Shown: positions 1 to 64,000 of the stretch, one piece after another
How the letters are laid out: each line of letters begins with the position of its first letter
Position numbering within the stretch: the first letter of the stretch is position 1
Notes under the pieces: model-generated
Seen by the model: only the letters and a program-made list of their open reading frames with translations
Databases searched by the model: none
What the model was told of the DNA's origin: nothing
Sequence record: NC_070982.1
Source of the DNA: Escherichia phage vB_EcoP-101114UKE3
DNA length: 64,000 nt
Direction: 5' to 3' (one strand)
Made by a program: the position numbers and the translations under genes

Positions 1-59
1 GCCTTTCATCCTTCCTTAACATGAGTAGAAGAAATACGGGTGGGATATTACTGGTTAGA

Positions 60-125
60 TATACATGGGTAAATAATGCATGTGTAATATCAATGGGTAG
101 GGTATTTATGGGTAGGGATACCACT
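60..125. repeat. Cluster of short direct repeats (ATGGGT and GGTAG units) in the non-coding leader
   Basis: ATGGGT at 65-70, 93-98 and 108-113 and several GGTAG copies within about 65 bp; no ORF. Confidence 0.4.
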
Positions 126-265
126 GGTAGCAGGTAGGGCAAGGCTTAGAGCTTAAAGGCTGATTGATTTCCTAAAGGCAATTGCATTGGTAATAACCCT
201 TTTTTAAATGAGGACTCCCCCTTTTTAGGAAACGCGCTCGGAGAGGCTAGGTCCATCCGGTCAAA

Positions 266-290
266 TTGAAATTTTAAACTGTTATATATA
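266..290 (+). promoter_or_regulatory. Candidate host-type promoter with extended -10 (TGTTATATA)
   Basis: TG-n-TATATA at 280-288, about 20 nt upstream of the small ORF at 309; -35 is poor. Confidence 0.3.
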
Positions 291-308
291 AGCATAAGGA
301 ATAACTTA

Positions 309-473
309 ATGTGGAAATTGAAGATGATTATTCGTCAGATCAAATGTCAACATGAATACTACCCGATACGAATATCAAGAGGTGATGAACGATTACACGC
401 TTATTACAAGAGTACATGGAGATGTGCAGACTGTGGTAAGGTGAGGAATAGTAAATGGGTGGATAGGCCTTAA
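309..473 (+). CDS. Small hypothetical protein (54 aa) with C-x-H and C-x2-C motifs, zinc-ribbon-like
   Basis: ATG at 309 with AAGGA 8 nt upstream; open to TAA at 471-473; below the ORF-track size cutoff. Confidence 0.3.
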   Translation: MWKLKMIIRQIKCQHEYYPIRISRGDERLHAYYKSTWRCADCGKVRNSKWVDRP

Positions 474-600
474 CATGACATGGCCTTTATGGGTATGCCT
501 TAATGTGGGGTAGCCTTTATGAAGTCCCCTTTACTTCAGCGTACATGGGTTTATACATGGGTGGGCCTTTAGATGAGTACGCCTTTATGGGTTGATCACT
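466..600. repeat. Array of about 7 degenerate 14-16 bp direct repeats (core CCTTTATGGGT)
   Basis: Units begin with CCTT(T)A and contain ATG(G/T)GG; ATGGGT recurs near 454, 490, 545, 557 and 587. Confidence 0.45.
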
Positions 601-624
601 CTCGTTTATCAGAGGAGAACAAAT

Positions 625-873
625 ATGTTTCTAGACTTTTTATCAGAGGTACTTCCCTACTTCCGCACTGAGAAATGTGCATTTGTATTTGATGAAGGGG
701 AGGAGTCAATGACTTGTTTGGGTAGATTAGTAGACCTAGACGATGATGAAGATTTTGATGCTACGATGGACATTAGTTCATTGGGCTGGTTGTACATGAG
801 ATGCTTTGTAAGTTACAAGGCTGAAACGTTTAAAGATTATCGCTATAGCGCTGAAGGAGAGAATGATGAATAA
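625..873 (+). CDS. Hypothetical acidic protein (82 aa)
   Basis: ATG at 625 preceded by AGAGGAG; ORF-track frame 592..873 trimmed to the first RBS-supported ATG. Confidence 0.5.
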   Translation: MFLDFLSEVLPYFRTEKCAFVFDEGEESMTCLGRLVDLDDDEDFDATMDISSLGWLYMRCFVSYKAETFKDYRYSAEGENDE

Positions 874-1519
874 TATGACAGGAACTAATACACTGAATGC
901 AATCTATGAGAACATGGGATGTAAAGGCGAGGTTGCTTACAATGGCTCACTCCGTCCTTTATCAGAGGACACTTTCTATCTGAATCGTGTTCATGAAACT
1001 ACTGGAGGTAAATCCCGAGTTGAGATGGTAAAACAACTGGCTCATGGTTCTGTGTACGGTTATGCTCCTTCAACCCGTGAAATATGGGAAGGTTTGATTC
1101 CTCGTACAGAAGCTAAAGATGTGAAAGACTATTTCACTGTAGCAAAAGAAGTTAAACGTAAGTGTCCATCCAATTTAGAAGTTGTTCCGTATGTAGCTGA
1201 CAAACATGCACACCTACCGGACTATGCCCGTGAGATGATTGAGATGATTGAAGAAGCCGAGTATGAAGCTCTGAATAATTATTTAAATTCAAAAGATCAA
1301 TGGTCACGTAATGTAGTAATTGATGAAGAAGGTAATGAAGTTGTAACGTGGGTGCATGTTAGTGAACAAGCTCTGGACCCCGAGCTTGAAGAATACAAAA
1401 AATTTTTGGCGTCCTCTTCTTTTGAGGTAGAGAATGACAAATCTATTCCAGTTGGCTGGGAAGGTGAAACTGTAGCTCTCCAGACTTTGTTCAACCTACA
1501 CGTAGGTGATGTAGATTAA
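863..1519 (+). CDS. Hypothetical protein (218 aa)
   Basis: ORF with AAGGAGAG RBS; start overlaps the upstream stop. Confidence 0.55.
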   Translation: MMNNMTGTNTLNAIYENMGCKGEVAYNGSLRPLSEDTFYLNRVHETTGGKSRVEMVKQLAHGSVYGYAPSTREIWEGLIPRTEAKDVKDYFTVAKEVKRKCPSNLEVVPYVADKHAHLPDYAREMIEMIEEAEYEALNNYLNSKDQWSRNVVIDEEGNEVVTWVHVSEQALDPELEEYKKFLASSSFEVENDKSIPVGWEGETVALQTLFNLHVGDVD

Positions 1520-1530
1520 TAAAAGGCGTT

Positions 1531-1557
1531 GCCTCCTCTCGTGGGAGGCTTTTTGTT
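1531..1557 (+). terminator. Rho-independent terminator
   Basis: GCCTCC / GGAGGC stem with 7-nt loop followed by TTTTTGTT. Confidence 0.5.
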
Positions 1558-1573
1558 ATAATGATAATGTAGA
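1554..1573 (+). promoter_or_regulatory. Candidate promoter: TGTTATAAT followed by TAATGTAGA
   Basis: Extended -10-like TGTTATAAT at 1554-1562 and a near-copy of the recurring TAATGTATA element at 1565-1573, 12 nt upstream of the ATG at 1585. Confidence 0.35.
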
Positions 1574-1584
1574 AGGAGTATAAG

Positions 1585-2052
1585 ATGTTTGGAGAAAAAG
1601 GAGAACTCACGCCTGCACAGGTAGCTGAGATTACAGGAAGACTGCCCGGAGTAACGGAAGAACTTGAATCCAAGGGCATGGAACCAAGCACAGGGAAGTT
1701 CACTAAAGGTAATAAATTTGGACGTCCCAAAGGTAGTAGAGGTAAATTGACACAGCTCATGCTCGATCGTGTTGCTGCTAGTCATCTGTCTCCCGATGAA
1801 GTGTTGATTCAGATTTATGAAGATCCAAATATTCCACCCGATCTTAGATTCAAGGCTGCAAGTAAAGTCGCTGATCTGGTATATCCTAAGGCAGCTTCTG
1901 TTGAGGTTAAGATTGAGGAAGAGAATGTAATCAATGAAGAATCACTGAACGCACAGATTCGAGACTTCTTGACTGGTGCACTGAAAGTGGATGTGCTACC
2001 TCCAGAGGACTCTGAGGACGCTGAAAAGGAGGAGGAAGCGGACGAGAGTTAA
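1585..2052 (+). CDS. Putative terminase small subunit (155 aa)
   Basis: Directly upstream of the large terminase; basic segment KGNKFGRPKGSRGK and acidic C-terminus; RBS GAAGGAG; assigned by position. Confidence 0.4.
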   Translation: MFGEKGELTPAQVAEITGRLPGVTEELESKGMEPSTGKFTKGNKFGRPKGSRGKLTQLMLDRVAASHLSPDEVLIQIYEDPNIPPDLRFKAASKVADLVYPKAASVEVKIEEENVINEESLNAQIRDFLTGALKVDVLPPEDSEDAEKEEEADES

Positions 2053-2080
2053 TAGGAATAGAGGGGAGGGTTCTTTTCGC

Positions 2081-2104
2081 GAGGGATCTCTCCCTTTTTT
2101 ATTT
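2081..2104 (+). terminator. Possible rho-independent terminator or attenuator
   Basis: Short AGGGA / TCCCT hairpin followed by TTTTTTATTTT. Confidence 0.3.
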
Positions 2105-2118
2105 TATTGGAGGAATAT

Positions 2119-3660
2119 ATGTCGTTAGATAAAGAAATCTATGAAGCTCTAACTGGAGACAAGTTGAGTATAGAGGAAAAGAAAGCTTTGCTCAATATGT
2201 TAAAAGAAAGGGACCAGTGGAGAAAATATAACAAGATGTTGGCTTTTAAAGCTTACGACTTTCAGAAGAAATTCTATGCAGCAGGGTTGAAGCATCGCTT
2301 TCGATTCCTGTGCGCAGCTAACCGTGTTGGTAAATCTTACAGCGAGGCATACGAGTTTGCTTGTCATGTCACAGGTCGCTATCCAACTTGGTGGACAGGT
2401 TACAGATTTAATCGACCTATATTGGCTTGGGCAGTAGGGATTACAGGGGACTCTACAAGAAAGGTATTGCAAAAGGAGTTGTTTGGAACACCTATCGGAA
2501 AGGATATGAATCTAATAGGAACAGGTGTTATTCCTCGTGATGCTATCGTATTGGACACGATAGAACGAGATGGGAACAAATTACAGATTGTACAAATTAA
2601 GCATCAAAACGCGAGAGGCGAGTTTGACGGTTTAAGTACATTAGAGTTCCGTTCTACCCAACAGGGTGAACATACATTGATGGGTGCTACAGTTGATTAT
2701 ATTTGGCTGGACGAAGAAGATCCATATGAATCTATGGCAATCTTCTCTCAGTGCGTAACACGTACACTTACAACTAAAGGTTTAGTTACTATTACAGCTA
2801 CACCAGAGAACGGTTTAACAGAGCTGGTGGATAAGTTTATGAAAGGTGAAGGAGATGAGAACACAGGTTCTCTGTATTTCCAGAATGCTTCTTGGTGGGA
2901 TGCTCATGTAGATTTAGGTGGACATATCACTGACCAAGATATTAAAGACATGACTGAAGGTATTCCAACATGGCAGTTAGAGATGCGTTCAAAAGGTATG
3001 CCGTTGCTTGGTTCTGGTTTGATTTATGATGTATCAGATGACATGATTAAGTGTGATCCCTTTGAGATACCTGATACGTGGAAACGTGTTTGTGCTATTG
3101 ATATTGGTATCGATCACCCGACAGCCGCTGTTTGGACAGCATATGATGCTAACACTGATACGATTTATGTTTATGACTGCTATAAAGAAGGTGGGTTTAC
3201 TCCGGTGTACCATGCACCAGCTATTAATGGTCGTGGTCAGTGGATTCCAGTTATTCTTCCTCACGATGCCGATAATATTGAGAAGGGAAGTGGTTCGTCT
3301 GTTGCTCAATTCTATAAGAATGCAGGGGTTAATGTACAGAGTGAGACCTTCTACAACAAGATTGGAATGGATGGTAAGAAGAACTTCTTTGTAGAGCCGG
3401 GAATTACTGATATTCGTGAACGTATGATGTCAGGTCGTTTTAAAATCTTTAACATTGCTTCGTGTGCTAAACTCTTTGAAGAGAAAGCTCGCTATCACCG
3501 TAAGGTTGGCAAGATTGTTAAGGAACATGATGACTTGATGGATGCTATGCGATATTCAGCTTGTTCTGTAACACATCGTGGACGTAGTAAGCATGATGCT
3601 AGTTATGGTAGTTCATCGCTTTATCAAGACAATATTAACAGATGGAATCAGACCTACTAA
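2119..3660 (+). CDS. Terminase large subunit
   Basis: ATG at 2119 with GGAGG RBS (the ORF-track start at 2107 is TTG); Walker A-like RVGKS and Walker B-like IWLDEED; typical size and position. Confidence 0.8.
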   Translation: MSLDKEIYEALTGDKLSIEEKKALLNMLKERDQWRKYNKMLAFKAYDFQKKFYAAGLKHRFRFLCAANRVGKSYSEAYEFACHVTGRYPTWWTGYRFNRPILAWAVGITGDSTRKVLQKELFGTPIGKDMNLIGTGVIPRDAIVLDTIERDGNKLQIVQIKHQNARGEFDGLSTLEFRSTQQGEHTLMGATVDYIWLDEEDPYESMAIFSQCVTRTLTTKGLVTITATPENGLTELVDKFMKGEGDENTGSLYFQNASWWDAHVDLGGHITDQDIKDMTEGIPTWQLEMRSKGMPLLGSGLIYDVSDDMIKCDPFEIPDTWKRVCAIDIGIDHPTAAVWTAYDANTDTIYVYDCYKEGGFTPVYHAPAINGRGQWIPVILPHDADNIEKGSGSSVAQFYKNAGVNVQSETFYNKIGMDGKKNFFVEPGITDIRERMMSGRFKIFNIASCAKLFEEKARYHRKVGKIVKEHDDLMDAMRYSACSVTHRGRSKHDASYGSSSLYQDNINRWNQTY

Positions 3661-3666
3661 AAATAG

Positions 3667-3690
3667 GGGAGGCTTTGTCCTCCCTTTAGT
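3667..3690 (+). terminator. Weak terminator-like hairpin
   Basis: GGGAGG / CCTCCC stem with CTTTGT loop followed by only TTT. Confidence 0.3.
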
Positions 3691-3725
3691 AGTTCCTTCC
3701 AAGCTATCACCGAGGGAGAGATTAG

Positions 3726-5969
3726 ATGGCTAAGAAGAAATTTAGTGAAGATGTTTTGGATGAATTACGCGTTGACCTTCAACGTCGATTCAATTATGCT
3801 CAAGGTTATGTAGACTTAGCTGTAAAAGGCTATGCTCGTGAGGCTTGGGAATACTTCTATGGGAACCTTCCTGCTCCAGTTACTGCTGGTAGCTCTAGTT
3901 GGGTAGACCGTACAGTATGGGAATCAGTGAATGGTACGCTCCAAGATATCATTAACGTGTTCTGTTCTGGTGACGAAGCGGTAACTTTCGTAGCCGATAA
4001 CCAAGAAGATAGTGATGCTGCTGACGTAGCCACTAAACTTGTCAACCAAATTTTGTTACGTGATAATCCGGGATACAATATTATCTCTTCAGCGGCACAA
4101 GAGTGTCTGGTTACACGTAACTCTTTTATTAAATATTATTGGGATGAACAAACTTCTACCCAAACAGAAGAAGCAGAGGGTGTTCCTCCGGAAGCTTTGG
4201 CTGCATATGTCCAAGGTTTAGAAGCTGGTGGGCTTCAAGATTTAGAAATCTTTACCACTGACAACGAAGATGGTACAGTGGATGTTAAAGTAACTTACAA
4301 ACAAACAGTAAAACGCGTTAAAGTAGAATATGTTCCTTCAGAACAGATTTTTGTTGACGAACATGCTACCTCTTTTGCAGATGCTCAGTATTTCTGTCAT
4401 CGCACACGTAAATCTAAAGAAGATCTGGTTGCTATGGGCTTCCCTAAAGATGAAATTGAAGCTTTTAATGACTGGACTGATACAATGGACACCACTCAAT
4501 CTACTGTTGCATGGTCACGTACTGACTGGCGTCAGGATATAGATTCAGATATCGGTGTAGACACTGATGATATCGCTTCTATGGTTTGGGTTTACGAGCA
4601 TTACATCCGTACTGGTGTACTGGATAAGAATAAAGAAGCAAAACTCTATCAAGTTATTCAAGCAGGTGAGCATATTCTCAGTTGTGAAGAAGTAACTAGC
4701 ATTCCTTTTGTAACATTCTGCCCTTATCCTATTCCGGGTTCATTCTATGGACAATCTGTTTATGATATCACCAAAGATATTCAGGATTTGCGTACCGCTT
4801 TGGTTCGTGGTTATATCGATAACGTAAACAATGCTAACTATGGTCGATATAAGGCGCTTGTAGGCGCGTATGACCGTCGTTCTTTGCTAGACAACCGTCC
4901 GGGCGGTGTAGTAGAAATGGAGCGTCAGGATGCGATTGATCTCTTCCCTTACCACAATCTACCTCAGGGTATTGATGGCTTACTAGGAATGTCAGATGAG
5001 TTGAAAGAGACTCGTACTGGTGTTACTAAGCTTGGTATGGGCATTAACCCTGATGTGTTTAAGAATGATAACGCATATGCAACTGTTGGATTGATGATGA
5101 ATGCTGCTCAGAACCGTCTCCGTATGGTCTGTCGTAACATTGCTCACAACGGTATGGTTGAATTGATGCGTGGTATTTATAATTTAGTCCGAGAAAATGG
5201 TGAGGTTCCTTTACAAGTACAAACCCCTCGTGGTATGGTTCAGGTTCATCCTAAACAACTGCCTGCTCGTCACAATCTACAAGTTGTTGTAGCTATCTCT
5301 CCTAGCGAGAAATCAGAACGTGCACAGAAACTCATTAGTCTGAAGCAATTAATTGCTGCTGATGCTCAGTTAGCACCTCTGTTTACTCTGGAGCAAGATC
5401 GTTACATGACTGCACAGATCTTCGAGTTGATGGGAATTAAAGACACTCACAAATACTTAATGCCTCTGGAACAGTATCAACCGCCAGAACCTTCTCCGAT
5501 GGAAATCCTCCAGCTTGAGATGACTAAAGCACAGGTTGAGAACGTACAGGCTTCTTCTCAGAAGATGATTGCTGATGCATTCGACCAGCGTGAACGTACT
5601 ACGTTTGAACAGCAGAAAGCTGCGGACGAGTTCAGCTTACGTCAAGAAGAACTGCAATTTAAGCAAGAGAATGCTGCTGATCAGATGACTTTGGAGAATC
5701 GTAAAGAAGACAACAGTGCTACACTTGAACAGGCTAAGCACAAGTTGGCTCTGCTCCAGCAACAGGTCCGTCAGTATGAATCTGTACTTAAAGAATTGCA
5801 GATGACTCTTAACCATCAGGTTGATGTTGAGAAAGTTGCAAATCAGGCTAAAATTCAAGATAAGACTTTGGAACTCCAAAAGAAAGAAGCAAATGAAACT
5901 AAGAAAGAACAGCAAAGTTCAATCAAAGATTCACGGATTCCTAACCGTCGTCTTGGTAGTAGAAAATAA
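3726..5969 (+). CDS. Putative portal protein (747 aa)
   Basis: Large protein immediately after the large terminase; coiled-coil Q/E/K-rich C-terminus; RBS GAGGGAGAG. Confidence 0.65.
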   Translation: MAKKKFSEDVLDELRVDLQRRFNYAQGYVDLAVKGYAREAWEYFYGNLPAPVTAGSSSWVDRTVWESVNGTLQDIINVFCSGDEAVTFVADNQEDSDAADVATKLVNQILLRDNPGYNIISSAAQECLVTRNSFIKYYWDEQTSTQTEEAEGVPPEALAAYVQGLEAGGLQDLEIFTTDNEDGTVDVKVTYKQTVKRVKVEYVPSEQIFVDEHATSFADAQYFCHRTRKSKEDLVAMGFPKDEIEAFNDWTDTMDTTQSTVAWSRTDWRQDIDSDIGVDTDDIASMVWVYEHYIRTGVLDKNKEAKLYQVIQAGEHILSCEEVTSIPFVTFCPYPIPGSFYGQSVYDITKDIQDLRTALVRGYIDNVNNANYGRYKALVGAYDRRSLLDNRPGGVVEMERQDAIDLFPYHNLPQGIDGLLGMSDELKETRTGVTKLGMGINPDVFKNDNAYATVGLMMNAAQNRLRMVCRNIAHNGMVELMRGIYNLVRENGEVPLQVQTPRGMVQVHPKQLPARHNLQVVVAISPSEKSERAQKLISLKQLIAADAQLAPLFTLEQDRYMTAQIFELMGIKDTHKYLMPLEQYQPPEPSPMEILQLEMTKAQVENVQASSQKMIADAFDQRERTTFEQQKAADEFSLRQEELQFKQENAADQMTLENRKEDNSATLEQAKHKLALLQQQVRQYESVLKELQMTLNHQVDVEKVANQAKIQDKTLELQKKEANETKKEQQSSIKDSRIPNRRLGSRK

Positions 5970-5978
5970 GGATACTGA

Positions 5979-6215
5979 ATGAATACAAGACAGCAATTCA
6001 ATAAAGAGCACGCCGCCGCTTTGGCGGCTCTCAATCACAACGGCATTCTTGACGCAGCATTAGAGGCATTAAAAGAAACCCTCATGAGAGATATTGTATT
6101 AACCGAGGCTCATGAGAATAAGAAACGCGAAGAGTGTTATCAAAAGTATAAAATGGTTGGTAGCTTAAAAGAGGTCATAAAAGCTGCTATCAATAATGCA
6201 GGAGATAATTCCTAA
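5979..6215 (+). CDS. Hypothetical protein (78 aa)
   Basis: ORF between portal and scaffold genes. Confidence 0.45.
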   Translation: MNTRQQFNKEHAAALAALNHNGILDAALEALKETLMRDIVLTEAHENKKREECYQKYKMVGSLKEVIKAAINNAGDNS

Positions 6216-7297
6216 TGGCAAATGATTATATTGACCCGAACGATTTTAAATCTTTCCTCCAACTAGACGACTTAAAAGGCTCCTTCAAAGAAGAGCTTAG
6301 TCAATTAGAATCAGAACGTGAACCAGAAGTGAACATTGATGATGAATTCCCAGAACAGTCTGAGACTTTTGATCTTGATGCTTCCGACCTTCTCGGTGAT
6401 GACGATACGTTAGCGTTCGAAGATGAAGATGGTTGGGAAGATCGTGAAGAGGAAGGCGAAGAAGAAGAGGAAGAGTCTGAGTTCTCTGATGAAGACGATG
6501 AAGAAGATGATTCCGGTGAAGCAGATCACGATGAAGCTGCTAACAGTGATGAAGATGGCGAAGAAGGTGAAGTCTTTGACGTAGATTATGAAACTGTTAT
6601 CACCCTTCCTGATGGTCGTGAGATGACTATTGAAGAGTTGTCTAATGGCTATTTGACTGGTGCAGAAATGTCCGAACGTGAGACTACTTTGCAGCGTCAT
6701 GTTGAAGCTTTTGAAGAACGTGTTTCTGGCTTGGGTGATGTATTAGAACTAGCTGCCCTAGAAGCAGACCGAGTAATTGAAGATTACAACGGTTTTGATT
6801 GGGACAAACTCGCACAAGAAGATCCTCAAGCTTATGTAGAAAATAAACGTTTCTTAGAAAAATATACAGCTCGTCGCCAACAGCTTGAACAAGCTCAGCT
6901 TAAAATCAAGCAAGAAGCACTAGCAAAAGAACAACAGCTCTTCCAAGCTAAATGTACTGAGTGTGTAAGCGTACTTAAACGTGAGATTCCTAATTGGGAT
7001 GACAACTTGTATCAGAACCTGATGCAGTATGCAATCGACTTAGGTGCTACAGAAGAAGAAGTGCTGAAAGAGAACCGTCCGTCAATCTTCCTAGCTCTAC
7101 ACAAAGCATACCAGTTTGATAAAGGTAAGCAGCAGGTGATGGCTAAGATTAAACGTCCCGGCTCTCCACGCAAGGTTGTGAAGTCCGATGCTTCTAAGTC
7201 TCGTTCTTCCAATACGCCAGACAACGCTAAGGTTGCCAAGGCATTCTCAGAGGGTCGTATTCGTCACGAAGATGCATTTAAGTATCTCGTAGATTAA
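6215..7297 (+). CDS. Putative scaffolding protein (360 aa)
   Basis: Very acidic D/E-rich region plus coiled-coil; lies between portal and capsid; RBS AGGAG. Confidence 0.5.
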   Translation: MANDYIDPNDFKSFLQLDDLKGSFKEELSQLESEREPEVNIDDEFPEQSETFDLDASDLLGDDDTLAFEDEDGWEDREEEGEEEEEESEFSDEDDEEDDSGEADHDEAANSDEDGEEGEVFDVDYETVITLPDGREMTIEELSNGYLTGAEMSERETTLQRHVEAFEERVSGLGDVLELAALEADRVIEDYNGFDWDKLAQEDPQAYVENKRFLEKYTARRQQLEQAQLKIKQEALAKEQQLFQAKCTECVSVLKREIPNWDDNLYQNLMQYAIDLGATEEEVLKENRPSIFLALHKAYQFDKGKQQVMAKIKRPGSPRKVVKSDASKSRSSNTPDNAKVAKAFSEGRIRHEDAFKYLVD

Positions 7298-7337
7298 TCG
7301 ACAAATTTATTTTTAATAGTATAGGAGCTAATATAAC

Positions 7338-8393
7338 ATGGCAAATCCAACTTTATTTGTATCTTACGACCAGAATGGTAAAAAACTTTCTTTTGCTAAC
7401 TGGATTTCTGTCCTGTCTCCGCAAGACACTCCGTTTGTGTCTATGACTGGTAAAGAGTCTATCAATCAGACTATTTTCAGCTGGCAGACCGATGCTCTGG
7501 CGAGCGTAGATGCTAACAACGCCCACGTCGAAGGCTCTCGTGCTGAAGACGGCGAAATGAAACCGACTGTAATTAAGTCCAACGTTACTCAGATCCTGCG
7601 TAAAGTTGTTCGTGTTTCTGATACTGCTAACACCACCGCTAACTACGGTCGTGGTCGTGAACTGATGTATCAGCTGGAGAAGAAAGGTAAAGAGATTAAA
7701 CGTGACCTCGAGAAAATCTTGCTGTCCGGTCAGGCTCGTACCGATATTCTGGCAGACCAGTATCTGACCAACTCTGCAACTGATCCTGCTGTTGTAGGTC
7801 AGAATGATACCTCAGCTGCTCGTAAGACTGGTGCTTTCCAGTTCCTGTGTGCACACAATGGTGTTGCTGGTGGTGTTGTTAAGAAAGAAGATGGTCCTGC
7901 TGACCCGGATACTGGTGCAGTAACTGTTAAAGTTGCACAGAATGCTTCTAACCCGACTACTAACATCGGTTTTGATGAAGCTGATATCTTTGATATGACT
8001 CTGCAATTATATACCGCTGGTTCTGAAGCAGACATCATCATGATTAACCCTGCTCACGCTAGCATCTTTGCTAAGCTTCAGGAAAACTCTGTTGGCTCTC
8101 GTCAGCGTATCTTTGAGAACACCAAACAGTTCATCTATGAAGTTAACAGCATCACTGACCCGCTGGGCCAGAGCTATAAAATCATCGTTAACCGTTGGAT
8201 GCCTGCTGATGCAGTTTACTTCTTCCGCAGCTCTGACTGGACTCAGATGGTTCTTCGTGCTCCGAAACGTACTGAACTGGCGAAAGATGGTTCTTACGAG
8301 AAATGGATGATCGAAATGGAAGTTGGTCTGCGTCACCGCAACCCGTATGCCTCCGGCGTTCTGTTCACTGCTGCGGGAAAGGTGGCGGCGTAA
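7338..8393 (+). CDS. Major capsid protein, short form (351 aa)
   Basis: Strong RBS TAGGAG; position after scaffold; followed by an in-register -1 ORF and a strong terminator. Confidence 0.65.
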   Translation: MANPTLFVSYDQNGKKLSFANWISVLSPQDTPFVSMTGKESINQTIFSWQTDALASVDANNAHVEGSRAEDGEMKPTVIKSNVTQILRKVVRVSDTANTTANYGRGRELMYQLEKKGKEIKRDLEKILLSGQARTDILADQYLTNSATDPAVVGQNDTSAARKTGAFQFLCAHNGVAGGVVKKEDGPADPDTGAVTVKVAQNASNPTTNIGFDEADIFDMTLQLYTAGSEADIIMINPAHASIFAKLQENSVGSRQRIFENTKQFIYEVNSITDPLGQSYKIIVNRWMPADAVYFFRSSDWTQMVLRAPKRTELAKDGSYEKWMIEMEVGLRHRNPYASGVLFTAAGKVAA

Positions 8394-8917
8394 CAGTAGA
8401 CAGTGTGACTGTTAGCCCTGCGTCTTTAGCAAGTCTAGAGACAGGGGCTACTCGGCAGTTCACTGCAAGCGCGGAGAAAAGTGATGGTTCTACCGAAACA
8501 ACTGGCTTTACTTGGTCAGTGACAGGAGGTGGTTCTATCACTCAGTCGGGTTTGTATACTGCTCCGAGTGCGTCTCAATCCACTGATGTATCCATTACTG
8601 CAACTTTAGAAGGTGTTTCTGGAACAGCAACCATTTCTGAAATTGTTGCTCCTGCTCCTACTATTGTAGCTAAGGGTCCAATTACGGGTAAAACTGGTGG
8701 TTCCTCCACTAATTTCACTACCATGTTTACTGTAACTAATTCTGCTGCTGCGGATTACACGTTTGTTGTAACTCCTACAGAAGCTGGTACAGTAAGTGCA
8801 GCTGGTGCGTTAACCTTAGATGCTGCTGCAAGTGGCGAAGTTACTGTTCAAGCAAGTTTGACAGCTGATCCGTCCATCAATGCAACATGCACTTTTACTG
8901 GTGTAACACCTGCTTAA
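7338..8917 (+). CDS. Major capsid protein, long form: predicted -1 frameshift fusion adding about 178 aa with Ig-like (BIG2-like) domains
   Basis: The -1 frame after the heptamer reads GKGGGVTVDSVTVSPASL...; no separate RBS seen for the downstream ORF 8303..8917. Confidence 0.5.
8375..8381 (+). other. Candidate -1 programmed frameshift slippery heptamer G_GGA_AAG
   Basis: X_XXY_YYZ heptamer in the capsid frame 10 nt before its TAA; the -1 frame stays open to 8917. Confidence 0.5.
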
Positions 8918-8924
8918 AACTAGA

Positions 8925-8950
8925 CCCTGCCTTCGGGCGGGGTTTTTTCG
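8925..8950 (+). terminator. Rho-independent terminator with UUCG loop
   Basis: CCCTGCC-TTCG-GGCGGGG followed by TTTTTT. Confidence 0.6.
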
Positions 8951-8976
8951 TTTTAAGACCTATACAAGCCAGTGTG

Positions 8977-8985
8977 TAATGTATA
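8977..8985 (+). promoter_or_regulatory. Candidate phage promoter element TAATGTATA
   Basis: Exact TAATGTATA 34 nt upstream of the ATG at 9019, just after the capsid terminator. Confidence 0.35.
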
Positions 8986-9018
8986 TTCTTTGTCTACATA
9001 CAACTAGGAGGACAATCT

Positions 9019-9771
9019 ATGGCGATGCCAGACGTTCAAAACCCAATTAATACCTACGGATGGCTTAAGAAGGCTGTGTCCCTCTGGGCTGACCGTGATG
9101 ACCCTGAATTTGTTAATCAAATTCCAAACTTTATTAACTTTGCAGAAAAGGAAATCTACCGTAATTTACGCATTCCTCCTCTGGAAAAAGAAGTCTATTT
9201 AGATATTAAAGATGGAGTAGCTTATATTCCTCCTGATTACTTAGAAGCTCAATGGATGATGAGAGCTAAAGATGGTACAATCTTCCAAGTAACATCTCCG
9301 GAAGAGATTAGCTATCGTAGACAGCATGGAACAATTAACCCATCTCATTGGAATAATCAACCTGTTAATTTTGCTCGTTTCGGTAGTCGTTTCATTTTCT
9401 ATCCTAGTATTGAAGCAGATACTCCGTACTACCCTGATGATGGAAGCCCTTTGATTCCAGCAGAAAACTCAGTGATTCTTAGCTATTATGCAGACCCACC
9501 GGAATTCCATGAAGATACAGATACTAGTACTATTCTTACTATAGCACCGGAACTTCTTCTGTACTTCACCCTACGTCATGCTTGTCTCTTTGTTCAAGAT
9601 GATAATGGTGTTCAGAAATGGTCAGCATTAGGAAAAGCTATCCTTGATGAAATGGTAGAACAGAATAAGAAACAAGAGTACTCAGGTTCACCTATCGCAA
9701 TTCCGAATAACATGACTCGACTTCAGAGCAGCTTGCCTGATATTTATGGTATTCGTACTTCTCGTGTATAA
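9019..9771 (+). CDS. Virion structural protein (250 aa), possibly head-tail adaptor or tail tubular
   Basis: RBS AGGAGG; position between capsid and tail fibre genes. Confidence 0.45.
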   Translation: MAMPDVQNPINTYGWLKKAVSLWADRDDPEFVNQIPNFINFAEKEIYRNLRIPPLEKEVYLDIKDGVAYIPPDYLEAQWMMRAKDGTIFQVTSPEEISYRRQHGTINPSHWNNQPVNFARFGSRFIFYPSIEADTPYYPDDGSPLIPAENSVILSYYADPPEFHEDTDTSTILTIAPELLLYFTLRHACLFVQDDNGVQKWSALGKAILDEMVEQNKKQEYSGSPIAIPNNMTRLQSSLPDIYGIRTSRV

Positions 9772-9780
9772 GGAGATAAT

Positions 9781-12423
9781 ATGATCGTTTATAATAACCA
9801 AGCACCTGATGCAGTGAATAACGTTGGGCAGTTTGGTGCTACTGAAGGCTCTATCGGAGCTTACAAGCAAGCAGCAGAGTATGCAGCTGACTCCAAATAT
9901 TGGGCACTGTTAGCGGAGTCTAAGTTTGGTACAATTGATGACTTGATCGCTGAAGTAGAGCGTCTGTATCAACAGGGTGTTCTGATGAAGCAGGATATCG
10001 AGGATCTTAAGCAGGATTTTAAAGATCAAGATGCTCGTCTGATGAGTTTGATTGCTCAAACTAACGCAGCGGTATCAGATGCGAATAATGCTGTAGCTCT
10101 AATTAATCAGAAACTTATTGAAGTCCAGAACCAGCTTGACGTTCTGTTAGGAATGTCCGTTGATGTAACCACACTTCCTCCGGGAACTCCGGCTACTGGT
10201 TCTTTTAATCCTAACACTGGTGTAGTCTCTCTAGGTATCCCAGAAGGCGAACCCGGAAAGGATGGTTCTGTTAAGGATTTAGACACAGCTCCTACTGGTG
10301 TTCCAGAGCTAGGTGACTTGGGTTTCTATGTTGATAAAGATGACAATACCGTCCATAAAACTACTCTAGAGAATATTGCTAACTTAATCCCATCTGTTCG
10401 TTCTGTTTCTGTTAATGGGGGACCAGCTCTTGATGGAGAGGTTGCTCTAACAATCAACAAAGAGACAGTAGGTTTAGGAAATGTTCTGAATGTTGCTCAG
10501 TACAGTCGTCAAGAGATTAATGACAAATTTGACAAGACTACCAAGACATACCAATCAAAAGCAGAGGCTGATGCTGATGCTCAGTATCGTCAAGTTGGAG
10601 AGAAAGTCTTAGTTTGGGAAGCTACTAAGTATGAATTCTACACTGTTGCTGCTAACAAAACACTAACTCCTGTTAAAACTGAAGGTAGAATCCTTACCGT
10701 TAACTCCCGTTCTCCAGATTCCAGTGGTAACATTGACATTACCATTCCAACAGGAAACCCTTCTCTGTATCTTGGTGAGATGGTGATGTTCCCTTACGAC
10801 CCATCTAAGAATATCTCCTACCCAGGAGTTCTTCCTGCTGATGGTCGTCTGGTATCAAAAGAATCTGCTTCAGATTTAGGCCCATCCCTTGTCAGCGGAC
10901 AGCTCCCTGTTGTTTCAGAAACTGAATGGCAATCGGGGGCTAAACAGTACTTCTCTTGGGGCAAGTTAGCAGACGGTATTACCGATGCGGATTCTACTAA
11001 TTTTATCAACATTCGACTCCCTGATTGGACTGGAGGGGAGGCAATAAGAGCACCAGATTCTGATAAAGACTCTCAGTACAATGGGTCTGTACAGGCTCAG
11101 AAACCTTATGTTGTTACTGTAAATAACCAAGCTCCTGATGAGATTACTGGTAATGTGAACATCTCCAGATCAATTTTAGGTGCTGCTTCTTCTGGAGCAA
11201 ACTCTGACATTACATCTTTATCTGGACTCACAACACCGCTATCCATCTCTCAAGGTGGTACTGGAGCTAAAGATGCTGCTGGTGCTCGTTCTAATTTAGG
11301 TCTAGGCTCAACAGCTACCCTCAATACAATACCTGTAGCCAATGGTGGCACAGGAGCAACTACTGTTGATGTTGCTCGTTCCAATTTATCCATAGACCGA
11401 ATAGATCAAGCCTCCGGGGAGAGTAAATTATTATCCCCTAACAAAGAAACCTACCTCTTTGTGGATAACAATGGGTGGGGCTGTTATAGTACCTCAGCTG
11501 GAAGGGTTGGTGATGTGGCTCTTTCTGTTGAAAGAGGCGGTACTGGAGCTAAAAATGCTGCTAGTGCCCGATCTAACTTGGGGTTGGGGAGTGTTTCCAC
11601 TCTAGATAACGTCCCTATCGCTAGTGGTGGGACAGGGGCTGGAGATGCTGCTGGTGCAAGGTTTAATCTTGGGTTAGGTAACTCAGCCACAATGAATACC
11701 GGAACTAACAGTGATAATGTTCTTAAGGTTGGTGATTTTGGAATTGGAAGACCTGACGGCGCTCTTGTTTTTGATACTACTTCACAAGACCAACTTCTTG
11801 CTGGACTTGACACTTATGGGCTGTGTGTGTTTAGGAATAACCAACAAATAGCAGCACCTTGGGACATATGGAACTACTCCTCAAACCTTTTCTTTAGGGC
11901 GGGTGACACATATAGTATGATAAGTATTCCGTTTGAGTCTGCCGGTAAGATAAAAGTTTTTGGTGGTGCATCAGGCAGTGGGTGGAAAACCTCAAGGACG
12001 GTATATGATACTGTAAATACAACTGTTGACGTCAATGGCTTTATCAAAGCAGCGTCACCAATAGTTAAGGTATTCCATGACGGAAGTTTTGAAACAAACG
12101 AACAATCTGATGGAGTTAGTGTTAAGAAAATCTCCACCGGGGTTTATTTAATTTCAGGGTGTCTTGGTCTTAATTCTGATGCAGGGTGGGGTGGGGTAGA
12201 TGGAGGTTTTGAAATCCCAATAGACCGAAACAAACAACCTAGAGTTTGGCTTGACTATGAGGTTAAAGAGGATGGTTCTCTTTTAATTAAAACTTATCAT
12301 AGAACCCATTCAACATCCCCAGCTTTTGCTAGAAACGAGTTGGAAGGTTTTTCTGACGGAGACCCTGTTGACATTCCTAAGGATGCGTTCATTTCGGTTC
12401 GTGTTGAAATGCCTTCTAAGTAA
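9781..12423 (+). CDS. Tail fibre protein with phage tail-fibre repeats (880 aa)
   Basis: Repeated GGTGA...ARSNLGLGS units and an N-terminal coiled-coil; RBS AAGGAG. Confidence 0.7.
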   Translation: MIVYNNQAPDAVNNVGQFGATEGSIGAYKQAAEYAADSKYWALLAESKFGTIDDLIAEVERLYQQGVLMKQDIEDLKQDFKDQDARLMSLIAQTNAAVSDANNAVALINQKLIEVQNQLDVLLGMSVDVTTLPPGTPATGSFNPNTGVVSLGIPEGEPGKDGSVKDLDTAPTGVPELGDLGFYVDKDDNTVHKTTLENIANLIPSVRSVSVNGGPALDGEVALTINKETVGLGNVLNVAQYSRQEINDKFDKTTKTYQSKAEADADAQYRQVGEKVLVWEATKYEFYTVAANKTLTPVKTEGRILTVNSRSPDSSGNIDITIPTGNPSLYLGEMVMFPYDPSKNISYPGVLPADGRLVSKESASDLGPSLVSGQLPVVSETEWQSGAKQYFSWGKLADGITDADSTNFINIRLPDWTGGEAIRAPDSDKDSQYNGSVQAQKPYVVTVNNQAPDEITGNVNISRSILGAASSGANSDITSLSGLTTPLSISQGGTGAKDAAGARSNLGLGSTATLNTIPVANGGTGATTVDVARSNLSIDRIDQASGESKLLSPNKETYLFVDNNGWGCYSTSAGRVGDVALSVERGGTGAKNAASARSNLGLGSVSTLDNVPIASGGTGAGDAAGARFNLGLGNSATMNTGTNSDNVLKVGDFGIGRPDGALVFDTTSQDQLLAGLDTYGLCVFRNNQQIAAPWDIWNYSSNLFFRAGDTYSMISIPFESAGKIKVFGGASGSGWKTSRTVYDTVNTTVDVNGFIKAASPIVKVFHDGSFETNEQSDGVSVKKISTGVYLISGCLGLNSDAGWGGVDGGFEIPIDRNKQPRVWLDYEVKEDGSLLIKTYHRTHSTSPAFARNELEGFSDGDPVDIPKDAFISVRVEMPSK

Positions 12424-12432
12424 ATTAACAAT

Positions 12433-12451
12433 GCTCCCTTCGGGGAGCTTT
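12433..12451 (+). terminator. Terminator-like hairpin with UUCG loop and short U tract
   Basis: GCTCCC-TTCG-GGGAGC followed by TTT. Confidence 0.3.
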
Positions 12452-12463
12452 AAGGAGATTTTA

Positions 12464-14611
12464 ATGTCTAGAGAACTAATGCCCAAATCTGGCATAATGA
12501 TGCCTCATGTAGTTGTAACCAGAGATGCGGCTGTTGTTGGCGTTTCTACTGTAGATGGGGCCGCTGGTGCTATCAACTTAACAGAAAAATACCTTCAGAA
12601 ATCTGACGCTGAAGCAACCTATCAAACGAAAGCAGAAGGGGCTACTAAGCAATATGTAACCGACGCTATCAACCCCATTATGACAAATGCTCTTTTTAAA
12701 GATGACCCCTTTGTTAATAATGACACACCTATTCGCTCTGGCGGTGGTAATGGTGTTGAATCGGTAGATATGATTAAAGTCACCCCTGAGAACACCATCA
12801 AACTAGGGAGCTATGCTTCTTCTGTTCAGGGGGTTGAGATTCATTCTGCTGGTCGTCTTCAGGTTGTTGATCAGAATGATAGTGGTGTAGAAACTAAATA
12901 CCCTGTGTATTCTAAGCGCTATCGTCCTGAGATTGAAGATTTACCTTTTGCTGCAATCGGTTCTTATGTTAAGGATTCAAAAGGTCGTACTGTTGGTGTA
13001 ACCCGTACCGGTATCAACTCTGATATCAAACAACTTACACAGAAAGTCACTTTTACTCAACCTGTAACCGTAGCCGATGCTGTAGGCGATTATGATGCAG
13101 TGACACTGAGACAGCTTCGTAACAGTGGTGGTGGTTCTGGAGGTCCTACCATGAGTGGTATCTCGAACTTTGGTATCGGTGATTTCCACTTACGCGATAG
13201 TCGTGCTTTTATCCCAGCTTTTGAAGTAGTGTCTGATGGTCAGCTTTTGAATCGTGCTGATTATCCAGATTTGTGGGCTTATGCTCAACTGCTATCTCCA
13301 ATCGAGGATTCTCTTTGGTTATCTAACATCTACCAGAGGGGTAAATACTCTACGGGTAACGGTACAACGACTTTCCGTGTTCCTGACCGAAATGGTATTC
13401 AAGAAGGGTCTCTGAAAGCTCTGTATGGTCGTGGTGATGGTGGAGCTTCGGCTGCTAATGGTCAAATATTTGATTCTGCTGCTCCTAACATTTATGGAGA
13501 TATTGGTGGTGTTGTTGCTTATGGCCAGACTGGAGCTATTCTACGAGGTCAAGAGGAACAACCTCTCGCCCCTCAACCTTCAACTGGAAATGGTGTCTTG
13601 AGAGTTAGTTTAGACGCCTCAAAAGCAAGTCCTGTATATGGTCGTTCCACCGATGAAATCCTAACCCGTAACTTTGTTGGTGTTTGGACTATTCGTGCTC
13701 ATGGTGGTTTTACTGCTGCTAATACTTCTTGGTCTGTTGTTAACAGTGACACAAATCGTCCTCCTAAAGGAACTAAAGCTTCTAGCGGTTCTGTTGTTGC
13801 TGAATATAAAATTGGTTCAGAAGTAGAGGCTTCTACTACGCTCCAAACTGATGCTTATATCGACGGAGCTTATTATGGGATTATCAATGTTTATAATAAA
13901 ACCAAAGGAGTTACCAAGCAATTAGCTTTTGACGATTCTGGAACCCTGAACTCTGATAGATATGTTGCTCGGTTTGGGACATTGATGTCTTGGAGTGAAA
14001 CAGGAAGTCGCAGAGGGACGTTTTCTACAGACAACCAAGGGATCGGTGCTAACTACTCTTTTAACTCTATACTGAGTGCTTCCCAAGCATCCCAAGGTGG
14101 ATACAAAACTACTACCCATGTAGGGATGATTCACAATGATGCTGGAACTTTTGCTGATTCTTGTTGGCACGTAGCTGGGGATGAAGATAACAAGTATGGT
14201 TGTCGTTTAACTCTTCGACCAAACAGAAATGAGATTTATTACTACACTTGGCAGCCAAGTTCAACCGGAACTTATACTCTTGCTATGAATCCTGTATCTG
14301 ATGAAAAGTTGAAACATAACATCCAAGATATCTCTCCTGATGAAGCAATTCGTGCGATAAAAGGTTTGGATTTCAAATCGTTTGTGTACAACAATGATAA
14401 TCAAGGAAGAACTCGTCGTGGTATCATTGCACAGCAGGCAGAGAAAGTTGAACCTCTTTATGTTAAAACTCGTAAATTCCATGACAACGATGGGGTAGAG
14501 CAGGAACAGAAAGAGTTGGATGCAACTCCAATGCTTTTAGATACCATGCAGGTTGTTCAAGATCTGCTGAAGCGTATTGAAGTTCTAGAAGCGAAGTTAG
14601 CAGAGAAGTGA
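12464..14611 (+). CDS. Tail fibre or tailspike with C-terminal intramolecular chaperone (peptidase S74-like) domain (715 aa)
   Basis: ATG at 12464 with AAGGAG RBS (the ORF-track start at 12326 overlaps the previous gene); C-terminal motif VSDEKLKHNI matches the SD-x-LK-x-NI autocleavage signature. Confidence 0.7.
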   Translation: MSRELMPKSGIMMPHVVVTRDAAVVGVSTVDGAAGAINLTEKYLQKSDAEATYQTKAEGATKQYVTDAINPIMTNALFKDDPFVNNDTPIRSGGGNGVESVDMIKVTPENTIKLGSYASSVQGVEIHSAGRLQVVDQNDSGVETKYPVYSKRYRPEIEDLPFAAIGSYVKDSKGRTVGVTRTGINSDIKQLTQKVTFTQPVTVADAVGDYDAVTLRQLRNSGGGSGGPTMSGISNFGIGDFHLRDSRAFIPAFEVVSDGQLLNRADYPDLWAYAQLLSPIEDSLWLSNIYQRGKYSTGNGTTTFRVPDRNGIQEGSLKALYGRGDGGASAANGQIFDSAAPNIYGDIGGVVAYGQTGAILRGQEEQPLAPQPSTGNGVLRVSLDASKASPVYGRSTDEILTRNFVGVWTIRAHGGFTAANTSWSVVNSDTNRPPKGTKASSGSVVAEYKIGSEVEASTTLQTDAYIDGAYYGIINVYNKTKGVTKQLAFDDSGTLNSDRYVARFGTLMSWSETGSRRGTFSTDNQGIGANYSFNSILSASQASQGGYKTTTHVGMIHNDAGTFADSCWHVAGDEDNKYGCRLTLRPNRNEIYYYTWQPSSTGTYTLAMNPVSDEKLKHNIQDISPDEAIRAIKGLDFKSFVYNNDNQGRTRRGIIAQQAEKVEPLYVKTRKFHDNDGVEQEQKELDATPMLLDTMQVVQDLLKRIEVLEAKLAEK

Positions 14612-14616
14612 GATAA

Positions 14617-14636
14617 GCCCCTTCGGGGGCTTTTAG
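14617..14636 (+). terminator. Rho-independent terminator with UUCG loop
   Basis: GCCCC-TTCG-GGGGC followed by TTTT. Confidence 0.5.
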
Positions 14637-14700
14637 GAGTGAAACTGGTGAATAAGTAATGAAACTACTATATCCAAAAGGAAAATGAAAGGAGAAGAAA

Positions 14701-14919
14701 ATGAAAATGATGAAACAGGTAACTTATGGTCTAGCTTGCTTAGGGACAGGTTTTGTGATTTCCACAGCAGTACCTGTAAATGCAGTAGGCTCTCATTCTA
14801 TTATAGAAGCTCCTGTAGAGAAGCTTAGTTCTCAATGTAAACAAAGGACCATTCAAAATAATTTGGTTGTTATTTGCCCAGACGCTCAATCTTCAGCTCT
14901 GAGAAAAATTCTTCCTTAA
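14701..14919 (+). CDS. Small protein with N-terminal signal peptide or membrane anchor (72 aa); holin-like candidate
   Basis: Hydrophobic N-terminus ending VNA; RBS AAAGGAGAAG; sits directly upstream of the lysozyme. Confidence 0.4.
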   Translation: MKMMKQVTYGLACLGTGFVISTAVPVNAVGSHSIIEAPVEKLSSQCKQRTIQNNLVVICPDAQSSALRKILP

Positions 14920-14952
14920 TTGACCTAAAATAACAACAAAAGGAGGTCAAAG

Positions 14953-15444
14953 ATGGACGCTATCGCATTGCCGCCTATACAGATGAGCCTAAGTCCGGCT
15001 GGTATGGAGTTTATCATGAAGCATGAAGGCATGAGAACTAAAGCCTATAAAGACTCCGCTGGAATCTGGACTATATGTGTAGGGGCTACGCGCGATATGA
15101 ATGGGTATCCAGTAAGACAAGGATTAACGTATTCTATAGAGGATTGTCTAGCTCTGCTAGATAGAGACACACAAGACTCTGTTCGTGCTACTCAGAAAAA
15201 CATAAGAGTTCCTATGCTAGCTCATGAATTTGATGCTGTCACTTCTTTCAACTTTAATGTTGGTGGTGGTGCTTTGTCAGCTTCAAAACTTAGGAAAGTG
15301 ATCAACGGAGATGTGAAGGGTGATGTTTACTCAGAGTTCTTACGTTGGGATAAGATAACTGTTAAAGGTGTAAAGCAGCGGAGTCCGGGACTTCACAATC
15401 GCAGGGTTGCAGAAGCAAATCTATACACTACAGGAAAATATTAA
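14953..15444 (+). CDS. Lysozyme (GH24-like) (163 aa)
   Basis: Motifs KHEG, YKDSAG and WTICVG match the Glu/Asp/Thr catalytic pattern of T4-type lysozymes; RBS AAGGAGG. Confidence 0.75.
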   Translation: MDAIALPPIQMSLSPAGMEFIMKHEGMRTKAYKDSAGIWTICVGATRDMNGYPVRQGLTYSIEDCLALLDRDTQDSVRATQKNIRVPMLAHEFDAVTSFNFNVGGGALSASKLRKVINGDVKGDVYSEFLRWDKITVKGVKQRSPGLHNRRVAEANLYTTGKY

Positions 15445-15456
15445 TGGAGGTGCCTT

Positions 15457-16260
15457 TTGGCTATCGAAACAACTGCGGTAGTTACTACCGATTTAAACCC
15501 CCTATACCCACGGGACAGGGATTATCTTTATGAAGGGGCTGCCCAGATACGACTGGTCAAACAAGTATTAATTAACACCTTTCCTAACATCACAGAGCCA
15601 GTTCAACTTGACTCAGATTCTTTCAACATCTTAGCAAACAAGGTTTCCTTTACTGGAGATTCTATGGATGTTGGAGGTTTGATGATCAAAAACTTAACTC
15701 CGGGAACTGGTGATAAAGATGCTGTAACCAAAGGTCAGATGGAAGCTTTCATGTTAAACTGGATGCAGAATAAACTCTATCGTATTGGGGCTTACTATAT
15801 CACTGAAGAAGATATCAACCCCGGAGATTCTAGCTCTCTTGGTTTTGGTTCTTGGGCTAAAGTAACTGGTGTTGTTATGGGTACTGGTGTTGTTAACCCT
15901 GATGGCTCTGTTCCTAATGCTCAGCGTGTAGAGTTCCAAGCAGGTGGTACTGGTGGTCGTGTATTTAACACAATTCGTGCTGACAACATGCCTCTGACTA
16001 CAATCAATGGTTCTAGTTTTCAAGTTAGTTCTTATTCTCACTCACATAATATCACAATGGGTCGTGGAGATGCTAGTGGTCACAACAGCAGTCCTAATTG
16101 GTATAGTCCGGGTGGTGGTTATACTCAGGTAACTGACACTAACACCCACTCTCACTCAATTACAGGTTCTGTTAGTTTTGGACGTGATGATGTATCGAGA
16201 CAACCCATCAACACTTTGCCGCCTTTCAGAGCAGCGCATATCTGGAGACGTATTAGCTAA
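15457..16260 (+). CDS. Tail fibre or receptor-binding protein with His-x-His motifs (267 aa); apparent TTG start
   Basis: SHSHN and THSHS motifs, G/S/T-rich; TTG at 15457 preceded by GGAGG 6 nt upstream; no in-frame ATG near the 5' end. Confidence 0.45.
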   Translation: MAIETTAVVTTDLNPLYPRDRDYLYEGAAQIRLVKQVLINTFPNITEPVQLDSDSFNILANKVSFTGDSMDVGGLMIKNLTPGTGDKDAVTKGQMEAFMLNWMQNKLYRIGAYYITEEDINPGDSSSLGFGSWAKVTGVVMGTGVVNPDGSVPNAQRVEFQAGGTGGRVFNTIRADNMPLTTINGSSFQVSSYSHSHNITMGRGDASGHNSSPNWYSPGGGYTQVTDTNTHSHSITGSVSFGRDDVSRQPINTLPPFRAAHIWRRIS

Positions 16261-16269
16261 GGAGGAACT

Positions 16270-19200
16270 ATGGCGCTTTATCCAATAAAATCTTTAGGGG
16301 CTGTAGGGGTTATTGCTGACCAAGCTCCGACTGATTTAGCACCTAATGCTTTCACTAATGCTATCAATGCCCGCTTTGTAGAGCAAAGAGTTTTTAAGAC
16401 GGGGGGCAATGCCCCTCTTTCTTATGTAGAAGAAGATAAAGAGATTACACCACTTTCTTTTATATCAATGCCTTTTGACTACTATAGTGCAGGTAATAGC
16501 TTTCTGATTGTTGGTACAGACAAAAAGCTATACAAGCTAACAGATGAAAGTTTGACAGATATTAGCCGAAAGGTTGCTACTGTCACAAAAAGAGCTTCCG
16601 CTTCTATTAAGATATATCCGGTTGTTTCTCAGATTGTTCCTAAAGAAACTTCTATTTCAATGAATTTCAATCAAACTAAAACCTTGGAAGTTTCTATTCT
16701 TCCTGAAGATGCTAATAACACAGCTTTAGTTTGGGAGGTTAGTAATTCTTCTTATGGTAAAGTAGAAGCTGACACCGAGAACCCTAAAACTGCAACCTTG
16801 ACGTCTTATGAAAAAGAAGGGAATTTAGTAGTTACTGTATCAACAGCTGATAAATCTATTAGTGCTCAGATTGCAGTAAACATCATAGATGGTGATTCTG
16901 GTATCTTCTTAAGTCAGGATACAATAACTGTCCGCAAAGGTGGTAACACAACACTAACTGCTGTTACTGGAAAAACTCCTGTAACTTGGGTCTCTAGTAA
17001 TGCTTCTGTTGTGTCTGTAACACCTAATGCTAATACACTGACAGCTACTTTGTCTGCTAATGGTGAGGGTACTGTAACAATAACTGCTGATAACGGAACT
17101 AAGAGTGCTTCTTGTCAAATTACTGTTATACCTCAGATAGACAGTATCACTCTGAGTCAGACAAGCGTTCAAATGAGCAGGGGTACTCAGTATGTTTTAA
17201 CTGCTACGGTTAATCCTTCAGATGCTCCCAATAAAAGCATAACTTGGACTTCCTCTAATCCTGCCATTGCCACAGTTTCTGGAAATAGTACAGAAGCGGT
17301 AATAACAGGGTTACTAGCTGGGTTTACTGAAATCACAGCTGTTACTCAAGAGGGTGATAGATCAGCAACCTGTACAGTGAGAGTTGATTTAGCTGGGAGA
17401 ATGATGCGAACTTCTGCAATGGCTTTATCAGAACCTGTTGTAGATTCTATACAAGAAGAAGAAACCAATAATACTCCTATCGAATCAGAAGAGGTTTTAT
17501 ATTTTGTTAATGAGCCATCTGGAGTTGATACCTCAGGGATGTATGAAGGTAACAACTTCTATGATTACTCAAACGTCAATGATATGGAAGGTTTTGCACG
17601 AGCTGCACTTATGTCCAGCGATACTCCGTTGCAATCTTTATCACTAGATATCATCGATGCCTCTCTTGATGTTGGGGAAGATATTGTAATTACAGCCAAT
17701 GCTTTGCCTGAGGGAGAGTATTTCTATCAGTGGACAGTGGACAAAGCAGGATATGTTTCAACCACATCTACTACCGGGAAATCTCTAAAACTGACAGCTA
17801 TTCGTAAAGGTGAGATCAAAGTTACTTGTACTGCTAGTCAAATGACTCAGAAAGATTATGATGCTTTTGACGACTATCCTTGGTATCACACCATAATCTC
17901 TAACTGTGCAGTGGCTACCACTCACTATGAAACACCACAGGTCAAAGAATTTGAATCTGAGTATTTCGTAGATCTTCCGGGATGGGGTGAGCAAACAGTC
18001 GTTGATAATGATGGCAACCCTTCTGTTAAGAAATTTAACTGGAAGTGTGAGCGTATTCGTGCATTCAACAACAGACTTTTTGCTCTGAATATGAGGGAAT
18101 CTAATGCATCTGGTGTAACTACTCACTACCCTCTAAGACTTCGGTGGTCGAATTTCGCTAACGAAAACAAAGCTCCATCTCTTTGGGATGATTATGCTTA
18201 TGATCGTTTAACAACTTCAGACCTATCAGCAAACATTGTTGGTCAAACTGAGGCTTTGGAAAATGGGTACGCTGGGTATATAGATTTAGCAGATTCTAAC
18301 GGAAGCTTGATTGATGTACTTCCTCTGAAAGATTACCTTTTTGTTTACACGGAGTTCGAAACCTACATTGGTTCTCCAACCAATAACACATATCAGCCTC
18401 TTATGTTTAAGAAGCTGTTTAATGACTCTGGCATACTTGCTCCTGAGTGTGCAGTTGAAGTCGAAGGTGGACACTTCGTAGTAACTCAAAATGATGTGAT
18501 CTTACACAATGGTGCATCTAAAAAATCTATAGCATCTAACCGAGTCAAGAATCTTCTCATTAATGAGATCTGTCTAGTAAACCCTCTAGCTACTAGAGTT
18601 CACCTACACCAAGACAAGAAAGAGGTTTGGGTTTTATATGTAGGTCCGGGAGAGCCTAAAGAGAGTTTTGCTTGTAATAAAGCCGCTGTTTGGAATTATG
18701 AGTTTGACACTTGGTCTTTCCGTACAATACCATATGCTCAGTGTATTGGGTTAGTCGATCCACCAGTTCTTGAGAGAGGTCCAATCTGGGCAGATTTTCA
18801 AGAGATCACTTGGGATGATCCCTCTATTAACCAATTAGTCTGGAGAAAGGATGCTAATAACTTCCGTCAAAGGATTACAATAGTTGGCTCTTTCCTGAAA
18901 GGATTCTATCAAGTGGATGTTGGTGCTCTGGATTACATCTATGATAGAACCAACGATAGGATTATAGAAAAACCTTTAGAAATGAGGCTAGAAAGAACTG
19001 GTATTGATTTTGATAGTGTCACTAACGAGTGGAATCAAAAACATATTAATAGATTTAGACCTCAAGTCACTGGTACGGGTACCTATACTTTTGAAGTCGG
19101 TGGAAGTCAATTCTCAAACGAGTATGGACATAATCACTCAACTAAAGAGTTTAGGGTAGGCTCAGATCGTCATGTATCCGTGAGACTGAACCATCCATAC

Positions 19201-19290
19201 CTATTCTATAATGTTATAGATAATGATGTTAACAGTAATGCTTCTATGAATGGTTTAACTATAGAGTTTAGTGTTGGCGGTCGAAGATAA
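16270..19290 (+). CDS. Large virion or tail protein with multiple Ig-like (BIG2-like) domains (1006 aa)
   Basis: Several repeats of the VTW-SSN-x-VATV...TAT type; RBS AAGGAGG. Confidence 0.6.
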   Translation: MALYPIKSLGAVGVIADQAPTDLAPNAFTNAINARFVEQRVFKTGGNAPLSYVEEDKEITPLSFISMPFDYYSAGNSFLIVGTDKKLYKLTDESLTDISRKVATVTKRASASIKIYPVVSQIVPKETSISMNFNQTKTLEVSILPEDANNTALVWEVSNSSYGKVEADTENPKTATLTSYEKEGNLVVTVSTADKSISAQIAVNIIDGDSGIFLSQDTITVRKGGNTTLTAVTGKTPVTWVSSNASVVSVTPNANTLTATLSANGEGTVTITADNGTKSASCQITVIPQIDSITLSQTSVQMSRGTQYVLTATVNPSDAPNKSITWTSSNPAIATVSGNSTEAVITGLLAGFTEITAVTQEGDRSATCTVRVDLAGRMMRTSAMALSEPVVDSIQEEETNNTPIESEEVLYFVNEPSGVDTSGMYEGNNFYDYSNVNDMEGFARAALMSSDTPLQSLSLDIIDASLDVGEDIVITANALPEGEYFYQWTVDKAGYVSTTSTTGKSLKLTAIRKGEIKVTCTASQMTQKDYDAFDDYPWYHTIISNCAVATTHYETPQVKEFESEYFVDLPGWGEQTVVDNDGNPSVKKFNWKCERIRAFNNRLFALNMRESNASGVTTHYPLRLRWSNFANENKAPSLWDDYAYDRLTTSDLSANIVGQTEALENGYAGYIDLADSNGSLIDVLPLKDYLFVYTEFETYIGSPTNNTYQPLMFKKLFNDSGILAPECAVEVEGGHFVVTQNDVILHNGASKKSIASNRVKNLLINEICLVNPLATRVHLHQDKKEVWVLYVGPGEPKESFACNKAAVWNYEFDTWSFRTIPYAQCIGLVDPPVLERGPIWADFQEITWDDPSINQLVWRKDANNFRQRITIVGSFLKGFYQVDVGALDYIYDRTNDRIIEKPLEMRLERTGIDFDSVTNEWNQKHINRFRPQVTGTGTYTFEVGGSQFSNEYGHNHSTKEFRVGSDRHVSVRLNHPYLFYNVIDNDVNSNASMNGLTIEFSVGGRR

Positions 19291-19296
19291 CAAATA

Positions 19297-19322
19297 GGGG
19301 CTTCGGCCCCTTTTATTGTTTT
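19297..19322 (+). terminator. Rho-independent terminator with UUCG loop
   Basis: GGGGC-TTCG-GCCCC followed by TTTTATTGTTTTT. Confidence 0.55.
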
Positions 19323-19337
19323 TAATTGGAGGTACTT

Positions 19338-20306
19338 ATGGGTGCTGGAGGTTTTCGAAAGAATACTGGTAGAAACAACACCACACTTCCGTACAATGTT
19401 GGTTTTCTAAACAATGTGCAGGATACAGAAACTTACAACGTTGCCGTCTATGATGAACTACAAAAAGTTAGTACAGCAACTAATCAGATGTTTCAAGCCA
19501 TTGATGAAATACATGAAGAAATTGATGTTAGGATTAAAGCTCTTAATGCAATGAATCTTCAATTTGATGAACTTGAAAACAGAATTACTACAGAGATCGA
19601 AACAGCTATTGCTGATATTCAAACACAGATGGGCAATCTGTCCACTGAAGATATTTGGGATAATTCAGTACAACCGCCAGTTAAGCTAGAAAGTTCTATG
19701 GCAGGGTTTAAAACTTCTATAGAAGGTAATGAGGTTAAGATACAATCTGTTGAGGGAATCGTAAACCAGCAGGGAGAGGAAATTGGCTTAGTTCAAACAG
19801 AGATCTCTAATATCAATAGCAGCCTATCTTCTTATATGAAGCTATCTGACTACGAGGCTACGTGGGGGGTTAACTCAAATGTCAACGGTAGGTATGCTGG
19901 TGTCAAACTAACTAACAATGGCACGAACAGTCAGTTCCAAGTTACGGCTGATAAGTTTGTTGTGGGTGACGGTAACTCAGGTAATACACCTTTTGTGTTT
20001 GAAGGAGGTCGAGCTAAGATAGAGTTTGCTGATATTAAGAATGTCAATATCACAACTGCTCAGATTGCTAATGCTCGTATCCAGTTTGCTCAGATAGATA
20101 ACGTGTGGATTACTGATGGTCAGATTGCCAATCTTACAGCTAACAAGATCACTGCTGGCTCTATGTCCGGTTCTAACTGGAGACTTACAGTAGGTGGAGA
20201 TTTTGTAATGGGTGGTACAGGCGGTTCTCAGTTATGGATGAACGGTAATAGAATAGATTTTTATGATGGGAGTGGAACTCTTCGCATAAGAATAGGGAGT
20301 TGGTAA
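19338..20306 (+). CDS. Tail or virion structural protein with coiled-coil N-terminus (322 aa)
   Basis: ATG at 19338 with GGAGG RBS; position in the tail module. Confidence 0.5.
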   Translation: MGAGGFRKNTGRNNTTLPYNVGFLNNVQDTETYNVAVYDELQKVSTATNQMFQAIDEIHEEIDVRIKALNAMNLQFDELENRITTEIETAIADIQTQMGNLSTEDIWDNSVQPPVKLESSMAGFKTSIEGNEVKIQSVEGIVNQQGEEIGLVQTEISNINSSLSSYMKLSDYEATWGVNSNVNGRYAGVKLTNNGTNSQFQVTADKFVVGDGNSGNTPFVFEGGRAKIEFADIKNVNITTAQIANARIQFAQIDNVWITDGQIANLTANKITAGSMSGSNWRLTVGGDFVMGGTGGSQLWMNGNRIDFYDGSGTLRIRIGSW

Positions 20307-20307
20307 T

Positions 20308-21342
20308 ATGGCATATGGAATATGGACAAGACCTGTTGGTCCGGGTCCGGCGGCACCTGCTGACATTTACATTGATAGTGGTAGCACGTTTCCTCAACTC
20401 AAGAATAGAGTTAGCGGTAACTTTGCATTTAGTGGAAACATTTGTGACCTCCCTATAAACGGGTGGGATGGAAGTGGTCAAATAGTTATTGTCCCAACAG
20501 GCTCTGTGGTATGGGAAAGATACATACCGCCTAATGTGACCTCTGACGTATACTGGATAAATAACATCTCAGTTATTAATAACTCTACTTTTCGAGTTAC
20601 TATGGATTATAATGTTAATGGGTGGATATTTGATATGGCTTTTAATGTGTATCAGATATGGCCTAGAGCTAATAGAAACTACGGAATTACTTTTTCTAAC
20701 ACAGCTGATTACTTCTCTATTTCTGACTCTGGTACTGTTGGTCAGTGTATCTGGGCTTGGGAAGGTGACATAAACGGCTCTCTTCAGATACCAGATATTG
20801 GAGGTTTTGATATGAGCCGGGCAACTGTTTATGCAAACTGGAGTCACGGAGGGGCTGGGTTGTTATATAACCCGTCTAACAGGGTTGTTTATGTGTACCA
20901 AAACAGGTCTCACGATAACAGTAACACAAACCAAACAGGATATATTGGTGGTGTTAGGATTGCTGTTTTCTGCGATGGTTCTGTGGTACCAACTCACAAC
21001 GGTGGCCTAAATATCTTTTCCCCAAATGGGTCTCAGTGCGTATTCTCTACCTACAGAACCCCTTTTAGTGTTGAGGGGTTTATGCCTATGAGTGGAGGTA
21101 ATACATCTCTGGCCTATCCAATGATACCACTGTCTTATGGGGCTGGGGCTATACGAGGAAGTGCTAGTGGTTGGTACTTTCAACACACAAGATCTCATAT
21201 GATGAATGGATCTTCTTTTGGGACAGGGTATGGAAGAATGATATACTCTTGGTCAAATCAGTATGATCTCGGTGGTGGGGGTGCTCTAGGATTAAGTATT
21301 CCGGTATTAGACGCCAAGAAGATTTTTAGAAGCATACAATAA
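20308..21342 (+). CDS. Virion structural protein (344 aa)
   Basis: ORF tightly packed within the tail module. Confidence 0.5.
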   Translation: MAYGIWTRPVGPGPAAPADIYIDSGSTFPQLKNRVSGNFAFSGNICDLPINGWDGSGQIVIVPTGSVVWERYIPPNVTSDVYWINNISVINNSTFRVTMDYNVNGWIFDMAFNVYQIWPRANRNYGITFSNTADYFSISDSGTVGQCIWAWEGDINGSLQIPDIGGFDMSRATVYANWSHGGAGLLYNPSNRVVYVYQNRSHDNSNTNQTGYIGGVRIAVFCDGSVVPTHNGGLNIFSPNGSQCVFSTYRTPFSVEGFMPMSGGNTSLAYPMIPLSYGAGAIRGSASGWYFQHTRSHMMNGSSFGTGYGRMIYSWSNQYDLGGGGALGLSIPVLDAKKIFRSIQ

Positions 21343-21351
21343 GGAGAGGAT

Positions 21352-22149
21352 ATGGATAGGATTTTAGGAGTTTCAGAACTAGACCCACTGGTTCAACAAG
21401 CTGCTAAGAAGTATGGTATTCCTGCTGCTCTTGTTCATGCGGTGATTCAGAGGGAGTCTAGTGGTAAACCCTCTGCCGCTTCAGGAACAGGGCCAGTAGG
21501 ATTGATGCAGATTAGTAAAGGCTTGGCTAAAGATTATGGATATAAACTTGAAGATAGGTTAGACCCTGCAAAGAATATTGACATGGGTGCTAGATATTTA
21601 AGAGATAACCTGAAAGCTTTTGACGGCGATGTGAGGAAGGCTTTGGTGGGGTATTCAGAAGGGACTGGTGGTGCTAAGCAAATGTTTGCTGGTAAGAAAG
21701 GGTTTACACCTCAAGCTTTAGATTCAATGAATAATAAGCTGTTCCTACCATTCTTTGATAAGAACACAGCAGCGGCACAAGTGGCTAATCCTGTAGGTGC
21801 TTTGAAAGCAGTACAGCCTGTGGACCAGTTTGATTCTAATACGCTGACTAGAGAAGGTGCTGCAAATGCTCCCACTCAAGCAGAGATGGCTGCAAGCAAG
21901 GCTGGGGCTTTGGGTGGTCGTCCTGTAGAGTTTTACTCTGATGAACAACAGTCTGGAGAAGATCAAAAACCTCAACAGAACTTTGGTAATGCTGTGTTGG
22001 CAGCTGCTTCTATGCTTGCAGGAAAACAGCCTAACTCTCAAACTGTACAGAGAGCACACGCCCCTACTCAAGCAGGTTCTCGATATAGTCCACAAACACA
22101 AGCTGTGCTGAGACGTCTGTCTAGCATAGGTACTGACATTTACAGATAA
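21352..22149 (+). CDS. Lytic transglycosylase (SLT domain) virion protein (265 aa)
   Basis: N-terminal motif VHAVIQRESSGKPSAASGTGPVGLMQIS resembles the SLT catalytic region; RBS AAGGAGAGG. Confidence 0.65.
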   Translation: MDRILGVSELDPLVQQAAKKYGIPAALVHAVIQRESSGKPSAASGTGPVGLMQISKGLAKDYGYKLEDRLDPAKNIDMGARYLRDNLKAFDGDVRKALVGYSEGTGGAKQMFAGKKGFTPQALDSMNNKLFLPFFDKNTAAAQVANPVGALKAVQPVDQFDSNTLTREGAANAPTQAEMAASKAGALGGRPVEFYSDEQQSGEDQKPQQNFGNAVLAAASMLAGKQPNSQTVQRAHAPTQAGSRYSPQTQAVLRRLSSIGTDIYR

Positions 22150-22158
22150 GGAGGACTT

Positions 22159-23211
22159 ATGTCTCTTTTCGGTTCTGCTCCTAAATCTAAGACTACGGTA
22201 GCTCCGTCTTCTCAGGTTGATGCTCTTCTGAAACAGATTGTAGCAAATGCTCAGGCTATGAATCAAAACGATCAAGGTTTTATTAATCGTAACATAGCAG
22301 GTTTTAATGAAAATCAAACAGCAGCTCTTTCTAATTTAGCAAATTCTAACACACTCAACCAACTCAGTCAGATGTACACCCCTAGAACTCAACAAGGGTT
22401 GGACCAGATGAATGAGTTGGCTCAGAAATATCAAAACCTAGTTAATAAGGGTGGTATCTCCGCTCAAGATGTTAATAATTTTAGCTCTGGACTGAATAAC
22501 TCTGCACTAGCTAAGTCTACAGGTAAAGCTGCTGCTAATATATCTCTTGGTAATGGCTCTGATTCAGGTTCTCTGAGACGTGCTGCTGCTCAAGGTGCTG
22601 CTCTCTCTTCAGCGAATACAAATCTTTCTCGTTCTATTCAAGGTAAGAATATGGGTGTTAACACTCTTCTGAATAACAACTCCTATCAGCAAGGTTTGCT
22701 CAATGCTCAGTCTGGTTTAGCAAATCAGAACCTGAATCTAGGAGCTGCTGGGGTACAAGCTGGTCAACAGGCAATACATAATCAGCTCACTGCCGGGAAT
22801 CTTCAACAGCAGCAAGATCAACTCCAAGCTAACAACAATTGGGAGAATGCTATTGGCAATCAGCAGTATGGTTGGAATCAGCTTAACAATCAGCTTAATG
22901 TATTAAACTCAGTAAGTCCAATGGCTGGGTACACTATTACTAATAGAGGTGCTGCCCCTAATGCTTCACAACAAATCCTTGGTGCTGGGGTTACTGGTCT
23001 TGGTATTGCTGGTCGTCTAGGTGCTTTTACCCCTAACCAGCAAACTACTAATGCTTGGAATTCGTACAATGCTTCTGGAGGTCAAGCTGGGATGGCTGGT
23101 CCTATGATTGGTGGCTCAAACCTGTCTCAACAGAACGGTCAGAGCAACTGGTTATCTACCGCAGGGAGTAATATCTTAGGTGGTGTTCTAGGAGCCTTTG
23201 GAGCAAATTAA
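22159..23211 (+). CDS. Q/N/G-rich low-complexity virion protein, internal or ejection-type candidate (350 aa)
   Basis: Paralogous to the next gene; RBS AAGGAGG. Confidence 0.5.
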   Translation: MSLFGSAPKSKTTVAPSSQVDALLKQIVANAQAMNQNDQGFINRNIAGFNENQTAALSNLANSNTLNQLSQMYTPRTQQGLDQMNELAQKYQNLVNKGGISAQDVNNFSSGLNNSALAKSTGKAAANISLGNGSDSGSLRRAAAQGAALSSANTNLSRSIQGKNMGVNTLLNNNSYQQGLLNAQSGLANQNLNLGAAGVQAGQQAIHNQLTAGNLQQQQDQLQANNNWENAIGNQQYGWNQLNNQLNVLNSVSPMAGYTITNRGAAPNASQQILGAGVTGLGIAGRLGAFTPNQQTTNAWNSYNASGGQAGMAGPMIGGSNLSQQNGQSNWLSTAGSNILGGVLGAFGAN

Positions 23212-23220
23212 GGAGGAGCT

Positions 23221-24189
23221 ATGGCTTTATTTGGTGGTGGGAGTAGCAAGACTACTTCTAAAATGACAAGACCTGACTACATTCAATCCTATATTGATCA
23301 GTTGGTCAATCAGGTTAATAACACTAGTTCAGGCGATTATGTGTATCGAGAAAATGTTGGACTTAATCAAAACCAGCAAGAAGCTCTGAATAATCTATCA
23401 CAATCTGGTGCATTAGGTGCACTTTCTTCTCAGTATATGGATGCTGCTCAATCTGGCTTAGGTTATCTAGATAATGCATACTCTGGATATAACAACCTGT
23501 CTAACTCTGGTCAAATCACTGGGGAACAGATTGGTGCTCTTGCAGGCCAGCTCTATGACGATGAGGCTGTGCAAGCAGCTATTGCAGCGAATAATGAACA
23601 AACCCAACAGAGTTTGGCTAGGAATGCACTTCCTCAAATCTCTCAGCAGTTTGCTGGTCAGCAAGGTTCTGGTGCACGTATGGCTAAATCTTTTGCTCAG
23701 GGTGATGCTCTGAACCAGATGCAGAACACAGCAACTAATATTACTAATAGTGCCTATGACTCCGCTCTAACTCAAGCACAGAACATTCTTTCTGGTAATA
23801 GACAAACACAAGCATCTGCTTTAGGTGGTTTATCTAACATTGGCTCCAATCTTGCTAATCTAGGAAACCAAGCTGGTCAGTTATCACAACAGCAAATGAT
23901 GAATCAGTGGAATGCAGGACTGCAACAGCAGCAACAACAGCAGTCTGATTTGAACAATGCTTATGAGAATGCTCAGAATGCTGCTAATTGGGGTTGGCAG
24001 GATATTAACAATCAACTAGGTGCTGCCGGGGTTCTTAATGGAGCTTTAGGGACAACCACAACTACTAAAACATCTGGTGGTAGTGGAGGCTTCCTAGGTG
24101 GTGCTGCGAGTGGTGCTGCTGCTGGTTCAGCTTTTGGCCCTTGGGGTGCTTTAGCTGGCGGTGTTATCGGTGGATTAGCTAGCTCTTAA
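23221..24189 (+). CDS. Q/N/G-rich low-complexity virion protein, paralog of 22159..23211 (322 aa)
   Basis: Similar N-terminus (M-x-LFG) and shared NQ-rich blocks; RBS AAGGAGG. Confidence 0.5.
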   Translation: MALFGGGSSKTTSKMTRPDYIQSYIDQLVNQVNNTSSGDYVYRENVGLNQNQQEALNNLSQSGALGALSSQYMDAAQSGLGYLDNAYSGYNNLSNSGQITGEQIGALAGQLYDDEAVQAAIAANNEQTQQSLARNALPQISQQFAGQQGSGARMAKSFAQGDALNQMQNTATNITNSAYDSALTQAQNILSGNRQTQASALGGLSNIGSNLANLGNQAGQLSQQQMMNQWNAGLQQQQQQQSDLNNAYENAQNAANWGWQDINNQLGAAGVLNGALGTTTTTKTSGGSGGFLGGAASGAAAGSAFGPWGALAGGVIGGLASS

Positions 24190-24203
24190 TTAGGAGAATA
24201 ATT

Positions 24204-25871
24204 ATGCAACAAACTTCTTATGCGTATCTTCGCAGTCAAGACCCAAGAAATCAGATTTATGGTGTTAAACAAGGGGCCGCTTCGGCCTCTCCATACATGG
24301 CAAGACCTGCTTATCCAGCTGCTGATGTTTCTATGTATAACCGGAGACCTCCTGCTTCTCCTGTAGGTTTGTCTTCTCTTGTTGCCAATGCTCAAGAAGA
24401 CCAAGAAGCTATGTTAAATCCGGGATTTAGACAGCGCCTTATGGAAGCAGAGAATCAAGGAACTCCTACAAGCCTTCAGGGTATTGATATTGGTGAACCA
24501 GCTCCTGCTATGAATAACCCAGATCTATCCTCTGATGAGGGTCTACAAGCTGCTGGGTTGATGCCTAGTGACCCACTTCCTGTTACTCCTCCTCGTAAAC
24601 CTCTGGAAGAAACAGATAAAGAGTTCTCTCCAGTTCAGGTGGAACAGGCTCAGAATGTTATTAACACTTTAGCTAATAGTAATCCAGCTCCTGAAGGTAT
24701 GGCTGGTGCAACTCGTGCTAAAGATCAAGAACGTATTAATAATGATATTATGGAAGTAGCTAAAGCTAAAGACCCAGCACAAGCTTGGAATGAGCTTCAG
24801 AAGCAACCGTTCTATCAGAAGTCTAGTTTCTACACTGGCTTAATGGGTGTTGGTCTTTCTATCATGTCAGGTAAATCCCCTATTGAAGCTTTCCAGATTG
24901 GTTCTGGCTTAGCTGCTCAGGATGAAACTAAACAACAACTAGAAGCCAATCGCGATGCTCTGTTAGAACAAGGCTACTCTCAAGATTCAGTTGCTGCTGC
25001 AATTGCTTCGGGAGATCCTTCTCTTCTCAAGATGCGTCAGATGAGTCCTCAGGAGAAAATGGCTCTTGCTGCTCAGGATGAAGAACGTGCCAATCGTGAG
25101 TGGGATAGACGTCAACAGATTCAAGAGAATTCGATGCGGGAACGTGCTGCTGAAACTCGTCGTGCTGCTGAAGAACGTGCTAATGCTCAGTTCGAGAAAC
25201 AGAAAGAACTTATTGGATATCGTGATCAAGTTAAAGCAGAGCGTGCAGAGAAAGCTGCTCAGAGCTTTACTTTCAACCCTAAAGAAGTTCGTCTGGCTCA
25301 GAATACAGCAGAAGGTACTGTTGCTAAACAGTGGGCAGAAAAAGCAGGTCTGTTTAATCAGTCTCACAAAGACTTGGATTTAGCTGACAAAGCTATTAAA
25401 GATAAGGATTATCAAACTGCTCGTTCTGCTTACATGCAGGCTATCATGAACTCCGCAAGGGCAGAAATTGGTGCTAACCGCTCTCTCCAAGCTGATGACT
25501 TGGCTCACTTTGCAGAAGACCCGTCAATCTTTGTTAAGGTTGGTAATACTTGGTCCCTTAAAGCAGGCTATCGTCCTTCTGATGCTGCTCTGTCATATGC
25601 TCGTAAGCAGGCAACTGTTGGTGCTACTTCCGCTGAGAAAGGTGTGAAGGATGCTAAGAAAGCAACAATTGAGGCATATATCGGTTCTGGTATGGATAAG
25701 AAACGAGCGACAGCTCTTGTCAACCGTGCTATTCCTTCTGCTGGTTTCTATGACCCATTCGGTACGTTTGAGAGTGAAGCTGAAGCAGCTGTTGGTGGAG
25801 ATGCTACAAATCCTCGATTAACAGGTGCTCTTTCTTCTTCAGCGGCAGATACGAGTTGGATGTTCCAGTAA
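24204..25871 (+). CDS. Internal virion protein candidate with a central hydrophobic segment (555 aa)
   Basis: Coiled-coil and charged regions with one transmembrane-like stretch; RBS AGGAGA. Confidence 0.5.
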   Translation: MQQTSYAYLRSQDPRNQIYGVKQGAASASPYMARPAYPAADVSMYNRRPPASPVGLSSLVANAQEDQEAMLNPGFRQRLMEAENQGTPTSLQGIDIGEPAPAMNNPDLSSDEGLQAAGLMPSDPLPVTPPRKPLEETDKEFSPVQVEQAQNVINTLANSNPAPEGMAGATRAKDQERINNDIMEVAKAKDPAQAWNELQKQPFYQKSSFYTGLMGVGLSIMSGKSPIEAFQIGSGLAAQDETKQQLEANRDALLEQGYSQDSVAAAIASGDPSLLKMRQMSPQEKMALAAQDEERANREWDRRQQIQENSMRERAAETRRAAEERANAQFEKQKELIGYRDQVKAERAEKAAQSFTFNPKEVRLAQNTAEGTVAKQWAEKAGLFNQSHKDLDLADKAIKDKDYQTARSAYMQAIMNSARAEIGANRSLQADDLAHFAEDPSIFVKVGNTWSLKAGYRPSDAALSYARKQATVGATSAEKGVKDAKKATIEAYIGSGMDKKRATALVNRAIPSAGFYDPFGTFESEAEAAVGGDATNPRLTGALSSSAADTSWMFQ

Positions 25872-25894
25872 TCTAAGACCTAAGTCCTATCTCT

Positions 25895-25905
25895 TATAAT
25901 GTATA
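25895..25905 (+). promoter_or_regulatory. Candidate promoter element TATAATGTATA
   Basis: TATAAT overlapping TAATGTATA, 37 nt upstream of the ATG at 25942. Confidence 0.35.
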
Positions 25906-25941
25906 TAGGAGGTAGGACATTTTTATTTATAAGGAGACGTT

Positions 25942-28900
25942 ATGGCTAATTTAAAATCGTGGGAAGAAGCTTCCAAAGCTCCTGCGTATCTGAACGCCTC
26001 TCCAGAGCAACAGGCTCAAATGAGAGAACAATACAAGGCAGCAGGGGGCACTATTCCTGAGACTCAACCACAAGAGCAACCACAACAAGAAGAACGAGGT
26101 GCTATTGGGGAGTTTGCTCAAGGTGTGTCTAACGCTCTTCAATCAGGTGGTGCTAACATTGCAGCTAGTGCTGCTAAAGGTTTAGGTGGGCTGGTAGAGA
26201 TTGGTGAAAACTTAACTGGTTCGGAAACAAGCTATGGTAAGCGCATTCAAGAGAACTCTAAACAGTTGCTGGAAGAACGCTTATCTAAGATAGAAGATGG
26301 TTTTGGTAAAACAGCTGGTCAGTATGCTGGTGTTGCTGCTGATATTGGTTTGACAGTTGCAAACCCTGCTGTTGCTGCTGCTGTTATCGCAGCTCGTGAA
26401 ACAGGTCGTGCTTATGCTGATCAAACTCCTAAAGAAGATGAAGATAAATCAGTCTTAGATGCTGCTCTTGTTGGTGGTGCTAACTACGCTGCTCAGAAGA
26501 TCCTTCCGGGCATGACTGGTACAGCTTCTACTACTCTTGGTCGTGTAGGACAAAGCGTAGCCTCTAACGCAGTTGCTGGTGCTAAGGGTGGTGCTATTGT
26601 TGGTGCTGCTGAAGCTCAGAACAAATATGGGGATGACACTACTCTAGCTAACGTATTAGAAGGGGCTATTGAAGAGGGTGCACTCGGTGCTGCTTATGGT
26701 GGGGCGATTGGTGGGGTTCATGGGTTAATAAGCCGTCCTAGCCCTCAAGTGTTTGATCGTACTCCTGAGCATGTTAAGACTGACATTGCTGCTGAAGATG
26801 AGGCTATTCGTAAAGCTGCTAACGCTGATGAACTTCGTGAAGCCTATGCTAAAGCTGAGAATGCTAATGCTGCCTCTGCTTTAAACCTTCTGGATGAAAA
26901 TGGTTTCCGAATCACAGATGCAGTTGCTATGGACTCTCCTGCTGTTCAGCGTATATTAAATACAGACCAAAGTCGTGCAGAGAAAGCTGCTACGGTTCAG
27001 AAAGATAGCTCTAATGTTCCCGGTCTCAATCCTCTCGCTTCTCCTAAGAAGACTCAAGGTAAAGCTTTTGCTGACAATGAGTACAACCAGAAACAAGCTG
27101 TGGCAATGAAAGATGCAATGGCTGACTACACTAAAGATAACACCAAAGCCCTTACTGATGTTCTAGACAACCTAGACCGAGAGTTAGTAGCTCTGAGAGC
27201 AAGTGGTGATTTTACTGGTAGTGCTATTGACATTAAAAACCGTACTCAAGCTGATCGTGATTTTATTGATGCTTATAAAACTTTTTACAGTGAAGCTAAT
27301 CGTTTCAAAGCTCGTGATGGTGAAGACCTAAACAACTTCATTGATAAAGCTACTCAGTTGCAGAAGCTATCTGAAAATGTTTCTCCAGAAATGAAGAAGG
27401 CCATTGGTGGATTAAAGAAACTAAAAGGTATGCCTGAAGGTTTTAACCCTATCCAAGATGCTTTCACTCTGAATAATACAGCTAAGTTCATGAGTAACCA
27501 AGACCGTGGTTGGACCTCTCTGACTGATGACGGTTTTCGTGAAGCTCCGGCTCCTGTGTTAGTTAAGAATCCTCTCGGTGCAGCCAAGTATGTACTTAAC
27601 CGCTTTACTTCCGATCGTGCTCGTGCTCAACGTGAGAAGCAACAGTCAGCTAATAGTGAAGCTATCCGCTCTTTGGCTAGGGCTGATTTAGAAGTACAAC
27701 GAGCTAGGACTCAGGCTGAAGAAGCAAGAGCAAAAATGGAAGAAGAACCAACCACAGAAGACATCAAATTCCGTACTCAAAATGATGCACCTTCCGAACC
27801 GGTTCGTGAGGAGCCTTCTGCTACTACTGTGACGGAAGAAATTCCGTCCTCTCCAGCTCCAACTGAAACACCTCTTACTGCGAGGGATTTGGTTGCTCAA
27901 AGACGTGCTCTCCAACAAGCAGAGCTTAGACGTCAAGAAGCTGAAGCTGCTCAGGCTCAAGAAAGTGCTACACCAGAACCTGAACCACAGCAAGAAGCTC
28001 TTACAGCTAGAGAATTAGTAGCTCAGCGTAGGGCTGTAGCAGAGGCTAAGAAACGTCAAGAGGCAGAAGAAGCAGAACGTGCTAAAGAAGCTCCTGAGGA
28101 AGCCGTAGAAGAGCCTAAAGAGAAACCTGAGCCATTACCTGCTCGTGCTCCTAAAGCTCCTGAGAAGGCTCCTGAGCCTGTTAAACCGTCACTTGGTGTA
28201 GAGCGTCTAGCTTCTATGTCAACTGCTGCTCGTCAAGCAACGAAAGACCGTGCTGATCGATTTGCTCGTTCTTTGTATTCGGCTGCTGCTAAAGCTAAAG
28301 CCACTGCGGAAAATTTCCTTTCTTACAAGGGAGATCCTAAAGAGCTTATGCGTCGTATCCGTCAGGAAGACCAAGCAAACAACACACAGCGTCATGAAGA
28401 GATGGCTAGAAACCAACTAGCTTCACAGCAAGGCATTGCTTCTGCTAAATCTCAACATGTTCGTGCTTCTTTTGCTGATTGGGTGAAAGAACGTGGGTTG
28501 CCTTCTGATATTGCTACTAAGGCTTTACGGGCTGAAGAGAAAGGTTTAGGTGGGAACGTCACAAGTCTAGATTCACTGAAGCGAAGAGCTGAGCGTTTAT
28601 ATCAGAAACAAAGAGATGATGAGTTTGACCGTCTCTATCGAGAGGCTCTGGAAGAGAATAAAGCTTTTGATAAGAGAGATGCTCCTAAACTGGTAGACCA
28701 GAAGAAAGAGCTTCAGGATGAAATTGGTGCGTTGCTTGATGCTGAACCGTTACGTCCTGCTCAGAAAGATGCTATGCGTAGGATTATGGAAGACTTCGTG
28801 GAGAGTAAGTTTAAATCTTCAGAGAAAGCTGGAAGGGTTGAGGCTTTGGAAGTTGGTCAGATGAAGGATGTGTGGGATGGGTTTATTAATACCTATAACC

Positions 28901-30387
28901 GAGAAGTTAACATGTTCAACAAGGCTAACAAGAATTCTCAATACGAAGCAGCAGCTAAACACTTGCAAGCACGTCAAGAACGTCTTGAGACGCTCCGTAA
29001 CAGAGCTAAAGCTCGCAGTGATGCTAAGGCAGCCATGGAGGCTGAGAAGCAGTCCTTGGAGGCTATAGCGGCTCAGAAATCAGAGATAGAGAAGATGTTC
29101 AAAGAATTGCCTGAAAGTGTCAGAGAGGCTCAGGAAGGGCGTACTTTGAAACAGCTTGCTGCTCACCATGATAAGAACTCTCCAGTACCACCAGAGCGTT
29201 TCCGTAGTATCATTGAACGTATTCACAACGCTGAGAGTGATTACCTCGATCGCAAACGTCGTTTGACCGAAGCAGAGGAAGATGCTCGTGAAGCTAAGTG
29301 GAATAGGATGTATGAACAGGCTGAGGAAATGAACCGTAAGTTTGATATCGATGCTAGAGTGAAGAGAGATAAGGCTCTGAAGGAAGCTCAAGAACGAGAG
29401 AATGACTTAATGGCAGTTCAACGTCAGCGTGACGACATTCATAAGCGTTTGGTCAATACTCTGGAAGAGAAGGGAGTTTCTAGAGAAGATGCTGAAGCAT
29501 ATGCTGGGTCTTATATGGATAATCGGTATGCTTTGTTAGAGAAACCAATGACTCCAGTGGAACATCAGAATGCTCGTGCTCGTATCGAATCTGACGTAGA
29601 GAAGTTTGTTAAGAAATACGAAACAGCTACTCCAATCGAAAGAGAGATTGCTAAAGCAACTGGTGATGCAGATGGGAAACCTTCTGACTTAGATGCAGAA
29701 ACATTAAAAGCTATCGAAGATGCTCGTAAAGTTGATTCCGATTTTAAGAAACTCTTAGATGAAGAGAAGGAAATGGAGAAGATTCGTTCAGCTCTACCTG
29801 AAGATGAAAGATCTCAGGCGAACTCTGATATTCTGGAAAGTATTAAGAAACAGGAAGATGATTTTGCTAGCAAAGCAGAGAAAGCTTTTATTGAAGGGAA
29901 GGACTTGCAGGAGTTAGCGAGTGTTGCAGAAGTTCTAGATAGGGTTCATGGTGCAGACAAGGCTGGTAACAACCGTCGATTTGTACGTGCTCTACAGACT
30001 GCTGCCGAGAACAAGAAACGTTATGGGGATAATCCAGTGGCTTGGTTTAGTGCTGATGATTACTCTGCTATTGCGAAACTTGGTGCTGCTTCGGCAGGTG
30101 GTAACAAATCTCGAGCACTTGAGAAAATCTTTGGTTCTACAGCAGAACAAGCTAAAGGGAAACTTTTAGGGCGGGATGATGTAGCTAAGATTAGACGTGT
30201 GATTGAAGCGAATCCCAATGTTAAGATTCCTTCTTACAAGACAACTACTCGACAAGAGTACATGCAGTTCTTGGAGAAGTATAATGACGAGGGAGAGTTG
30301 AAAGTCAAACGTGGTTCTCTGTCTGACAAGTTGGAGAGAGGTAAGCGTCAAGCTAAACTCCGTGTTAGAGTTCGAGCTAAGGAGTAA
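25942..30387 (+). CDS. Giant coiled-coil virion protein, internal or ejection protein or tape-measure-like (1481 aa)
   Basis: A/E/K/R-rich helical repeats; last gene of the plus-strand module; RBS AAGGAGA. Confidence 0.55.
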   Translation: MANLKSWEEASKAPAYLNASPEQQAQMREQYKAAGGTIPETQPQEQPQQEERGAIGEFAQGVSNALQSGGANIAASAAKGLGGLVEIGENLTGSETSYGKRIQENSKQLLEERLSKIEDGFGKTAGQYAGVAADIGLTVANPAVAAAVIAARETGRAYADQTPKEDEDKSVLDAALVGGANYAAQKILPGMTGTASTTLGRVGQSVASNAVAGAKGGAIVGAAEAQNKYGDDTTLANVLEGAIEEGALGAAYGGAIGGVHGLISRPSPQVFDRTPEHVKTDIAAEDEAIRKAANADELREAYAKAENANAASALNLLDENGFRITDAVAMDSPAVQRILNTDQSRAEKAATVQKDSSNVPGLNPLASPKKTQGKAFADNEYNQKQAVAMKDAMADYTKDNTKALTDVLDNLDRELVALRASGDFTGSAIDIKNRTQADRDFIDAYKTFYSEANRFKARDGEDLNNFIDKATQLQKLSENVSPEMKKAIGGLKKLKGMPEGFNPIQDAFTLNNTAKFMSNQDRGWTSLTDDGFREAPAPVLVKNPLGAAKYVLNRFTSDRARAQREKQQSANSEAIRSLARADLEVQRARTQAEEARAKMEEEPTTEDIKFRTQNDAPSEPVREEPSATTVTEEIPSSPAPTETPLTARDLVAQRRALQQAELRRQEAEAAQAQESATPEPEPQQEALTARELVAQRRAVAEAKKRQEAEEAERAKEAPEEAVEEPKEKPEPLPARAPKAPEKAPEPVKPSLGVERLASMSTAARQATKDRADRFARSLYSAAAKAKATAENFLSYKGDPKELMRRIRQEDQANNTQRHEEMARNQLASQQGIASAKSQHVRASFADWVKERGLPSDIATKALRAEEKGLGGNVTSLDSLKRRAERLYQKQRDDEFDRLYREALEENKAFDKRDAPKLVDQKKELQDEIGALLDAEPLRPAQKDAMRRIMEDFVESKFKSSEKAGRVEALEVGQMKDVWDGFINTYNREVNMFNKANKNSQYEAAAKHLQARQERLETLRNRAKARSDAKAAMEAEKQSLEAIAAQKSEIEKMFKELPESVREAQEGRTLKQLAAHHDKNSPVPPERFRSIIERIHNAESDYLDRKRRLTEAEEDAREAKWNRMYEQAEEMNRKFDIDARVKRDKALKEAQERENDLMAVQRQRDDIHKRLVNTLEEKGVSREDAEAYAGSYMDNRYALLEKPMTPVEHQNARARIESDVEKFVKKYETATPIEREIAKATGDADGKPSDLDAETLKAIEDARKVDSDFKKLLDEEKEMEKIRSALPEDERSQANSDILESIKKQEDDFASKAEKAFIEGKDLQELASVAEVLDRVHGADKAGNNRRFVRALQTAAENKKRYGDNPVAWFSADDYSAIAKLGAASAGGNKSRALEKIFGSTAEQAKGKLLGRDDVAKIRRVIEANPNVKIPSYKTTTRQEYMQFLEKYNDEGELKVKRGSLSDKLERGKRQAKLRVRVRAKE

Positions 30388-30396
30388 ACAAGAAAA

Positions 30397-30434
30397 GCCC
30401 CCAACCTGTAAAAAGGAAGGGGGCTTCTTTATTT
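30397..30434. terminator. Bidirectional terminator between the convergent gene blocks
   Basis: GCCCCCAACC...GGAAGGGGGC hairpin flanked by T-rich tracts on both strands. Confidence 0.5.
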
Positions 30435-30504
30435 CTAGATGTTAGAATCCATCAAATTCATCATACATCCCAATTTTCTTCTTCAAAGTCAATCATAAAA
30501 CCTC

Positions 30505-30804
30505 CTAGATTAAATCGTAATACTTAATAATATCAGAGAGCTTAAACTCTCTAATGTCATTCTTGTCATTATCCCAAGCAGTCATTATCCAACAAGGTTT
30601 GCCCCCATTATGATAAGGGGAAGAAGCAACTGAGGTTCGTATAGGAATAACGGAGCGGTCTGCAATCTCGCCTCTCCAATTACGATAGCTAAAGCGAAGA
30701 ATTTGTTTCGTAGATACTTGATCATTTGTGCTTTCCTTGTTCATTGATTCAAAGACTTCTTTTTCTTCAGGAGTCTCTAGATTTTTTAAATTCACGTCTT
30801 GCAT
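30505..30804 (-). CDS. Hypothetical protein (about 100 aa)
   Basis: ORF-track frame 30505..30927 trimmed to the ATG at 30804 with AGAGGA RBS; 38-nt overlap with the upstream gene. Confidence 0.4.
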   Translation of the reverse strand: MQDVNLKNLETPEEKEVFESMNKESTNDQVSTKQILRFSYRNWRGEIADRSVIPIRTSVASSPYHNGGKPCWIMTAWDNDKNDIREFKLSDIIKYYDLI

Positions 30805-31171
30805 CGTTTTCCTCTTTAGTTTTAATCTTATGGCATGGTTCTTTACATAAGACCTGAAAGCCATCTTTCTCAACCAAAGCTCTCTCAATAATCTCATCCC
30901 AAGTAGCTTCATGGTCCACTGGAACAATAGGCTCGATGTGGTCGACAGCCACCTCTTTCAGAGGAGAGTCATTACCGCACATGGCACACTTGTAGTGCAT
31001 TGCCAGCTTGCCAGTCTTAGGATTGATTTTACGTTCTGTCTGAGCTTCTTTGAGAGCATCAAACATAGGCTTCCACTTTCTAGTCAGAGAACGAATCCCT
31101 GACTTAATGAAGGAGTTGTAACGTGCTTCAGTCCACTGATTTGAACATCTTGTCTTCTCAGCCTTCGCCAT
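30767..31171 (-). CDS. HNH endonuclease (134 aa)
   Basis: Motifs CAMCG, DHIEP and CHKIK fit the HNH fold. Confidence 0.6.
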   Translation of the reverse strand: MAKAEKTRCSNQWTEARYNSFIKSGIRSLTRKWKPMFDALKEAQTERKINPKTGKLAMHYKCAMCGNDSPLKEVAVDHIEPIVPVDHEATWDEIIERALVEKDGFQVLCKEPCHKIKTKEENDARREFKKSRDS

Positions 31172-31349
31172 AACCTACATCCATATCAGCGTCTTCCCAA
31201 ATGCGTTTATTGACTCGGTGTGATTCTTTATCAGCACGAGGGATACGACCTGTGCGACGATCAAATGCTTGGTGCTTAATCTTTTGATCTTTACGAGATT
31301 CACGAGTAGAGAAGTTTTCATCATACGAACGATAGTCAAATTTACCCAT
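31158..31349 (-). CDS. Hypothetical basic protein (63 aa)
   Basis: RBS AAGGA; stop overlaps the HNH start. Confidence 0.4.
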   Translation of the reverse strand: MGKFDYRSYDENFSTRESRKDQKIKHQAFDRRTGRIPRADKESHRVNKRIWEDADMDVGYGEG

Positions 31350-31359
31350 TATAATATCC

Positions 31360-32181
31360 TTATTCCCAAGTTTTATCTAACCATGACCAATCAAAGAGGT
31401 CACCTTCAGCTTGTCCAACGAAGAGCAATCGAGCGTTTTCTAACATCTTATCTTCTGCTTCTTCCTCGAACCTCTTATAGTATTCCATTCGTATAATATG
31501 ATAAAGAGTCCACTTATCGAATACCTTCTCAATAAGTTTGATTGCAGCCTTGCTACCAATGCCTTTACGGCGCATAACCAAGTTGCCACCCCACATCATT
31601 TCAACCTTCTCACCACAACCGGGAATATTATCTGTATTATCCCCAATCAACATTTGGTAGAAGAAATTCTGCCATGCTACTTCTTCTGATACATAATGAG
31701 GAGGTACTTCTTTCTGTCTTTCTCCACAAGCCCAACGATAATGCCATCCGGGAGTGATTAACAAATCTTTATCACGAGTACAGATAATCGTATTCTTATC
31801 TCGTCTCTGTCTTTCAGCTAGGGCATCATCTGCCTCTCTCCCAAAGACTTCTACATACTCGTAATTTTCTTTAATATAATCACTAACGTTCTGCCAGTGG
31901 TGGGGTCTTTCTCCCGGTGGGCGATTAGCTTTGTAGCCTTGCTGTTTAGCAATGTTAAATCGAAAGTTACCACCTTCACTGAAGTAAAAGATTGTTTTCT
32001 CACAACCTGACCTTGCAATGATTACATCAATTTTGTGTTGAAGTCGTTCAATCAAGAATCCATAATCAACTGGAACACGACCTGTGTCTAGAAAAGGATG
32101 CTCTTGTGTAAGAGCACCGACTTCATATCGCAGAACATCTGCATCCACAATTGCTACTTCAGGATAGATTACATCAGACAT
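31360..32181 (-). CDS. Flap endonuclease / 5'-3' exonuclease (274 aa)
   Basis: GREADD and IGDNTDNIPG motifs typical of phage FEN / RNase H-type nucleases; ATG at 32181 with GGAGAG RBS. Confidence 0.65.
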   Translation of the reverse strand: MSDVIYPEVAIVDADVLRYEVGALTQEHPFLDTGRVPVDYGFLIERLQHKIDVIIARSGCEKTIFYFSEGGNFRFNIAKQQGYKANRPPGERPHHWQNVSDYIKENYEYVEVFGREADDALAERQRRDKNTIICTRDKDLLITPGWHYRWACGERQKEVPPHYVSEEVAWQNFFYQMLIGDNTDNIPGCGEKVEMMWGGNLVMRRKGIGSKAAIKLIEKVFDKWTLYHIIRMEYYKRFEEEAEDKMLENARLLFVGQAEGDLFDWSWLDKTWE

Positions 32182-32770
32182 AGAGTTCTCTCCGTGTCCG
32201 TACAACAATCCAGTTTAAATAATCTACTGCATCTTCTACAGTAGAATTATTCGCTAGGTAGTATGTATTTCTCTGACTACCTTCAATGTAGGAACGAGAA
32301 TCTCCTTTAAAATCACAACCTTCACGAATCACCTGAATTACCTGAACATGGAAATGTTTCTCTAGTTCTTCAACTTCGGCTTTGAACCCACCATCAGAGA
32401 AGACGATAACATCATTCTGTGATGGGATACGTTGTTGAATACTGCTAACAGCAAGTTTACCCATGCAGGTCTCACCAAACATAGGCTTCAGGTAATTCTC
32501 GCTAGTTGCAATCATCAAGTCTCGAACTGACTTACCGTCCCATTCAGGACGGCTATGTTCTTTCCACTCACGATCGTTGTACAGCTCCATGAACTCATAA
32601 AGAGGTAGACCTAATGCAGCAGCAGCCACTCGATACATAGGCTCCTTAAAAGCCTTTACATGAGGCCTAAACTCGGTGTTACCAAGTGTTTTCTCTAACC
32701 AAGAATTAGCGATTGTATCTTTACCACAACCCGGTGGTCCATTCAGAATTACTACTAATGGTTTACTCAT
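32174..32770 (-). CDS. P-loop kinase, deoxynucleoside monophosphate kinase-like (198 aa)
   Basis: N-terminal P-loop GPPGCGKDT. Confidence 0.5.
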   Translation of the reverse strand: MSKPLVVILNGPPGCGKDTIANSWLEKTLGNTEFRPHVKAFKEPMYRVAAAALGLPLYEFMELYNDREWKEHSRPEWDGKSVRDLMIATSENYLKPMFGETCMGKLAVSSIQQRIPSQNDVIVFSDGGFKAEVEELEKHFHVQVIQVIREGCDFKGDSRSYIEGSQRNTYYLANNSTVEDAVDYLNWIVVRTRRELYV

Positions 32771-33420
32771 TATTGAATCATCCCTTGAAGATCTTCTTTA
32801 TCAAAGTGCTTCTCTACTACCGCTTCATACAGATCACGATTCTCTGAATAACGACGATAGAAGGTTCCGTGTGAAATTCCCAACTCTTGCTGGATGTGAT
32901 CATGTGGGATGCCGAGAAAGAGCATTGAGAACATGCTTGCCATCTTACGGTTTTCCATAATGTCACTCAGGTCTTGGAAGAAGAAAAAGATTCTAGATTC
33001 CAAGAACGGGTCTCCAGTAGAATCATGCTTATCCATCGCAATCTCTAAAGGACTTTCCCATGAATTCATCTCAGGAGGTCTAAACATATCAGCCTCTGGA
33101 ATAGAGTAGATACGTCGGTCTCCAACTGTCTGGCGATTAGAACGAATCGACCAGATGATATTCTTGACACGATAAGTCATGTGCTCAATATCTTTTTCAT
33201 CAGTGAGCAGAAGTTCTTCTTGCTTTGCAAACACAAAACGCCAAGCGTTCAGTAATACTTCCTGAGCAACATCCTCTGCCTCGTGATAGTCTTTAATGTC
33301 ATACATAAAATACTTATGCACAACTTTCCAATTCTCTCGATAGAATTCATCGAAGGTTGGGTAGTACTTAATAGGTATGCCATGAATACGATAGCGTGTG
33401 GGTGTTGTCTTTTTCTTCAT
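32770..33420 (-). CDS. Sigma-70 family (ECF-like) sigma factor (216 aa)
   Basis: Region 2-like [15 protein letters not shown] and region 4-like [29 protein letters not shown]. Confidence 0.55.
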
Positions 33421-33444
33421 AAGTCATCCTTAACTTACTTTACA

Positions 33445-33669
33445 TTAAACTACACAGAATAAATACATTGCTGTTTCAGGGGAAGGTATGTGGTCACTAG
33501 GATATCTAACCCTAATCCACTCATCATCTTCTGCTACATAATAAGCCCAATAAGACCCATTTTCATTAATAAAGAACTTGAAGGTACAACCAAAGATTTG
33601 GTTATTGTGTTCCCATACTGCATGAAACTGAGTAACACCTTCTGGTATTGTAAGTTCCGCTCTGATCAT
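33445..33669 (-). CDS. Hypothetical protein (74 aa)
   Basis: ORF whose start overlaps the o-spanin stop. Confidence 0.4.
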   Translation of the reverse strand: MIRAELTIPEGVTQFHAVWEHNNQIFGCTFKFFINENGSYWAYYVAEDDEWIRVRYPSDHIPSPETAMYLFCVV

Positions 33670-33926
33670 TGTATTCCTCTCTCCTTTAGAGCTTTAAGCA
33701 AACCGTTGTGGTTAGCGGCACAGGTTGTATAAGTGTCCTGATACCACTCGAGTGTTGTTGCAAGTGCTACTCCCTGTCCACTCTGAAGTAAAGGGAGGTC
33801 TACATCACATTCAGCTTTTAGGTTTGTTGGTAAGGGCATTAGCTGCCTGCTGTTGTCGCTCGTTGAACAAGCTGACATACTCATCACTAGCACACACATT
33901 GTAAAAAACTGGCTTAGTCTTTTCAT
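33666..33926 (-). CDS. o-spanin candidate (Rz1-like outer-membrane lipoprotein, 86 aa)
   Basis: Signal peptide ending MSAC (lipobox-like), proline-rich mature part with Cys; embedded in the 3' end of the i-spanin gene in another frame. Confidence 0.5.
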   Translation of the reverse strand: MKRLSQFFTMCVLVMSMSACSTSDNSRQLMPLPTNLKAECDVDLPLLQSGQGVALATTLEWYQDTYTTCAANHNGLLKALKERGIQ

Positions 33927-34158
33927 AATGCATCTCTTTGTAAATAGTTTCCGTGTTCTTCTTCCAGTTAGATAAACCAGTCAGAACTTTCTGAGCCACT
34001 TCATCAGCAGCCTTAGCTCTCTCAACCTCAATCTCTTGCTGTTTCTTCTCATGGTCAAGAGCATTACTATCACTTCTGTATTGCTCAAACTTGACACCAC
34101 CAAAGAAAATAATAGCTGTGAAAATAAGAAAGCCTATATTGTTTTGAAGCTTTTCCAT
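33811..34158 (-). CDS. i-spanin candidate (Rz-like, about 115 aa)
   Basis: N-terminal transmembrane helix IGFLIFTAIIFFGGV followed by coiled-coil; ATG at 34158 with GGAG RBS. Confidence 0.5.
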   Translation of the reverse strand: MEKLQNNIGFLIFTAIIFFGGVKFEQYRSDSNALDHEKKQQEIEVERAKAADEVAQKVLTGLSNWKKNTETIYKEMHYEKTKPVFYNVCASDEYVSLFNERQQQAANALTNKPKS

Positions 34159-34171
34159 TTTAACTCCAACG

Positions 34172-34197
34172 AAAAAAGCCACCCGAAGGTGGCTAAG
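34172..34197 (-). terminator. Rho-independent terminator with UUCG loop (minus strand)
   Basis: Minus-strand RNA reads AGCCACC-UUCG-GGUGGCU followed by UUUUUU. Confidence 0.5.
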
Positions 34198-34217
34198 CTA
34201 TTACAAGGAGAGATTCA

Positions 34218-34958
34218 TTAGAAAGGGCTGTCATCTTCTTCAAAGGTAGACTGCGGCTCTTCGTTAATAGTAGGGATACTTGGAGTAGCATCTTTCTGTT
34301 CAGTATCAGAAGCTTTAGTAACTTCACGACCAGCCAGAGGGATGTTCTTAGCATCATTAGCTTGGGTCAGAAGATTACGTTGGAATGGGAAGATTGCTTG
34401 ATAAGCAGCCAAGTTAGCATCAGTCTCAGCATACGGTTCGAAGAAGATCAACTCACTACGAGGGGCACCTACAGCATCACGATATTTGGTAGGGATTGGA
34501 GTGATACTCTTAATGGAGTTTTTCTTCTCACCAGCTTTGTTTACATAGGAATTAACCAGAATGTTAACAGGCTGACCTAGCAGCATATCTTTAAACCAAC
34601 CCAAATCACCTTTCAGTGCTTGAACACTTGGGTCGATCATTTTAATCAGATTCAGAATACCAGAGTTCTTAGCTCGTGGGTTTACGTCGAAAGTTTTAAA
34701 CTGGCAAGCAGGACGAGGGTCCAGAGGTTTGCCTTCATTATCAGTCCCTGTTGCATCTACGCCAATCAGCTCAAAAGCTAAGTCCATACGGAAAGCTGGG
34801 TTCTTAGGGGTAACTGCTTTGGTCTTAGGGTCAATCCAAGGGTCACGATTGTGAACACCTAAACCTACAACACGAACAATACGTGCTTCGTACTCACCAT
34901 CAGGGATTACATCGTAGTTGGATTTACGGGATACAGACAGTTCAGGGATCATAGACAT
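34218..34958 (-). CDS. ssb: Single-stranded DNA-binding protein (246 aa)
   Basis: Acidic C-terminal tail EEDDSPF resembling the SSB DDDIPF-type tail; position in the replication module. Confidence 0.55.
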   Translation of the reverse strand: MSMIPELSVSRKSNYDVIPDGEYEARIVRVVGLGVHNRDPWIDPKTKAVTPKNPAFRMDLAFELIGVDATGTDNEGKPLDPRPACQFKTFDVNPRAKNSGILNLIKMIDPSVQALKGDLGWFKDMLLGQPVNILVNSYVNKAGEKKNSIKSITPIPTKYRDAVGAPRSELIFFEPYAETDANLAAYQAIFPFQRNLLTQANDAKNIPLAGREVTKASDTEQKDATPSIPTINEEPQSTFEEDDSPF

Positions 34959-35017
34959 ATTAATATTTCCTTATATAAATTTAAGATTGTTGCTCTCTTT
35001 GAGCGGTTTGTATACTA

Positions 35018-35026
35018 TATACATTA
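35018..35026 (-). promoter_or_regulatory. Candidate promoter element TAATGTATA upstream of the SSB gene
   Basis: Minus strand reads GTGTAATGTATATA about 60 nt upstream of the SSB ATG. Confidence 0.3.
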
Positions 35027-35087
35027 CACTTATACAGATAAGGTTCTATTATACTATAACCTTTTTGGTAGTAGATAATGACAAGTA

Positions 35088-35096
35088 GTAATGTAT
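35088..35096 (+). promoter_or_regulatory. Plus-strand copy of TAATGTATA in the AT-rich intergenic region
   Basis: GTAGTAATGTATATATGG on the plus strand, divergent from the minus-strand copy at 35018-35026. Confidence 0.25.
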
Positions 35097-35372
35097 ATAT
35101 GGTATAGCTAGTAAAGCTATTGCAGGCTTGTATATTGGGCAATCATTGTAACCCTTGCAAGTACCGAAGGGCAGGAGACACCTGCGAGATAAAATAGAGA
35201 ATTAAGGAAATCCTTGATTTAGGTTGTAGGGACTCCTAGGGACTTTGATTCTCTATTTAAAAGAATATTAATTACTTACTACCTAAATAATTAACTAACT
35301 TACTTAAACCAAACTCAAGAATAATAGATAAAAAGATTATTCCTAAGAAAGCTAAAAAGTAAAGGATATAAG

Positions 35373-35993
35373 TTACCATTCAAGTAAACCTTTAAAGTTA
35401 GTTTGTTCTACTATCCTCTGATAAGGTAAGTTAGATTCTGCTTGTTTGCTTAACACCTCTTGTACTTTATCAGTAATTGAATAATCTTTTTGTAATAAAG
35501 AAGCTACCCACTCTTTCCTACTTTCCAGTTCTTTTCTAATCTCTTGCAGAGACACAGCTCTGTAATCAATTTGTTCCATAGAAGTACAGAAGTATCTCCA
35601 ATCTCTGATAGTAGAATTATGAGTATGAGCATAGATATTATACTTTCCTCTCATTTCATCAGAGTGAATAGGAATATGAGTTACCCAAAACTCTTTGTAC
35701 TTATAATCACCACTGATGTGTCTAAAGACTTTCATCATATCAGGGAGAAGTTCTAATCTGTCATGGTTTCCTAAGACAAGATGTTTCTCTCCTTTTACTT
35801 CAGCGATAATATCAAGTGCATATTTCTCAAACACCCAATCACCTGTAAAGAAAGTTTTATCACGTTTAGTAACATGGTCAAACGCTGCTAAGATAGCTTT
35901 GTCGTGTTCTTCAATACTACTAAACTTCTTCCTAAAGTTACAGATGTTACGATGGCCTAGGTGACCATCACCTGCAAAATAAACTTCAGCCAT
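35373..35993 (-). CDS. Calcineurin-like metallophosphoesterase (206 aa)
   Basis: GDGHLGH and GNHD motifs. Confidence 0.6.
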   Translation of the reverse strand: MAEVYFAGDGHLGHRNICNFRKKFSSIEEHDKAILAAFDHVTKRDKTFFTGDWVFEKYALDIIAEVKGEKHLVLGNHDRLELLPDMMKVFRHISGDYKYKEFWVTHIPIHSDEMRGKYNIYAHTHNSTIRDWRYFCTSMEQIDYRAVSLQEIRKELESRKEWVASLLQKDYSITDKVQEVLSKQAESNLPYQRIVEQTNFKGLLEW

Positions 35994-36153
35994 TCTCGTA
36001 TGTGTCCTCGTAATATGAGTAGTTGAAGGATTCAGCTTTCGTTTCAGCCTCCTCCCTATCGTCTGTTTCTAAAATAACTCTCCAGCCAAAACCCTCAGGA
36101 TACTCAGCCCCTTCGTCTAGCCAGACTTTATATCGTTTAGATAGTGCAACCAT
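35986..36153 (-). CDS. Small hypothetical protein (about 55 aa), paralog of 36721..36900
   Basis: Start placed at the ATG at 36153 by alignment to the paralog (K-x-W...GW-x-IL-x-TDD-x-EEAE). Confidence 0.3.
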   Translation of the reverse strand: MVALSKRYKVWLDEGAEYPEGFGWRVILETDDREEAETKAESFNYSYYEDTYENG

Positions 36154-36340
36154 CGCAGATGTAATCTCCACTGAGTGACTCTTGTAGGAGGCGAGATTGT
36201 TCATCTGACACCAGTTTGTCAACCTCCTCTTTCAGAGCCATAAGGTCAACAAAGGTTAGTAGCTCATGCCGGTCAGCAATTATTTGGTATTTGTAATCAC
36301 TGATGTGCCCTACGGTTTGTGCGACGTAAATATTAGACAT
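36137..36340 (-). CDS. Hypothetical protein (67 aa)
   Basis: RBS AGGGAG; start overlaps the upstream stop. Confidence 0.4.
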   Translation of the reverse strand: MSNIYVAQTVGHISDYKYQIIADRHELLTFVDLMALKEEVDKLVSDEQSRLLQESLSGDYICDGCTI

Positions 36341-36564
36341 TATAAGATCTCCCTTTGTTTAGCGTTAATGACTGACATTGCTGTGATTGGATTATTTGTT
36401 CCGAGATACTCTAGAACAGGTGGACTGCTAACTGGTTTATCAGCCTCCACATAATTCTTAACCTTGCCACCAAGAACCGCTAGAGAAGCCTGAGCTTCCG
36501 CTTCATCATAGTGAATTCGGTCAACTGTTTTCTTTCCAATCCTATAAGTGTGAACGTAAATCAT
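36340..36564 (-). CDS. Hypothetical protein (74 aa)
   Basis: ORF in a tightly packed operon. Confidence 0.4.
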   Translation of the reverse strand: MIYVHTYRIGKKTVDRIHYDEAEAQASLAVLGGKVKNYVEADKPVSSPPVLEYLGTNNPITAMSVINAKQREIL

Positions 36565-36767
36565 TTAACTTCCTCAATATCAACTAATTCAAAACTTCCT
36601 ATTTCTTCAAGCTTAATAATCTCTTTAACTTTCTCAACAGCTTTAATAGGGTTTTCTTCTTCTACAACTTTACACCCTGATACTTCAAGACTGCCTGTTC
36701 CACGAAGGTATAAATTCAACTTATAAACTACTTTGTAGTATCTCATCGTGCTCCCAATTTCTTTCAT
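36561..36767 (-). CDS. Hypothetical protein (68 aa)
   Basis: ORF in a tightly packed operon. Confidence 0.4.
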   Translation of the reverse strand: MKEIGSTMRYYKVVYKLNLYLRGTGSLEVSGCKVVEEENPIKAVEKVKEIIKLEEIGSFELVDIEEVK

Positions 36768-36900
36768 AATATCCAGAGTTGTAGTTTAGGGCGCATTTCT
36801 CGGCCTCTTCTATGTCGTCTGTGTTTAGGATATTAACCCAACCACCAACTTCATCAAAACCCTCTTCTACCTCATTGAACCACACGCTGTATTTCTTCAT
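36721..36900 (-). CDS. Small hypothetical protein (59 aa), paralog of 35986..36153
   Basis: Starts MKKYSVWFNEVEEG; shared GW-x-IL-x-TDD-x-EEAE motif. Confidence 0.35.
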   Translation of the reverse strand: MKKYSVWFNEVEEGFDEVGGWVNILNTDDIEEAEKCALNYNSGYYERNWEHDEILQSSL

Positions 36901-37072
36901 CTTGATAAGACCCTTCCCCAATCCTTGATGTAACATCGACCATCAACCCACTTGGTCTCTGATTTAAACTTTTGAGAGATTCTTGTTTCACAGTCTTCTT
37001 TACTGTAATCACCAAGAGCATCCATCACCCAAAGAAACAGAGCAATTACAATAGACCAGATTAGAAACTTCT

Positions 37073-37465
37073 TCATCGTATCACCAGAGGCTCTTCAGAG
37101 TACACAGGAGAGGTTATTTCTACCGGAGGTGCTGCTCTAAGGTCATTAAGCCTTACGCCCTTCAGCATACCATCTAGGTGGTCCATTTTAGGGATACCTA
37201 CAGGGAAGTCATCAATCCAAACATCCACAAAGAAACCCAAGCTCTGAGTGACGGAATCCTTCTGAACACCATTGCAAAAGATAACAGGAATATCTAGACT
37301 TGCTGCATCTGCTAGAAGCTCCTCATTTGAATACCCATTAGGTTGAGCAAAACGATAGGTGACAATACGTACATCATGTCCACGAGATTTCATAAGACCT
37401 ACAATGTGGGTCCACATCTCTTTGTCCACTGTAAAAGTGTCATCATAATCTAAACCAATATTCAT
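37073..37465 (-). CDS. HAD-like hydrolase, possible nucleotidase (130 aa)
   Basis: N-terminal motif I IGLDYDDTFT (DxDxT). Confidence 0.45.
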   Translation of the reverse strand: MNIGLDYDDTFTVDKEMWTHIVGLMKSRGHDVRIVTYRFAQPNGYSNEELLADAASLDIPVIFCNGVQKDSVTQSLGFFVDVWIDDFPVGIPKMDHLDGMLKGVRLNDLRAAPPVEITSPVYSEEPLVIR

Positions 37466-37487
37466 ATTAGCCTCTTAGACAAGAAAA

Positions 37488-37503
37488 GCCACCCGAAGGT
37501 AGC
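37488..37503 (-). terminator. Terminator hairpin with UUCG loop (minus strand)
   Basis: Minus-strand RNA reads GCUACC-UUCG-GGUGGC followed by UUUUCUU; abuts the stop of 37504..37749. Confidence 0.45.
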
Positions 37504-37749
37504 TTATTTATTCTGTGTTTCCAGTTCGCTGATACGAACTTTCAAACCGTTAATCTCAGCCTGAGCAGCTTCTAGTTTAATTAGAGCTTCTTCAGCGTCA
37601 GCTTCTGTTTGAAGAACCGCAGTGGTTAGTTCGTATAAAGCTTGGCGGAGAGAATCTTTTCCCATAGCATGAATCTGTGCAACAAAGAATTGCTTACCTT
37701 CCGTGGTTTCCAAAGTCTCTTTTAATTCTTTAGATGTTAAAGTCATCAT
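37504..37749 (-). CDS. Coiled-coil hypothetical protein (81 aa)
   Basis: ORF followed by a terminator. Confidence 0.45.
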   Translation of the reverse strand: MMTLTSKELKETLETTEGKQFFVAQIHAMGKDSLRQALYELTTAVLQTEADAEEALIKLEAAQAEINGLKVRISELETQNK

Positions 37750-37916
37750 TACTCCCTTTCATAAATTTTAAGAACTGTACCGCCATCTGCTTCAATCTGA
37801 GCAACTACTTCATCGCGCTCTTCATCAGAATAAACCAGTTGGTTGTGAAATTTGCCTGTACTATCTTGGAAATACACATTCCATTTTGGAGCAGGTTTAC
37901 GAATCAAATCCATCAT
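37749..37916 (-). CDS. Small hypothetical protein (55 aa)
   Basis: ATG at 37916 with GAGAGGAG RBS; stop overlaps the next ATG; below the ORF-track cutoff. Confidence 0.35.
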   Translation of the reverse strand: MMDLIRKPAPKWNVYFQDSTGKFHNQLVYSDEERDEVVAQIEADGGTVLKIYERE

Positions 37917-38128
37917 TGATCTTTCTCCTCTCGTTCAACCCATGTATGGAAAAGCTCCCCATACACTTTGGCATCATCAAAACGTCCTTCTTCCTGTGCG
38001 AGTTTTTGTTGCTTCAAGCACCATTCAGAACTTTTTACTTCTTCCACTTCCTTGTCTCCTTAAAAAGAACTAATCAATAAGACTAGTTCATTTCATAATA
38101 CGATTCAGCTCTTCCACTGAACTAATCA

Positions 38129-38440
38129 CTACTTCTCCACCACAAAGAGGTTAACTTCAATGAAAGTTTCGTATTGTGTTGACTCCTGCTTACGGGTGTA
38201 GTAGAAATGACGACCTTCTAATGCACCTCCGTACTGAGTGGCACATCTTTTAACCATCTCTTTTATCACATCTACAACTGATTCGCCTTTCCACGGACGT
38301 AACCCCTGAGTTGGGACTTTTGCTGTACAGGTTACTTGTGTGTAACCTACATCTTGTAGAGATATCTCAAGAATCAGCTTTGCCCAAGCATCAAAATTAA
38401 GCTTGGGGTTATATTTAACTTCAGTTTTGATATCAATCAT
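38129..38440 (-). CDS. Hypothetical protein (103 aa)
   Basis: Start overlaps the DNA polymerase stop. Confidence 0.45.
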   Translation of the reverse strand: MIDIKTEVKYNPKLNFDAWAKLILEISLQDVGYTQVTCTAKVPTQGLRPWKGESVVDVIKEMVKRCATQYGGALEGRHFYYTRKQESTQYETFIEVNLFVVEK

Positions 38441-40284
38441 TAGTGAGTATGATTCCAGTTTAATCCAATCTTACAATCTGATGCAAGAGGACATTCCATC
38501 TTGAGGTATTCCCCTGCTTTACGAACACATTCTTCAGTGAGGGTACGAAGTTTGTTAACATCATCACGATGTACAGTGAACTGTCCTTCATCATGCATGT
38601 CAATAACCTTCGCACAACGAACACCATCCCGCTCAATCCATTTATTGAGGAATAGCATTGCATACTTCATAACAATCGCCCCAGCGCTCTGTAAGAGTGT
38701 ATTTAAGGCTTTATGGACCATAACCTTTCCAGTTGCATCTCTTCTCATTGTAATACGACGTCCATCCACACCGTAGATATATCCACTTTGCGCTTTCTCT
38801 GTCATACGTTCAATAAGGATTGCAATACAAGGGTTCTCTGCTAAGAATCTTGCTCTCATGATAGCCCCTTCGTCAGAGCCACCACCTACAATACTTCCTA
38901 ACTTAGCGTCACCTGCCCCATAGTTAAAGGCATAGATAAACGTTTTAGCATTATCACGAGTAGGAAGGCCAGCAAGTTTTTGGTTATGTGAGTGAATATC
39001 TCCTTCTAAAAGAATATCTCTATACATAACAGCAGAAGCTAGACCACGTTCAGCTTCTCGTTTCTTAGCCGGGTTGTTTTCTCGCTCTGCTTCAGCGAGC
39101 ATCTCACGACATTCTTTAATAAGGTAGTGAGCTAGCATCCTCAGCTCAAGACCAGAGCCATCGTAACCTAAGAAGATTTCACGACCAGCAGGAACATAGA
39201 ACTTATAGGCACCTACGGGTTTGTCTTTCTTGCCCGGTTTTCCCACTTCGTAGATAATGTTAGTACCCTTTCGTACGTAACACCCATCAGGGATATGGTT
39301 GGTAATGATGAAAGGATGGTTATGACTATCGTCTGAGGAATAGTCAGATTGAAAAAGACTGCGGCACTCGTGACCAAACAAACCGCGAGAAGGAATATTA
39401 ACAACAATGCGATGTTTAAAACGAAATGTCGGAGTAGCGCAGCTATTAGCTTCGGCGGACAACTTACCATCTTTACGTTCCTTGTCGATAAGCCCGCTAA
39501 TCAAACCTAGCCTGTGAGCCGCTACAACGCGTCTCTTAAGCAAACTTCCTACACCCCCTAGCTCACCCCCAAGCCCCTCTTCAAGAGTCTCCTCAAGGTT
39601 TGTAGGGGCTGTGGGCCACTTGTTTGATGTAGCCAAAGCTTTTTTGATTTCATCAAAGGTTACAGGTTTCTTCCTATTCGGATTAAGACCTAAACCACTG
39701 ACGTAGGCTTTCATGTAGTTGACAGTGTGATAACGGAAATGTTTATCCAAAAATCTTCGGATATCAGCATCTATCATCTCCGCTGTCTGTTTCTCTTTAG
39801 CATTACCTCGAATCCAAGCAGAATACCATGCAGAGTATGTACCATACTTCTTCATAGCTCTACGGATTTCAAATGTATTCCAAGGTTTCTTAGAATAATT
39901 CCACTCTGGAGGTATGAAGCCCTCATCCATCAAGGCTTCTTTAATACGTGCATCTTTCGATGGGTCGAAGTCTACATACTCAACGCAAGTAAACGCCCCA
40001 CCGATATCTTCTCTTTTAAGACCAACCCTATCGCAATAGAGCTGAGGCCACTTCTGTAAAGCACCTGATTTCTTAAAAGGCTTAGCATAAGTTGAACCAT
40101 CCACCCGCATTTTAGGGAGGAGAGGAATCAGTTCTTTATCAATATTGACAATAATCTCTTTGAGAAGGTGAACAAACCACCGAGCGTTTCTTCTGTTGAA
40201 GTTGACTCCATGCTTCGCTTGTTTTGAGATTATATCAGCGACTGTCATCTCCGTTATGAAAGGTAACTTATCAGGGTTATCCAT
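38440..40284 (-). CDS. DNA polymerase, family A, polymerase domain only (614 aa)
   Basis: Motif A DGSGLELR, motif B RDNAKTFIYAFNYGAG, motif C IDMHDEGQ; ATG at 40284 with AAGGAG RBS; no 3'-5' exonuclease domain in this ORF. Confidence 0.8.
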   Translation of the reverse strand: MDNPDKLPFITEMTVADIISKQAKHGVNFNRRNARWFVHLLKEIIVNIDKELIPLLPKMRVDGSTYAKPFKKSGALQKWPQLYCDRVGLKREDIGGAFTCVEYVDFDPSKDARIKEALMDEGFIPPEWNYSKKPWNTFEIRRAMKKYGTYSAWYSAWIRGNAKEKQTAEMIDADIRRFLDKHFRYHTVNYMKAYVSGLGLNPNRKKPVTFDEIKKALATSNKWPTAPTNLEETLEEGLGGELGGVGSLLKRRVVAAHRLGLISGLIDKERKDGKLSAEANSCATPTFRFKHRIVVNIPSRGLFGHECRSLFQSDYSSDDSHNHPFIITNHIPDGCYVRKGTNIIYEVGKPGKKDKPVGAYKFYVPAGREIFLGYDGSGLELRMLAHYLIKECREMLAEAERENNPAKKREAERGLASAVMYRDILLEGDIHSHNQKLAGLPTRDNAKTFIYAFNYGAGDAKLGSIVGGGSDEGAIMRARFLAENPCIAILIERMTEKAQSGYIYGVDGRRITMRRDATGKVMVHKALNTLLQSAGAIVMKYAMLFLNKWIERDGVRCAKVIDMHDEGQFTVHRDDVNKLRTLTEECVRKAGEYLKMECPLASDCKIGLNWNHTH

Positions 40285-40300
40285 CACCCACTCCTTATAG

Positions 40301-40654
40301 TTATTGGTATATTAAGTCTGTGAATGCTTGGTTGTCTTCAACAATATCTAAAGCTTCATATGAATCAGACAATTCATCCACATAAAAGACTGCTGGAATA
40401 TCTTCTGCTCGCTGTCTACGAGATTCCCTTTGTTCATTGATATTTCTTTGAACCTGTGCAAGTTTCATACCCCACACCTGCTCATACAACTCTGGATATT
40501 TGTCACTAACCACTACATAATTTCGAGCTGGTTGGTTTCTATTAATCTTCGCTGTCAACTCAATAAACTGGCGAAACTCTTGAATAGAGAGGTTGTCATG
40601 AATATTATCCCATTTGAGAACGCAGTGACGTTCTAGGCATTGAGGTACTGGCAT
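40301..40654 (-). CDS. Hypothetical protein (117 aa)
   Basis: RBS GTGGAG. Confidence 0.45.
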   Translation of the reverse strand: MPVPQCLERHCVLKWDNIHDNLSIQEFRQFIELTAKINRNQPARNYVVVSDKYPELYEQVWGMKLAQVQRNINEQRESRRQRAEDIPAVFYVDELSDSYEALDIVEDNQAFTDLIYQ

Positions 40655-40657
40655 AAC

Positions 40658-40915
40658 TTACTCCACTGTCGGGAATGGTTTTAGGTTGTTCATGGCTGTA
40701 CGAACATCAGCACAGATTTCAGGATCACGATAAGAGAGGAATTTACCATCCTTACCACGAATCATTACATTAGTCCGTGATGTTTTATTAGGCAATAAAG
40801 AAATCCCTCCAATAAGATGGTTGGTAGGGTGTTGTCCTTGATTAACCTTGTAGTCATGAGTCTGAGCGTCACCATTAAAGAGATGATCACGAATTTGGAT
40901 TAAGCTAATCTTCAT
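40658..40915 (-). CDS. Small hypothetical protein (85 aa), tandem paralog of 40917..41168
   Basis: ATG at 40915 coupled to the upstream stop (TAATATG); shared RTNV-x-RG-x-DGKF-x-S-x-RD...NLKPFP motif. Confidence 0.45.
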   Translation of the reverse strand: MKISLIQIRDHLFNGDAQTHDYKVNQGQHPTNHLIGGISLLPNKTSRTNVMIRGKDGKFLSYRDPEICADVRTAMNNLKPFPTVE

Positions 40916-40916
40916 A

Positions 40917-41168
40917 TTATGCACCAAAGTTAGGGAAAGGTTTCAGATTTTCAATAGACTTAGCAATACGCTTAGGAACAGCCTTATCACGGAAGGAGAT
41001 GAACTTTCCATCAGGACCACGAAGGGCTACATTAGTACGAGCTGTTGTTTTGTTAAACTGAATCATCTCAACAGAGCTTGTAACATTTTCTACAGGAAAA
41101 GTATAGCTCTCAGTTGTGTTCAGAGAAGGGAGGAAATCAGTTACAGTGATGTAAGTTACTTTAGACAT
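40917..41168 (-). CDS. Small hypothetical protein (83 aa), tandem paralog of 40658..40915
   Basis: ATG at 41168 with AAGGT RBS; the ORF-track start at 41204 lies inside the terminator hairpin. Confidence 0.45.
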   Translation of the reverse strand: MSKVTYITVTDFLPSLNTTESYTFPVENVTSSVEMIQFNKTTARTNVALRGPDGKFISFRDKAVPKRIAKSIENLKPFPNFGA

Positions 41169-41198
41169 ATTTATTACCTTAGGTTCTATAAAAGAAAA

Positions 41199-41220
41199 GG
41201 CCACCCGAAATGGGTAGCCT
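41199..41220 (-). terminator. Rho-independent terminator (minus strand)
   Basis: Minus-strand RNA reads GGCUACCC-AUUUC-GGGUGGCC followed by UUUUCUUUU. Confidence 0.45.
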
Positions 41221-41224
41221 TATA

Positions 41225-41539
41225 TCAACTTGAGCTTAAAGCTCCTTTGCGACCGCCTGCTGATTTTCCAGCACGATCTCCACTTTTGCCGCCGTTCGAG
41301 CGATTTCGAGAGACTGATTCAACACGTAAGTTACTTGACGCATTAGAACCTCCCGACTTGATTGATCGTTTGTGTCCAACATCTTTACCTCGGACAGCAG
41401 CTTTTCCATCGCGCTTTTCAACGATGCGACGTGCACGGTGGCGCTGAGCATCTCCGCTCTTGCTACCAACGCCGGTCTCACCCCTTGCGATTGCAGTTCT
41501 TCGTTCTTGTGCATAATCACGTTTCGCCTTATCGGTCAT
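41225..41539 (-). CDS. Highly basic low-complexity R/K/G/S-rich protein (about 104 aa), candidate nucleic-acid binder
   Basis: Strong AAGGAG RBS, its own TAATGTATA element and terminator; local GC is visibly higher and an alternative-frame ORF 41236..41520 is also open. Confidence 0.4.
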   Translation of the reverse strand: MTDKAKRDYAQERRTAIARGETGVGSKSGDAQRHRARRIVEKRDGKAAVRGKDVGHKRSIKSGGSNASSNLRVESVSRNRSNGGKSGDRAGKSAGGRKGALSSS

Positions 41540-41574
41540 CATAACTCCTTAATATATCAGTGTACACTAAGGAG

Positions 41575-41583
41575 TATACATTA
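41575..41583 (-). promoter_or_regulatory. Candidate promoter element TAATGTATA upstream of the basic-protein gene
   Basis: Minus strand reads CATAATGTATACTCC about 35 nt upstream of the ATG; overlaps an 8-bp inverted repeat ACTCCTTA / TAAGGAGT that includes the RBS. Confidence 0.35.
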
Positions 41584-41586
41584 TGT

Positions 41587-42324
41587 TTATGATTTTTCAG
41601 ATTCCATTGCTTTAACAATAGCTTTACAGAAACCTGAACGAACAATATCATCCGATTCGCCATCTACTAGAGCGGCAAATTCAAATAACTGGTGACGGTA
41701 GATGAAATCAGTAGCCCAATCAAGACCGCTCTCACCACGCATGTCGTGCTGGTTAGTGTCCCCCATGCAGAACATCTGAGAGGTTTCACCAAGACGTGTC
41801 ATGATTGAATATGCTTCATCAGGAGTAGTGTTCTGGAACTCATCAACAATCACGATAGCATCGTTGAACGAGCGACCACGTAGATATTCCAGAGGTACGA
41901 ACTCAATATTACCATTACCTACTTGACATTCGTAGAAACCTTTACCGTAGCGCTGAGTAATAACATCAACGATTGGCATTAGGTATGGTTCAAACTTCTC
42001 ACGAAGCCCACCGGGAAGTAATCCAAGACTATTACCCATACCAACAGCAGGTCGGCTTAGGATAATCTTCTCAATCTTCCCACTCTTCAGAGCATCAATC
42101 ACTGTAGAAGTGATTACGAAGGTCTTACCACAACCAGCAGGAGCATCTGTGAATACAACCTGTTTGGTTTTAATTGCATCAAGCAGCTCACTCTGGAATT
42201 GGTTCTGAGGTACTACCGGCTTAGCAAGAACTACTTCTTCAAATTCCCGCTTTCCTTTCTTGGTGACGAGAGCTTCACGACGTAATTCTCTCCGTGATGC
42301 TTTCCGAGATTCTCTACGACTCAT
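41587..42324 (-). CDS. phoH: PhoH-like ATPase (245 aa)
   Basis: Walker A-containing FTDAPAGCGKTF and PhoH-like downstream blocks; RBS GGAGG. Confidence 0.8.
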   Translation of the reverse strand: MSRRESRKASRRELRREALVTKKGKREFEEVVLAKPVVPQNQFQSELLDAIKTKQVVFTDAPAGCGKTFVITSTVIDALKSGKIEKIILSRPAVGMGNSLGLLPGGLREKFEPYLMPIVDVITQRYGKGFYECQVGNGNIEFVPLEYLRGRSFNDAIVIVDEFQNTTPDEAYSIMTRLGETSQMFCMGDTNQHDMRGESGLDWATDFIYRHQLFEFAALVDGESDDIVRSGFCKAIVKAMESEKS

Positions 42325-42502
42325 TTCCTACCTCCGTGTTCTTCATATAAGAAGCTACAGGATTTACACTCTGAGCAATGGATACCTATAACCTTAATTT
42401 CGACAAACTTCTTATTCTTCCCTTTAGTCGGGGAGCCTTTGGCAAGCTCCCGTATTACTTTCGAGTCCAAATGGAGAAGAGTTGATTCACATTTAAAACA
42501 TT

Positions 42503-42823
42503 TCAGATTGATTTGTCCTTATGTAAACGGTATACTTCAGTAGCCATACAAGCTATACGCTCGTCATGTGGGAGATGCATACCAGTAGAGCCGTTCCATC
42601 CTTCGAACTCTGAATCAAAGAATCCAATAGGCTCGGGATACATCTCTTGCAAGGTGGTTAAGTCATCAGCCACTTGTTGCCACTTATCGTCAGACCAGAT
42701 TGGGTCATCCAACCAATAATACAAATAGGAGTGGATAAGCATCTGTGTTCTATGTCGTTTAATCACTTCAGCAGGACTGATTTCATTTCCGTTACCAGTC
42801 CTAAATGTATTATTGTTGATCAT
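42503..42823 (-). CDS. Small protein resembling the N-terminal Ia domain of NAD-dependent DNA ligase (106 aa)
   Basis: YLYYWLDDPIWSDDKWQQVADDLTTLQEMYPE parallels the LigA pattern YLYHV-D-P-I-D-EYD-L...LE-HPEL; no KxDG adenylation motif. Confidence 0.35.
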   Translation of the reverse strand: MINNNTFRTGNGNEISPAEVIKRHRTQMLIHSYLYYWLDDPIWSDDKWQQVADDLTTLQEMYPEPIGFFDSEFEGWNGSTGMHLPHDERIACMATEVYRLHKDKSI

Positions 42824-43299
42824 TCCAAAACCCTTTCTTCTAAATCATAAAAGATTTGATTTGTCCCATTATTCTCAACAAGCACTGTTCCATTATCTAG
42901 CAGGGTAGCAACTTGGGAATAAGGAATGTTCTTTAACATCAGAGCATTAATGGTCGGCTTGTTTTTGAAGTAAGCGACAGGCTCAACATAGAAGGAAATC
43001 CCACGACTTCCTTTAATTGGGGTGCTTGAAGATAGAACCCAAATTGTTTCTGGCTTGTCTATTTCCTTTTCAACACCAACCTCAACAAGAGAGTCAGCAG
43101 CGAAACCTACAGGACGCCTAGAAGAACCAAGCAACCGAACATATCCCGGTAATTTTGACATATTAGACCAACTACCAGTGTTTTCATTAAACACAGGTCT
43201 TACATCACCATATGCCCAAACCAGATTATCATAGTCACGGGCTATGTATTTAACCCAATCAGGAACATCATACTCCCTTCCTTCAAAAATAGCTTTCAT
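42820..43299 (-). CDS. Hypothetical protein (159 aa)
   Basis: RBS AAGGT. Confidence 0.45.
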   Translation of the reverse strand: MKAIFEGREYDVPDWVKYIARDYDNLVWAYGDVRPVFNENTGSWSNMSKLPGYVRLLGSSRRPVGFAADSLVEVGVEKEIDKPETIWVLSSSTPIKGSRGISFYVEPVAYFKNKPTINALMLKNIPYSQVATLLDNGTVLVENNGTNQIFYDLEERVLE

Positions 43300-43494
43300 T
43301 TAGATAACCTTGTGCTTATAGATGTTAGGGTTGTAGTAATGCAACCAGTTTATGTATTGTTTCTGTTCAAGGTAGTGTCTGCAATCATGACAAAAAGCAT
43401 GACCCAAACCTGTTTCCTCGTTCAGCTTGAAGTTGATAAGAAGCTTCTGCTTTTGACAGAAGCTACATGCTTTAGTGGGCTTCACGTAATGCAT
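43300..43494 (-). CDS. Small Cys/His-rich protein, possible zinc ribbon (about 64 aa)
   Basis: C-x2-C ... C-x2-C pattern; start uncertain because the ORF-track frame overlaps the ThyX-like 3' end and the RBS is weak. Confidence 0.25.
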   Translation of the reverse strand: MHYVKPTKACSFCQKQKLLINFKLNEETGLGHAFCHDCRHYLEQKQYINWLHYYNPNIYKHKVI

Positions 43495-44122
43495 CCCATG
43501 AGATTGGGAAAAGTTTACGAAGCTCTTCATCAACAGTTGATGCGAACACTCGTACTTCATACTGAGCATGGTCGGACAGTCGCTGACGACATAACTCTGA
43601 CCAGCCATATAAAGAACCTGTCCACACCCACTCAGTGATCATACCTTGAGGTAGAACGAATCGGGCTTGCTCTGGAGCAATAAACTTAATCAACTCATCA
43701 TATGACTCAAGAGCTGTTTCATATGCCCGATTAATCAGAACTAGTGCAGAGTTTTGCGCTCCCGTGGTGAGGAGATTCCCCGCACCTGCATGGAGGTCCG
43801 AAGGTCTTTCAAAAATCTCTTTAGGGATGAAGAGTTCAACTGCTCCATCTTTATACCGCCGGGACATTTCGTTCCACGAGAATCCAACTTGATGCTTGCC
43901 CAGCTGTCTCGCAATTGCGATTGGCGCTTTGCATCGGAAGCTAATTGTCGGATGGCGGAATGGTGTGACATGCTTTTCTCTGGCAAGGAACTTGATAAGG
44001 CGTTCATCTCGTTCATTTAACTCTCCTTCACGAGTAACCCCAAAGGAAACTCGAGCTGCATTAACAACAGATTTATCAGAACCCATTGCTTCAATTAGTG
44101 TTGCTTGTAATTGTTCGTTCAT
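43472..44122 (-). CDS. thyX: ThyX-like flavin-dependent thymidylate synthase homolog (216 aa), divergent
   Basis: ARVSFG, ARQ...NE-S-RRY and LPQG-x-T blocks fit the ThyX fold, but the RHR signature position reads KHQ. Confidence 0.5.
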   Translation of the reverse strand: MNEQLQATLIEAMGSDKSVVNAARVSFGVTREGELNERDERLIKFLAREKHVTPFRHPTISFRCKAPIAIARQLGKHQVGFSWNEMSRRYKDGAVELFIPKEIFERPSDLHAGAGNLLTTGAQNSALVLINRAYETALESYDELIKFIAPEQARFVLPQGMITEWVWTGSLYGWSELCRQRLSDHAQYEVRVFASTVDEELRKLFPISWDALREAH

Positions 44123-44136
44123 CCTTGAATTCTTCC

Positions 44137-44352
44137 TTAGTAATGAATCTTTTTATAAATCAGGTTGCTTCCACTTTCTGTTTCAATCCCTTTCTGGATT
44201 GTAATCTTAGAAGCACCGGTATTAGCAATTTTTAAAGCTCGTTTAAAGCGGCGAGCCTCTCTCCGTGTTGTGTATGAGGAGAAGCTAGGGATTGTACTAT
44301 CAAAATTAAACCACTTAACTACCCAAAAAGTAATCCAAGGTTTCTTTTCCAT
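44137..44352 (-). CDS. Small hypothetical protein (71 aa), member of a three-gene paralog family
   Basis: Shares W-x-W...TRREAR...KITI-x-K...Y-x-K-x-HY with 46217..46432 and 46432..46629. Confidence 0.45.
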   Translation of the reverse strand: MEKKPWITFWVVKWFNFDSTIPSFSSYTTRREARRFKRALKIANTGASKITIQKGIETESGSNLIYKKIHY

Positions 44353-44353
44353 A

Positions 44354-44629
44354 TTAAATACCTTTCAGAGCTGTATCTAAAAACGCACGGAGGTTTGATT
44401 CAGTTTGCATACCGGACAAGCTGTAGTGAGCACCACTGTTCATGTTAGGAACCACAAAGGCTGGGATACTGCGAACACCATATTCAATGGCTCGCTCTCG
44501 ACCATTACCTTCAGAGATATTTACTTCTTCAACTTCTACGTTGTAATCAGCTACAACTTTCTTAAACACAGGAGCCATAGCTGCACACGGAGCACAGGAA
44601 TTACTATAAAACTTAATTACTTTACTCAT
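44354..44629 (-). CDS. Thioredoxin-like protein with CAPC active site (91 aa)
   Basis: FYSNSCAPCAAMAPVFKKV resembles the thioredoxin WCGPC region; ATG at 44629 with AAGGA RBS. Confidence 0.6.
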   Translation of the reverse strand: MSKVIKFYSNSCAPCAAMAPVFKKVVADYNVEVEEVNISEGNGRERAIEYGVRSIPAFVVPNMNSGAHYSLSGMQTESNLRAFLDTALKGI

Positions 44630-44819
44630 TTTATTCCTTGTTAATAAACAGATTGATATGACGTTGGGTAGCAGGAACAACAATAAAAGATTTATACTGA
44701 CCTTTTGCTAAGTCATGAGCAATCTTCTTTGTCTGACTAAGACCCATTACACAGCCACTAACAATAATAGCATGTGCTTGTAGCTCTTCAGGTAGGTTTA
44801 GTTTCACTCTTTGGGTTCC

Positions 44820-45005
44820 TTATAGCATACAAAGAATAATAACAAGAGGTAGTGTTATAGCAAAATGTACCAGAACAACACTACCTAGCTTGATAGCTTT
44901 AACATCCTCTTCTGCTGGGTTTTCTTTAATTGCTAAATTTCGAGCTTTATATATAACAGTACCAACTATTAACGACCACACGGCCCACACAATCAGTGAA
45001 ATCAT
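44820..45005 (-). CDS. Small two-TM membrane protein (61 aa), tandem paralog of 45015..45194
   Basis: Two hydrophobic helices flanking a KENP-containing loop. Confidence 0.4.
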   Translation of the reverse strand: MISLIVWAVWSLIVGTVIYKARNLAIKENPAEEDVKAIKLGSVVLVHFAITLPLVIILCML

Positions 45006-45014
45006 ATCAAACCC

Positions 45015-45194
45015 TTATGCAGTCAACAGGTGGAGAAGGAAAGGAATGACAACAGAGAAGACTACCAGAGCAATGCTGCCATGTTTAATGGGTTTAGCGT
45101 CATTCGGGTTCTCTTTAAGCATCTGTTTCTGAGCTACATAAACGATACCGCCAACAAAAATTGCCCATACAGACCATACGATTGCTGAAAACAT
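45015..45194 (-). CDS. Small two-TM membrane protein (59 aa), tandem paralog of 44820..45005
   Basis: ATG at 45194 with AAGGA RBS; same helix-LKENP-helix layout. Confidence 0.4.
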   Translation of the reverse strand: MFSAIVWSVWAIFVGGIVYVAQKQMLKENPNDAKPIKHGSIALVVFSVVIPFLLHLLTA

Positions 45195-45257
45195 ACTCAT
45201 ATCCTTATAAAGAAGTTCGCCCCACCTCTTGAACAAAGAGACAGGGCGGAGGTTTGA

Positions 45258-45824
45258 TTAGTAAGACACATCACCACTGGAGTGGGACATGTTGCTCTTG
45301 ACGAAGTAACAGAACTTGCCAAGACCTTCATTAATTTCTTGAAGCATACTCTGGTCCACTGGATAGGTGCACAAGTCTGAATCAAACTCATCCATCTTCT
45401 CAATGATACACATAAGAGTCATGCACATGTCGGAAAGCATACCGTCCATGTCAAGATCAGCGTTACCTTCTCGGAACCAAGCATGACCTAAATAATTACT
45501 AGCAGTAGCATCCACTTTAACACAATGAAAGCGCATACGCTCTGCTATTCGGTCGCCTGCCTCACGAGCATAATCTTCTAGTTCATCGAACATACCATGA
45601 ACACCTTGGAAACCAGCTCCAGAGACGTTCCAGTGGTAGTTCTTTGCTTTGATGTGTAGAAGTTCAAGGTTAGCTTGCACACCACACAAGATGTGTTCTA
45701 AGCTGTTACCGCTAATCAGTTTATTCATTCCCTCAAGACGAGAGATAGAAGAGTCAGTAGCAGAGAATGGGTTGCTAGAACCCACTCGTGTTAGTTCTGG
45801 TAAGTCGAAGACATTATTATGCAT
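45258..45824 (-). CDS. Dps-like ferritin-fold protein (188 aa)
   Basis: KNYHWNVSGAGFQGVHGMFDELEDYAREAGDRIAERM matches the Dps pattern HW-x-V-x-G-x-F...H...F-x-E...D-x-IAER. Confidence 0.65.
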   Translation of the reverse strand: MHNNVFDLPELTRVGSSNPFSATDSSISRLEGMNKLISGNSLEHILCGVQANLELLHIKAKNYHWNVSGAGFQGVHGMFDELEDYAREAGDRIAERMRFHCVKVDATASNYLGHAWFREGNADLDMDGMLSDMCMTLMCIIEKMDEFDSDLCTYPVDQSMLQEINEGLGKFCYFVKSNMSHSSGDVSY

Positions 45825-46146
45825 TAGGTGCATCCCCTTCTAAGTTAGTTGAATTAGCTACATTACGAGCAATGTTATCCATGACCTGCTGTGTAATAAC
45901 AATGCAATTCTGAGGGTCTACTGATTTAGAACGCCCCATCTCAGGGTCATAGACTTTGACTCGCTTGGCTGTTGAGCCAGTAACTTGCAACACTTTGAGA
46001 AGATAGCCTTGGTTTCCAATAGACCATGCAACAACATCACGATTCTTGATATAACGACCAAGCATGTCACGATGATAGAACTGCTGCATAACTTTAGCTT
46101 TGCTAATCTCTTCAGATGGCGGGGCCACTTTACTCAAATCTAACAT
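45817..46146 (-). CDS. Hypothetical protein (109 aa)
   Basis: ATG at 46146 with AGGAGAG RBS; a near-copy of the TAATGTATA element lies about 40 nt upstream. Confidence 0.4.
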   Translation of the reverse strand: MLDLSKVAPPSEEISKAKVMQQFYHRDMLGRYIKNRDVVAWSIGNQGYLLKVLQVTGSTAKRVKVYDPEMGRSKSVDPQNCIVITQQVMDNIARNVANSTNLEGDAPNA

Positions 46147-46216
46147 AACTCTCTCCTGTTTCATACAATATTCTTATACTGTATATACATTTGAGAGTTA
46201 TCATATCTACTACCAA

Positions 46217-46432
46217 CTAGTAATAAACCTTGCTGGATATGAATCCAGCACTGTTATGGATATTTTCAATCCAACGATGAATCTCCACCTTTTCAGCGAT
46301 TCCTAAAGCTTTTGTAGCTTTTATAGTTTTCTTAGCAAGACGAGCCTCTTGTCTTGTGTTGAATAATTGAATACAATCACCACCAAGAGCTTTGTTAGCC
46401 CATTTAGTACGAACTGCCCATAATTTATCCAT
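46217..46432 (-). CDS. Small hypothetical protein (71 aa), paralog family member
   Basis: NTRQEAR and SSKVYY motifs shared with 44137..44352 and 46432..46629. Confidence 0.45.
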   Translation of the reverse strand: MDKLWAVRTKWANKALGGDCIQLFNTRQEARLAKKTIKATKALGIAEKVEIHRWIENIHNSAGFISSKVYY

Positions 46433-46629
46433 TAGTAATGTACCTTTCCGCTGATATAGAAACGACCTGATTTAAAGTCTTGAGCTTTGTGGATAGTGAT
46501 CTTATTAATTGTGCTTTCACAACTTAATAAGAACTTCTTATGAGCGCGAGCTTCTTGACGGGTATTCCTAATACCCATTGACTCTGTACCACTGCTCCAG
46601 TGAATACGAACTACCCAACGTCTTTTCAT
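46432..46629 (-). CDS. Small hypothetical protein (65 aa), paralog family member
   Basis: ATG at 46629 with GTGGAG RBS; NTRQEAR...ITIHK...SGKVHY. Confidence 0.45.
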   Translation of the reverse strand: MKRRWVVRIHWSSGTESMGIRNTRQEARAHKKFLLSCESTINKITIHKAQDFKSGRFYISGKVHY

Positions 46630-46643
46630 TGTTCCAAACTCCA

Positions 46644-46835
46644 CTATCTGTCAACCGATTTAGGGACAAACTGCATTACACAGACCTGACTACGAGGGAG
46701 ATTTATTTCACAAGCGGCTCTTCTCGTCTCAATCTTAACGCTAGAATCTGGACCAACGTTAGATATAAATACTCCCATAGCAAATGCCCCAACTACAAAA
46801 CCTATAGCTAAGTAAGTAGCTTTTTCTTCTTTCAT
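46644..46835 (-). CDS. Small membrane protein (63 aa)
   Basis: N-terminal hydrophobic helix; weak RBS. Confidence 0.35.
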   Translation of the reverse strand: MKEEKATYLAIGFVVGAFAMGVFISNVGPDSSVKIETRRAACEINLPRSQVCVMQFVPKSVDR

Positions 46836-46840
46836 CTTGG

Positions 46841-47374
46841 TTATACACCCTTAGATGCAACTACACCATTACTGCCGTTGTATCGACCCTTCACTGCATA
46901 AGAGTCATCACCAGCGTGAGAGTGTTCGAACATAACCATTTGACCAACACGCATCCCAGCACGAACTCGTAAGCTATGATTATGGGTAACGTTATGAAAT
47001 TCAAAGGTTAGTTTACTGCTGTTAAACCCTGCATCAGCCCAACCAGCATGGAGGTGGTTTAAACCACAACGAGCCATTGAGGAGCGAAGTACAAACAGGC
47101 TTGAGATGTTATCTGGAAGGTTAAACTCTTCCATTGAGTGCGCTAAGAAGAATTGCCCCGGAGTGATAACAATACCATCTTCAGGGATTTTTACTTCTTT
47201 CCACTTGAGGTTTTCTTTAGCATCAATGTCAACAATTCCGTCAGCCTGTTCTTCAACAAGGATAGTATCACCAATACGGATATCCACGCTAGCAGCGTTA
47301 ACATATTTATGCTCCGCATCTAAAAAGCCATTATCAATAACGCTGTGTAATTCTTGAGAACCTAAAAGACTCAT
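46841..47374 (-). CDS. dcd: dCTP deaminase / dUTPase-family enzyme (177 aa)
   Basis: SSMARCGL and GWADAGFNSSKLTFEF blocks typical of the dCTP deaminase family. Confidence 0.7.
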   Translation of the reverse strand: MSLLGSQELHSVIDNGFLDAEHKYVNAASVDIRIGDTILVEEQADGIVDIDAKENLKWKEVKIPEDGIVITPGQFFLAHSMEEFNLPDNISSLFVLRSSMARCGLNHLHAGWADAGFNSSKLTFEFHNVTHNHSLRVRAGMRVGQMVMFEHSHAGDDSYAVKGRYNGSNGVVASKGV

Positions 47375-48819
47375 GAGTTTCTGTTTCCTTGTACAGATGA
47401 TGCCAAATTATTAATCATGTTACGAGCTGTTTCACGAGATAGTGTAACACCTGCTAAGTTGTTATGAAGCTCACCAGATAGCTCACGAGCAGCAGCTCGA
47501 AGTTCTGTACCAAGTGTAGTATCGGAGTGAGCCAAACCATTACGACGACTATAAGGTCGAGGAGCTTCGTTAGCGTCATTAGCCAATGATGCAAAACCAA
47601 TATGAGCAGCTTCACGAGACGCTATAGTTGACACTCGATCTTCCGTAGGGGTTGGCAAATCACCAACTTCTACACGTTCTATATCACCAGCACGTAGACC
47701 CTGAACGACTGAGCTTACTGTTTCCCATGAACGACGAGAACGCTGTAAATCACCCATTGACGGAGAAGAAGCAGGTCGAACAGTTACTCCACCTGTATCA
47801 TGAGTGACATGCCATGTACGAGTATCCATTCCAGAAGAGCGTGCACTACCAAAACTGCCAGTGAAAGTGTCACGAGGTGCCATTGTAGGAGGAACTGCGA
47901 ATCTTTCCTGTTGCCAAGAATCGCGTCTGTTAGTTCCCGGAGTCCAAGGCTGCGTGATTGCTTCAGCACCTATAGTGGTTAATCCGCTAGACCATTCTGT
48001 CTGTAGGTTAACTTCCTCGTCCAGATAACTACGACCCCTTTCCTGAGGAATGTTTAATATAGTTTCCATCATCTTCAGGGTATAATGACGACGCTGATTC
48101 TGATATAAATTTACACCAGCCATAGGTCCAACTAAATCACTAATCAGGTGAACTTCTGGCTCACCGAAAGCTCCCATTGCAAGGTGCATATATTCGGTAG
48201 AACTGCTATAAACTGCAACAGTTGCTTCAGGCCACTTCTTGTGAACATACTTCATTTCACGACCAGATACCACAGGAATGTCACGAGTGTATGACATTGC
48301 AAACAAACCTTCGTTTGACACATACATGTCATCAAGAGACATGAACCCCTGACAGATCATAGGAAAGCGACGGCTTAAAGTATCCATATCCAAAGGTAGA
48401 TTAATCATCATCTGGATTTTAACTTGATCAATCTCAATTTCCAGAATCTCTTGGAAAGTGAAAAGTGCTTCAGCGTAAGTTGTCCCACTAACAGGCTGAA
48501 CTAGGCGAGATGTAGTTTGAAGCCCTTTACTCTCTGTCCAAGACAAGAAGTTGTCAAGGAACAGTGCAGCATTCATCACGTTAGCAGGGTTGTTTTCCTG
48601 ACGGGTGTTCCAACGAAACCCTCCTTGGACTAGGAAGATATCCACATCATTCGGAGTTCGGTTCTGGAAGAACGTATCACGGATAGCACCACCTGCAATA
48701 ACAGGGTAGATACCATCAGGAACTACGTTGTCTCTGATCAGATTGCGAATCAGATCAAGCCCTACGCTGAGGGCTTCTCCTTCTTGAAGGTTTAATTCAG
48801 ACAATGGAATCTTAATCAT
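47371..48819 (-). CDS. Nucleotidyltransferase-fold protein with long S/T/R/G-rich C-terminal region (about 482 aa)
   Basis: GG-x13-DVD pattern (VIAGGAIRDTFFQNRTPNDVDIF) fits Pol-beta-type NTase; ATG at 48819 sits 2 nt after the exonuclease stop. Confidence 0.5.
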   Translation of the reverse strand: MIKIPLSELNLQEGEALSVGLDLIRNLIRDNVVPDGIYPVIAGGAIRDTFFQNRTPNDVDIFLVQGGFRWNTRQENNPANVMNAALFLDNFLSWTESKGLQTTSRLVQPVSGTTYAEALFTFQEILEIEIDQVKIQMMINLPLDMDTLSRRFPMICQGFMSLDDMYVSNEGLFAMSYTRDIPVVSGREMKYVHKKWPEATVAVYSSSTEYMHLAMGAFGEPEVHLISDLVGPMAGVNLYQNQRRHYTLKMMETILNIPQERGRSYLDEEVNLQTEWSSGLTTIGAEAITQPWTPGTNRRDSWQQERFAVPPTMAPRDTFTGSFGSARSSGMDTRTWHVTHDTGGVTVRPASSPSMGDLQRSRRSWETVSSVVQGLRAGDIERVEVGDLPTPTEDRVSTIASREAAHIGFASLANDANEAPRPYSRRNGLAHSDTTLGTELRAAARELSGELHNNLAGVTLSRETARNMINNLASSVQGNRNS

Positions 48820-48821
48820 TT

Positions 48822-49370
48822 CTACATTTTCCAATTTAGAGATGGGGGATTCTTATAATCAAATCCAGCCATTTGGCAAAGACACATGTAAACCTTAACT
48901 GTCAAGTTAACGTCTTGCTCACAATACGTGAACATGTCTTCAGTGAATGCATCCCATGCTTCTTCCTGTTCACCATAATCACCCTTCAGCTCTCCCAGAA
49001 ATTCGCCCCATTGCTTGAGGCCATGACCGCGAGGGCCATGTCTAGGGTCGCCTTTGGGGTATTCTGGACTATCACCAATACGGTCAGGCTTGAGATATCT
49101 ACTCAGGCACAAAGTATCGAAGACGTTAAAGCGAAAAGGTATCACATGAGAATAAAACTTAAACAAAGCAGGAAGGTCAAAATCAATAATATTGTGACCT
49201 ATTACTACATCAGCTTCTTTCAGTTTGTGTAGTGCTTCTTCAATTTGGTGAGGGCGATACCCCCACCGCTCTCCAGATAATACATCAAATATCCAGATAC
49301 ACCAGACATTCTGAATACCATCATAGAGATTATCACCCTCGATATCAAACGCATACAGTTTCTTTACCAC
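48822..49370 (-). CDS. DnaQ-like 3'-5' exonuclease, stand-alone proofreading domain (182 aa); GTG start
   Basis: Exo I FDIE, Exo [13 protein letters not shown], Exo III YCEQD; GTG at 49370 preceded by GGAGG. Confidence 0.65.
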
Positions 49371-51154
49371 GGACGTGCCTCCCCTTCCTGTGCAAGTAAG
49401 GAAGCTGCATCCTCTCCATTGGTAACGGTAAAAGGATGCTCTTCATCAACTTCATGATCTTCTCGTTCTACAAGACGACCTGTTTCGTTAATGTATTTGG
49501 TATAGCAAACCCCTGTCTGTCCATAGTTACGCTCTTTGAGCAGTCGTATGATTGACAAGTTTTTACCTAACCCATCCGCTTGTTTGTTACGTTCAAAACC
49601 AATAATACACTGACACCAGCGCATCAATGAACGTGAACCAGTAAACTGTACTTCTTTAACCTGACCACCTTCTTCGTGAGGTGCACCACCTGCCGGAGCG
49701 TTCAAGTGAGATAATACAAAAGCAGTGAAGTCTAATTCCTTACACATACCAGCAAGCTCTGAAGCAATCTTGCTGATTTCTGTGTTTACCTCAGATGGGG
49801 TTAAGTGAGATACCAATGCAGTGATGTTATCAAGAATGATAAATTTACACTGATTCTCAACTACCCAAAAGCGAATACACTGCTTAATGTCTTCCCACTC
49901 GTTCTGCCCAAAGTTGTCATACAAGAAAAACTTATCAGCGTATCGAAGTGCTTCATCTCGTAGCTGGCTTTCTTCGTACTCAACATCTGGTCGGTGGAAT
50001 GGAATAGATGCAGATTTACCTGCAATGTTCTTAACAGACATGCCTACCTTCTCTTCCAAGAAGAAGCCACCACCATTAAAACCATGCTCAAGGCAAAGCC
50101 ATGCTACTAGTTCGTGTGCGATTAAGGTTTTACCTGAACCAACACCACCGCCGATTGCAACCATCTCTCCCCAACGAATACCAAAGGTCATGTCGTTAAG
50201 AGTTTTCCACGGATAAGGAATACCCCATTCCGCTTTCTTCAGAGCATCTTCGAGGCAATCAAAAACTGTAACAGCTCCAGCAGGAGATTCCCGCTTAGCT
50301 GAATATTTCAGATTGTTGAAAAGCTCTTGACCTCTCCCTGCAAGTAACATGTCGTTTGCATCTTTGATTTCCTTTTCTTGTCCGTTATAAGTGAACGTAC
50401 CTTTTGGAATCCTTGCAAACTTAACATGCGGGTACAGAGAACGACCCTTAGTTAAAGCAATCTCACCTGCATCATCATTGTCCATGCAGAGTACAATCTC
50501 CTCGAAACCATTAATAAAATCACGGTTTCTTGATAATACAGAAGAGATTGAACCTGCACCGAACGGAAGAGAGACGCAAGCAGGTTTGATGTTAGTTGCG
50601 TTTGTAAACGCGGTAAGTACGTGGAACCCAGACATACAAGAGAGAGGATCTTCAAAGATGAAGAGTTTCTTGTTGTATACGTCACCACGTTGTGCTTGAG
50701 CCATACCAAACAAGTCGGCTTCTTTCACATTACCTACATAATAGAACTTCTTGCTGTCTAGAAGTTTTACTTCATATCCAACAATGTTCCCATCACGTTC
50801 ACGAGGGAAGAAGTAGCTGTCAGGAGTTTGACCATCTGTTTGGCTTAAACCGATACGGCATCCATAACGTTCAGATACAGCTTTAGGAATTAAGCGACGA
50901 GTCAACTCTCCCTGAGGAAGCTCTAAGCAATCGTCTAAGACTTCTCGGAGTTCTTCAGGGGACAGCTCTTTCTTTTCATTAGGAGTGGGCGTCGTTCCTT
51001 TCTCGAAGATTTCATACGCACCACATCTGTTACATGAACCCCACTCCTCACCGGACTCTTCATTTCGGAAGAGAATCATGTGATTGCGGGTCTTATCACG
51101 ACCATGAGAGATACACTCTTTACAGCCTGTGTCTCCCAAAATGATCTTTGACAT
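49364..51154 (-). CDS. Primase-helicase (596 aa)
   Basis: N-terminal C-x2-C...C-x2-C zinc ribbon, central primase-like region, C-terminal Walker [10 protein letters not shown]; RBS AAGGAGG. Confidence 0.8.
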
Positions 51155-51189
51155 GCTCTATCCTCCTTGGAATTCCTTGAGCAATCTTC

Positions 51190-51396
51190 TTAGTAAAACG
51201 ATCGTATTTCTTCCCACACATCATCTTGCAAGTTTCTAAAACCCTGCAAGGTTTGCTTTGTTCTGTGAATAAATTCTTCAGAGTGCTTATCAGGTGTGAG
51301 CATACTGACAAACTTTTCATAGCGATTAATCTTCCACCGCATCTTCAAGTAGTCAGATTCCAGCTTTCTTAACTTCTGCCTGTCAGTTACTGTCAT
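51190..51396 (-). CDS. Small hypothetical protein (68 aa)
   Basis: ORF-track frame 51190..51492 trimmed to the ATG at 51396. Confidence 0.35.
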   Translation of the reverse strand: MTVTDRQKLRKLESDYLKMRWKINRYEKFVSMLTPDKHSEEFIHRTKQTLQGFRNLQDDVWEEIRSFY

Positions 51397-51814
51397 CCTT
51401 CTCACCTGCCAGATATGCTGTCCAGTCACCAGATTCAACCAGAACATCTTGTTCTTCGTCGATGTGATAAATCCACGCTTCCACAGTTTCACCGCTGTCC
51501 AATAATACTGGAATCAGTGTACGCTTGTAAAAGGTGTATGGGTTATCATTACCACGATGACCTTCCAGACCGTCATACGGACCTTCCAGACCAGCTTGGG
51601 TTGTTTCAAAGACTTCTACACGAACAGGCTTACCATTGCTGTCATGCTCCAAAGATACACTTGGGAAGTATGCTGTGCAATACTGATACAGGTTACAGTT
51701 GTTTACTGTCCACCCTTCACCAATAGACACACCACCTGCACGAGCATTGATAGCGTGGTTGTGTTGACCTTTACGAAGAGAACCATACGTTGCAACTAAT
51801 ACTTTATCAGACAT
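51383..51814 (-). CDS. AIG2 / gamma-glutamyl cyclotransferase-like protein (143 aa)
   Basis: N-terminal YGSL motif (VATYGSLRKG) with downstream acidic residues; RBS AAAAGG. Confidence 0.55.
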   Translation of the reverse strand: MSDKVLVATYGSLRKGQHNHAINARAGGVSIGEGWTVNNCNLYQYCTAYFPSVSLEHDSNGKPVRVEVFETTQAGLEGPYDGLEGHRGNDNPYTFYKRTLIPVLLDSGETVEAWIYHIDEEQDVLVESGDWTAYLAGEKDDSN

Positions 51815-51818
51815 TACA

Positions 51819-52016
51819 TTACCTTTTGTTTAAAATTTCTTTTGTACAAGAAGTCCCGTTACACACGAGAACTGTTTGAGTTATAGAATCGACAACTGTT
51901 ACATGGCTGCCGCATTGAGTTATGATTTGACCTCTCCCTGAATCTTTAGAGATGCATTCATCAGCGGCGATCGCTGACACACTGAATAAGGAGAGGAAAA
52001 ATAGAATCTTTTTCAT
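51819..52016 (-). CDS. Small secreted cysteine-rich protein (65 aa)
   Basis: Signal peptide MKKILFFLSLFSVSAIA followed by about 48 residues with 4 Cys. Confidence 0.45.
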   Translation of the reverse strand: MKKILFFLSLFSVSAIAADECISKDSGRGQIITQCGSHVTVVDSITQTVLVCNGTSCTKEILNKR

Positions 52017-52022
52017 GGCTGC

Positions 52023-52439
52023 TTACCAATCATGTTGGAAACCAGAATATCCAGAGAAGATGATTGATCGGATTGGCTTTTCAGGGAATCCTTCAAAACA
52101 TCCCTTAATGGCTTTCTTGGTTTCATCAGAAATTGACTCTTTTTCACCAAACCAATATTCTTCAAAAATATCAGAGAAGATATAAGTTCGGTATCTTTCC
52201 AAGTCATAAAAACCTTCCACTGCACTTGTAACAGCTCTACTAATTACACTTGAAGCTACAGGAAATAAGTCACCGTGTTCCAGAAACAAGCACCAACGAT
52301 CAAAGAGAGGAATCTCTTCATCTTTCAGAAGACTTTCTAACTCTTCCTTTGCCTCTTTCTTGTGCTTCTCAAAGAGGTTTTTGGAATACTCTACATCTAA
52401 GATACGACTTTTAAACATATCCAGTTTATTATTAACCAT
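52023..52439 (-). CDS. Hypothetical protein (138 aa)
   Basis: RBS AGAGG. Confidence 0.45.
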   Translation of the reverse strand: MVNNKLDMFKSRILDVEYSKNLFEKHKKEAKEELESLLKDEEIPLFDRWCLFLEHGDLFPVASSVISRAVTSAVEGFYDLERYRTYIFSDIFEEYWFGEKESISDETKKAIKGCFEGFPEKPIRSIIFSGYSGFQHDW

Positions 52440-52496
52440 TTTACAACCTCTAGTTAAATTCGAACTAGCCTCCTCTTTCGAAGAGGCTAAAGCAAA

Positions 52497-52682
52497 TTAT
52501 TCTACTTCGAAGTGTTTGATCACACCAGTCAGTACATCAGATTGGAATGTACCCACTAGCTCTGTACCTCGGAAAAAGTTAACACTTGTTCCAAGTGATT
52601 CAAAGCGATCTGCTTGAATGTCCAGAGATTGAATATTTCCTTCTGCTGACATTGTACGAAACATGATTGTGTATTTATTCAC
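52497..52682 (-). CDS. Small hypothetical protein (61 aa), GTG start
   Basis: GTG at 52682 with AAGGGAG RBS, overlapping the upstream stop. Confidence 0.35.
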   Translation of the reverse strand: MNKYTIMFRTMSAEGNIQSLDIQADRFESLGTSVNFFRGTELVGTFQSDVLTGVIKHFEVE

Positions 52683-52921
52683 AGACTCGTTACTCCCTTA
52701 TCTGCTTGTGCAATTGCGATGATACGCTCAGCACATTCCATTGAATACTTATCACCTCGTTTGAGGAAGGTGATGATTGCAGAGAACTGATTACCAATCA
52801 TTCTCTTATTTGTGATACCAAACTCTTCACAGAGTTGGTTGATAGCTTTACGAGAGCCTACAATCAGAGGCTCTTTTTCTTCGGTCATTCCACGGCTGAT
52901 CAAATCTTCGATAGACAACAT
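52679..52921 (-). CDS. Small hypothetical protein (80 aa)
   Basis: ORF in the operon. Confidence 0.4.
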   Translation of the reverse strand: MLSIEDLISRGMTEEKEPLIVGSRKAINQLCEEFGITNKRMIGNQFSAIITFLKRGDKYSMECAERIIAIAQADKGVTSL

Positions 52922-52947
52922 TACAAATTCCTTTTTGTTTAATTTAA

Positions 52948-54183
52948 TTACAGAGTTACTGCTACTTCGCTACCTTCAACATTGACAGACTCTAACTTGC
53001 GAGGGTTATGAATCTGGACTGGATTGACCGGAACGTTCCAACCACTGCGGTAGAAGTTACGACCATCACAGAACAAAATGACATTGGCAGACATTGCATT
53101 CGGTTGAAGGTTGTTGTGGACGTGACGGATATCTGCAATCCAGTAACCACGAGACAAAGTGTAACCAGTAGGTGCATTACGAATAGTTTGAGTATTCATC
53201 TGACCTTCTAGCTGCATTTCTTCAGGAACTACATCTACCGAATCAACCGGCTGTGCTACTTGTCCTTCCAGTGCAAAGTTTTCATCATCAGCACTTTCAA
53301 TATCATCCACTAACTCACCGTCTCCATCTTCAATCGGAGTCTGGTAAACCACTTTATACTGAGGAGTATAGAGAGGGTTCTGAGCTTTAACAAACTCAAG
53401 AATGTTATGACGGTAGGTATCCAGAGTTGTACCAGTCAGGCCCGGTGCTGTATTAACTTCCAGTACCCACGCTTCTTGACCTTTGGTGATAATATCAACT
53501 GCACCGAAATCCAGACCCATTGATTCAACAGCTTTCACTGCATTGATCAGAGAGGCGTCATTCGGAGCATCTGTGAAGGAGCTTGAGTAAACCCAGCCAG
53601 TGTGGTGATTACGAATATCTTCACGATAGTTAGGGTCTTCGCGATAACCATTGCGACGAATCTTCTTCTGAACATAGGTGATTACACCTTTGAACACATG
53701 GACACGCCACTCACGACGTGGGCCTTGAATGCCTTTAGTGTACAGTTCAGCTCGACCAAGACCATCACCCGGTTCTACAACAACAATGCCCGAACCAGAG
53801 TGACCAGTCAGCTCATGGCGCTCATACACAATATTACCAGTGTTTGACCACTCTTGAGCAGTCTCTTGAACATCTGTGTATTCCACAGTTTTAACACCTG
53901 CTTGGTCCATCACGCTGAAAGCACGACGTTTGTTCGCTGCCATATGTAAGGCTGCGGTACGGTTAAGGACGGTTGCAGAACCAAAGAATGATTCAGGATA
54001 GCGACGGTTCCCGTAGTTAACAACCACATCACCTTCACGAGAACGCCAGCGGCTATTCTCTGAAAGAAGACCCATCACGTTAGCATTGATGCGTTCATCA
54101 CGGATAGTATCACTGATAGCAGATACTAGAGCGTTAACAGAATCAGACGGGCCATACGGAAGAACACGGATACGAGTAGTCAT
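52948..54183 (-). CDS. ATP-grasp ligase (411 aa)
   Basis: Glycine-rich GHSGSGIVVV loop and C-terminal VLEVNTAPGLTG motif typical of ATP-grasp enzymes. Confidence 0.7.
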   Translation of the reverse strand: MTTRIRVLPYGPSDSVNALVSAISDTIRDERINANVMGLLSENSRWRSREGDVVVNYGNRRYPESFFGSATVLNRTAALHMAANKRRAFSVMDQAGVKTVEYTDVQETAQEWSNTGNIVYERHELTGHSGSGIVVVEPGDGLGRAELYTKGIQGPRREWRVHVFKGVITYVQKKIRRNGYREDPNYREDIRNHHTGWVYSSSFTDAPNDASLINAVKAVESMGLDFGAVDIITKGQEAWVLEVNTAPGLTGTTLDTYRHNILEFVKAQNPLYTPQYKVVYQTPIEDGDGELVDDIESADDENFALEGQVAQPVDSVDVVPEEMQLEGQMNTQTIRNAPTGYTLSRGYWIADIRHVHNNLQPNAMSANVILFCDGRNFYRSGWNVPVNPVQIHNPRKLESVNVEGSEVAVTL

Positions 54184-54185
54184 TT

Positions 54186-54416
54186 TTAGATACCTTTTAG
54201 TTTAAGAATTTCGTTACGACAGGATTGAATTTTAGCTTCGATTGCCCAATACTCAGCGAACATTTCGTCTTCTTGGGCATCGCTTGGAGAGTCGATTAAG
54301 TTAAAAGCAAACGGATACAGCTTTCGCTGCTCCGTTACCAGTTGTTGAAGTCGGAGTTGTTGATACTCCAGCATTGTCAGGTGAGGCTTAGCTCCCTTGC
54401 TTGACATGAGGCTCAA
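54186..54416 (-). CDS. Small hypothetical protein (about 76 aa), possible TTG start
   Basis: TTG at 54416 with AAGGGG RBS; the first ATG is at 54407. Confidence 0.35.
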   Translation of the reverse strand: MSLMSSKGAKPHLTMLEYQQLRLQQLVTEQRKLYPFAFNLIDSPSDAQEDEMFAEYWAIEAKIQSCRNEILKLKGI

Positions 54417-54621
54417 CTTTAATCCCCTTCATTTTAACATAGTCAGCCAACACGTTATTGATAACGGTTGGAAAAGGGATTTCTACTGGAGAGTCAACCA
54501 GCTTCCCAATACCTTCTTGCATCCACTTCTGGATTGCTCGGAGGTTATCACATCCTGTGCTTGTCATCGGAATACGGCGGGTAGTTACCACGTTATCCAA
54601 CATCAGTTTACGAACTTCCAT
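54388..54621 (-). CDS. Small hypothetical protein (77 aa)
   Basis: RBS AAGAGG. Confidence 0.4.
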   Translation of the reverse strand: MEVRKLMLDNVVTTRRIPMTSTGCDNLRAIQKWMQEGIGKLVDSPVEIPFPTVINNVLADYVKMKGIKVEPHVKQGS

Positions 54622-54632
54622 AACTATACCTC

Positions 54633-56666
54633 TTAGTGTTTACCTTTACAGTAATCTGAATTACAGATCACCCTGTTTTCTTTGTTCAGTGAGCAAGTTT
54701 CTGCATCACGCCACGGAATTTGTTTATAACAGACTGCACAAAACCCAATTGAAGTCCAGAGGGCTTTTGTAAACTCAGCTGTTCGTTGTCCATCGTAACT
54801 GACAACTGTTTTTCGGAGAGAGGTTGACTTTTCTGGAAATGTCTCCGCTTTCTCAGCGGGTACCTCCTTTGGGGCATTCTTTGGACCATAAACAGAGATG
54901 GCATAAGTATCACCACCACGTTTTTCCAAATACGAATTAGGAACATCTGCAAGTGTGATGTCCCCTGAACGTTTTGCTGAGCTGACCATTACAATCATAC
55001 GGCTAAGCATACGTTCATCAACACGAACAGCTACTTCAGGACGACGTGGGTTGGTTGTGTCTACTGCTTTAGTCCAAATATAACCTTCAGATAGAGTAAC
55101 ATTCTTTACTTTATCTTTGATTTCTTTGGAGCAGATATAACAAACGTCTTCACCACGAAGTTTACTCATTTCGTTGTCAAACTCGAAATCAGTCTTGACT
55201 TCACCACAGATAGCACATACACCCAAAGGCACATCTTCTTCCTCTTCAGAGGTTTTAGATAACGCTTCGAAGCATTCTGGATGCCAGTATGCCTGATAAG
55301 CAAACACAGCCTTACGAGCATCTTTCCAGTCAATGTGCTTATCACAACCACCACAGTCACCATGAGAGTGAGATTCCCAGAACTTACGAGTGACTTCTAC
55401 ACCATTCTTAGTGATGAAGGAGTCCTCTGCATCAAAAGGGATATCATCATCAAAATCAGCAGTAGTGCTTTGAGGCTCCTTATCTGTAGCATCAACAAAC
55501 AGCCCTGAAGTTAGTACGAGGCGAATCATACTGTCCACTTCGGAGATACAAGCAATCGTCCCGCGATATACTACCTTTGGGTTTTCAAGAGCCTTAAGAT
55601 ATTCATCTTTGGCTACGTTGTGAACATCCCCTTCGACATACTCTTGAGCTTTATCATCGTAGATGTAACCAACCATCTTACCACGATCTGTGTTGTTATA
55701 AGCATGGAACTCGTGAGGAATAATATCCACACGACCATCACGACGATAAGGAAGACCGCGATCGGCAGCCAGTTTGTTCTGGTCTTCAATCGCTTTACGA
55801 CGACGAATGTCTCCGCTTGTCACGCCGGGCTTGTCGTCTTTGTTTCCGTAAATGTCGCTTGTGCTGCTGCTTGATTTGTTTGTCTGTTGGTTCTGATAAA
55901 GAGAGGAGTTCGAGTAATAGCCGCCCCAGCGACTCGTTACCGTAAAAACCGGAAGCGTGTGCTCCACCTCTTGAACCAGAGTCATACGACTGTTAGACAC
56001 ATCAAAGATATACTCAGTTCCCACTTTACATTCGAAGTGGTCATTGATATGGTTCTTATGGGACTTAGAACGCTCTAAAATCCACATAAGCATAGCTTCT
56101 TCAGAAGCTCCAAACCAATCCAAACCACAGCGGGCTAGGTGGAAAGGACGCTCATCATTACGGATAATGTGAAGTGTGTTGTCTTTAGCATCATGCCAAA
56201 TCAAAGTGAATGCACCATCCAGTTTTTGGATAGTCTCTGCTGCTCCAATGGTGTTAATTGAGTGGCAGATGTTTTCACTATCAACTTCGAAACGCTTACT
56301 GTCAGGAAGGAGATCTTGATCTAACAGGGTTCCATTATGAACCAGAGTAATATCCCCGTGAGTAAATGGGTGAGCATTTCGAGCATTGACAGCCCCACGA
56401 GTGGCATGTCGGCTGTGACCAACAATCCACGAAGGAGGAACTACGTAGTTCGTAAGCCCTTTGGTAATATTTGTATATTCTGTCTGGAGCATAAAAGCAT
56501 AAGAAGGAAGAGCTTCTTTATAAGAGAAGACTTGCTTTTCACCTTTACGCTGACCAAACACACCAGTTGAGTGCTGTCCACGGAAAACACCAGCATACAG
56601 AAGTTGGTTGAAAATGTCCAAATCTGCTGAGGTCATGTTGCCGCCAGCTAATACGATACCACAAAT
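54633..56666 (-). CDS. Ntn-hydrolase / class-II glutamine amidotransferase-like protein fused to a CxxC-rich C-terminal region (about 677 aa); predicted AUU start
   Basis: The frame upstream of the first ATG reads stop-K-I-CGIVLAGGNM..., giving the GAT-II N-terminal Cys; ATT at 56664-56666 has AGGTGG 8 nt upstream; RHATRG and NAHPF blocks; at least five C-x2-C pairs in the C-terminal third. Confidence 0.65.
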   Translation of the reverse strand: MCGIVLAGGNMTSADLDIFNQLLYAGVFRGQHSTGVFGQRKGEKQVFSYKEALPSYAFMLQTEYTNITKGLTNYVVPPSWIVGHSRHATRGAVNARNAHPFTHGDITLVHNGTLLDQDLLPDSKRFEVDSENICHSINTIGAAETIQKLDGAFTLIWHDAKDNTLHIIRNDERPFHLARCGLDWFGASEEAMLMWILERSKSHKNHINDHFECKVGTEYIFDVSNSRMTLVQEVEHTLPVFTVTSRWGGYYSNSSLYQNQQTNKSSSSTSDIYGNKDDKPGVTSGDIRRRKAIEDQNKLAADRGLPYRRDGRVDIIPHEFHAYNNTDRGKMVGYIYDDKAQEYVEGDVHNVAKDEYLKALENPKVVYRGTIACISEVDSMIRLVLTSGLFVDATDKEPQSTTADFDDDIPFDAEDSFITKNGVEVTRKFWESHSHGDCGGCDKHIDWKDARKAVFAYQAYWHPECFEALSKTSEEEEDVPLGVCAICGEVKTDFEFDNEMSKLRGEDVCYICSKEIKDKVKNVTLSEGYIWTKAVDTTNPRRPEVAVRVDERMLSRMIVMVSSAKRSGDITLADVPNSYLEKRGGDTYAISVYGPKNAPKEVPAEKAETFPEKSTSLRKTVVSYDGQRTAEFTKALWTSIGFCAVCYKQIPWRDAETCSLNKENRVICNSDYCKGKH

Positions 56667-56743
56667 TTTCTAATCCACCTGAAGGGTAAACCCTTTCATC
56701 TAATTAACCTTTAAATGCGCCCTGTATAAGAGCGCCCGTTGTG

Positions 56744-57844
56744 TTACAGCAGTCGTTCTAATTGCATTTCCAGATGGTCTGGAATATAACCAGTGACGTT
56801 ATCATCACTGCTACCTGATTCACGCATCAATGCAAACATGTGACGAATTTCACGAACCGTTGCGATTCGAGTGCTTTCAATCTGAGGGGTGTAGTAGGTC
56901 ATGATCTCTTCGTAGACACTGTTGGCATTACCGCGCACATATCCCAAGAAACCATAGAAGTCATTCATATCACGTAAGTTGATAAGGACTTCACCATCAG
57001 GGCCAGTCTGTTGCACACGAACACGACCAACCAAAGTTACAGATTGCTCACGACAGAAGAGAATATCACGAGCAAGACGATACCCTTCAGTGAGATCACT
57101 GTCTCTTGGAGTATAGTCTAGGGGTAGATGTTGAATCATAGGAGCGAAGCGCAGCTCATTCAACTTCTCAACATAAGCTTCATTGTCTAAATCTGCATAT
57201 TCAACAGCCAGTTTCTTGAGAACCAAGAAGCGGTTGACCAGATTCAGAAGTTGGCTCTTTTTCCACTTCGGCTCTGAGATACGGAACTCAACAGAACCAA
57301 ATTGAGATAGAGGCAAAAGATTAAGGGAGGTGTATTTATCCCAGCTATTAACAAGAGAGTGGAAGAAAGCTTCCCCGTCTCGGTTGAACGCTGACGAAGC
57401 ATTCATAACTTGTGCTTGAACGACAGCAAAAGCTGGACAGAAGTTGCTACGATAGCGATGGTATCCAGAACATTTGAACATCATCTTTTCATAGAACGTC
57501 CATCCAAGAATAACTTTCTTAAGGATATTACTATCAGCGTCACGCATATCCATATGAACGTGAGTGGAGCAGCGCCAAGTTCCCTCGGCTCCAGAATCCT
57601 GTACTGCTTCACTCAGATTGTTAATAGCACGAAGTAATTCTTCACCGTTGTAAGGTCGTGCACATACTAATTCACAACCATCACGAAGAGAGCCATCTTC
57701 AGTACAAACCCACATATCAGCGTCAATGTCAGTTGTACCTTCGACTTCTAACTCAATACCAACACCACACTGAAAAGCAATACTTGGATGCGGTTCAGAT
57801 AAGCGAGGGTTACGGTATCCAAAAACTTGTGCTACGGTTGTCAT
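56744..57844 (-). CDS. Amidoligase-like (carboxylate-amine ligase, glutamine synthetase-like fold) protein (366 aa)
   Basis: GVGIELEVEG near the N-terminus and a downstream STHVHMD motif; genomic context with GAT-II-like and AIG2-like genes. Confidence 0.45.
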   Translation of the reverse strand: MTTVAQVFGYRNPRLSEPHPSIAFQCGVGIELEVEGTTDIDADMWVCTEDGSLRDGCELVCARPYNGEELLRAINNLSEAVQDSGAEGTWRCSTHVHMDMRDADSNILKKVILGWTFYEKMMFKCSGYHRYRSNFCPAFAVVQAQVMNASSAFNRDGEAFFHSLVNSWDKYTSLNLLPLSQFGSVEFRISEPKWKKSQLLNLVNRFLVLKKLAVEYADLDNEAYVEKLNELRFAPMIQHLPLDYTPRDSDLTEGYRLARDILFCREQSVTLVGRVRVQQTGPDGEVLINLRDMNDFYGFLGYVRGNANSVYEEIMTYYTPQIESTRIATVREIRHMFALMRESGSSDDNVTGYIPDHLEMQLERLL

Positions 57845-58467
57845 AATGATTCCACCAACTCTACATTATATGATGACAGGTCTGAAGAAATATGCTTGAA
57901 CTTCTCCAGAAGGTTTAAAGATTGACGACCATTGTCGCCATAACCAGCTTCAAGAAGCACGTTTCCAACGTAAGCCCCTTTGTAATAAACTTTTCCATCG
58001 ACAGGATTGATATAGATGAAACGAGTAACCAACCCTTCAAACTCTGGATTAAACAGGTTATACACCAAATCACCCGGAATCGAACGTCCGAGAGAAGGTG
58101 GAGTACCACGAAGTTTATTCCCCATCAAGCCTTTAGCTCGCTGACGAACAGGGTTGATATGGGTCCAGCTCACCACGTTATTACCATGCTGAAGGTATCC
58201 TACATCTGGAGACTCCAGAATGAGGCTGTGATCAAACACTGGGATATTACTAACAATCTGACGTTCAAACTGACCTTCGGAGTTTTTAGTCCAGCGTTCC
58301 GCCTCAAACACTAAAGACATTTCAGCGTCGTGTGAGTAGTCGTCGATATCAAAGTTACCTTGCTGACGAACATCAAGCACATATAGAGGGAGGTTTTTAC
58401 CATCAGGTGATCGCTGAGCAATCCATGTTCCACAATAATAGTGTTGAAAATCTCTTAACAAGCTCAC
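57841..58467 (-). CDS. Hypothetical protein (208 aa), GTG start
   Basis: GTG at 58467 with AAGGTGA RBS; no early in-frame ATG. Confidence 0.45.
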   Translation of the reverse strand: MSLLRDFQHYYCGTWIAQRSPDGKNLPLYVLDVRQQGNFDIDDYSHDAEMSLVFEAERWTKNSEGQFERQIVSNIPVFDHSLILESPDVGYLQHGNNVVSWTHINPVRQRAKGLMGNKLRGTPPSLGRSIPGDLVYNLFNPEFEGLVTRFIYINPVDGKVYYKGAYVGNVLLEAGYGDNGRQSLNLLEKFKHISSDLSSYNVELVESL

Positions 58468-58476
58468 AATATCACC

Positions 58477-59283
58477 TTATACAATCTGGAGTTTAGAGGA
58501 GAATTTATCTGCTTCTTTAACATCGTTACTGTTGATGATGTTGTGAAGCTTTTCAATTGGAAGGCGAGAGTGAAGTGACATCAATACTTCCATATCACAG
58601 CCTTGAACAACCTTATCAACTTGCTCATAAACAAACTTGCGGGTTGACTTCTCGCCAATCCAGAAGTTAGAAAGAGAACGATATTCAATACCGTAATCCT
58701 TGTAACGAATGGCAGAAGCCTTTCCGTATAACTCTTTACGACGAGTGTCTTTATCCATGATTACAGCTGGCAAGGACAGGAAATAATCACACAACACACC
58801 CAACATCATTTGAGTTTGTCGAGTAATCTCTAAAGTCCCGGAGACACCAAGGTGCACATGACCCCCAGCAGTACGCAAACCCTTATTAGTTGCGACCGGT
58901 GAAGGGTTCTTTTGTCCAGTGAAGGCATTGAAATCAGGAGTACAACCAAATACAAAGGCTGACGGATGGAAAGATTCAAGCTCTTCTGAAGTGAACACAT
59001 GAGAGCTAATCCCAAGTGCTGCCTCCATGCCACGTTCATTGAGAACTTTGTTAGTCAGATCAATACCACGCTGAATGTTATCATCAAACGCTTCAAACCC
59101 TTCCTGTGGGTTAATATCAAACTCGGCCAGAACGTTGTCTTCTTGAAGACGAACATCAGGAGCCAGATCAATTTTATTGTCTTTAGAACAGCCCAGCTTA
59201 CCAGCCACAGAGGTGATAATACCGGAAGCAGTACGAACAAACATTTCAGGGTCAGAGCCAATAAGGAAAGCGCGCTTAGTCAT
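58477..59283 (-). CDS. Second amidoligase-like protein candidate (268 aa)
   Basis: ATG at 59283 with GGAG RBS; LIGSDPEMFV and GGHVHLG motifs parallel the E-rich and HVH motifs of 56744..57844. Confidence 0.35.
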   Translation of the reverse strand: MTKRAFLIGSDPEMFVRTASGIITSVAGKLGCSKDNKIDLAPDVRLQEDNVLAEFDINPQEGFEAFDDNIQRGIDLTNKVLNERGMEAALGISSHVFTSEELESFHPSAFVFGCTPDFNAFTGQKNPSPVATNKGLRTAGGHVHLGVSGTLEITRQTQMMLGVLCDYFLSLPAVIMDKDTRRKELYGKASAIRYKDYGIEYRSLSNFWIGEKSTRKFVYEQVDKVVQGCDMEVLMSLHSRLPIEKLHNIINSNDVKEADKFSSKLQIV

Positions 59284-60226
59284 TGTAATACTCCACGAGT
59301 TCATCAAAAAGGGAAACAACACGAGCACCAGCTTCTTCTGGTGTCATTGAGGAAGGTACTGCTTGCATCAGACGTTCGATAAAACTTTGAACAGTAATTC
59401 TGTCCATACGCTGATCTAATACTTCTCGCTTGTGACCTGCACAAGTTGACCAGAGACGTAACCACTCACTCATACTCTCATAATGGTCAGGGTCTTGGTC
59501 ACGACGACGTGCCATACGACGGAGAACTCCATCATTATGGTTTCGTACATAACCATCTCGGTTGTCATCAACACCGAATACATTCTGAACCCATACGTTT
59601 TCAGAAAATTCATCAGTGGTGCAAATTAATGGCAGAAATGCAATTGCACTCATGTCGCCATCAAAATAAGTCGCTGCTGACTCATCGGTTGAGTCTACGT
59701 CATTACTATAACACCAGCGACCAAAGAAGTTACGACTTAAACCAGCTAAGCGTAGAGCTAAACCGATTCGTTGTCGCTTAAGCAACTCTTCCTTGTCTTG
59801 TACGCCTTCCTGAAGGAACTCCATTCCATTAAAATCACCATCCAAATAGCTACGGATGGTCATTAGTCCAGTAAACACCTTGTCTGCTGGATGGTTTCGA
59901 AGGTTCACGGCAATAGAGTTCACCGAAGTGACAGAGAACATATCTTTATAGCAAGACATTGAGTTAAAAATGTCTGTTGCTTCAACTAAAGCTCTTTCGA
60001 TATCTTTAGCTGGTACGCCATAAAAATTGTGAGGCCAGAAGTTAATAACTTCAATTTCTGAAGTTCTGTCACGAAGGCTTGTTCGGTTACGACTTTCACC
60101 GTTAATGTCTGTAACAGAATACATGTGCATACAGTTAAAAGTACCAAAGCAAGCTCTTCCTTTGAACACTGACTCACCGAAATCCTCTGCCGGTGTTACC
60201 GGAGCAATCGATGCGGAGATTGACAT
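59276..60226 (-). CDS. Hypothetical protein (316 aa)
   Basis: RBS AGAGG; part of the operon. Confidence 0.5.
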   Translation of the reverse strand: MSISASIAPVTPAEDFGESVFKGRACFGTFNCMHMYSVTDINGESRNRTSLRDRTSEIEVINFWPHNFYGVPAKDIERALVEATDIFNSMSCYKDMFSVTSVNSIAVNLRNHPADKVFTGLMTIRSYLDGDFNGMEFLQEGVQDKEELLKRQRIGLALRLAGLSRNFFGRWCYSNDVDSTDESAATYFDGDMSAIAFLPLICTTDEFSENVWVQNVFGVDDNRDGYVRNHNDGVLRRMARRRDQDPDHYESMSEWLRLWSTCAGHKREVLDQRMDRITVQSFIERLMQAVPSSMTPEEAGARVVSLFDELVEYYND

Positions 60227-60234
60227 ATTCGCCT

Positions 60235-61452
60235 CTATTTATTAAAGAATAATTTTTCCATAATGGTTTCCCACTCTTCTGAGGGGAGGGTTGAGAACCC
60301 GTTTCCGTGAAGCCTGTTTGTCATGCAACTAATAATATTGTACATGTTGTAGCTTCGGGTGGATTCTGTTCCATTGTTCCAGTTATAACCGAAAACAATT
60401 TTATCGAAGGAGGTTTTATCCGTAGTTACTTCTCGGATGAACTCAACCAAGAGCGATTTCTCTGTGATGACCGCACGTTCACCATCTGGCAGATTACAAT
60501 ACTGAGGAAGAAGAATTGGTAAGAACATCGAATTGTTCACTCGACAATCACGAACATCTTCACTGCGATAGATTAGGCTTGAGAAGTCTTCATCACGCAG
60601 GTGTCCTTCACCTTCAGTGTATTCACACTGTCGCCATTTGGTCTGACGAGGTTCAATCATTGTACTACCAACGCCTACTGTATACAGAGACGCTTGGAAG
60701 ATACACGAGTCGTAATCATTCCCTGTTAAAGCAACTTGCTCATTGCCGAACACATCCACTGAAGAGTTAATCAGTCGGCTGAATGCAAGAGAGGCTAGTG
60801 GAGACCAACCTTTCTTATACATCTTGTTCAGCATTTCATACACAGCAGATTTTTCATCATCTGTATAGAATGTACGATTCAGCATCAGATAGAACAGAGC
60901 GCGATCAGCAGGACAACCATCAGTACAAACACCCATGAATCCTACTTCATGCCATACCAGACATGAGTCAGAATCTTTATCCATGAATGCTTCAAAGGCT
61001 TCCATTACAGCCCTGTCAGTAACATCAGGACGGTTGTTTTCTTCTGCCCATGTTTCTACATGAGAAGGAGGACGAGGGTCTCCATTCTCCACCCCTTCGC
61101 GGAAATATTGAGTGGTAATAGGCTTTTTATCACCATAACGTTTTACACCATAAGCGGGAAGGTGTGTACCAGAGTTCCAGATGTACTTAATTTCGGACAT
61201 AGGCATCATGTTTTCGAGAACGTTCTCTTCAGCAGTGCCTTGACGAACCATCATATTTTCACTCCACACCTTAATGCGGATATTCCAGCCGTAGTTGCTG
61301 TCATACGTGTTATAATAATCAGGATCACCATCTTCATCTTCATCATAATCACCACCCTGATAGTAACCTGCTTTCAGGAAACCATAACAAGGAGGCCAGA
61401 CGGTTACAACATCATCTGATTCTTTCCAGCTTTGAAGTGTTACAGGGAACAT
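60235..61452 (-). CDS. Hypothetical protein (405 aa)
   Basis: RBS AAGAGG; first large gene of the operon. Confidence 0.5.
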   Translation of the reverse strand: MFPVTLQSWKESDDVVTVWPPCYGFLKAGYYQGGDYDEDEDGDPDYYNTYDSNYGWNIRIKVWSENMMVRQGTAEENVLENMMPMSEIKYIWNSGTHLPAYGVKRYGDKKPITTQYFREGVENGDPRPPSHVETWAEENNRPDVTDRAVMEAFEAFMDKDSDSCLVWHEVGFMGVCTDGCPADRALFYLMLNRTFYTDDEKSAVYEMLNKMYKKGWSPLASLAFSRLINSSVDVFGNEQVALTGNDYDSCIFQASLYTVGVGSTMIEPRQTKWRQCEYTEGEGHLRDEDFSSLIYRSEDVRDCRVNNSMFLPILLPQYCNLPDGERAVITEKSLLVEFIREVTTDKTSFDKIVFGYNWNNGTESTRSYNMYNIISCMTNRLHGNGFSTLPSEEWETIMEKLFFNK

Positions 61453-61463
61453 CTTTTACCTCT

Positions 61464-61826
61464 TTACTCTGCTACCAAAAGGCTCAGAGATTTGCGAATG
61501 TAGTCAATACTACGGAAGTTTCGATAGTTCTCTTGGAAGCGCATTTTTTCAAACTCTGCTTCCTGAAGCTCTACCTCTGCTGCTTTATATCCTGATAAAG
61601 CTAAACTTACCACATCCTGAGGTAAGGTATTACGACGGCGAATAAGATATTTATTCGCTTTTAGTTTACCTTGTGCACGAGCCATTTTGGCCTTTGCCGC
61701 CTTGATACCATGAGAAATCCAAAGCAGTTGCTGTTTCAGATCTTCCTCATCCATACCACCTAAATCATTTGCTACTTTATGCAGCGTAGACAGGTTCACA
61801 TGGCCTTTAATGGGGCGTAGGTTCAT
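61464..61826 (-). CDS. Hypothetical coiled-coil protein (120 aa)
   Basis: Start overlaps the stop of an upstream small ORF (ATGA). Confidence 0.45.
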   Translation of the reverse strand: MNLRPIKGHVNLSTLHKVANDLGGMDEEDLKQQLLWISHGIKAAKAKMARAQGKLKANKYLIRRRNTLPQDVVSLALSGYKAAEVELQEAEFEKMRFQENYRNFRSIDYIRKSLSLLVAE

Positions 61827-61990
61827 AACTTCTCCTGTTTGTCACATTGATTGGTTAGCCAGTTGTAAGACCCACTGTTGTTCTTGCTTAACTCGCAAGA
61901 TGCAAAAGAGTACATCCTGACAAACCCCACAGTGGCTAAGCAAATAAAGATTGCTGCCAATAAGAATTTAGCTTTCAACTTATTATCCAT
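61823..61990 (-). CDS. Small membrane or secreted protein (55 aa)
   Basis: ATG at 61990 with AGAAGAGG RBS; hydrophobic N-terminus KFLLAAIFICLATVGFV; below the ORF-track cutoff. Confidence 0.35.
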   Translation of the reverse strand: MDNKLKAKFLLAAIFICLATVGFVRMYSFASCELSKNNSGSYNWLTNQCDKQEKL

Positions 61991-62231
61991 ACAACCTCTT
62001 CTTTGAGCTTAAAAAAGGACTCTCCTAAGAGAGCCAAGCTTTAAGGCCAATTAAATAGATATCACCCAATATCTGTGGATAACCTGCTCTTAAAATATTC
62101 TATCCGACGGATGTTCGAGGATTATTCCTCTCCCTAGCATCGGCCCCATACGGGAAAGATTAAATTAAGTTTAGGTTAGTTGAGCCAGAATAGCTCACAT
62201 AGCCCTCTGATACTCACAAGGGCTATAGATG

Positions 62232-62480
62232 TTACTCTGTGGCTCCGTCGAATCGGAGGATTGCTGCTGGAACAGGGTATGCTTCCAGATCTTCATCCAG
62301 TCGGTATAGATGCCCTGTACTTAAATTTACAGCTGTTACTGGCTTAGAGTGGCCTCCAGCCTGTATGGAAGGAACTCTGATAAAGAACTCTTCTGGATAT
62401 TCAACAGAGTGGAACACACTTCCTGAATAAAGATCTTTTATTTTAGAAGTTTGTTTAGGAGTTTTATCAGCAATTTTCAT
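62232..62480 (-). CDS. Hypothetical protein (82 aa)
   Basis: RBS AAAGG. Confidence 0.4.
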   Translation of the reverse strand: MKIADKTPKQTSKIKDLYSGSVFHSVEYPEEFFIRVPSIQAGGHSKPVTAVNLSTGHLYRLDEDLEAYPVPAAILRFDGATE

Positions 62481-62713
62481 TACAGACCTTTCTTAGCACG
62501 ATCTTTGGCAGTTTTGCCAGTGCGGATACGATGGGAAACATTAACCAGCTCGCCACCTTCGACGATGGTTACGCTTTTGTTTTTCGCAATATCAAACACA
62601 GTTTTCTCTGTGCCGCCCAGACGAATCTGTTTAGGCTCACTGTGGGTCTGAGTTGATTTAGACTGGAACTGGAACGGCTGACGGATGGCATCAATTGCGC
62701 TAACTTTAGACAT
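62480..62713 (-). CDS. Hypothetical protein (77 aa)
   Basis: ORF with a TAATGTAA-like element about 20 nt upstream. Confidence 0.4.
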   Translation of the reverse strand: MSKVSAIDAIRQPFQFQSKSTQTHSEPKQIRLGGTEKTVFDIAKNKSVTIVEGGELVNVSHRIRTGKTAKDRAKKGL

Positions 62714-62741
62714 GTTTTTATTACCTTACATTAAAGAGAGA

Positions 62742-63155
62742 TTAAACAACGAATTGGAACGCTTCGTATCCAAACTTGTATAAGAAATCGTGTTTGAACT
62801 TTACTACACGACCACGATCGCGGAAAGCTTTCAGGCGACTGCTGAACCCAACCATTGGCTCAGGGTCAATAGGGCTACGAATCTTCATAGCTACAGAGTG
62901 CAGCTTGAAGCGTTTACCAGTGCTACAGGCCATCATCACATACTCCATACGAGTAGTCCAGATGTTGAGCACCATGCTTGTTTTCTCCGCTGACCAACCA
63001 GTCTTGCGGGCGATTTCTTTATGGACATTAAGCTCCAAAGGAAGAGGGAATTGCTTGTTGAATGAAGCCGGATATAGCTTGACCAGAAGGTCAATGTTTT
63101 CTTTATACGTTAAGTAAGCCAATTTCTTGCTTACGTTAGGGAATTTCCCAGACAT
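62742..63155 (-). CDS. Hypothetical protein (137 aa)
   Basis: RBS GGAG. Confidence 0.45.
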   Translation of the reverse strand: MSGKFPNVSKKLAYLTYKENIDLLVKLYPASFNKQFPLPLELNVHKEIARKTGWSAEKTSMVLNIWTTRMEYVMMACSTGKRFKLHSVAMKIRSPIDPEPMVGFSSRLKAFRDRGRVVKFKHDFLYKFGYEAFQFVV

Positions 63156-63353
63156 TTTTGAAGCTCCAAAACAGCGCCGAAAAGAGAGGCGTCATAGTAG
63201 CTAAAAGGAGGAGAGAAGAGGGCTTATTTACTTGCCTTTTTCTGTCCGTTAATGTACCAGATAACTGAACCGTCAGGCTGTCGTTGACCGAAGCCTTTCA
63301 AGTTAACCATTTCTTCTTCAGAGTAGGCACGTTTTCTCACTGATTTTCTCCTG

Positions 63354-63611
63354 TCAGTAGAAGGTGTGTGTAGAGTCGTCGTTCATAGATAACCAAACGA
63401 AGAAGACAATCACACAGAAAGCAATAATACCGAGAGTTGCAAGGATTATAGTGTTAGCTAATGTGATATCTAACACGCTTTGCAGATATATAAAGAACTG
63501 TACGACACCACATACCATCAGCACAACCCCAACGACAATGAGGAGCCAATATGTGCAGAGAAGGACTGCATCTAATAGTGATACATACTTTGGATGATCT
63601 TTATGTCTCAC
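63354..63611 (-). CDS. Small membrane protein with two hydrophobic helices (85 aa)
   Basis: Hydrophobic stretches LLCTYWLLIVVGVVLMVCGVV and IILATLGIIAFCVIVFFVWL; apparent GTG start. Confidence 0.35.
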   Translation of the reverse strand: MRHKDHPKYVSLLDAVLLCTYWLLIVVGVVLMVCGVVQFFIYLQSVLDITLANTIILATLGIIAFCVIVFFVWLSMNDDSTHTFY

Positions 63612-63867
63612 TGATCTTTTCCACTAAATCCAGAGTTGCTGATTCAAATACAACACCAACTACCATATTAGGTGCCATATTACGAACGTATCCGCTCTGC
63701 ATAGACACGGCCCGAGAGTATTCAGAACCGTTAGAACTTTTGTTTACCTTCATGTAAAGGGTTTGCTCTTTATCTTCTTTCAGAGTAAAGAAAGAGCCGG
63801 GAAGAAGCCTCTGAACAGTCAGAGGGATATCTGCAACATGAGTCTTATTGATAGTAAGAACTGTCAT
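63601..63867 (-). CDS. Hypothetical protein (88 aa)
   Basis: RBS AAGGA. Confidence 0.4.
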   Translation of the reverse strand: MTVLTINKTHVADIPLTVQRLLPGSFFTLKEDKEQTLYMKVNKSSNGSEYSRAVSMQSGYVRNMAPNMVVGVVFESATLDLVEKISET

Positions 63868-63870
63868 TGC

Positions 63871-64000
63871 TTATTCCTTAATAGTTGCTTCAGCTTTAAT
63901 AGGAATAACAGCAACATCTTTACGAGGTGCTGTCGCTCGACCTGTGTTAAGGCAGGCTACAAGTCTATGCTCGTCCGCACCCTTGATGCAGAGTCGAGTT
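63871..64000 (-). CDS. Partial CDS, 5' end beyond the window edge
   Basis: Open frame on the minus strand from the window end to TAA at 63871-63873. Confidence 0.35.
   Translation of the reverse strand, partial: TRLCIKGADEHRLVACLNTGRATAPRKDVAVIPIKAEATIKE

Follow-up and report, generated by a model that had tools for sequence, protein, structure and literature searches.

A conserved phiEco32/LUZ24-type cassette of predicted amide-bond ligases and gamma-glutamyl-cleaving enzymes in an Escherichia phage

In the gamma-glutamyl cycle of glutathione metabolism, gamma-glutamyl bonds are handled by the GCS-fold ligase GshA, the ATP-grasp enzyme GshB, the Ntn hydrolase GGT and GGCT/ChaC. Butirosin biosynthesis follows a protecting-group logic in which gamma-glutamyl is handled by BtrJ (ATP-grasp) and BtrG (an AIG2-like cyclotransferase), ergothioneine synthesis employs the GCS ligase EgtA and the GAT-II hydrolase EgtC, and in pupylation, which relies on the ligase PafA and the deamidase Dop, a carboxylate-amine ligase superfamily enzyme makes gamma-glutamyl isopeptides. 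A phage cassette with related enzymes has been described by comparative genomics since 2009 (Iyer 2009 and Hardies 2013, via PMC4819975, PMC5498523, PMC11945000, PMC10580990). LUZ24 gp14-gp22 and phiEco32 gp77-gp88 were called a 'putative peptidoglycan modification module' (Iyer et al. 2009 Mol Biosyst; Hardies et al. 2013 J Virol), and the later papers agree with a predicted non-ribosomal system for peptide ligation or tagging (PMC4819975, PMC5498523, PMC11945000, PMC10580990).

The window analysed here, 64,000 nucleotides of Escherichia phage vB_EcoP-101114UKE3 (NC_070982.1), was 100% identical to the phiEco32-like podovirus vB_EcoP-101114BS3. Genes 51383-61452 were gene-for-gene orthologues of phiEco32 gp77-gp88 (63% identity for X3, ~70% for Amidoligase_2, 76% for gp79), with the same order and the same site upstream of the primase/helicase gene (Table 1). 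An initial annotation had read them as a predicted system for ligating or tagging peptides, of a kind that comparative genomics had pointed out before, in agreement with the phiEco32/LUZ24 literature; all its genes were present at the coordinates given, on the minus strand, and profile searches supported its five family assignments (ATP-grasp, GATase class II, Amidoligase_2, COOH-NH2_lig and GGACT/AIG2). We identify the region as the conserved phiEco32/LUZ24-type enzyme cassette, predicted to encode three ATP-dependent amide-bond ligases and gamma-glutamyl-bond cutters. Unlike phiEco32 it carries a two-gene insert (DUF7020 and a secreted 65-aa protein), and the HNH-containing intron found in the ligase-2 gene of Bas86 and SU7 is absent. 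In LUZ24-type phages GAT-II and ATP-grasp are shorter, with an ATG start. New here are the counts for a fixed core and order, the intact catalytic residues, the verdict on the small ORFs and the upstream RNA.

Table 1. Coordinates of the cassette genes and flanking elements in the window.
Feature	Coordinates	Strand	Remarks
Primase/helicase	49364-51154		
68-aa orthologue of gp76	51190..51396	-	Final small gene before primase/helicase
AIG2/GGACT-like gamma-glutamyl(amine) cyclotransferase, gp77	51383..51814	-	PF06094 8.9e-16; phrog_2520 4e-41
Two-gene accessory insert	51819..52439	-	DUF7020 (52023-52439) and secreted 65-aa protein (51819-52016)
s61, gp78 orthologue	52497..52682	-	s61 and gp78 both end in Glu
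gp79 orthologue, 80 aa	52679..52921	-	76% identity over 80 aa to phiEco32 gp79
ATP-grasp ligase, RimK/MptN-type, gp80	52948..54183	-	phrog_2599 9e-170
s73, 73-aa helical small protein, gp81	54186..54407	-	Position conserved, sequence not
s77, 77 aa, gp82 / LUZ24 gp20	54388..54621	-	After GAT-II in many lineages
GAT-II, class-II (Ntn) glutamine amidotransferase-like, 677 aa, ATT start	54633..56666	-	GATase_6 2.6e-14
77-nt spacer, hairpin (GAAAGGGTTTACCCTTC) abutting SD AGGTGG, then GAT-II ATT	56667..56743	-	Predicted fold
Amidoligase_2 (GS/GCS-like carboxylate-amine ligase), phiEco32 gp84 orthologue	56744..57844	-	PF12224 3e-8; phrog_7469 4e-142
X3, 208 aa, gp85	57841..58467	-	Always between ligase-2 and Amidoligase_2
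Ligase-2, COOH-NH2 ligase type 2 (GCS/GS-like), phiEco32 gp86 orthologue	58477..59283	-	PF14395 2e-8; phrog_3815 2e-112
X2, 316 aa, phage-only family	59276..60226	-	Stop overlaps ligase-2 start by 8 nt
X1, 405 aa, phiEco32 gp88 orthologue	60235..61452	-	phrog_13063 8e-195
120-aa protein, position of phiEco32 gp89	61464..61826	-	phrog_11370 8e-60
u55, 55-aa hydrophobic small protein	61823..61990	-	Position of phiEco32 gp90; first gene past terminator
Conserved structured RNA, 8 helices, ending in intrinsic terminator	61996..62236	-	Upstream boundary of the cassette's transcription unit

Ligase-2, Amidoligase_2, GAT-II and ATP-grasp occurred together and in fixed order in all 45 viral loci that had 6 kb of flank or more, X3 in 42 and GGACT in 29 of them. 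The order is common to LUZ24, BUCT695, Privateer, SE131, Vp_R1 and phiEco32; a Zobellviridae vibriophage and phiM6 have the cassette genes in a partly different order. The arrangement is far beyond chance. Its order recurs in unrelated phage lineages and in 45/45 loci. The cassette was found on 325 IMG/VR contigs compared with 22 loci in ~100,000 species genomes; all 22 lay on MAG or short contigs, the longer of which mostly bear more cassette genes. It is therefore almost absent from cellular genomes and restricted to viruses. In all loci examined it lay within the replication module, and recurrent neighbours were primase, helicases, DNA polymerase, endonuclease VII and Peptidase_C26. The last, a third gamma-glutamyl-cleaving type, is a recurrent accessory (23/79 loci, also phiM6 and the locus L032), which points to gamma-glutamyl chemistry as the shared theme.

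The Pfam family of ligase-2, PF14395, is named after the phiEco32-like cassette (its description reads 'phage phiEco32-like type 2'). Across 9 lineages its invariant residues were D11-P-E13, Q47, D49, E54, R137, H142, H144, E200 and R202. Amidoligase_2 has invariant E31, E33, E35, R54, E58, H95, H97, E186 and R188. The predicted catalytic residues of both ligases and of GAT-II are intact. The ATP-grasp protein matched the PHROG 'S6 glutaminyl transferase' (9e-170) and, in NCBIfam, MptN (2.5e-9) and the RimK family (1.5e-6); the MptN score of 36.6 bits is far below family level (cut-off 350 bits), and Pfam RimK (19.6 bits) fell slightly below its cut-off of 21. RimK in the PDB aligned at 0.0024, including the metal motif D..E-x-N. 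The nearest characterised relatives of the ATP-grasp protein are alpha-L-glutamate ligases whose targets are glutamyl tails of cofactors or proteins (RimK/MptN/CofF), together with the LysX-LysW amino-group carrier system. Unlike RimK, MptN and CofF it has an additional C-terminal domain of ~130 aa, elsewhere a stand-alone phage protein (phrog_20552 on residues 336-402), and the cassette lacks a LysW-like carrier with a conserved acidic C-terminus. No solved structure was within sequence reach of either carboxylate-amine ligase, the GAT-II domain or the GGACT protein.

The catalytic domain of GAT-II comprises the N-terminal 230 aa, to which the GlmS, PurF, AsnB and EgtC matches are confined; Cys1, R86, N111-G112 and D129 aligned with GlmS C1, R73, N98-G99 and D123. 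The variable C-terminal 440 aa contain three Cys-rich Zn-ribbon-like modules, which fit binding of a macromolecule as well as of a small molecule, and no recognisable synthase or acceptor domain was found in the protein. Its proposed start at 56666 is right: an ATT 8 nt past AGGTGG gives M-CGIV, and a TAG stop lies two codons 5′ of it, so that Cys1 is kept solely via the conserved ATT start codon. phiEco32 has the same 30 nt 5′ of this start, and Aeromonas phage BUCT695 has a nearly identical element. The YGSL and E-V-F-E motifs can be seen in the GGACT protein.

The three larger proteins left unassigned (405, 316 and 208 aa) were present as annotated, as were six ORFs of 61-138 aa, but X1, X2 and X3 are conserved cassette members rather than fillers. 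X1 had no match in Pfam or NCBIfam; jackhmmer returned Kuravirus-type phage or virus-like loci only, and a larger search added three viral contigs at greater distance (L043-L045). X2 matched no solved structure. X3 combines two small SH3/Tudor-like beta-barrels with a basic loop that is disordered and nearly invariant (P-x-R-x-x-[KR]-[KRQ]-G). Overlaps of 8 nt (X2 stop/ligase-2 start) and 4 nt (X3/Amidoligase_2 start) predict that translation of ligase-2 is coupled to that of X2, and translation of Amidoligase_2 to that of X3. A recognisable function was found for none of the three larger proteins, so key steps may be absent from the pathway model proposed below.

A role of the small ORFs as substrates or precursor peptides, as suggested earlier, is not supported. 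One is the orthologue of phiEco32 gp79, which displaces host sigma70/sigmaS and is a co-activator of the phage sigma (PMC12276001, PMC8948821); it stands outside the cassette's chemistry. Two form a lineage-specific insert, missing at this position in Bas86 and phiEco32: a DUF7020 protein (PF22885 1.4e-19) and the secreted Cys-rich ORF noted earlier (65 aa, Sec-type signal, 4 Cys). Several related phages cover just 94% of the query. s77 was found in 21/45 loci and in Grimontviridae (phmmer 1e-11 to 1e-17). The remaining small proteins share neither an acceptor residue nor a C-terminus that is conserved, and no conserved candidate for a precursor or carrier that keeps its acceptor residue fixed was found.

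Gene spacing was tight as described (-20 to +26 nt, apart from two gaps of 57 and 77 nt), and Shine-Dalgarno-like purine runs precede most starts. However, the cassette is not a self-contained operon; it lies inside a long leftward unit that starts at the RNA/terminator at ~62236-61996. No sigma70-like and no conserved gp36-type promoter was found inside it. The upstream RNA is ~92% identical to that of phiEco32, whereas the flanking proteins are 55-80% identical, and SE131-type phages also have it. Nine of its 60 pairs show compensatory changes with 99% of cells paired, its structure signal was reached by 0/500 shuffles, and a search against Rfam gave no match. The terminator (stem 62035-62018 plus U-run) is followed ~20 nt downstream by the ATG of u55, and the 120-aa gene overlaps its upstream gene by 4 nt. 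With RNA and terminator directly upstream, expression of the cassette should need read-through. Of the early or middle expression proposed, the middle phase agrees with what is seen in phiEco32, where gp79 is the product of a middle gene (PMC8948821).

The glutathione enzymes fall into four classes of fold or activity, and the cassette has one member of each; in both systems gamma-glutamyl amides would be made and broken. However, no phage protein attains equivalog cut-offs, the Ntn enzyme is of GAT-II type rather than GGT, the cyclotransferase is from the AIG2/GGACT (gamma-glutamyl-amine) branch, and the glutathione system has no counterpart of the two cassette ligases plus X1-X3. As in butirosin and ergothioneine synthesis, a ligase that adds gamma-glutamyl would have a dedicated AIG2-like or GAT-II remover as its partner, but the cassette lacks a carrier protein (ACP) and PLP, SAM or sulfoxide-synthase partners, and the EgtC match of GAT-II is marginal (0.006). 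Pupylation shares the pairing of a superfamily ligase with a deamidase-type enzyme; a Pup-like tag and a proteasome link are absent here and the ligase families differ (PF12224, PF14395).

The stem peptide L-Ala-gamma-D-Glu-mDAP-D-Ala contains a gamma-glutamyl bond and amidatable carboxylates. Every cultured host of a cassette phage is a Gram-negative bacterium, and these hosts share one stem-peptide type. The ligases and GAT-II could rebuild or amidate this peptide or its precursor, blocking superinfection or priming the wall for lysis. Peptidoglycan modification is what PMC5498523, PMC11945000 and PMC10580990 propose for the cassette, citing Iyer 2009 or Hardies 2013, and the ATP-grasp protein is weakly similar to D-Ala-D-Ala ligase (5e-5). 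Its top matches, however, are L-glutamate ligases and not Ddl, Mur-type ligases and components linked to lipid-II, the membrane or the periplasm are missing from the conserved core, and no cell-wall enzyme is among the recurrent neighbours. Early exclusion does not fit co-expression with replication genes, and nor does late lysis (PMC8948821). Contigs binned with the murein-less Halobacteriales (a weak host assignment) carry related cassettes, and amidoligase and GATase genes alone are reported for predicted viruses of Poseidoniales, likewise murein-less and weakly assigned (PMC11706807). We regard peptidoglycan modification as unlikely.

Tagging of a host or phage protein with glutamate or a short peptide, pupylation-like or as RimK-type C-terminal glutamylation, with GAT-II as deamidase and GGACT clearing gamma-glutamyl-lysine, appears quite improbable. 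PafA and Dop belong to the carboxylate-amine ligase superfamily, and the gamma-glutamyl-epsilon-lysine bond formed in pupylation is the canonical GGACT substrate. RimK is the closest solved ATP-grasp relative, X3 has an invariant exposed basic loop, and the GAT-II Zn-ribbons and the fast-evolving X1/X2 could recognise a macromolecule. Yet no small protein has a conserved C-terminal Gln/Glu or acceptor Lys: in other phages the proteins at the position of s61/gp78 have K or V as their last residue, the positions invariant in s77 (R15, P18, D25, P49, P51, I54) carry R, P, D or I, and only Arg and Gly are near-invariant in the X3 loop. Three ligases and up to three gamma-glutamyl cleavers would also exceed the needs of known tagging systems. 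DNA or nucleotide hypermodification could explain the strong resistance of Gordonclarkvirinae to restriction-modification. The window retains 28 EcoRV and 11 EcoRI sites, so that site avoidance alone leaves this resistance unexplained; the cassette always lies within the replication module, and viromes show amidoligase/amidotransferase genes alongside thymidine-hypermodification genes (PMC8989533). We nevertheless consider it very unlikely. In the scanned proteins no 5-hmdU/5-hmdC route is evident (the phage has ThyX and dCTP deaminase), cassette and recurrent neighbours include no kinase or glycosylase-like family, and the related Bas86 record annotates no hydroxymethylase. DNA of a cassette-bearing LUZ24-like phage is cut by 11/16 restriction enzymes (PMC11945000), and strong avoidance of palindromes and CCWGG shows a different anti-restriction strategy at work.

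We somewhat favour a pathway of several enzymes, specific to viruses and expressed alongside the middle (replication-phase) genes, that would build and then trim a short non-ribosomal gamma-glutamyl peptide or conjugate. We infer step order and acceptor, and bond types from distant family resemblance only. Ligase-2 and Amidoligase_2 would each activate a carboxylate as acyl-phosphate and couple it to an amine, gamma-glutamyl-type bonds being their likeliest product, and the RimK/MptN-type ATP-grasp enzyme would add L-glutamate or a similar residue. The GAT-II domain may bind a glutamine/gamma-glutamyl head group, either supplying ammonia to amidate an activated carboxylate or hydrolysing a gamma-glutamyl amide like EgtC. 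GGACT would take gamma-glutamyl off an amine as 5-oxoproline, for deprotection or recycling (cf. BtrG), with X3 and the X1/X2 family as non-catalytic or novel subunits, probably for scaffolding or acceptor specificity. For the acceptor we lean towards a small molecule or cell-wall precursor rather than a cluster-encoded ribosomal peptide. In two lines of a Pseudomonas aeruginosa phage that evolved independently, the amidoligase and GATase genes acquired parallel missense mutations (PMC11450229), which points to relevance of such genes for phage fitness.

The cassette is a genuine feature of this genome, and the initial annotation, which read it as a peptide-ligation or peptide-tagging operon, is correct in outline. 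All of its genes were found where they had been placed, and the tight packing held, with intergenic distances of -20 to +26 nt except in two places (57 and 77 nt); purine-rich SD-like runs lie upstream of most cassette starts. As the same annotation had noted, such a system was already predicted by comparative genomics: the cassette has been described before and the genome was already deposited. Across its 10 kb the region matches Escherichia phage vB_EcoP-101114BS3 (MZ234015) at 100% identity and shares 88-99% identity with ~20 further phiEco32-like podoviruses (Gordonclarkvirinae/Kuravirus); with weaker matches included, 97 phage records match it in all. Genes 77-88 of phiEco32 form the orthologous region. 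Bas86-type phages carry an HNH-containing intron within the gene for the COOH-NH2 ligase type 2 (ligase-2), annotated as a joined CDS, and the gene in the window is the uninterrupted allele. Downstream of the cassette lie primase/helicase, a split DNA polymerase, dCTP deaminase, ThyX, PhoH and the phage sigma factor. A 487-aa protein encoded in this downstream region is called 'nucleotidyltransferase' in the Bas86 annotation and matched no Pfam family in this analysis; a possible link to a DNA modification was suggested by the BASEL authors.

Coordinates of the cassette, its control elements and related features in other loci
Feature	Record	Coordinates	Strand	Remark
Structured RNA (~240 nt) and intrinsic terminator	window	62236-61996	minus	directly upstream of cluster
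Same RNA	phiEco32 (L011)	4251-4478		
Same RNA	SE131 (L007)	3428-3650		
Second RNA copy, no terminator	L121	~8040-8300		~5.6 kb further upstream
Ligase-2	window	58477-59283	minus	uninterrupted
HNH-containing intron in ligase-2 gene	Bas86 (L001)	10479-11787		
Amidoligase_2	window	56744-57844	minus	
Hairpin abutting SD, and ATT start, of GAT-II	window	56650-56743	minus	
Amidoligase/GAT-II junction	window	56667-56743	minus	
HNH gene or remnant at this junction	BUCT695 (L005)	9125-9330		
~60-nt element before GAT-II	BUCT695 (L005)	9340-9400		
GAT-II	window	54633-56666	minus	677 aa
ATP-grasp ligase	window	52948-54183	minus	RimK/MptN type
80-aa ORF	window	52679-52921	minus	between ATP-grasp and GGACT genes
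s61	window	52497-52682	minus	gp78 orthologue
DUF7020 protein and secreted 65-aa 4-Cys protein	window	51819-52439	minus	620-bp two-gene accessory insert
GGACT	window	51383-51814	minus	AIG2-like
487-aa protein	window	47371-48834	minus	between polymerase exonuclease subunit and dCTP deaminase
Peptidase_C26	phiM6 (L010)	4279-4884		
Peptidase_C26	L032	5556-6278		
Peptidase_C26	L106	8630-9274		

Profile searches bore out the enzyme families that had been proposed. Ligase-2 matched Pfam COOH-NH2_lig, 'phage phiEco32-like type 2' (PF14395, 2e-8, above the cut-off), Amidoligase_2 matched PF12224 (3e-8), the class-II GATase/Ntn protein (GAT-II) matched GATase_6 (2.6e-14) and the AIG2-like cyclotransferase (GGACT) matched its Pfam family at 8.9e-16. 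The ATP-grasp ligase was recognized by PHROG (9e-170) and by the NCBIfam models MptN (2.5e-9) and RimK family (1.5e-6); against Pfam RimK it reached 19.6 bits, 1.4 bits short of the 21-bit cut-off, and it aligned to a solved RimK (PDB, 0.0024) across the metal-binding D..E-x-N motif. Sequence searches returned no solved-structure relatives for either ligase, GAT-II or GGACT. Across nine lineages, at identities down to 19-27%, ligase-2 keeps invariant D-P-E, Q/D/E, H-x-H and E-x-R residues and Amidoligase_2 keeps E-x-E-x-E, R/E, H-x-H and E-x-R, which we take to be the metal, ATP and acyl-phosphate signature of carboxylate-amine ligases of the GS/GCS fold. GGACT displays YGSL and E-V-F-E motifs.

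Cys1, R86, N111-G112 and D129 of GAT-II aligned with C1, R73, N98-G99 and D123 of GlmS. Because these residues match, GAT-II is predicted from its sequence to bind a glutamine or gamma-glutamyl head group whose alpha-amino and alpha-carboxylate groups are free. Family matches were confined to the N-terminal ~200 aa. The C-terminal 440 residues vary in length between phages and contain three Cys-rich Zn-ribbon-like modules, with a weak LIM match (0.0067); no synthase family was detected in them, nor was a synthase or acceptor domain found fused to or paired with GAT-II. Assignment to the glutamine-dependent amidotransferases of the GlmS/PurF/AsnB type is accordingly not supported.

The order X-X-ligase2-X3-amidoligase-GATII-(s77)-ATPgrasp-...-GGACT, upstream of primase/helicase, was shared by LUZ24, Aeromonas BUCT695, Proteus Privateer, Salmonella SE131, Vibrio Vp_R1 and phiEco32, where X1 (405 aa, the gp88 orthologue) and X2 (316 aa) are the leading proteins, X3 (208 aa, gp85) lies between the two ligases and s77 is a 77-aa ORF after GAT-II. 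Ligase-2, X3, Amidoligase_2, GAT-II, the ATP-grasp ligase and GGACT are thus found in conserved order adjoining primase/helicase. A Zobellviridae vibriophage and Sinorhizobium phiM6 have the same genes in a partly different order. The carriers include therapy-relevant Pseudomonas LUZ24-like phages, E. coli Kuraviruses and phages of Vibrio, Aeromonas, Salmonella, Proteus and marine bacteria. Within IMG/VR, a ligase-2 relative turned up on 325 contigs in a pattern scan. Flanks of 6 kb or more on each side were available for 45 IMG/VR loci; ligase-2, Amidoligase_2, GAT-II and the ATP-grasp ligase were each present in 45/45 of these, X3 in 42/45 and GGACT in 29/45. Primase, DnaB-like helicase, DNA polymerase A and endonuclease VII recurred as neighbours of the viral loci; cell-wall enzymes and kinase or glycosylase-like DNA-modification enzymes were absent from the recurrent neighbours. 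An extra cassette member, a gamma-glutamyl hydrolase of the Peptidase_C26 family, occurred in 23/79 IMG/VR loci and is missing from the phage of the window. A scan of GTDB (one genome per species, ~100,000 species) gave no more than 22 loci, every one of them on a MAG or short contig. Further cassette genes lie on most of the longer ones, and the sole GTDB locus whose neighbours were scanned, L032, sits within a viral replication module. On these counts the cassette is essentially confined to viruses and moves with the replication module.

X1 was recognizable by sequence only in Kuravirus-type phages and virus-like contigs. BLASTP gave nothing between X1 and X2, and they were rejected as sequence paralogues. 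By structure search, the two upstream ORFs of GAP52 and LAh_8 seem to have the X2 fold. X1 and X2 probably belong to a fast-evolving, phage-only family, as a paralogous pair, and X3 may be a scaffold or specificity subunit.

The suggestion that the small ORFs of the operon are substrates or precursor peptides did not hold: they are the gp79 orthologue, parts of an accessory insert, or ORFs without conserved acceptor residues. The 80-aa ORF is 76% identical to phiEco32 gp79, the product of a middle gene, which displaces region 4 of sigma70 and serves as a co-activator of the phage sigma factor gp36 (PMC12276001, PMC8948821). The two-gene insert is missing at the same junction in Bas86, SU7-type phages and phiEco32. 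Although s77 is genuinely conserved after GAT-II (21/45 loci), invariance in it is limited to R, P, D, P, P and I, and the C-terminus is variable. A Pup-like or LysW-like tag or carrier was rejected for lack of a conserved C-terminal Gln/Glu, since s61 and gp78 end in E and their positional equivalents in BUCT695, Privateer and SE131 in K, K and V. A RiPP system of the MvdD type, with a precursor-peptide ATP-grasp enzyme, was likewise rejected: no adjacent precursor has a conserved core or acceptor, and the MvdD match was 0.095. Taken together, the variable C-termini, the s77 invariants, the gp79 orthologue and the insert leave the precursor or carrier idea unsupported, and it should be dropped.

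A GCS-fold ligase and an ATP-grasp enzyme are combined in glutathione synthesis, a ligase and a GAT-II hydrolase in EgtA/EgtC, and an ATP-grasp enzyme and an AIG2-like cyclotransferase in BtrJ/BtrG. The cassette components mirror the gamma-glutamyl logic of all three systems. This likeness, reinforced by the frequent C26 hydrolase, led us to read the cassette as a pathway of assembly and trimming that yields a short gamma-glutamyl conjugate, a reading we regard as moderately probable as far as the chemistry is concerned. The cassette enzymes would first assemble the conjugate and then trim it.

Candidate acceptors have to be weighed as well. Passages of PMC5498523, PMC11945000 and PMC10580990, citing Iyer 2009, name a 'peptidoglycan modification cassette/module' and propose that it blocks superinfection or prepares lysis. 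We consider peptidoglycan precursors an unlikely acceptor, as the cassette has no wall-related partners, its ATP-grasp enzyme has its affinity with L-glutamate ligases, and it is co-expressed in the middle phase. Occurrence in archaeal viruses was rejected as a further argument against peptidoglycan, being unreliable and resting on MAG binning alone (PMC11706807). Tagging of proteins is quite unlikely, there being neither a tag nor a conserved acceptor. In viromes, genes for amidoligases and amidotransferases are found together with thymidine-hypermodification genes (PMC8989533), which would point to DNA hypermodification; we nevertheless judge this very improbable. The known entry chemistry is missing, ThyX is present, no hydroxymethylase or kinase was seen among the proteins scanned or in the Bas86 annotation, and DNA of a LUZ24-like phage was cut by 11/16 restriction enzymes (PMC11945000). 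Nor does the cassette match a thymidine/cytidine hypermodification cluster: no dUMP/dCMP hydroxymethylase, 5-HMUDK kinase or aGPT-Pplase glycosylase-like genes were found in it or among its recurrent neighbours.

In the window 6-bp palindromes are strongly avoided (607 observed versus 1075 expected), with 11 absent, and there is a single CCWGG site, yet 28 EcoRV, 11 EcoRI and 7 EcoKI sites are retained. Retention of EcoRV and EcoRI sites despite this avoidance shows that the puzzle of RM resistance is real. It is improbable, though conceivable, that the cassette product lies behind the near-blindness of Gordonclarkvirinae to RM and other defences. It would then be either a gamma-glutamyl-type DNA or nucleotide modification that bypasses the 5-hydroxymethyl route, or something that disables host nucleases, namely a small gamma-glutamyl metabolite or a modification of proteins, with expression gated by the upstream structured RNA and its terminator.

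This upstream RNA is ~92% identical to its phiEco32 counterpart, above the identity of the flanking genes, and also occurs in SE131-type phages; related genomes have a second, terminator-less copy. Its fold comprises 8 helices and 60 pairs, 9 of them with compensatory changes and 99% of cells paired, a score reached by 0/500 shuffles; slid controls gave 0-2. Searches of Rfam with the whole window, the GAT-II leader and the upstream RNA returned no family. The RNA begins right after an early-gene stop codon and the terminator U-run ends ~20 nt before the next start codon, so that transcription of the cassette and the gp79 orthologue should depend on terminator read-through. This fits the description of gp79 as a 'middle' gene without a mapped gp36 promoter. 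The RNA may mark a regulated early/middle boundary, as an attenuator, antiterminator or riboswitch-like element, or may be a 3'UTR-derived sRNA. Sigma70-like promoters within the cluster showed no excess over chance (21 found, 25 expected). An internal gp36-type middle promoter with one mismatch, TAATGTAGA, located 16 nt before the amidoligase ATG, was discarded as it is unconserved in phiEco32.

The unusual start proposed for GAT-II was borne out by the sequence: the predicted start is an ATT codon 8 nt past AGGTGG, giving M-CGIVLAGG, and a TAG stop two codons upstream of the ATT excludes other starts. Other lineages have ATG-TGT (MCG...) at the homologous position. A hairpin abuts the SD ahead of the ATT. 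phiEco32 has the same ~60-nt element, identical in the 30 nt upstream of the start, the element recurs with hardly a change in the distant Aeromonas phage BUCT695, and the exact SD-ATT-TGT string had 5 matches in IMG/VR, on Kuravirus-size contigs only. Homing-endonuclease (HNH) genes or remnants lie at the same amidoligase/GAT-II junction in BUCT695 and UFV-P2 (PMC3890496), so that the hairpin-SD-ATT element may have been conserved either through translational control or because it was co-converted during homing. The putative regulation by the upstream RNA is new in this analysis, and two features deserve separate follow-up, the ATT start and the RNA together with its terminator.

A literature search found no experimental test of the cassette. 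An indirect hint comes from a Pseudomonas aeruginosa phage carrying the genes, two independently evolved lines of which acquired different missense mutations, both in the amidoligase and the GATase (PMC11450229). The cassette is among the most widespread conserved podovirus enzyme modules lacking an assigned function, and its biochemistry is now tractable, as K-12-infecting Kuraviruses exist (BASEL Bas86-94); unexplained RM resistance occurs in the same subfamily. If it were solved, gamma-glutamyl/amide-bond biochemistry would gain a new virus-specific branch, and the peptidoglycan-modification hypothesis, which dates from 2009, would be settled too.

What the first reader, a model, noticed from the sequence alone, without database searches (positions are those of the whole stretch)
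51819..52016. Small secreted Cys-rich protein encoded inside the ligase operon
This 65-aa product has a clear signal peptide (MKKILFFLSLFSVSAIA) and a roughly 48-aa mature part with four cysteines. It sits between the AIG2-like gene and the upstream unknowns, so it could be a periplasmic effector, or a substrate or product of the modification enzymes.
Basis: seen in the sequence. Interest (0 to 1): 0.4.

Follow-up and report, generated by a model that had tools for sequence, protein, structure and literature searches.

The report
Small exported cysteine-rich phage accessory protein
The 65-codon ORF is a real, selected gene for a tiny exported, probably disulfide-locked beta-sheet protein found only in phages of enterobacteria; it is an optional cargo gene dropped into a variable slot, not part of the neighbouring ligase enzymes, and its function is untested.

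Summary
Window 51819..52016 (-) encodes a 65-aa protein with a classical cleavable signal peptide (MKK, a 13-residue uncharged mainly hydrophobic core, then AIA|AD) and a 48-aa mature part with four cysteines.

The window is Escherichia phage vB_EcoP-101114BS3, a phiEco32-like Gordonclarkvirinae phage.

- **Real gene:** dN/dS is 0.07-0.12 against ECBP2 and MLP3. ECBP2 against MLP3 shows 10 synonymous and 0 non-synonymous changes.
- **Family:** homologues keep the signal peptide, all four Cys and the motif ECI..G.GQ.ITQCG.
- **Fold:** AlphaFold gives a confident five-strand beta-meander (pLDDT 87). The fixed 13-residue C1-C2 spacing and variable C3-C4 spacing fit two hairpin-closing disulfides. 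No specific fold relative was found.

The "ligase operon substrate" reading is not supported.
- The ORF and the adjacent DUF7020 gene form a ~620-bp indel that SU7 lacks.
- ORF65 is in only 7 distinct phages, while the ATP-grasp gene is in 205 records.
- Homologues occur in Mulvp2-type and Klebsiella phages that have no ligase genes.
- No bacterial or plasmid homologues were found.

Best reading: a stand-alone accessory protein exported to the periplasm that binds an envelope or periplasmic target. Its logic would resemble T4 Spackle or T5 Llp, but it belongs to neither family. Function is inferred, not shown. Interest is modest.

The parts
51819..52016 (-). ORF65: complete CDS for the 65-aa precursor of the small exported 4-Cys protein
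   Evidence: ORF list and sequence. Purifying selection, dN/dS 0.07-0.12. Homologues found.
51966..52016 (-). Signal peptide, residues 1-17 (MKKILFFLSLFSVSAIA), with predicted SPase I cleavage after AIA
   Evidence: Rule-based n/h/c analysis. The feature is kept in all 8 aligned family members despite sequence divergence. The PBES 02 homologue is annotated sig_peptide by its depositors.
51822..51965 (-). Mature 48-aa domain: five-strand beta-meander with 4 invariant Cys. Inferred disulfides are C21-C35 and C52-C57 in precursor numbering.
   Evidence: AF2 pLDDT 87.4, strands E4-10, 13-18, 21-26, 31-36 and 39-44. Cys spacing is 13 / 14-16 / 4-9 across the family. The disulfide pairing is inferred from strand register, not computed.
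52023..52439 (-). DUF7020 gene (138 aa, cytoplasmic, orphan fold). It was inserted together with ORF65, and its stop codon lies 6 nt before the ORF65 ATG.
51831..52451 (-). Accessory cassette: a ~620-bp indel relative to SU7, with borders uncertain by a few nt. GC is 37% against 42% for the whole window.
   Evidence: Alignment A1 of window, SU7 and ECBP2. SU7 annotation. GC values.
51822..51827 (-). The last two sense codons of ORF65 (AAA AGG) also serve as the Shine-Dalgarno-like element of the downstream GGACT gene. This element is also present in SU7, which lacks the cassette.
   Evidence: Alignment A1. Sequence.

Best explanation
ORF65 is a genuine, stand-alone accessory ("moron"-type) gene of a phage-restricted family. 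It was not acquired as part of the amidoligase/ATP-grasp/GATase/GGACT set. It sits in a hypervariable slot of the middle-gene region of phiEco32-like phages.

**Proposed mechanism**
- Shown: the gene is conserved and under purifying selection, and its N-terminus has all the features of a Sec/SPase I signal peptide.
- Inferred: it is transcribed with the minus-strand middle genes, and its translation is probably coupled to the DUF7020 gene.
- Inferred: the precursor is exported by Sec and cleaved after AIA. In the periplasm the 48-aa mature part is oxidised, presumably by DsbA, into a five-strand beta-meander locked by two consecutive hairpin-closing disulfides.
- Inferred and least certain: the roughly 5-kDa beta mini-protein binds a periplasmic or periplasm-exposed component common to Enterobacterales, or a component of incoming virions. 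This would protect the infected cell from secondary infection or premature envelope damage, or would keep progeny from being lost on debris. That is the functional logic of T4 Spackle and T5 Llp.

**Confidence by tier**
- Real exported accessory protein, independent of the ligases: about 0.85.
- The specific exclusion or envelope-protection role: about 0.3.
For: **Gene reality.** dN/dS is 0.07-0.12, and ECBP2 vs MLP3 shows 10 synonymous and 0 non-synonymous changes.

**Family.**
- An exhaustive HMMER scan of 1.84e9 representative proteins found only 3 clusters: the query itself, P0002 (49% identity) and P0003 (41%).
- Mulvp2-type ORFs are also homologues.
- An HMM of the mature part only scores Mulvp2 at E 1e-6, Klebsiella phage RCIP0019 at 4e-4 and Snook at 0.014.
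- In an 8-sequence alignment the signal peptide, four Cys and two Gly are invariant.

**Export.** The n/h/c features and A-x-A (or V-x-A) motif are kept in every lineage.

**Fold.** AF2 gives pLDDT 87.4, all beta.

**Accessory nature.**
- There is an indel against SU7.
- ORF65 is in 7 phages, against 205 records with the ATP-grasp gene.
- The slot content differs among relatives.
- GC is low.
- No homologues were found in 185,579 species genomes, 5,426 E. coli genomes or 72,556 plasmids.

**Independence from the ligases.** No detectable ATP-grasp, amidoligase or GATase homologue (best E 0.5 or weaker) in Mulvp2 or RCIP0019; the only GGACT match is a 38-residue fragment at E 0.027 in RCIP0019.

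**Expression class.** The neighbouring gene is the gp79 orthologue, a middle gene in phiEco32.

**Analogy.** Small exported, disulfide-bonded proteins of virulent coliphages are the known agents of superinfection exclusion: Spackle (PMC7677548) and Llp (PMC9586334). The Llp paper also suggests that many small unknown phage proteins may do this.
Against: - There is no functional, expression or localisation data for any family member.
- No signal-peptide predictor was available, so cleavage is judged by rule only.
- The Shine-Dalgarno of the window copy is weak (GGTAAG-like).
- The gene is not next to receptor-binding-protein genes, unlike Llp and Cor.
- The family occurs in phages with different receptors, which argues against simple receptor masking.
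- The AF2 model rests on only 3 sequences.
Confidence: 0.5

Rival explanations
1. ORF65 and DUF7020 form a functional two-gene module, with one partner periplasmic and one cytoplasmic. Examples would be an effector plus a chaperone, immunity or regulator protein, or an RI/RIII-like pair acting on the two faces of a membrane target.
For: - The two genes are inserted together and are 6 nt apart.
- The same 7 phages carry both.
- A second, divergent lineage (L009-L012) again has an ORF65-like gene directly next to DUF7020 genes, but in the opposite order. This suggests that adjacency is retained through rearrangement.
Against: - L008 has an ORF65-like gene next to a non-DUF7020 138-aa protein (hhalign probability 0.4%).
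- No DUF7020 was detected beside the ORF65-like genes of the Mulvp2-type, Klebsiella and Certrevirus phages, nor anywhere in the Mulvp2 and RCIP0019 genomes.
- DUF7020 occurs without ORF65 in L015-L019.
- Both genes may simply be alternative cargo of the same slot.
- DUF7020 has no signal peptide, so the two products would be in different compartments.
Confidence: 0.15
2. ORF65 is a periplasmic inhibitor of a host enzyme such as a murein hydrolase, lytic transglycosylase, protease or nuclease. It would tune lysis timing or protect the infection, rather than exclude other phages.
For: - The fold is all-beta with exposed hairpin loops.
- Known bacterial lysozyme inhibitors (Ivy, MliC, PliC, PliG, PliI) are mainly beta-sheet and insert a hairpin loop into the active site (PMC7677548).
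- The conserved motif G.GQ.ITQCG across phages of five host genera points to a conserved host target.
Against: - No sequence or fold relation to any inhibitor family was found.
- The protein is much smaller than known inhibitors.
- There is no experimental data.
Confidence: 0.2
3. ORF65 is a ribosomal precursor peptide that the adjacent ATP-grasp, amidoligase and GATase enzymes modify. This is the first reader's "substrate or product" idea, comparable to graspetide-type RiPPs.
For: - It lies in the same co-directional gene string as an ATP-grasp enzyme, two amidoligases, a GATase and a GGACT enzyme.
- The mature part is rich in Ser, Thr, Asp, Glu and Lys.
Against: - The cassette is absent from SU7 and from more than 90% of the phage records that carry the enzymes.
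- Homologues occur in genomes without these enzymes.
- The N-terminus is a Sec signal peptide, not a leader peptide.
- The conserved residues are Cys and Gly, not an acceptor/donor pattern.
Confidence: 0.04
4. ORF65 is a small toxin or bacteriocin-like peptide that is released at lysis, or acts on the host envelope, to affect neighbouring cells. An STb-like or microcin-like peptide would be an example.
For: Its format resembles that of secreted enterobacterial peptide toxins: a signal peptide followed by a mature peptide of about 48 aa with 4 Cys. The resemblance to STb (48-aa mature, 4 Cys) is recalled from memory and was not tested against the STb sequence.
Against: - No homology to any cellular or plasmid protein was found.
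- The predicted fold is all-beta, whereas STb is helical (from memory).
- No dedicated immunity or export gene is conserved next to it.
- The pI is near neutral to acidic, unlike cationic membrane-active peptides.
Confidence: 0.06
5. The ORF is not expressed or not functional. It would be a conserved but silent reading frame, or its conservation would reflect overlapping regulatory RNA or DNA signals.
For: - The Shine-Dalgarno in the window copy is weak.
- Several annotation pipelines skipped the ORF.
- Its 3' end overlaps the GGACT ribosome-binding site.
Against: - There is a strong synonymous excess specific to this frame.
- Protein-level conservation at 35-49% identity persists although synonymous sites are saturated (pS 0.72-0.78).
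- Other family members have good Shine-Dalgarno sequences: GGAG, AAGG and GAGGG.
Confidence: 0.03

Closest known systems
T4 Spackle (Sp), the periplasmic superinfection-exclusion protein (PMC7677548)
   Same: Both are encoded by a virulent coliphage and expressed before late genes. Both have a cleaved N-terminal export signal and a small disulfide-containing mature protein that acts in the periplasm (Spackle 75 aa, ORF65 48 aa).
   Different: Spackle is an alpha-helical bundle with one disulfide, and its target is known (the gp5 tail lysozyme). ORF65 is predicted to be all-beta with two disulfides. No sequence or fold similarity was found. The target of ORF65 is unknown.
T5 Llp and T1/phi80 Cor superinfection-exclusion lipoproteins (PMC9586334)
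   Same: All are very small phage proteins facing the periplasm and stabilised by an intramolecular disulfide. All are accessory genes of virulent enterobacterial phages.
   Different: Llp and Cor are lipoproteins with a lipobox and an acylated Cys+1. Their genes lie next to the receptor-binding-protein gene, and they jam FhuA. ORF65 has an SPase I site and no lipobox. It is not near tail-fibre genes. Its phage uses O-antigen and probably the LPS core rather than a TonB-dependent transporter (PMC11990801).
PHROG families phrog_20764 and phrog_12866 (both "unknown function")
   Same: Four of 5 family members hit phrog_20764 (best E 0.0027) and 3 of 5 hit phrog_12866 (best E 3e-6). The matches cover nearly the full length.
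   Different: The window protein itself matches only weakly (E 0.032). Neither PHROG carries any functional annotation, so membership adds no mechanism.
Bacterial periplasmic lysozyme inhibitors (Ivy, MliC/PliC, PliG, PliI)
   Same: They are exported, beta-rich and often disulfide-bonded, and they act through hairpin loops.
   Different: They are two to three times larger and are cellular, not phage, proteins. No sequence or fold match was detected.

Membership tests
Sec-dependent secretory protein with an SPase I-cleaved signal peptide | Positively charged n-region, a 7-15 residue hydrophobic h-region, small neutral residues at -3 and -1, and no lipobox | tested here: met
   MKK, then I4-I16 (maximum Kyte-Doolittle 2.52), then A-I-A|A-D-E. 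The same architecture is present in all 8 aligned homologues. The test is rule-based only; no SignalP-type predictor was available.
Sec-dependent secretory protein with an SPase I-cleaved signal peptide | Demonstrated export and cleavage | not testable with these tools
   This needs PhoA or BlaM fusions, or N-terminal mass spectrometry.
Llp/Cor superinfection-exclusion lipoproteins | Lipobox [LVI][ASTVI][GAS]C with Cys at +1 of the mature protein | tested here: not met
   The first Cys is at mature position 4 and is preceded by A-D-E. The Pfam LPAM_1 match has E 0.55, below threshold.
Llp/Cor superinfection-exclusion lipoproteins | Sequence homology to Llp or Cor, and a gene adjacent to the receptor-binding-protein gene | tested here: not met
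   Exhaustive HMMER returned only 3 clusters, all ORF65-like. The gene lies between the gp79/gp78-like and GGACT genes in the replication/middle region.
T4 Spackle family | Alpha-helical bundle fold and sequence homology to Sp | tested here: not met
   AF2 predicts five beta strands and no helix. No homologues outside the ORF65 family were found.
RiPP or graspetide-type precursor of the adjacent ATP-grasp/amidoligase enzymes | Obligate co-occurrence of the precursor gene with its modifying enzyme | tested here: not met
   The enzymes occur without ORF65 in SU7 and in most of the 205 records. ORF65-like genes occur without the enzymes in Mulvp2 and RCIP0019.
RiPP or graspetide-type precursor of the adjacent ATP-grasp/amidoligase enzymes | Enzyme-dependent covalent modification of the peptide | not testable with these tools
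   This requires mass spectrometry.
ORF65 family proper (phage-only small 4-Cys exported proteins; overlaps phrog_20764 and phrog_12866) | Signal peptide, then C-x13-C-x14-16-C-x4-9-C with the core motif C[IT]..(.)G.G...[IT].C; total length 65-70 aa | tested here: met
   Alignments A2 and A7. Cys spacing. HMM of the mature part. PHROG hits.
Functional module with DUF7020 (PF22885) | Consistent adjacency of the two genes across lineages | tested here: inconclusive
   They are adjacent in 2 lineages, in opposite gene orders (window type and L009 type). They are not adjacent in the L008, Mulvp2, Klebsiella and Certrevirus types. DUF7020 occurs alone in L015-L019.

The most novel reading that the evidence does not exclude
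ORF65 founds a phage-only family of roughly 5-kDa, double-disulfide beta-meander mini-proteins. The family has spread horizontally among unrelated virulent phages of Enterobacterales: phiEco32-like podoviruses, Mulvp2-like and Klebsiella siphoviruses, and possibly Certrevirus myoviruses. In this reading the proteins bind, for example by beta-strand augmentation, a conserved and possibly essential periplasmic or outer-membrane machine such as the Lpt, Bam, Tol-Pal or peptidoglycan enzymes. That would be a new mechanism of envelope takeover or superinfection exclusion, and a natural peptide scaffold aimed at an antibacterial target.
Probability: 0.2. Interest if true: 0.6.

Novelty: new member of a known kind. 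Interest (0 to 1): 0.3.

Why it matters
If the inferred role holds, this would be an uncharacterised class of very small exported phage effectors acting in the enterobacterial periplasm. It would be useful for understanding superinfection exclusion and envelope takeover in the poorly studied Gordonclarkvirinae, which are common therapy-candidate phages. The 48-residue disulfide-locked scaffold could also serve as a binder.

The immediate practical results are more modest:
- The ORF is real and should be annotated in the ECBP2, IME267, MLP3, NC-B and HC-25922 records.
- It should not be counted as part of the amidoligase/ATP-grasp system when that system is studied.
- The site between the gp78-like and GGACT genes is a hotspot for accessory-gene exchange.

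Tried and rejected
**Family and database scans**
- Pfam, NCBIfam and PADLOC scans of ORF65 gave nothing.
- A profile search of PDB sequences gave only a spurious signal-peptide match, E 0.09.
- The word-indexed search of 5.8e9 proteins found only the query's own cluster.

**Collection scans**
- IMG/VR returned only ECBP2.
- GTDB species genomes returned nothing.
- E. coli complete genomes and PLSDB plasmids returned nothing.

**Fold searches**
- Foldseek against BFVD gave no hit at E 0.001 or better. The top hits are uncharacterised small phage proteins, including phiTE K9L5L5.
- AFDB50 was unavailable.

**Literature**
- A search for DUF7020 found 0 papers.

**Neighbours and regulatory signals**
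- The hypothesis that the 138-aa neighbour in L008 is a divergent DUF7020 was rejected (hhalign probability 0.4%).
- A gp36-type promoter (tAATGTAtA) serving ORF65 was sought. The TAATGTAAT at the GGACT start codon has two mismatches and would start transcription inside GGACT. No match with one mismatch or fewer lies near the cassette. The sigma-70 and terminator scans gave nothing convincing.
- No neighbour is conserved across lineages.

**Family boundary**
- Certrevirus homologues (PBES 02, CR3, CR8, phiTE) are only marginal by HMM (E 0.3-0.4). I therefore list them as possible, not established, members.

**Considered from memory**
- The STb-like enterotoxin idea was not supported by the homology searches or the predicted fold.

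Full report
**1. What the window is**

The region 50000-54500 is 100% identical to Escherichia phage vB_EcoP-101114BS3 (MZ234015). It is 90-99% identical to other phiEco32-like podoviruses of the Gordonclarkvirinae: IME267, 4E8, HC-25922, MLP3, NC-B, ECBP2 and SU7.

All genes here are on the minus strand. In order of transcription they are:
- amidoligase_2 (56744..57844);
- class-II GATase (54633..56636);
- ATP-grasp (52948..54183);
- an 80-aa orthologue of phiEco32 gp79 (52679..52921);
- a 61-aa gp78-like gene;
- DUF7020 (52023..52439);
- ORF65 (51819..52016);
- GGACT/AIG2-like (51383..51814);
- primase/helicase.

gp79 is a middle-class RNA-polymerase regulator in phiEco32 (PMC8948821). The locus therefore probably belongs to the middle transcription class; this is an inference by synteny.

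**2.

The N-terminus meets the textbook rules for an SPase I signal peptide:
- an n-region with charge +2;
- a 13-residue uncharged, mainly hydrophobic core;
- A-x-A before the cleavage site;
- acidic residues after the site;
- no lipobox.

No dedicated predictor was available.

It is a selected coding sequence:
- Against ECBP2 there are 9 synonymous and 4 conservative non-synonymous differences (F to L twice in the h-region, I to V, and V to I), giving dN/dS 0.12.
- Against MLP3, dN/dS is 0.07.
- ECBP2 against MLP3 shows 10 synonymous and no non-synonymous changes.
- The five alternative frames have 3-5 stops and no such bias.

GenBank records MZ234015 and OQ689734 annotate it as a hypothetical protein. 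The ECBP2 record examined (RefSeq NC_018859) and the IME267, MLP3 and HC-25922 records omit it.

**3. The family**

The word-indexed search found only the query cluster. An exhaustive HMMER scan of 1.84 billion representatives found three clusters in all: the query, P0002 (49% identity) and P0003 (41%). tblastn added an unannotated ORF in Enterobacter phage Mulvp2 (35% identity). Two metagenomic Mulvp2-like contigs also carry it.

Using the Mulvp2 protein as the query reached more distant small proteins:
- Klebsiella siphoviruses RCIP0019, Snook and VLCpiD7b;
- Klebsiella phage KaOmega;
- Certrevirus myoviruses CR3, CR8, PBES 02, phiTE and CB7.

The PBES 02 homologue is annotated with a sig_peptide feature by its depositors.

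I built an HMM from the mature parts only, so that signal peptides could not drive the score. It gave Mulvp2-type E 1e-6, RCIP0019 E 4e-4, Snook E 0.014 and Certrevirus E 0.3-0.4, which is marginal. Four of five members hit phrog_20764 and three hit phrog_12866; both PHROGs are of unknown function.

In an eight-sequence alignment the initiator Met, all four Cys and two Gly are invariant. Every member has a signal peptide ending in A/V-x-A. The C1-C2 spacing is fixed at 13 residues, while C3-C4 varies from 4 to 9.

No homologue was found in 185,579 species-representative genomes, 5,426 complete E. coli genomes or 72,556 plasmids. The family appears to be phage-only.

**4. Structure**

AlphaFold2 on the 48-aa mature domain, using three sequences, gave pLDDT 87.4 and pTM 0.62. 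The model has five consecutive antiparallel strands: 4-10, 13-18, 21-26, 31-36 and 39-44.

From the strand register, C35 and C40 face each other across hairpin 4-5, and C4 and C18 close hairpin 1-2. That gives two consecutive disulfides, the order expected for oxidation as the chain emerges in the periplasm. This pairing is an inference supported by the spacing pattern; I could not inspect coordinates.

**5. Genomic context: an accessory slot, not the ligase system**

Aligning the window with SU7 and ECBP2 shows that DUF7020 and ORF65 form a precise insertion of about 620 bp. It lies between a conserved strong hairpin 3' of the gp78-like gene and the ribosome-binding site of GGACT. The last sense codons of ORF65 (AAA AGG) coincide with that ribosome-binding site, which SU7 also has.

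The hairpin folds at -20.8 kcal/mol with z -3.7. The cassette has 37% GC, against 42% for the window and 44-46% for the flanking enzyme genes.

Presence is patchy relative to flank identity:
- Present in the window phage, HC-25922, IME267, 4E8, MLP3, NC-B and ECBP2.
- Shown to be absent from SU7. Bas86, Bas87, EK010, TH43 and Bas88 give the same 86%-coverage, two-piece match and are missing from the ORF65 hit list.

Only 7 distinct phages (9 records) carry ORF65, whereas the ATP-grasp gene is found in 205 phage records.

In other phiEco32-like genomes the same slot holds different cargo:
- nothing (SU7 and 172-1);
- a 69-80-aa cytoplasmic "MKHERLSKA..." protein (Paul, L008, L016, L018);
- a 134-138-aa unknown family (L008, L016);
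- DUF7020 alone (L015-L019);
- an ORF65-like gene followed by two tandem DUF7020 genes and two further unknown genes (L009-L012);
- an ORF65-like gene with the 138-aa unknown and no DUF7020 (L008).

Mulvp2 and RCIP0019 carry ORF65-like genes but have no detectable homologue of the ATP-grasp, amidoligase or GATase genes (best E 0.5 or weaker); the only GGACT match is a 38-residue fragment at E 0.027 in RCIP0019. There the gene sits among small early or accessory genes with no neighbour shared between lineages.

**6. Expression signals**

The window copy has a weak Shine-Dalgarno and starts 6 nt after the DUF7020 stop codon, so translational coupling is plausible. Homologues have GGAG, AAGG or GAGGG at proper spacing.

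No gp36-type promoter (tAATGTAtA) and no convincing sigma-70 promoter or terminator lies within the cassette. The gene is most likely read from the long minus-strand middle transcript; this is an inference.

**7. Mechanism**

- Shown: the gene is real, is under purifying selection, has a signal peptide and four invariant Cys, is phage-restricted, is accessory and is independent of the ligases.
- Inferred: Sec export, SPase I cleavage after A17 and DsbA-type oxidation produce a double-hairpin-locked beta mini-protein of about 5.1 kDa in the periplasm.
- Least certain: it binds a periplasmic or periplasm-exposed target.

The characterised small exported disulfide-containing proteins of virulent coliphages that I compared are superinfection-exclusion factors: T4 Spackle (75-aa mature, a helical bundle that inhibits the gp5 lysozyme; PMC7677548) and T5 Llp (a lipoprotein that jams FhuA from the periplasmic side; PMC9586334). 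The Llp paper suggests that many small unknown phage proteins do the same.

ORF65 fails the defining features of both families. It has no lipobox, it is not helical, it shows no homology to either, and it is not next to receptor-binding-protein genes. It may work like them, but it is not a member.

The family occurs in phages with different receptors; Gordonclarkvirinae use O-antigen and probably the LPS core (PMC11990801). It also keeps a conserved G.GQ.ITQCG core. A conserved host envelope or periplasmic target therefore seems more likely than masking of a specific receptor. An enzyme-inhibitor role, analogous to the hairpin-loop mode of bacterial lysozyme inhibitors, is a serious alternative.

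**8. Verdict**

The "secreted effector" interpretation is plausible, and the "ligase substrate" interpretation is rejected.

The gene is ordinary in kind: a small exported accessory protein of a virulent phage. It is uncharacterised in family, with a confidently predicted (pLDDT 87) minimal beta fold and a horizontally mobile distribution.

Interest is modest (0.3). It would rise if a conserved envelope target or an exclusion phenotype were demonstrated.

Noticed in passing
window 51815..52495 (the slot between the gp78-like gene and the GGACT gene); compare L002, L008, L009, L016, L018, L024, L025: This is a hypervariable accessory-gene slot in phiEco32-like phages. It can be empty, or hold DUF7020 plus ORF65, a "MKHERLSKA.." 69-80-aa protein, a 134-138-aa unknown family, or tandem DUF7020 genes plus two further unknown genes. 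Presence of the cassette does not follow flank identity, which suggests repeated gain, loss or recombination.
   Followed up: partly
[not shown]
   Followed up: partly
window ~52457..52498 (-): A strong conserved RNA hairpin lies immediately 3' of the gp78-like ORF (-20.8 kcal/mol, z -3.7). It is identical in SU7 and ECBP2 and marks the left border of the cassette. It could be a terminator, attenuator or RNA-processing site; no T-run follows it.
   Followed up: partly
window 52679..52921 (-): This 80-aa protein is the orthologue of phiEco32 gp79, the RNA-polymerase-binding factor that shuts off sigma-70 transcription and stimulates the phage sigma factor gp36. It is labelled only "hypothetical" in most records of this phage group.
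   Followed up: no
L008 7793-8035; L016 98-316; L018 1097-1306; L024 5195-5404: A conserved small cytoplasmic protein family ("MKHERLSKA.D.VW..GCVIYREH...ATDQQCAYIE") is an alternative occupant of the same slot and often lies just upstream of DUF7020. It has no Pfam match.
   Followed up: no
window 54633..56636 (-): The class-II glutamine amidotransferase carries a long C-terminal half with several CxxC-type clusters (weak LIM/zinc-ribbon-like hit). This is unusual for GATase enzymes.
   Followed up: no
window 47371..48834 (-): This 487-aa protein is annotated as a nucleotidyltransferase in relatives. It has a long Ser/Thr/Arg-rich, apparently disordered C-terminal half. It sits next to the dCTP deaminase gene, in the locus that the BASEL paper shows to be fully syntenic across Gordonclarkvirinae apart from homing-endonuclease insertions.
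   Followed up: no
L013 2330-3229 versus L005 5326-5595: In Mulvp2-like contigs the gene after the ORF65-like gene varies. It is a T5orf172/MUG113-type homing-endonuclease-like protein in L013 and an 89-aa protein with a hydrophobic N-terminal segment (one putative transmembrane helix) in Mulvp2. The small plus-strand island is antisense to the flanking Mulvp2_41 and Mulvp2_42 genes and is entirely unannotated in the Mulvp2 record.
   Followed up: no
NC_070983 (IME267) 52817-53011; NC_018859 (ECBP2) 53706-53900; OK148440 (MLP3) 29258-29452: ORF65 is missing from the deposited or RefSeq annotation of these genomes, although it is intact and under purifying selection. This is an annotation gap.
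   Followed up: yes

Follow-up and report, generated by a model that had tools for sequence, protein, structure and literature searches.

A putative AUU start codon before the catalytic cysteine of a class-II amidotransferase in phiEco32-like phages, set in an invariant leader

Initiation of translation at AUU is very rare, infC and pcnB being the cases in Escherichia coli. In Bacillus subtilis, PurF is made with an 11-residue propeptide whose autocatalytic removal exposes Cys1. E. coli GlmS and PurF start at ATG and have their Cys1 exposed by removal of the initiator methionine. At the E. coli thrS-infC junction, the AUU of the IF3 gene is preceded by a Shine-Dalgarno (SD) sequence and by the stop codon of a full gene, thrS, 3 nt before the start (UAA GGU AUU). 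In the model for infC, de novo initiation and reinitiation contribute about half each (PMC3592434). The closest known counterpart of the gene described here is phi32_83 of phage phiEco32, an orthologous gene with an identical 56-nt leader and the same ATT start, the latter as annotation only.

Here we analysed the corresponding locus in a window of 64,000 nucleotides of Escherichia phage vB_EcoP-101114UKE3 (NC_070982.1). The gene and its start site are laid out as follows.

54633..56666, minus strand: coding sequence of the predicted class-II (Ntn) amidotransferase, 677 codons plus stop, with the proposed ATT start; orthologue of phi32_83 (phiEco32)
56664..56666, minus strand: ATT, proposed AUU initiation codon, at the position of ATG in 67/76 homologous viral loci
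56661..56663, minus strand: TGT, codon of the predicted catalytic Cys1 nucleophile, invariant column C1, aligned with Cys1 of GlmS and PurF
56669-56667, minus strand: AAA between TAG and ATT
56672-56670, minus strand: in-frame TAG, stop codon of an upstream open reading frame (uORF), 3 nt before ATT
56675..56680, minus strand: SD-like AGGTGG, 8 nt 5' of ATT
56634..56636, minus strand: first in-frame ATG, ten codons past ATT, the start in the window's own record
56744..57844, minus strand: upstream neighbour, an Amidoligase_2 gene (Pfam PF12224) of the same conserved cluster

The minus strand reads CCCTTC AGGTGG ATTAGAAA ATT TGT GGT ATC GTA TTA GCT GGC GGC AAC ATG. A sequence-only reading had described a frame running stop (TAG)-AAA-ATT-TGT with no ATG ahead of the Cys codon, a first ATG ten codons downstream (56636-56634), and AGGTGG with an 8-nt spacer to ATT, and we found all of these in the sequence. 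Between the TAG and the Cys codon there is no in-frame ATG, GTG or TTG, which leaves the codon before Cys as the sole start option. Two out-of-frame candidates, TTG (56664) and GTG (56662), overlap the ATT site and could compete with AUU. What that first reading missed is that the TAG ends an in-frame 9-codon uORF, and that the entire leader is invariant among relatives.

The downstream ATG had been credited with a poor SD. It is indeed weaker than that of ATT, yet the gap is small, for the predicted anti-SD duplex reaches -5.9 kcal/mol at ATT and -4.8 kcal/mol at the downstream ATG, which has GGCGG 4 nt 5' of it; the contrast is thus modest. The SD before ATT falls within the top 8.6% of random positions and close to the phage gene median of -5.6 kcal/mol. 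Being typical of real genes in the phage and of only average strength, it is not decisive by itself. By fold prediction AGGTGG is mostly unpaired (P about 0.6).

The protein matches Pfam GATase_6 (2.7e-14, 53.7 bits against a cut-off of 27) and GATase_7 (25.1 bits, cut-off 25), and in the PDB a profile of the family matched chains of GlmS and PurF, with E values as low as 8e-18 and with the matches restricted to the glutaminase domain. These matches bear out the Ntn/GAT-II-like identity that had been suggested. The Cys specified by 56663-56661 falls on residue 1 of PurF and of mature E. coli GlmS, whose chain 1xff opens with CGIVG, and the pair Cys1-Gly2 is unchanged throughout the amidotransferase family. 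Furthermore, 40 sequences all keep R28, G29, N110, G111 and D128, which align with the RG, HNG and Asp of GlmS. Judged by these alignments, the protein is a class-II (Ntn, PurF-type) glutamine amidotransferase, for which glutaminase activity is predicted.

With E. coli GlmS and PurF it would thus share the fold family, a Cys1 exposed by Met removal, the Arg-Gly, the Asn-Gly oxyanion hole and the Asp. Unlike them, it lacks an ATG start and the SIS or PRTase synthase domains, and carries instead a C-terminal region of roughly 420 residues with CxxC pairs. Apart from a LIM match below threshold, Pfam finds nothing but the GATase models in the 677 residues, and no SIS domain. All relatives share the gene order amidoligase, amidotransferase, two small ORFs and ATP-grasp. 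Since the phage protein has no SIS domains and is encoded within an amidoligase/ATP-grasp cluster, the database name 'L-glutamine-D-fructose-6-phosphate aminotransferase' lacks support. A fusion to the amidoligase ORF was rejected, the two genes being in different frames and separated by a TAA and a hairpin. In phage SU10, proteomics recovered 9 peptides of the orthologous protein, which shows that the protein is made; the gene model used in that study is truncated (63.8 kDa) (PMC4281155).

We found that third-position variation of the coding type starts exactly at the Cys codon in 16 genomes. The codons upstream of the first ATG are under purifying selection (dN/dS 0.08-0.13), and between genera the nine codons before the window's ATG carry 1-3 synonymous and 0-1 non-synonymous changes. 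Most relatives lack the downstream ATG itself. Genomes of the phiEco32 and KBNP1711 types have CTG or CTC in its place, and a start at their next canonical codon, 25 to 113 codons downstream, would cost much of the domain.

The codon before Cys (codon -1) is equally informative across the family. It is ATG in the 67 viral loci of 76 counted above, including the sister lineage L019, and 99/120 homologues begin MCG. All of the approximately 11 lineages without ATG have a near-cognate start at this codon, ATT, ATC or TTG. In six further loci (L012, L045, L062, L117, L119 and L120) the codon is ATT or ATC, with zero canonical starts from the in-frame stop to Cys. On the tree, Ile-codon starts in the amidotransferase family amount to about 10 independent switches, and the SD at such starts is stronger (median -9.3 vs -6.0 kcal/mol, p = 0.0009). 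Taking together the Cys1 alignment, the periodicity, the absent downstream ATG and the pattern at codon -1, the comparison supports the earlier proposal of AUU initiation exposing Cys1. We consider it likely that translation starts at AUU 56666-56664 and yields a class-II amidotransferase with Cys1 exposed. The ATG at 56636 is probably merely an internal Met codon.

The idea of an AUU start is not original to this study, because the phiEco32 GenBank record (EU330206 / NC_010324, 2008) has carried it since its release: its phi32_83 CDS, 'glutamine amidotransferase', begins at the same ATT, the only one of 128 phiEco32 CDSs to do so. The result opens no long-standing question. The orthologous CDS also begins at ATT in LAMP and in the BASEL phages Bas87, Bas89 and Bas93, and most of 97 related records, including the window's own (MZ234015), place the start 10, 25, 44, 57 or 113 codons downstream. 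In the accessible literature, with the original phiEco32 papers outside that scope, we found neither experimental mapping nor discussion of the phi32_83 start, and nothing on ATT/AUU starts in phage amidotransferases; the BASEL paper is silent on the start codon. What is new here is the recurrence of Ile-codon starts across the amidotransferase family, about ten times and usually with extra-strong SDs, together with the placement of this ATT within a 56-nt leader that shows 100% identity across all Escherichia/Shigella records listed, and the presence in that leader of an in-frame 9-codon uORF and a hairpin, with a stop-3 nt-AUU junction that resembles thrS-infC.

We propose that the AUU would be decoded by initiator fMet-tRNA, placed there by an AGGUGG that lies 8 nt 5' of it. 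Processing by deformylase and methionine aminopeptidase, which is standard for proteins with Cys as residue 2 (E. coli GlmS, PurF), would then remove the Met and give Cys1 the free alpha-amine needed in the Ntn mechanism. For the AUU-started, Met-less protein, the predicted N-terminal tryptic peptide is CGIVLAGGNMTSADLDIFNQLLYAGVFR. In a reporter, AUU is about 6-8 times weaker than AUG (PMC3592434). As a weak codon that IF3 discriminates against, it would therefore keep expression low or context-dependent.

The start lies at the 3' end of a leader with the following elements.

56659..56714, minus strand: 56-nt invariant leader block, comprising TTAAAGG, uORF, SD, TAG and ATT, and ending in TGTGG
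56670..56699, minus strand: in-frame 9-codon uORF encoding MKGFTLQVD and a stop, ATG AAA GGG TTT ACC CTT CAG GTG GAT TAG
56682..56695, minus strand: small hairpin AAGGG-TTTA-CCCTT inside the uORF, directly 5' of the SD, about -5.4 kcal/mol
56717..56735, minus strand: terminator-like hairpin that separates the amidoligase gene from the leader, by fold prediction

The 56-nt block is identical in the window, phiEco32 and KBNP1711; over 64 kb it is tied as the fourth-longest such block, and among those that are mainly non-coding it ranks first in length. Among 16 genomes, whose pS is 0.42-0.67, there are 0 variable sites in the leader and about 45% of flanking sites vary, and leader identity is at least 99% in 95/97 phage records. 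The leader occurs in two phage families whose enzymes are at just 59% identity. In Aeromonas phage BUCT695 the small hairpin is kept despite a changed loop, and BUCT695 and its relatives have a conserved TTTAAATGTAA motif just upstream. The stem of the terminator-like hairpin differs compensatorily between genera (GGGCGC..GCGC vs GGTGCC..GGCAC), and matches to records 4E8 and WFI101126 overlie a terminator feature there.

Host mimicry or a prophage origin of the leader was rejected, as there were 0 matches in 5,426 E. coli genomes. A scan of viral_contigs with a pattern leaving the ATG, TAG and ATT positions free returned just the five known phiEco32-like genomes, and a looser leader scan of JGI metagenomes returned nothing. 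Because the leader never varies and the scans gave no further variants, natural variation does not separate the roles of the uORF ATG, the TAG and the ATT. A -1 frameshift at GGGTTTA in the uORF was also rejected, this slippery-like heptamer being in the wrong phase.

The junction UAG AAA AUU is like that of thrS-infC in combining an SD, an AUU and an upstream stop 3 nt before it. It is unlike it in that the upstream frame is a 9-codon uORF with a hairpin inside rather than a full gene, and IF3 autoregulation as such is not expected here. Our favoured hypothesis for the leader is that ribosomes ending the uORF may melt the small hairpin, stay in place through the SD and start anew at the AUU by reinitiation, besides de novo initiation, a possibility to which we give somewhat less than an even chance. 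Observations in its favour are the uORF stop 3 nt before ATT with AGGTGG inside the uORF, and a layout of the uORF ribosome-binding site (RBS) homologous to that of L019: the uORF ATG is 8 nt past ATTTAAAGG, and the same arrangement forms the RBS of the ATG-TGT start in that sister lineage. Against it stand the weak uORF SD (-3.4 kcal/mol), the BUCT695 uORF with no recognisable SD ahead of its ATG, the lack of a uORF in the other AUU-start lineages, and the chance that the uORF AUG lies outside the mRNA.

The AUU start could also be real and the leader serve another purpose, as a promoter with a 5'-terminal stabilising hairpin, as the operator of an RNA- or DNA-binding regulator of phage or host, or as an RNA processing site, in place of uORF coupling; this we regard as less likely than not, though only slightly behind the coupling hypothesis. 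All 56/56 positions are invariant, which is beyond the usual need of an RBS, and a new transcript could begin at the leader, since the terminator-like hairpin is just upstream. Moreover, the next two longest invariant blocks of the window with recognisable regulatory motifs both hold TAATGTATA, a known gp36 promoter motif (PMC4281155). The leader, however, contains neither TAATGTATA nor a sigma-70-like site, and no protein is known to bind it. A search of 56400-56950 against Rfam 15 gave four sub-threshold, chance-level matches, none of them relevant, and no glutamine riboswitch. The leader folds no better than shuffled sequence (z-scores -0.03 to -0.4, about -0.2), with merely a hairpin of about -5 kcal/mol. 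The 18-mer TTAAAGGTTAATTAGATG, considered as a recurring promoter motif, occurs once in the 64 kb, even with 3 mismatches.

A different route to Cys1 would be a start at the uORF ATG (56699), rare UAG readthrough and self-removal of a 12-residue propeptide, MKGFTLQVD-X-KI. The uORF shares the reading frame of the enzyme, its RBS looks ancestral, and self-cleaved Ntn propeptides exist; that of B. subtilis PurF, at 11 residues, is close to the 12 residues from the phage uORF ATG to the Ile codon. In L020, which reads GTG ACT AAA ATT TGT with a good SD ahead of the GTG, a 4-residue extension is permitted. PurF, however, requires a continuous ORF, and the phage frame is broken by the TAG at 56672-56670, a codon poorly suppressed in ordinary E. 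coli hosts. The block shows no synonymous drift in the 16 genomes, which indicates that the constraint is on nucleotides and not on the peptide, and the two changes in BUCT695 are both non-synonymous in the uORF frame. Other ATT lineages, furthermore, have no upstream ATG at all. Genuine propeptides elsewhere in the family were rejected too: all 8/8 extended or truncated gene models checked resolve at codon -1 to ATT (5), ATC (1) or TTG (2). The family is thus without precedent for a propeptide, because each apparent extension checked is a gene-calling artefact over an SD and ATT, ATC or TTG. We therefore regard readthrough with propeptide removal as very improbable.

It is hardly more than a nominal possibility that the first ATG (56636), or in relatives a later canonical codon, is where translation begins, giving a protein that has no Cys1 and is inactive as an amidotransferase, with the upstream codons as untranslated remnants. 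The annotation in the window's own record and in most related ones follows this reading, and the ATG has the weak SD-like GGCGG. Against it, phiEco32-type and KBNP1711-type genomes lack the ATG, codons 1-9 change synonymously, periodicity begins at the Cys codon and Cys1-Gly2 is family-invariant. Barely credible is programmed bypassing like that of T4 gene 60, in which ribosomes that initiate on the uORF AUG would leave AAA (56696) and land on AAA (56669), skipping the hairpin and UAG, to give MKI-CGIV: the matching AAA codons around a 27-nt gap, with the hairpin first, the stop last and an SD-like element ahead of the landing codon, lend it a superficial likeness to gene 60, but a dipeptidyl-tRNA cannot supply the nascent-peptide signal that gene 60 needs, normal decoding would win because the take-off codon is not followed by a stop, the product would still require propeptide removal, and all such features are missing in the other ATT lineages.

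Returning to initiation at the AUU, we tentatively suggest that the amidotransferase family is a hotspot of AUU/AUC starts (7-10% of lineages, ~10 origins) and that the leader is a dedicated control module. Under this reading, the Ile start is always right before the catalytic Cys and the usual compensation is a perfect AGGAGGA SD. The phiEco32-like phages and some Aeromonas phages would compensate by the 56-nt module of uORF, hairpin, SD, UAG, AAA and AUU instead, and this module may act via termination-reinitiation and/or IF3 sensing, fixing a low or coupled glutaminase dose. Uncoupled glutaminase activity, that is glutamine hydrolysis, could be costly. If this is true, the presence of the leader in both phage families would imply either that constraint is extreme or that the leader itself was transferred horizontally.

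Standard gene callers err alike across the family, either truncating the model or extending it falsely, as in 'MED..IC'. The mis-started annotations, off by 10 to 113 codons in most of 97 genomes, drop the catalytic Cys and mislead function prediction. The family would offer a natural system for studying how an enzyme's dose is set or regulated through weak start codons.

The start region of the glutamine amidotransferase gene reads CCCTTC-AGGTGG-ATTAGAAA-ATT-TGT-GGT-ATC-GTA-TTA-GCT-GGC-GGC-AAC-ATG on the minus strand, and the gene contains or adjoins the following features:

56699-56670, minus strand: upstream open reading frame (uORF), ATG AAA GGG TTT ACC CTT CAG GTG GAT TAG, in frame with the enzyme
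56680-56675, minus strand: AGGTGG, the Shine-Dalgarno sequence (SD)
56672-56670, minus strand: TAG
56666-56664, minus strand: ATT
56663-56661, minus strand: TGT, the Cys codon
56636, minus strand: first ATG
54633-55890, minus strand: extra C-terminal part of about 420 residues, with several CxxC pairs

The sequence-only reading had predicted initiation at this ATT, and its description of the site holds: the spacer from AGGTGG to ATT is 8 nt, the first ATG lies ten codons downstream of the ATT, and the stretch from the TAG to the Cys codon has no ATG, GTG or TTG. It had missed that the TAG is the stop of the in-frame uORF. The anti-SD duplex at the ATT is -5.9 kcal/mol, in the top 8.6% of random positions (long-ORF median in the window phage, -5.6), and that at the downstream ATG is -4.8 kcal/mol with a spacing of only 4 nt; taken alone, the SD argument for ATT is weak. 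Two out-of-frame codons on the minus strand, TTG (56664-56662) and GTG (56662-60), overlap the ATT-TGT-GG site at distances of 10 and 12 nt from the SD and might draw initiation away from the ATT; the frame opened by GTG is 4 codons long before its stop, that opened by TTG about 39 (estimated by eye).

The same reading had called the product an Ntn/GAT-II-like enzyme with an N-terminal Cys nucleophile, which is borne out by Pfam matches to GATase_6 and GATase_7 and by alignment of the window Cys with the first residue of the GlmS glutaminase domain in its mature form (chain 1xff, beginning CGIVG). A profile built from 40 aligned diverse homologues, in which C1, G2, R28, G29, H83, R85, N110, G111 and D128 are invariant, matches the E. 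coli GlmS and PurF structures with E = 8e-18 and below. Because Pfam finds neither a SIS nor a PRTase domain in the window protein, it is a class-II amidotransferase and not GlmS, and the product name common in records, L-glutamine-D-fructose-6-phosphate aminotransferase, is unsupported. The phiEco32-type protein has 677 residues, most homologues 350-450; in the C-terminal 420 or so residues we found only a sub-threshold LIM match (E = 0.007).

Over the 2.5 kb around the ATT site, Escherichia phage vB_EcoP-101114BS3 matches at 100% identity, and about 95 other phiEco32-like podophages (Gordonclarkvirinae: Kuravirus, Suseptimavirus, Nieuwekanaalvirus) match at 74-99.9%. The minus-strand gene is part of a conserved cluster (COOH-NH2 ligase, 208-aa protein, Amidoligase_2, glutamine amidotransferase, two small ORFs, RimK-like ATP-grasp), predicted by homology to phiEco32 to belong to the early region (PMC4281155). 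In three distant relatives (L113, L114, L116) a class-I amidotransferase / Peptidase_C26 replaces the amidoligase upstream, so the make-up of the cluster varies across the family. In phage Bas89 an HNH endonuclease gene (L008 2909-3418) lies directly downstream, where other genomes have a 77-aa ORF (window 54388-54621), which suggests a homing-endonuclease insertion. Position 54500 corresponds to 32953 in the 100%-identical record MZ234015 and to about 55495 in IME267; the window is thus circularly permuted relative to MZ234015, the best-matching record. After the amidoligase stop codon lies a terminator-like hairpin (56717-56735, minus strand) with a poor U-tract (AUUUAAAGG) and a compensatory stem change between genera (GGGCGC...GCGC in the window, GGTGCC...GGCAC in phiEco32 and KBNP1711); a terminator feature is annotated there under matches to records 4E8 and WFI101126.

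In an alignment of 16 distinct phiEco32-like genomes (660 nt), we found clean period-three variation from the Cys codon onward (+5, +17, +20, +23...). Between genera, codons 1-9 (CGIVLAGGN) carry 1-3 synonymous and 0-1 non-synonymous changes, and dN/dS over the first 60 codons is 0.08-0.13 at pS 0.42-0.67. A start at the downstream ATG is disfavoured, as genomes of the phiEco32 and KBNP1711 types have CTG or CTC in its place. Furthermore, the protein is expressed, with 9 peptides in SU10 proteomics (PMC4281155). The periodicity, synonymous drift, missing ATG and peptides together place the beginning of translation at or before the Cys codon and, with the TAG two codons upstream, leave the ATT as the sole remaining start. 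Read-through of the UAG followed by propeptide cleavage, gene-60-like hopping and a pseudogene are likewise disfavoured. Collectively, homology, position, lack of alternatives and selection support the predicted AUU initiation, and we consider it quite likely that this start exposes Cys1.

Among the 120 best protein-database homologues, we found 99 with an MCG start. In a sample of 80 IMG/VR loci the match reaches the Cys codon in 76, and the codon directly before it (codon -1) is ATG in 67; the exceptions are ATT in five phiEco32-like genomes and L045, ATC in L098, TTG in L083, and L051, which has a doubled Cys (ATG-TGC-TGT). Reading upstream added two further loci, with ATT (L062) and ATC (L086). 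Eight database proteins had models extended by gene callers (MEDSDI|C, MEDNPI|C, MEGRKI|C, MVITL|C) or truncated, and in all eight codon -1 is exactly ATT (5), ATC (1) or TTG (2). The 'MED' extensions were rejected as real N-termini, being the SD GGAGGA read in frame. The window and L012 (Aeromonas phage BUCT695), L045, L062, L117, L119 and L120 offer no canonical start after the in-frame stop and before the Cys. Every one of about 11 non-ATG lineages has a near-cognate start at codon -1; for extensions with arbitrary sense codons at that position, such an outcome would have a probability of about (6/61)^11.

Fitch parsimony requires about 10 changes between Ile-codon starts and other starts on a neighbour-joining tree of 82 distinct N-terminal domains, which was built without bootstrap support from a sample enriched by adding anomalies; on this tree the nearest relative of each of L012, L020, L098, L115, L117 and L119 is an ATG-start locus. 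Within the family the median SD is -9.3 kcal/mol for Ile-codon starts versus -6.0 kcal/mol for ATG starts (one-sided Mann-Whitney p = 0.0009, n = 13 vs 57, lineages partly non-independent), which is the pattern expected of real but weak start codons.

The uORF holds the SD and a small hairpin, AAGGG-TTTA-CCCTT (about -5.4 kcal/mol). All positions from about -50 to +4, counted from the Cys codon, are invariant in 16 genomes, with flanks about 45% variable. Of 97 phage records, 95 match the 56-nt leader (56659-56714) at 99% identity or more, and only two, from Aeromonas phages, diverge (91%); among the matches listed, all 39 Escherichia/Shigella records are 100% identical. Among stretches shared without mismatch by the window, phiEco32 and KBNP1711, the leader block ranks joint fourth in length in 64 kb and first among those situated mostly in non-coding sequence. 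The two blocks next in length that have recognisable regulatory motifs, 8950-9000 (51 nt) and 41543-41585 (43 nt), both carry TAATGTATA, the known gp36-dependent promoter motif (PMC4281155). The first, on the plus strand GTAATGTATAT, agrees with the late-promoter motif published for phiEco32-like phages; the second, on the minus strand CATAATGTATACTCCTTAGTGTACACTGATATATTAAGGAGTT, has an inverted repeat (ACTCCTTA...TAAGGAGT) after TAATGTATA, lies near the DNA polymerase gene and probably serves as a middle promoter whose palindrome resembles an operator.

BUCT695 (Grimontviridae) carries the same leader module (39/42 positions identical), with an enzyme 59% identical in protein and 63% in nucleotide sequence. 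ATG-start lineages stand between it and the phiEco32 clade in the tree, and the shared module reflects either extreme constraint with repeated loss or leader transfer. The lack of synonymous drift and two non-synonymous changes in BUCT695 argue for constraint on the nucleotides rather than the peptide. L019, the closest relative with a canonical start (71% identical), reads ATTTAAAGG-8 nt-ATG-TGT and the window ATTTAAAGG-8 nt-ATG-[33 nt]-TGT, so that the uORF ATG is the counterpart of the L019 start codon and RBS. Either one lineage has gained, in frame, the 33 nt that hold the hairpin, SD, TAG, AAA and ATT, or the other has lost them; in L020 (67% identical) the form is intermediate, AAAGGATATAG-GTG-ACT-AAA-ATT-TGT.

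AUU can be decoded by initiator tRNA, and Met before Cys is removed, as in GlmS and PurF. AUU is discriminated against by IF3 (PMC9723500), and in a controlled reporter its expression was 6-8 times below that from AUG (PMC3592434). At the infC junction UAA GGU AUU, with its 3-nt gap, de novo initiation and reinitiation contribute about equally (PMC3592434). In the phage, UAG AAA AUU shares this geometry, and from this likeness we propose that ribosomes would initiate de novo at the AUU, supplemented by ribosomes that end the uORF and may reinitiate there. The phiEco32-type and BUCT695 leaders have family-average SDs (-5.9 and -5.8 kcal/mol), at the weak end of the Ile-start set, consistent with the uORF module replacing the strong SD used elsewhere. 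Against reinitiation, the uORF's own SD is weak, the BUCT695 uORF has no recognisable one, and other AUU lineages lack a uORF. A serious alternative is that the leader acts as a promoter, operator or 5'-end stabiliser instead of coupling through the uORF. In larger (82-92 kb) relatives, a motif TTTAAATGTAA(A/T) lies 15-35 nt upstream of the amidotransferase start (about 2515-2535 in BUCT695; about 1450-1480 in L029, L031, L032 and L033); it resembles the phiEco32 promoter-motif core (AATGTA) and may be a phage-specific promoter.

As an annotation, the ATT call is already known. For phiEco32, the original record (EU330206, 2008) and the RefSeq copy both have gene phi32_83 starting at ATT, which no other of the 128 CDSs does (112 ATG, 13 GTG, 2 TTG). 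Its counterparts in LAMP and the BASEL phages Bas87, Bas89 and Bas93 and, it appears, Bas86, Bas88 and Bas92 share this start. The BASEL annotations were refined manually against orthologues of related phages, with no discussion of the start codon; we found no experimental mapping or discussion of it in the accessible literature. Elsewhere annotators, forced onto canonical starts, placed it 10 codons downstream (SU7, IME267, ECBP2 and the window's own record), 25 (SGF2, SR02, O18-011), 44 (KBNP1711), 57 (EP335) or 113 (XT18, Paul). That AUU/AUC starts recur in this enzyme family is new and of moderate interest, as is the invariant, infC-like leader.
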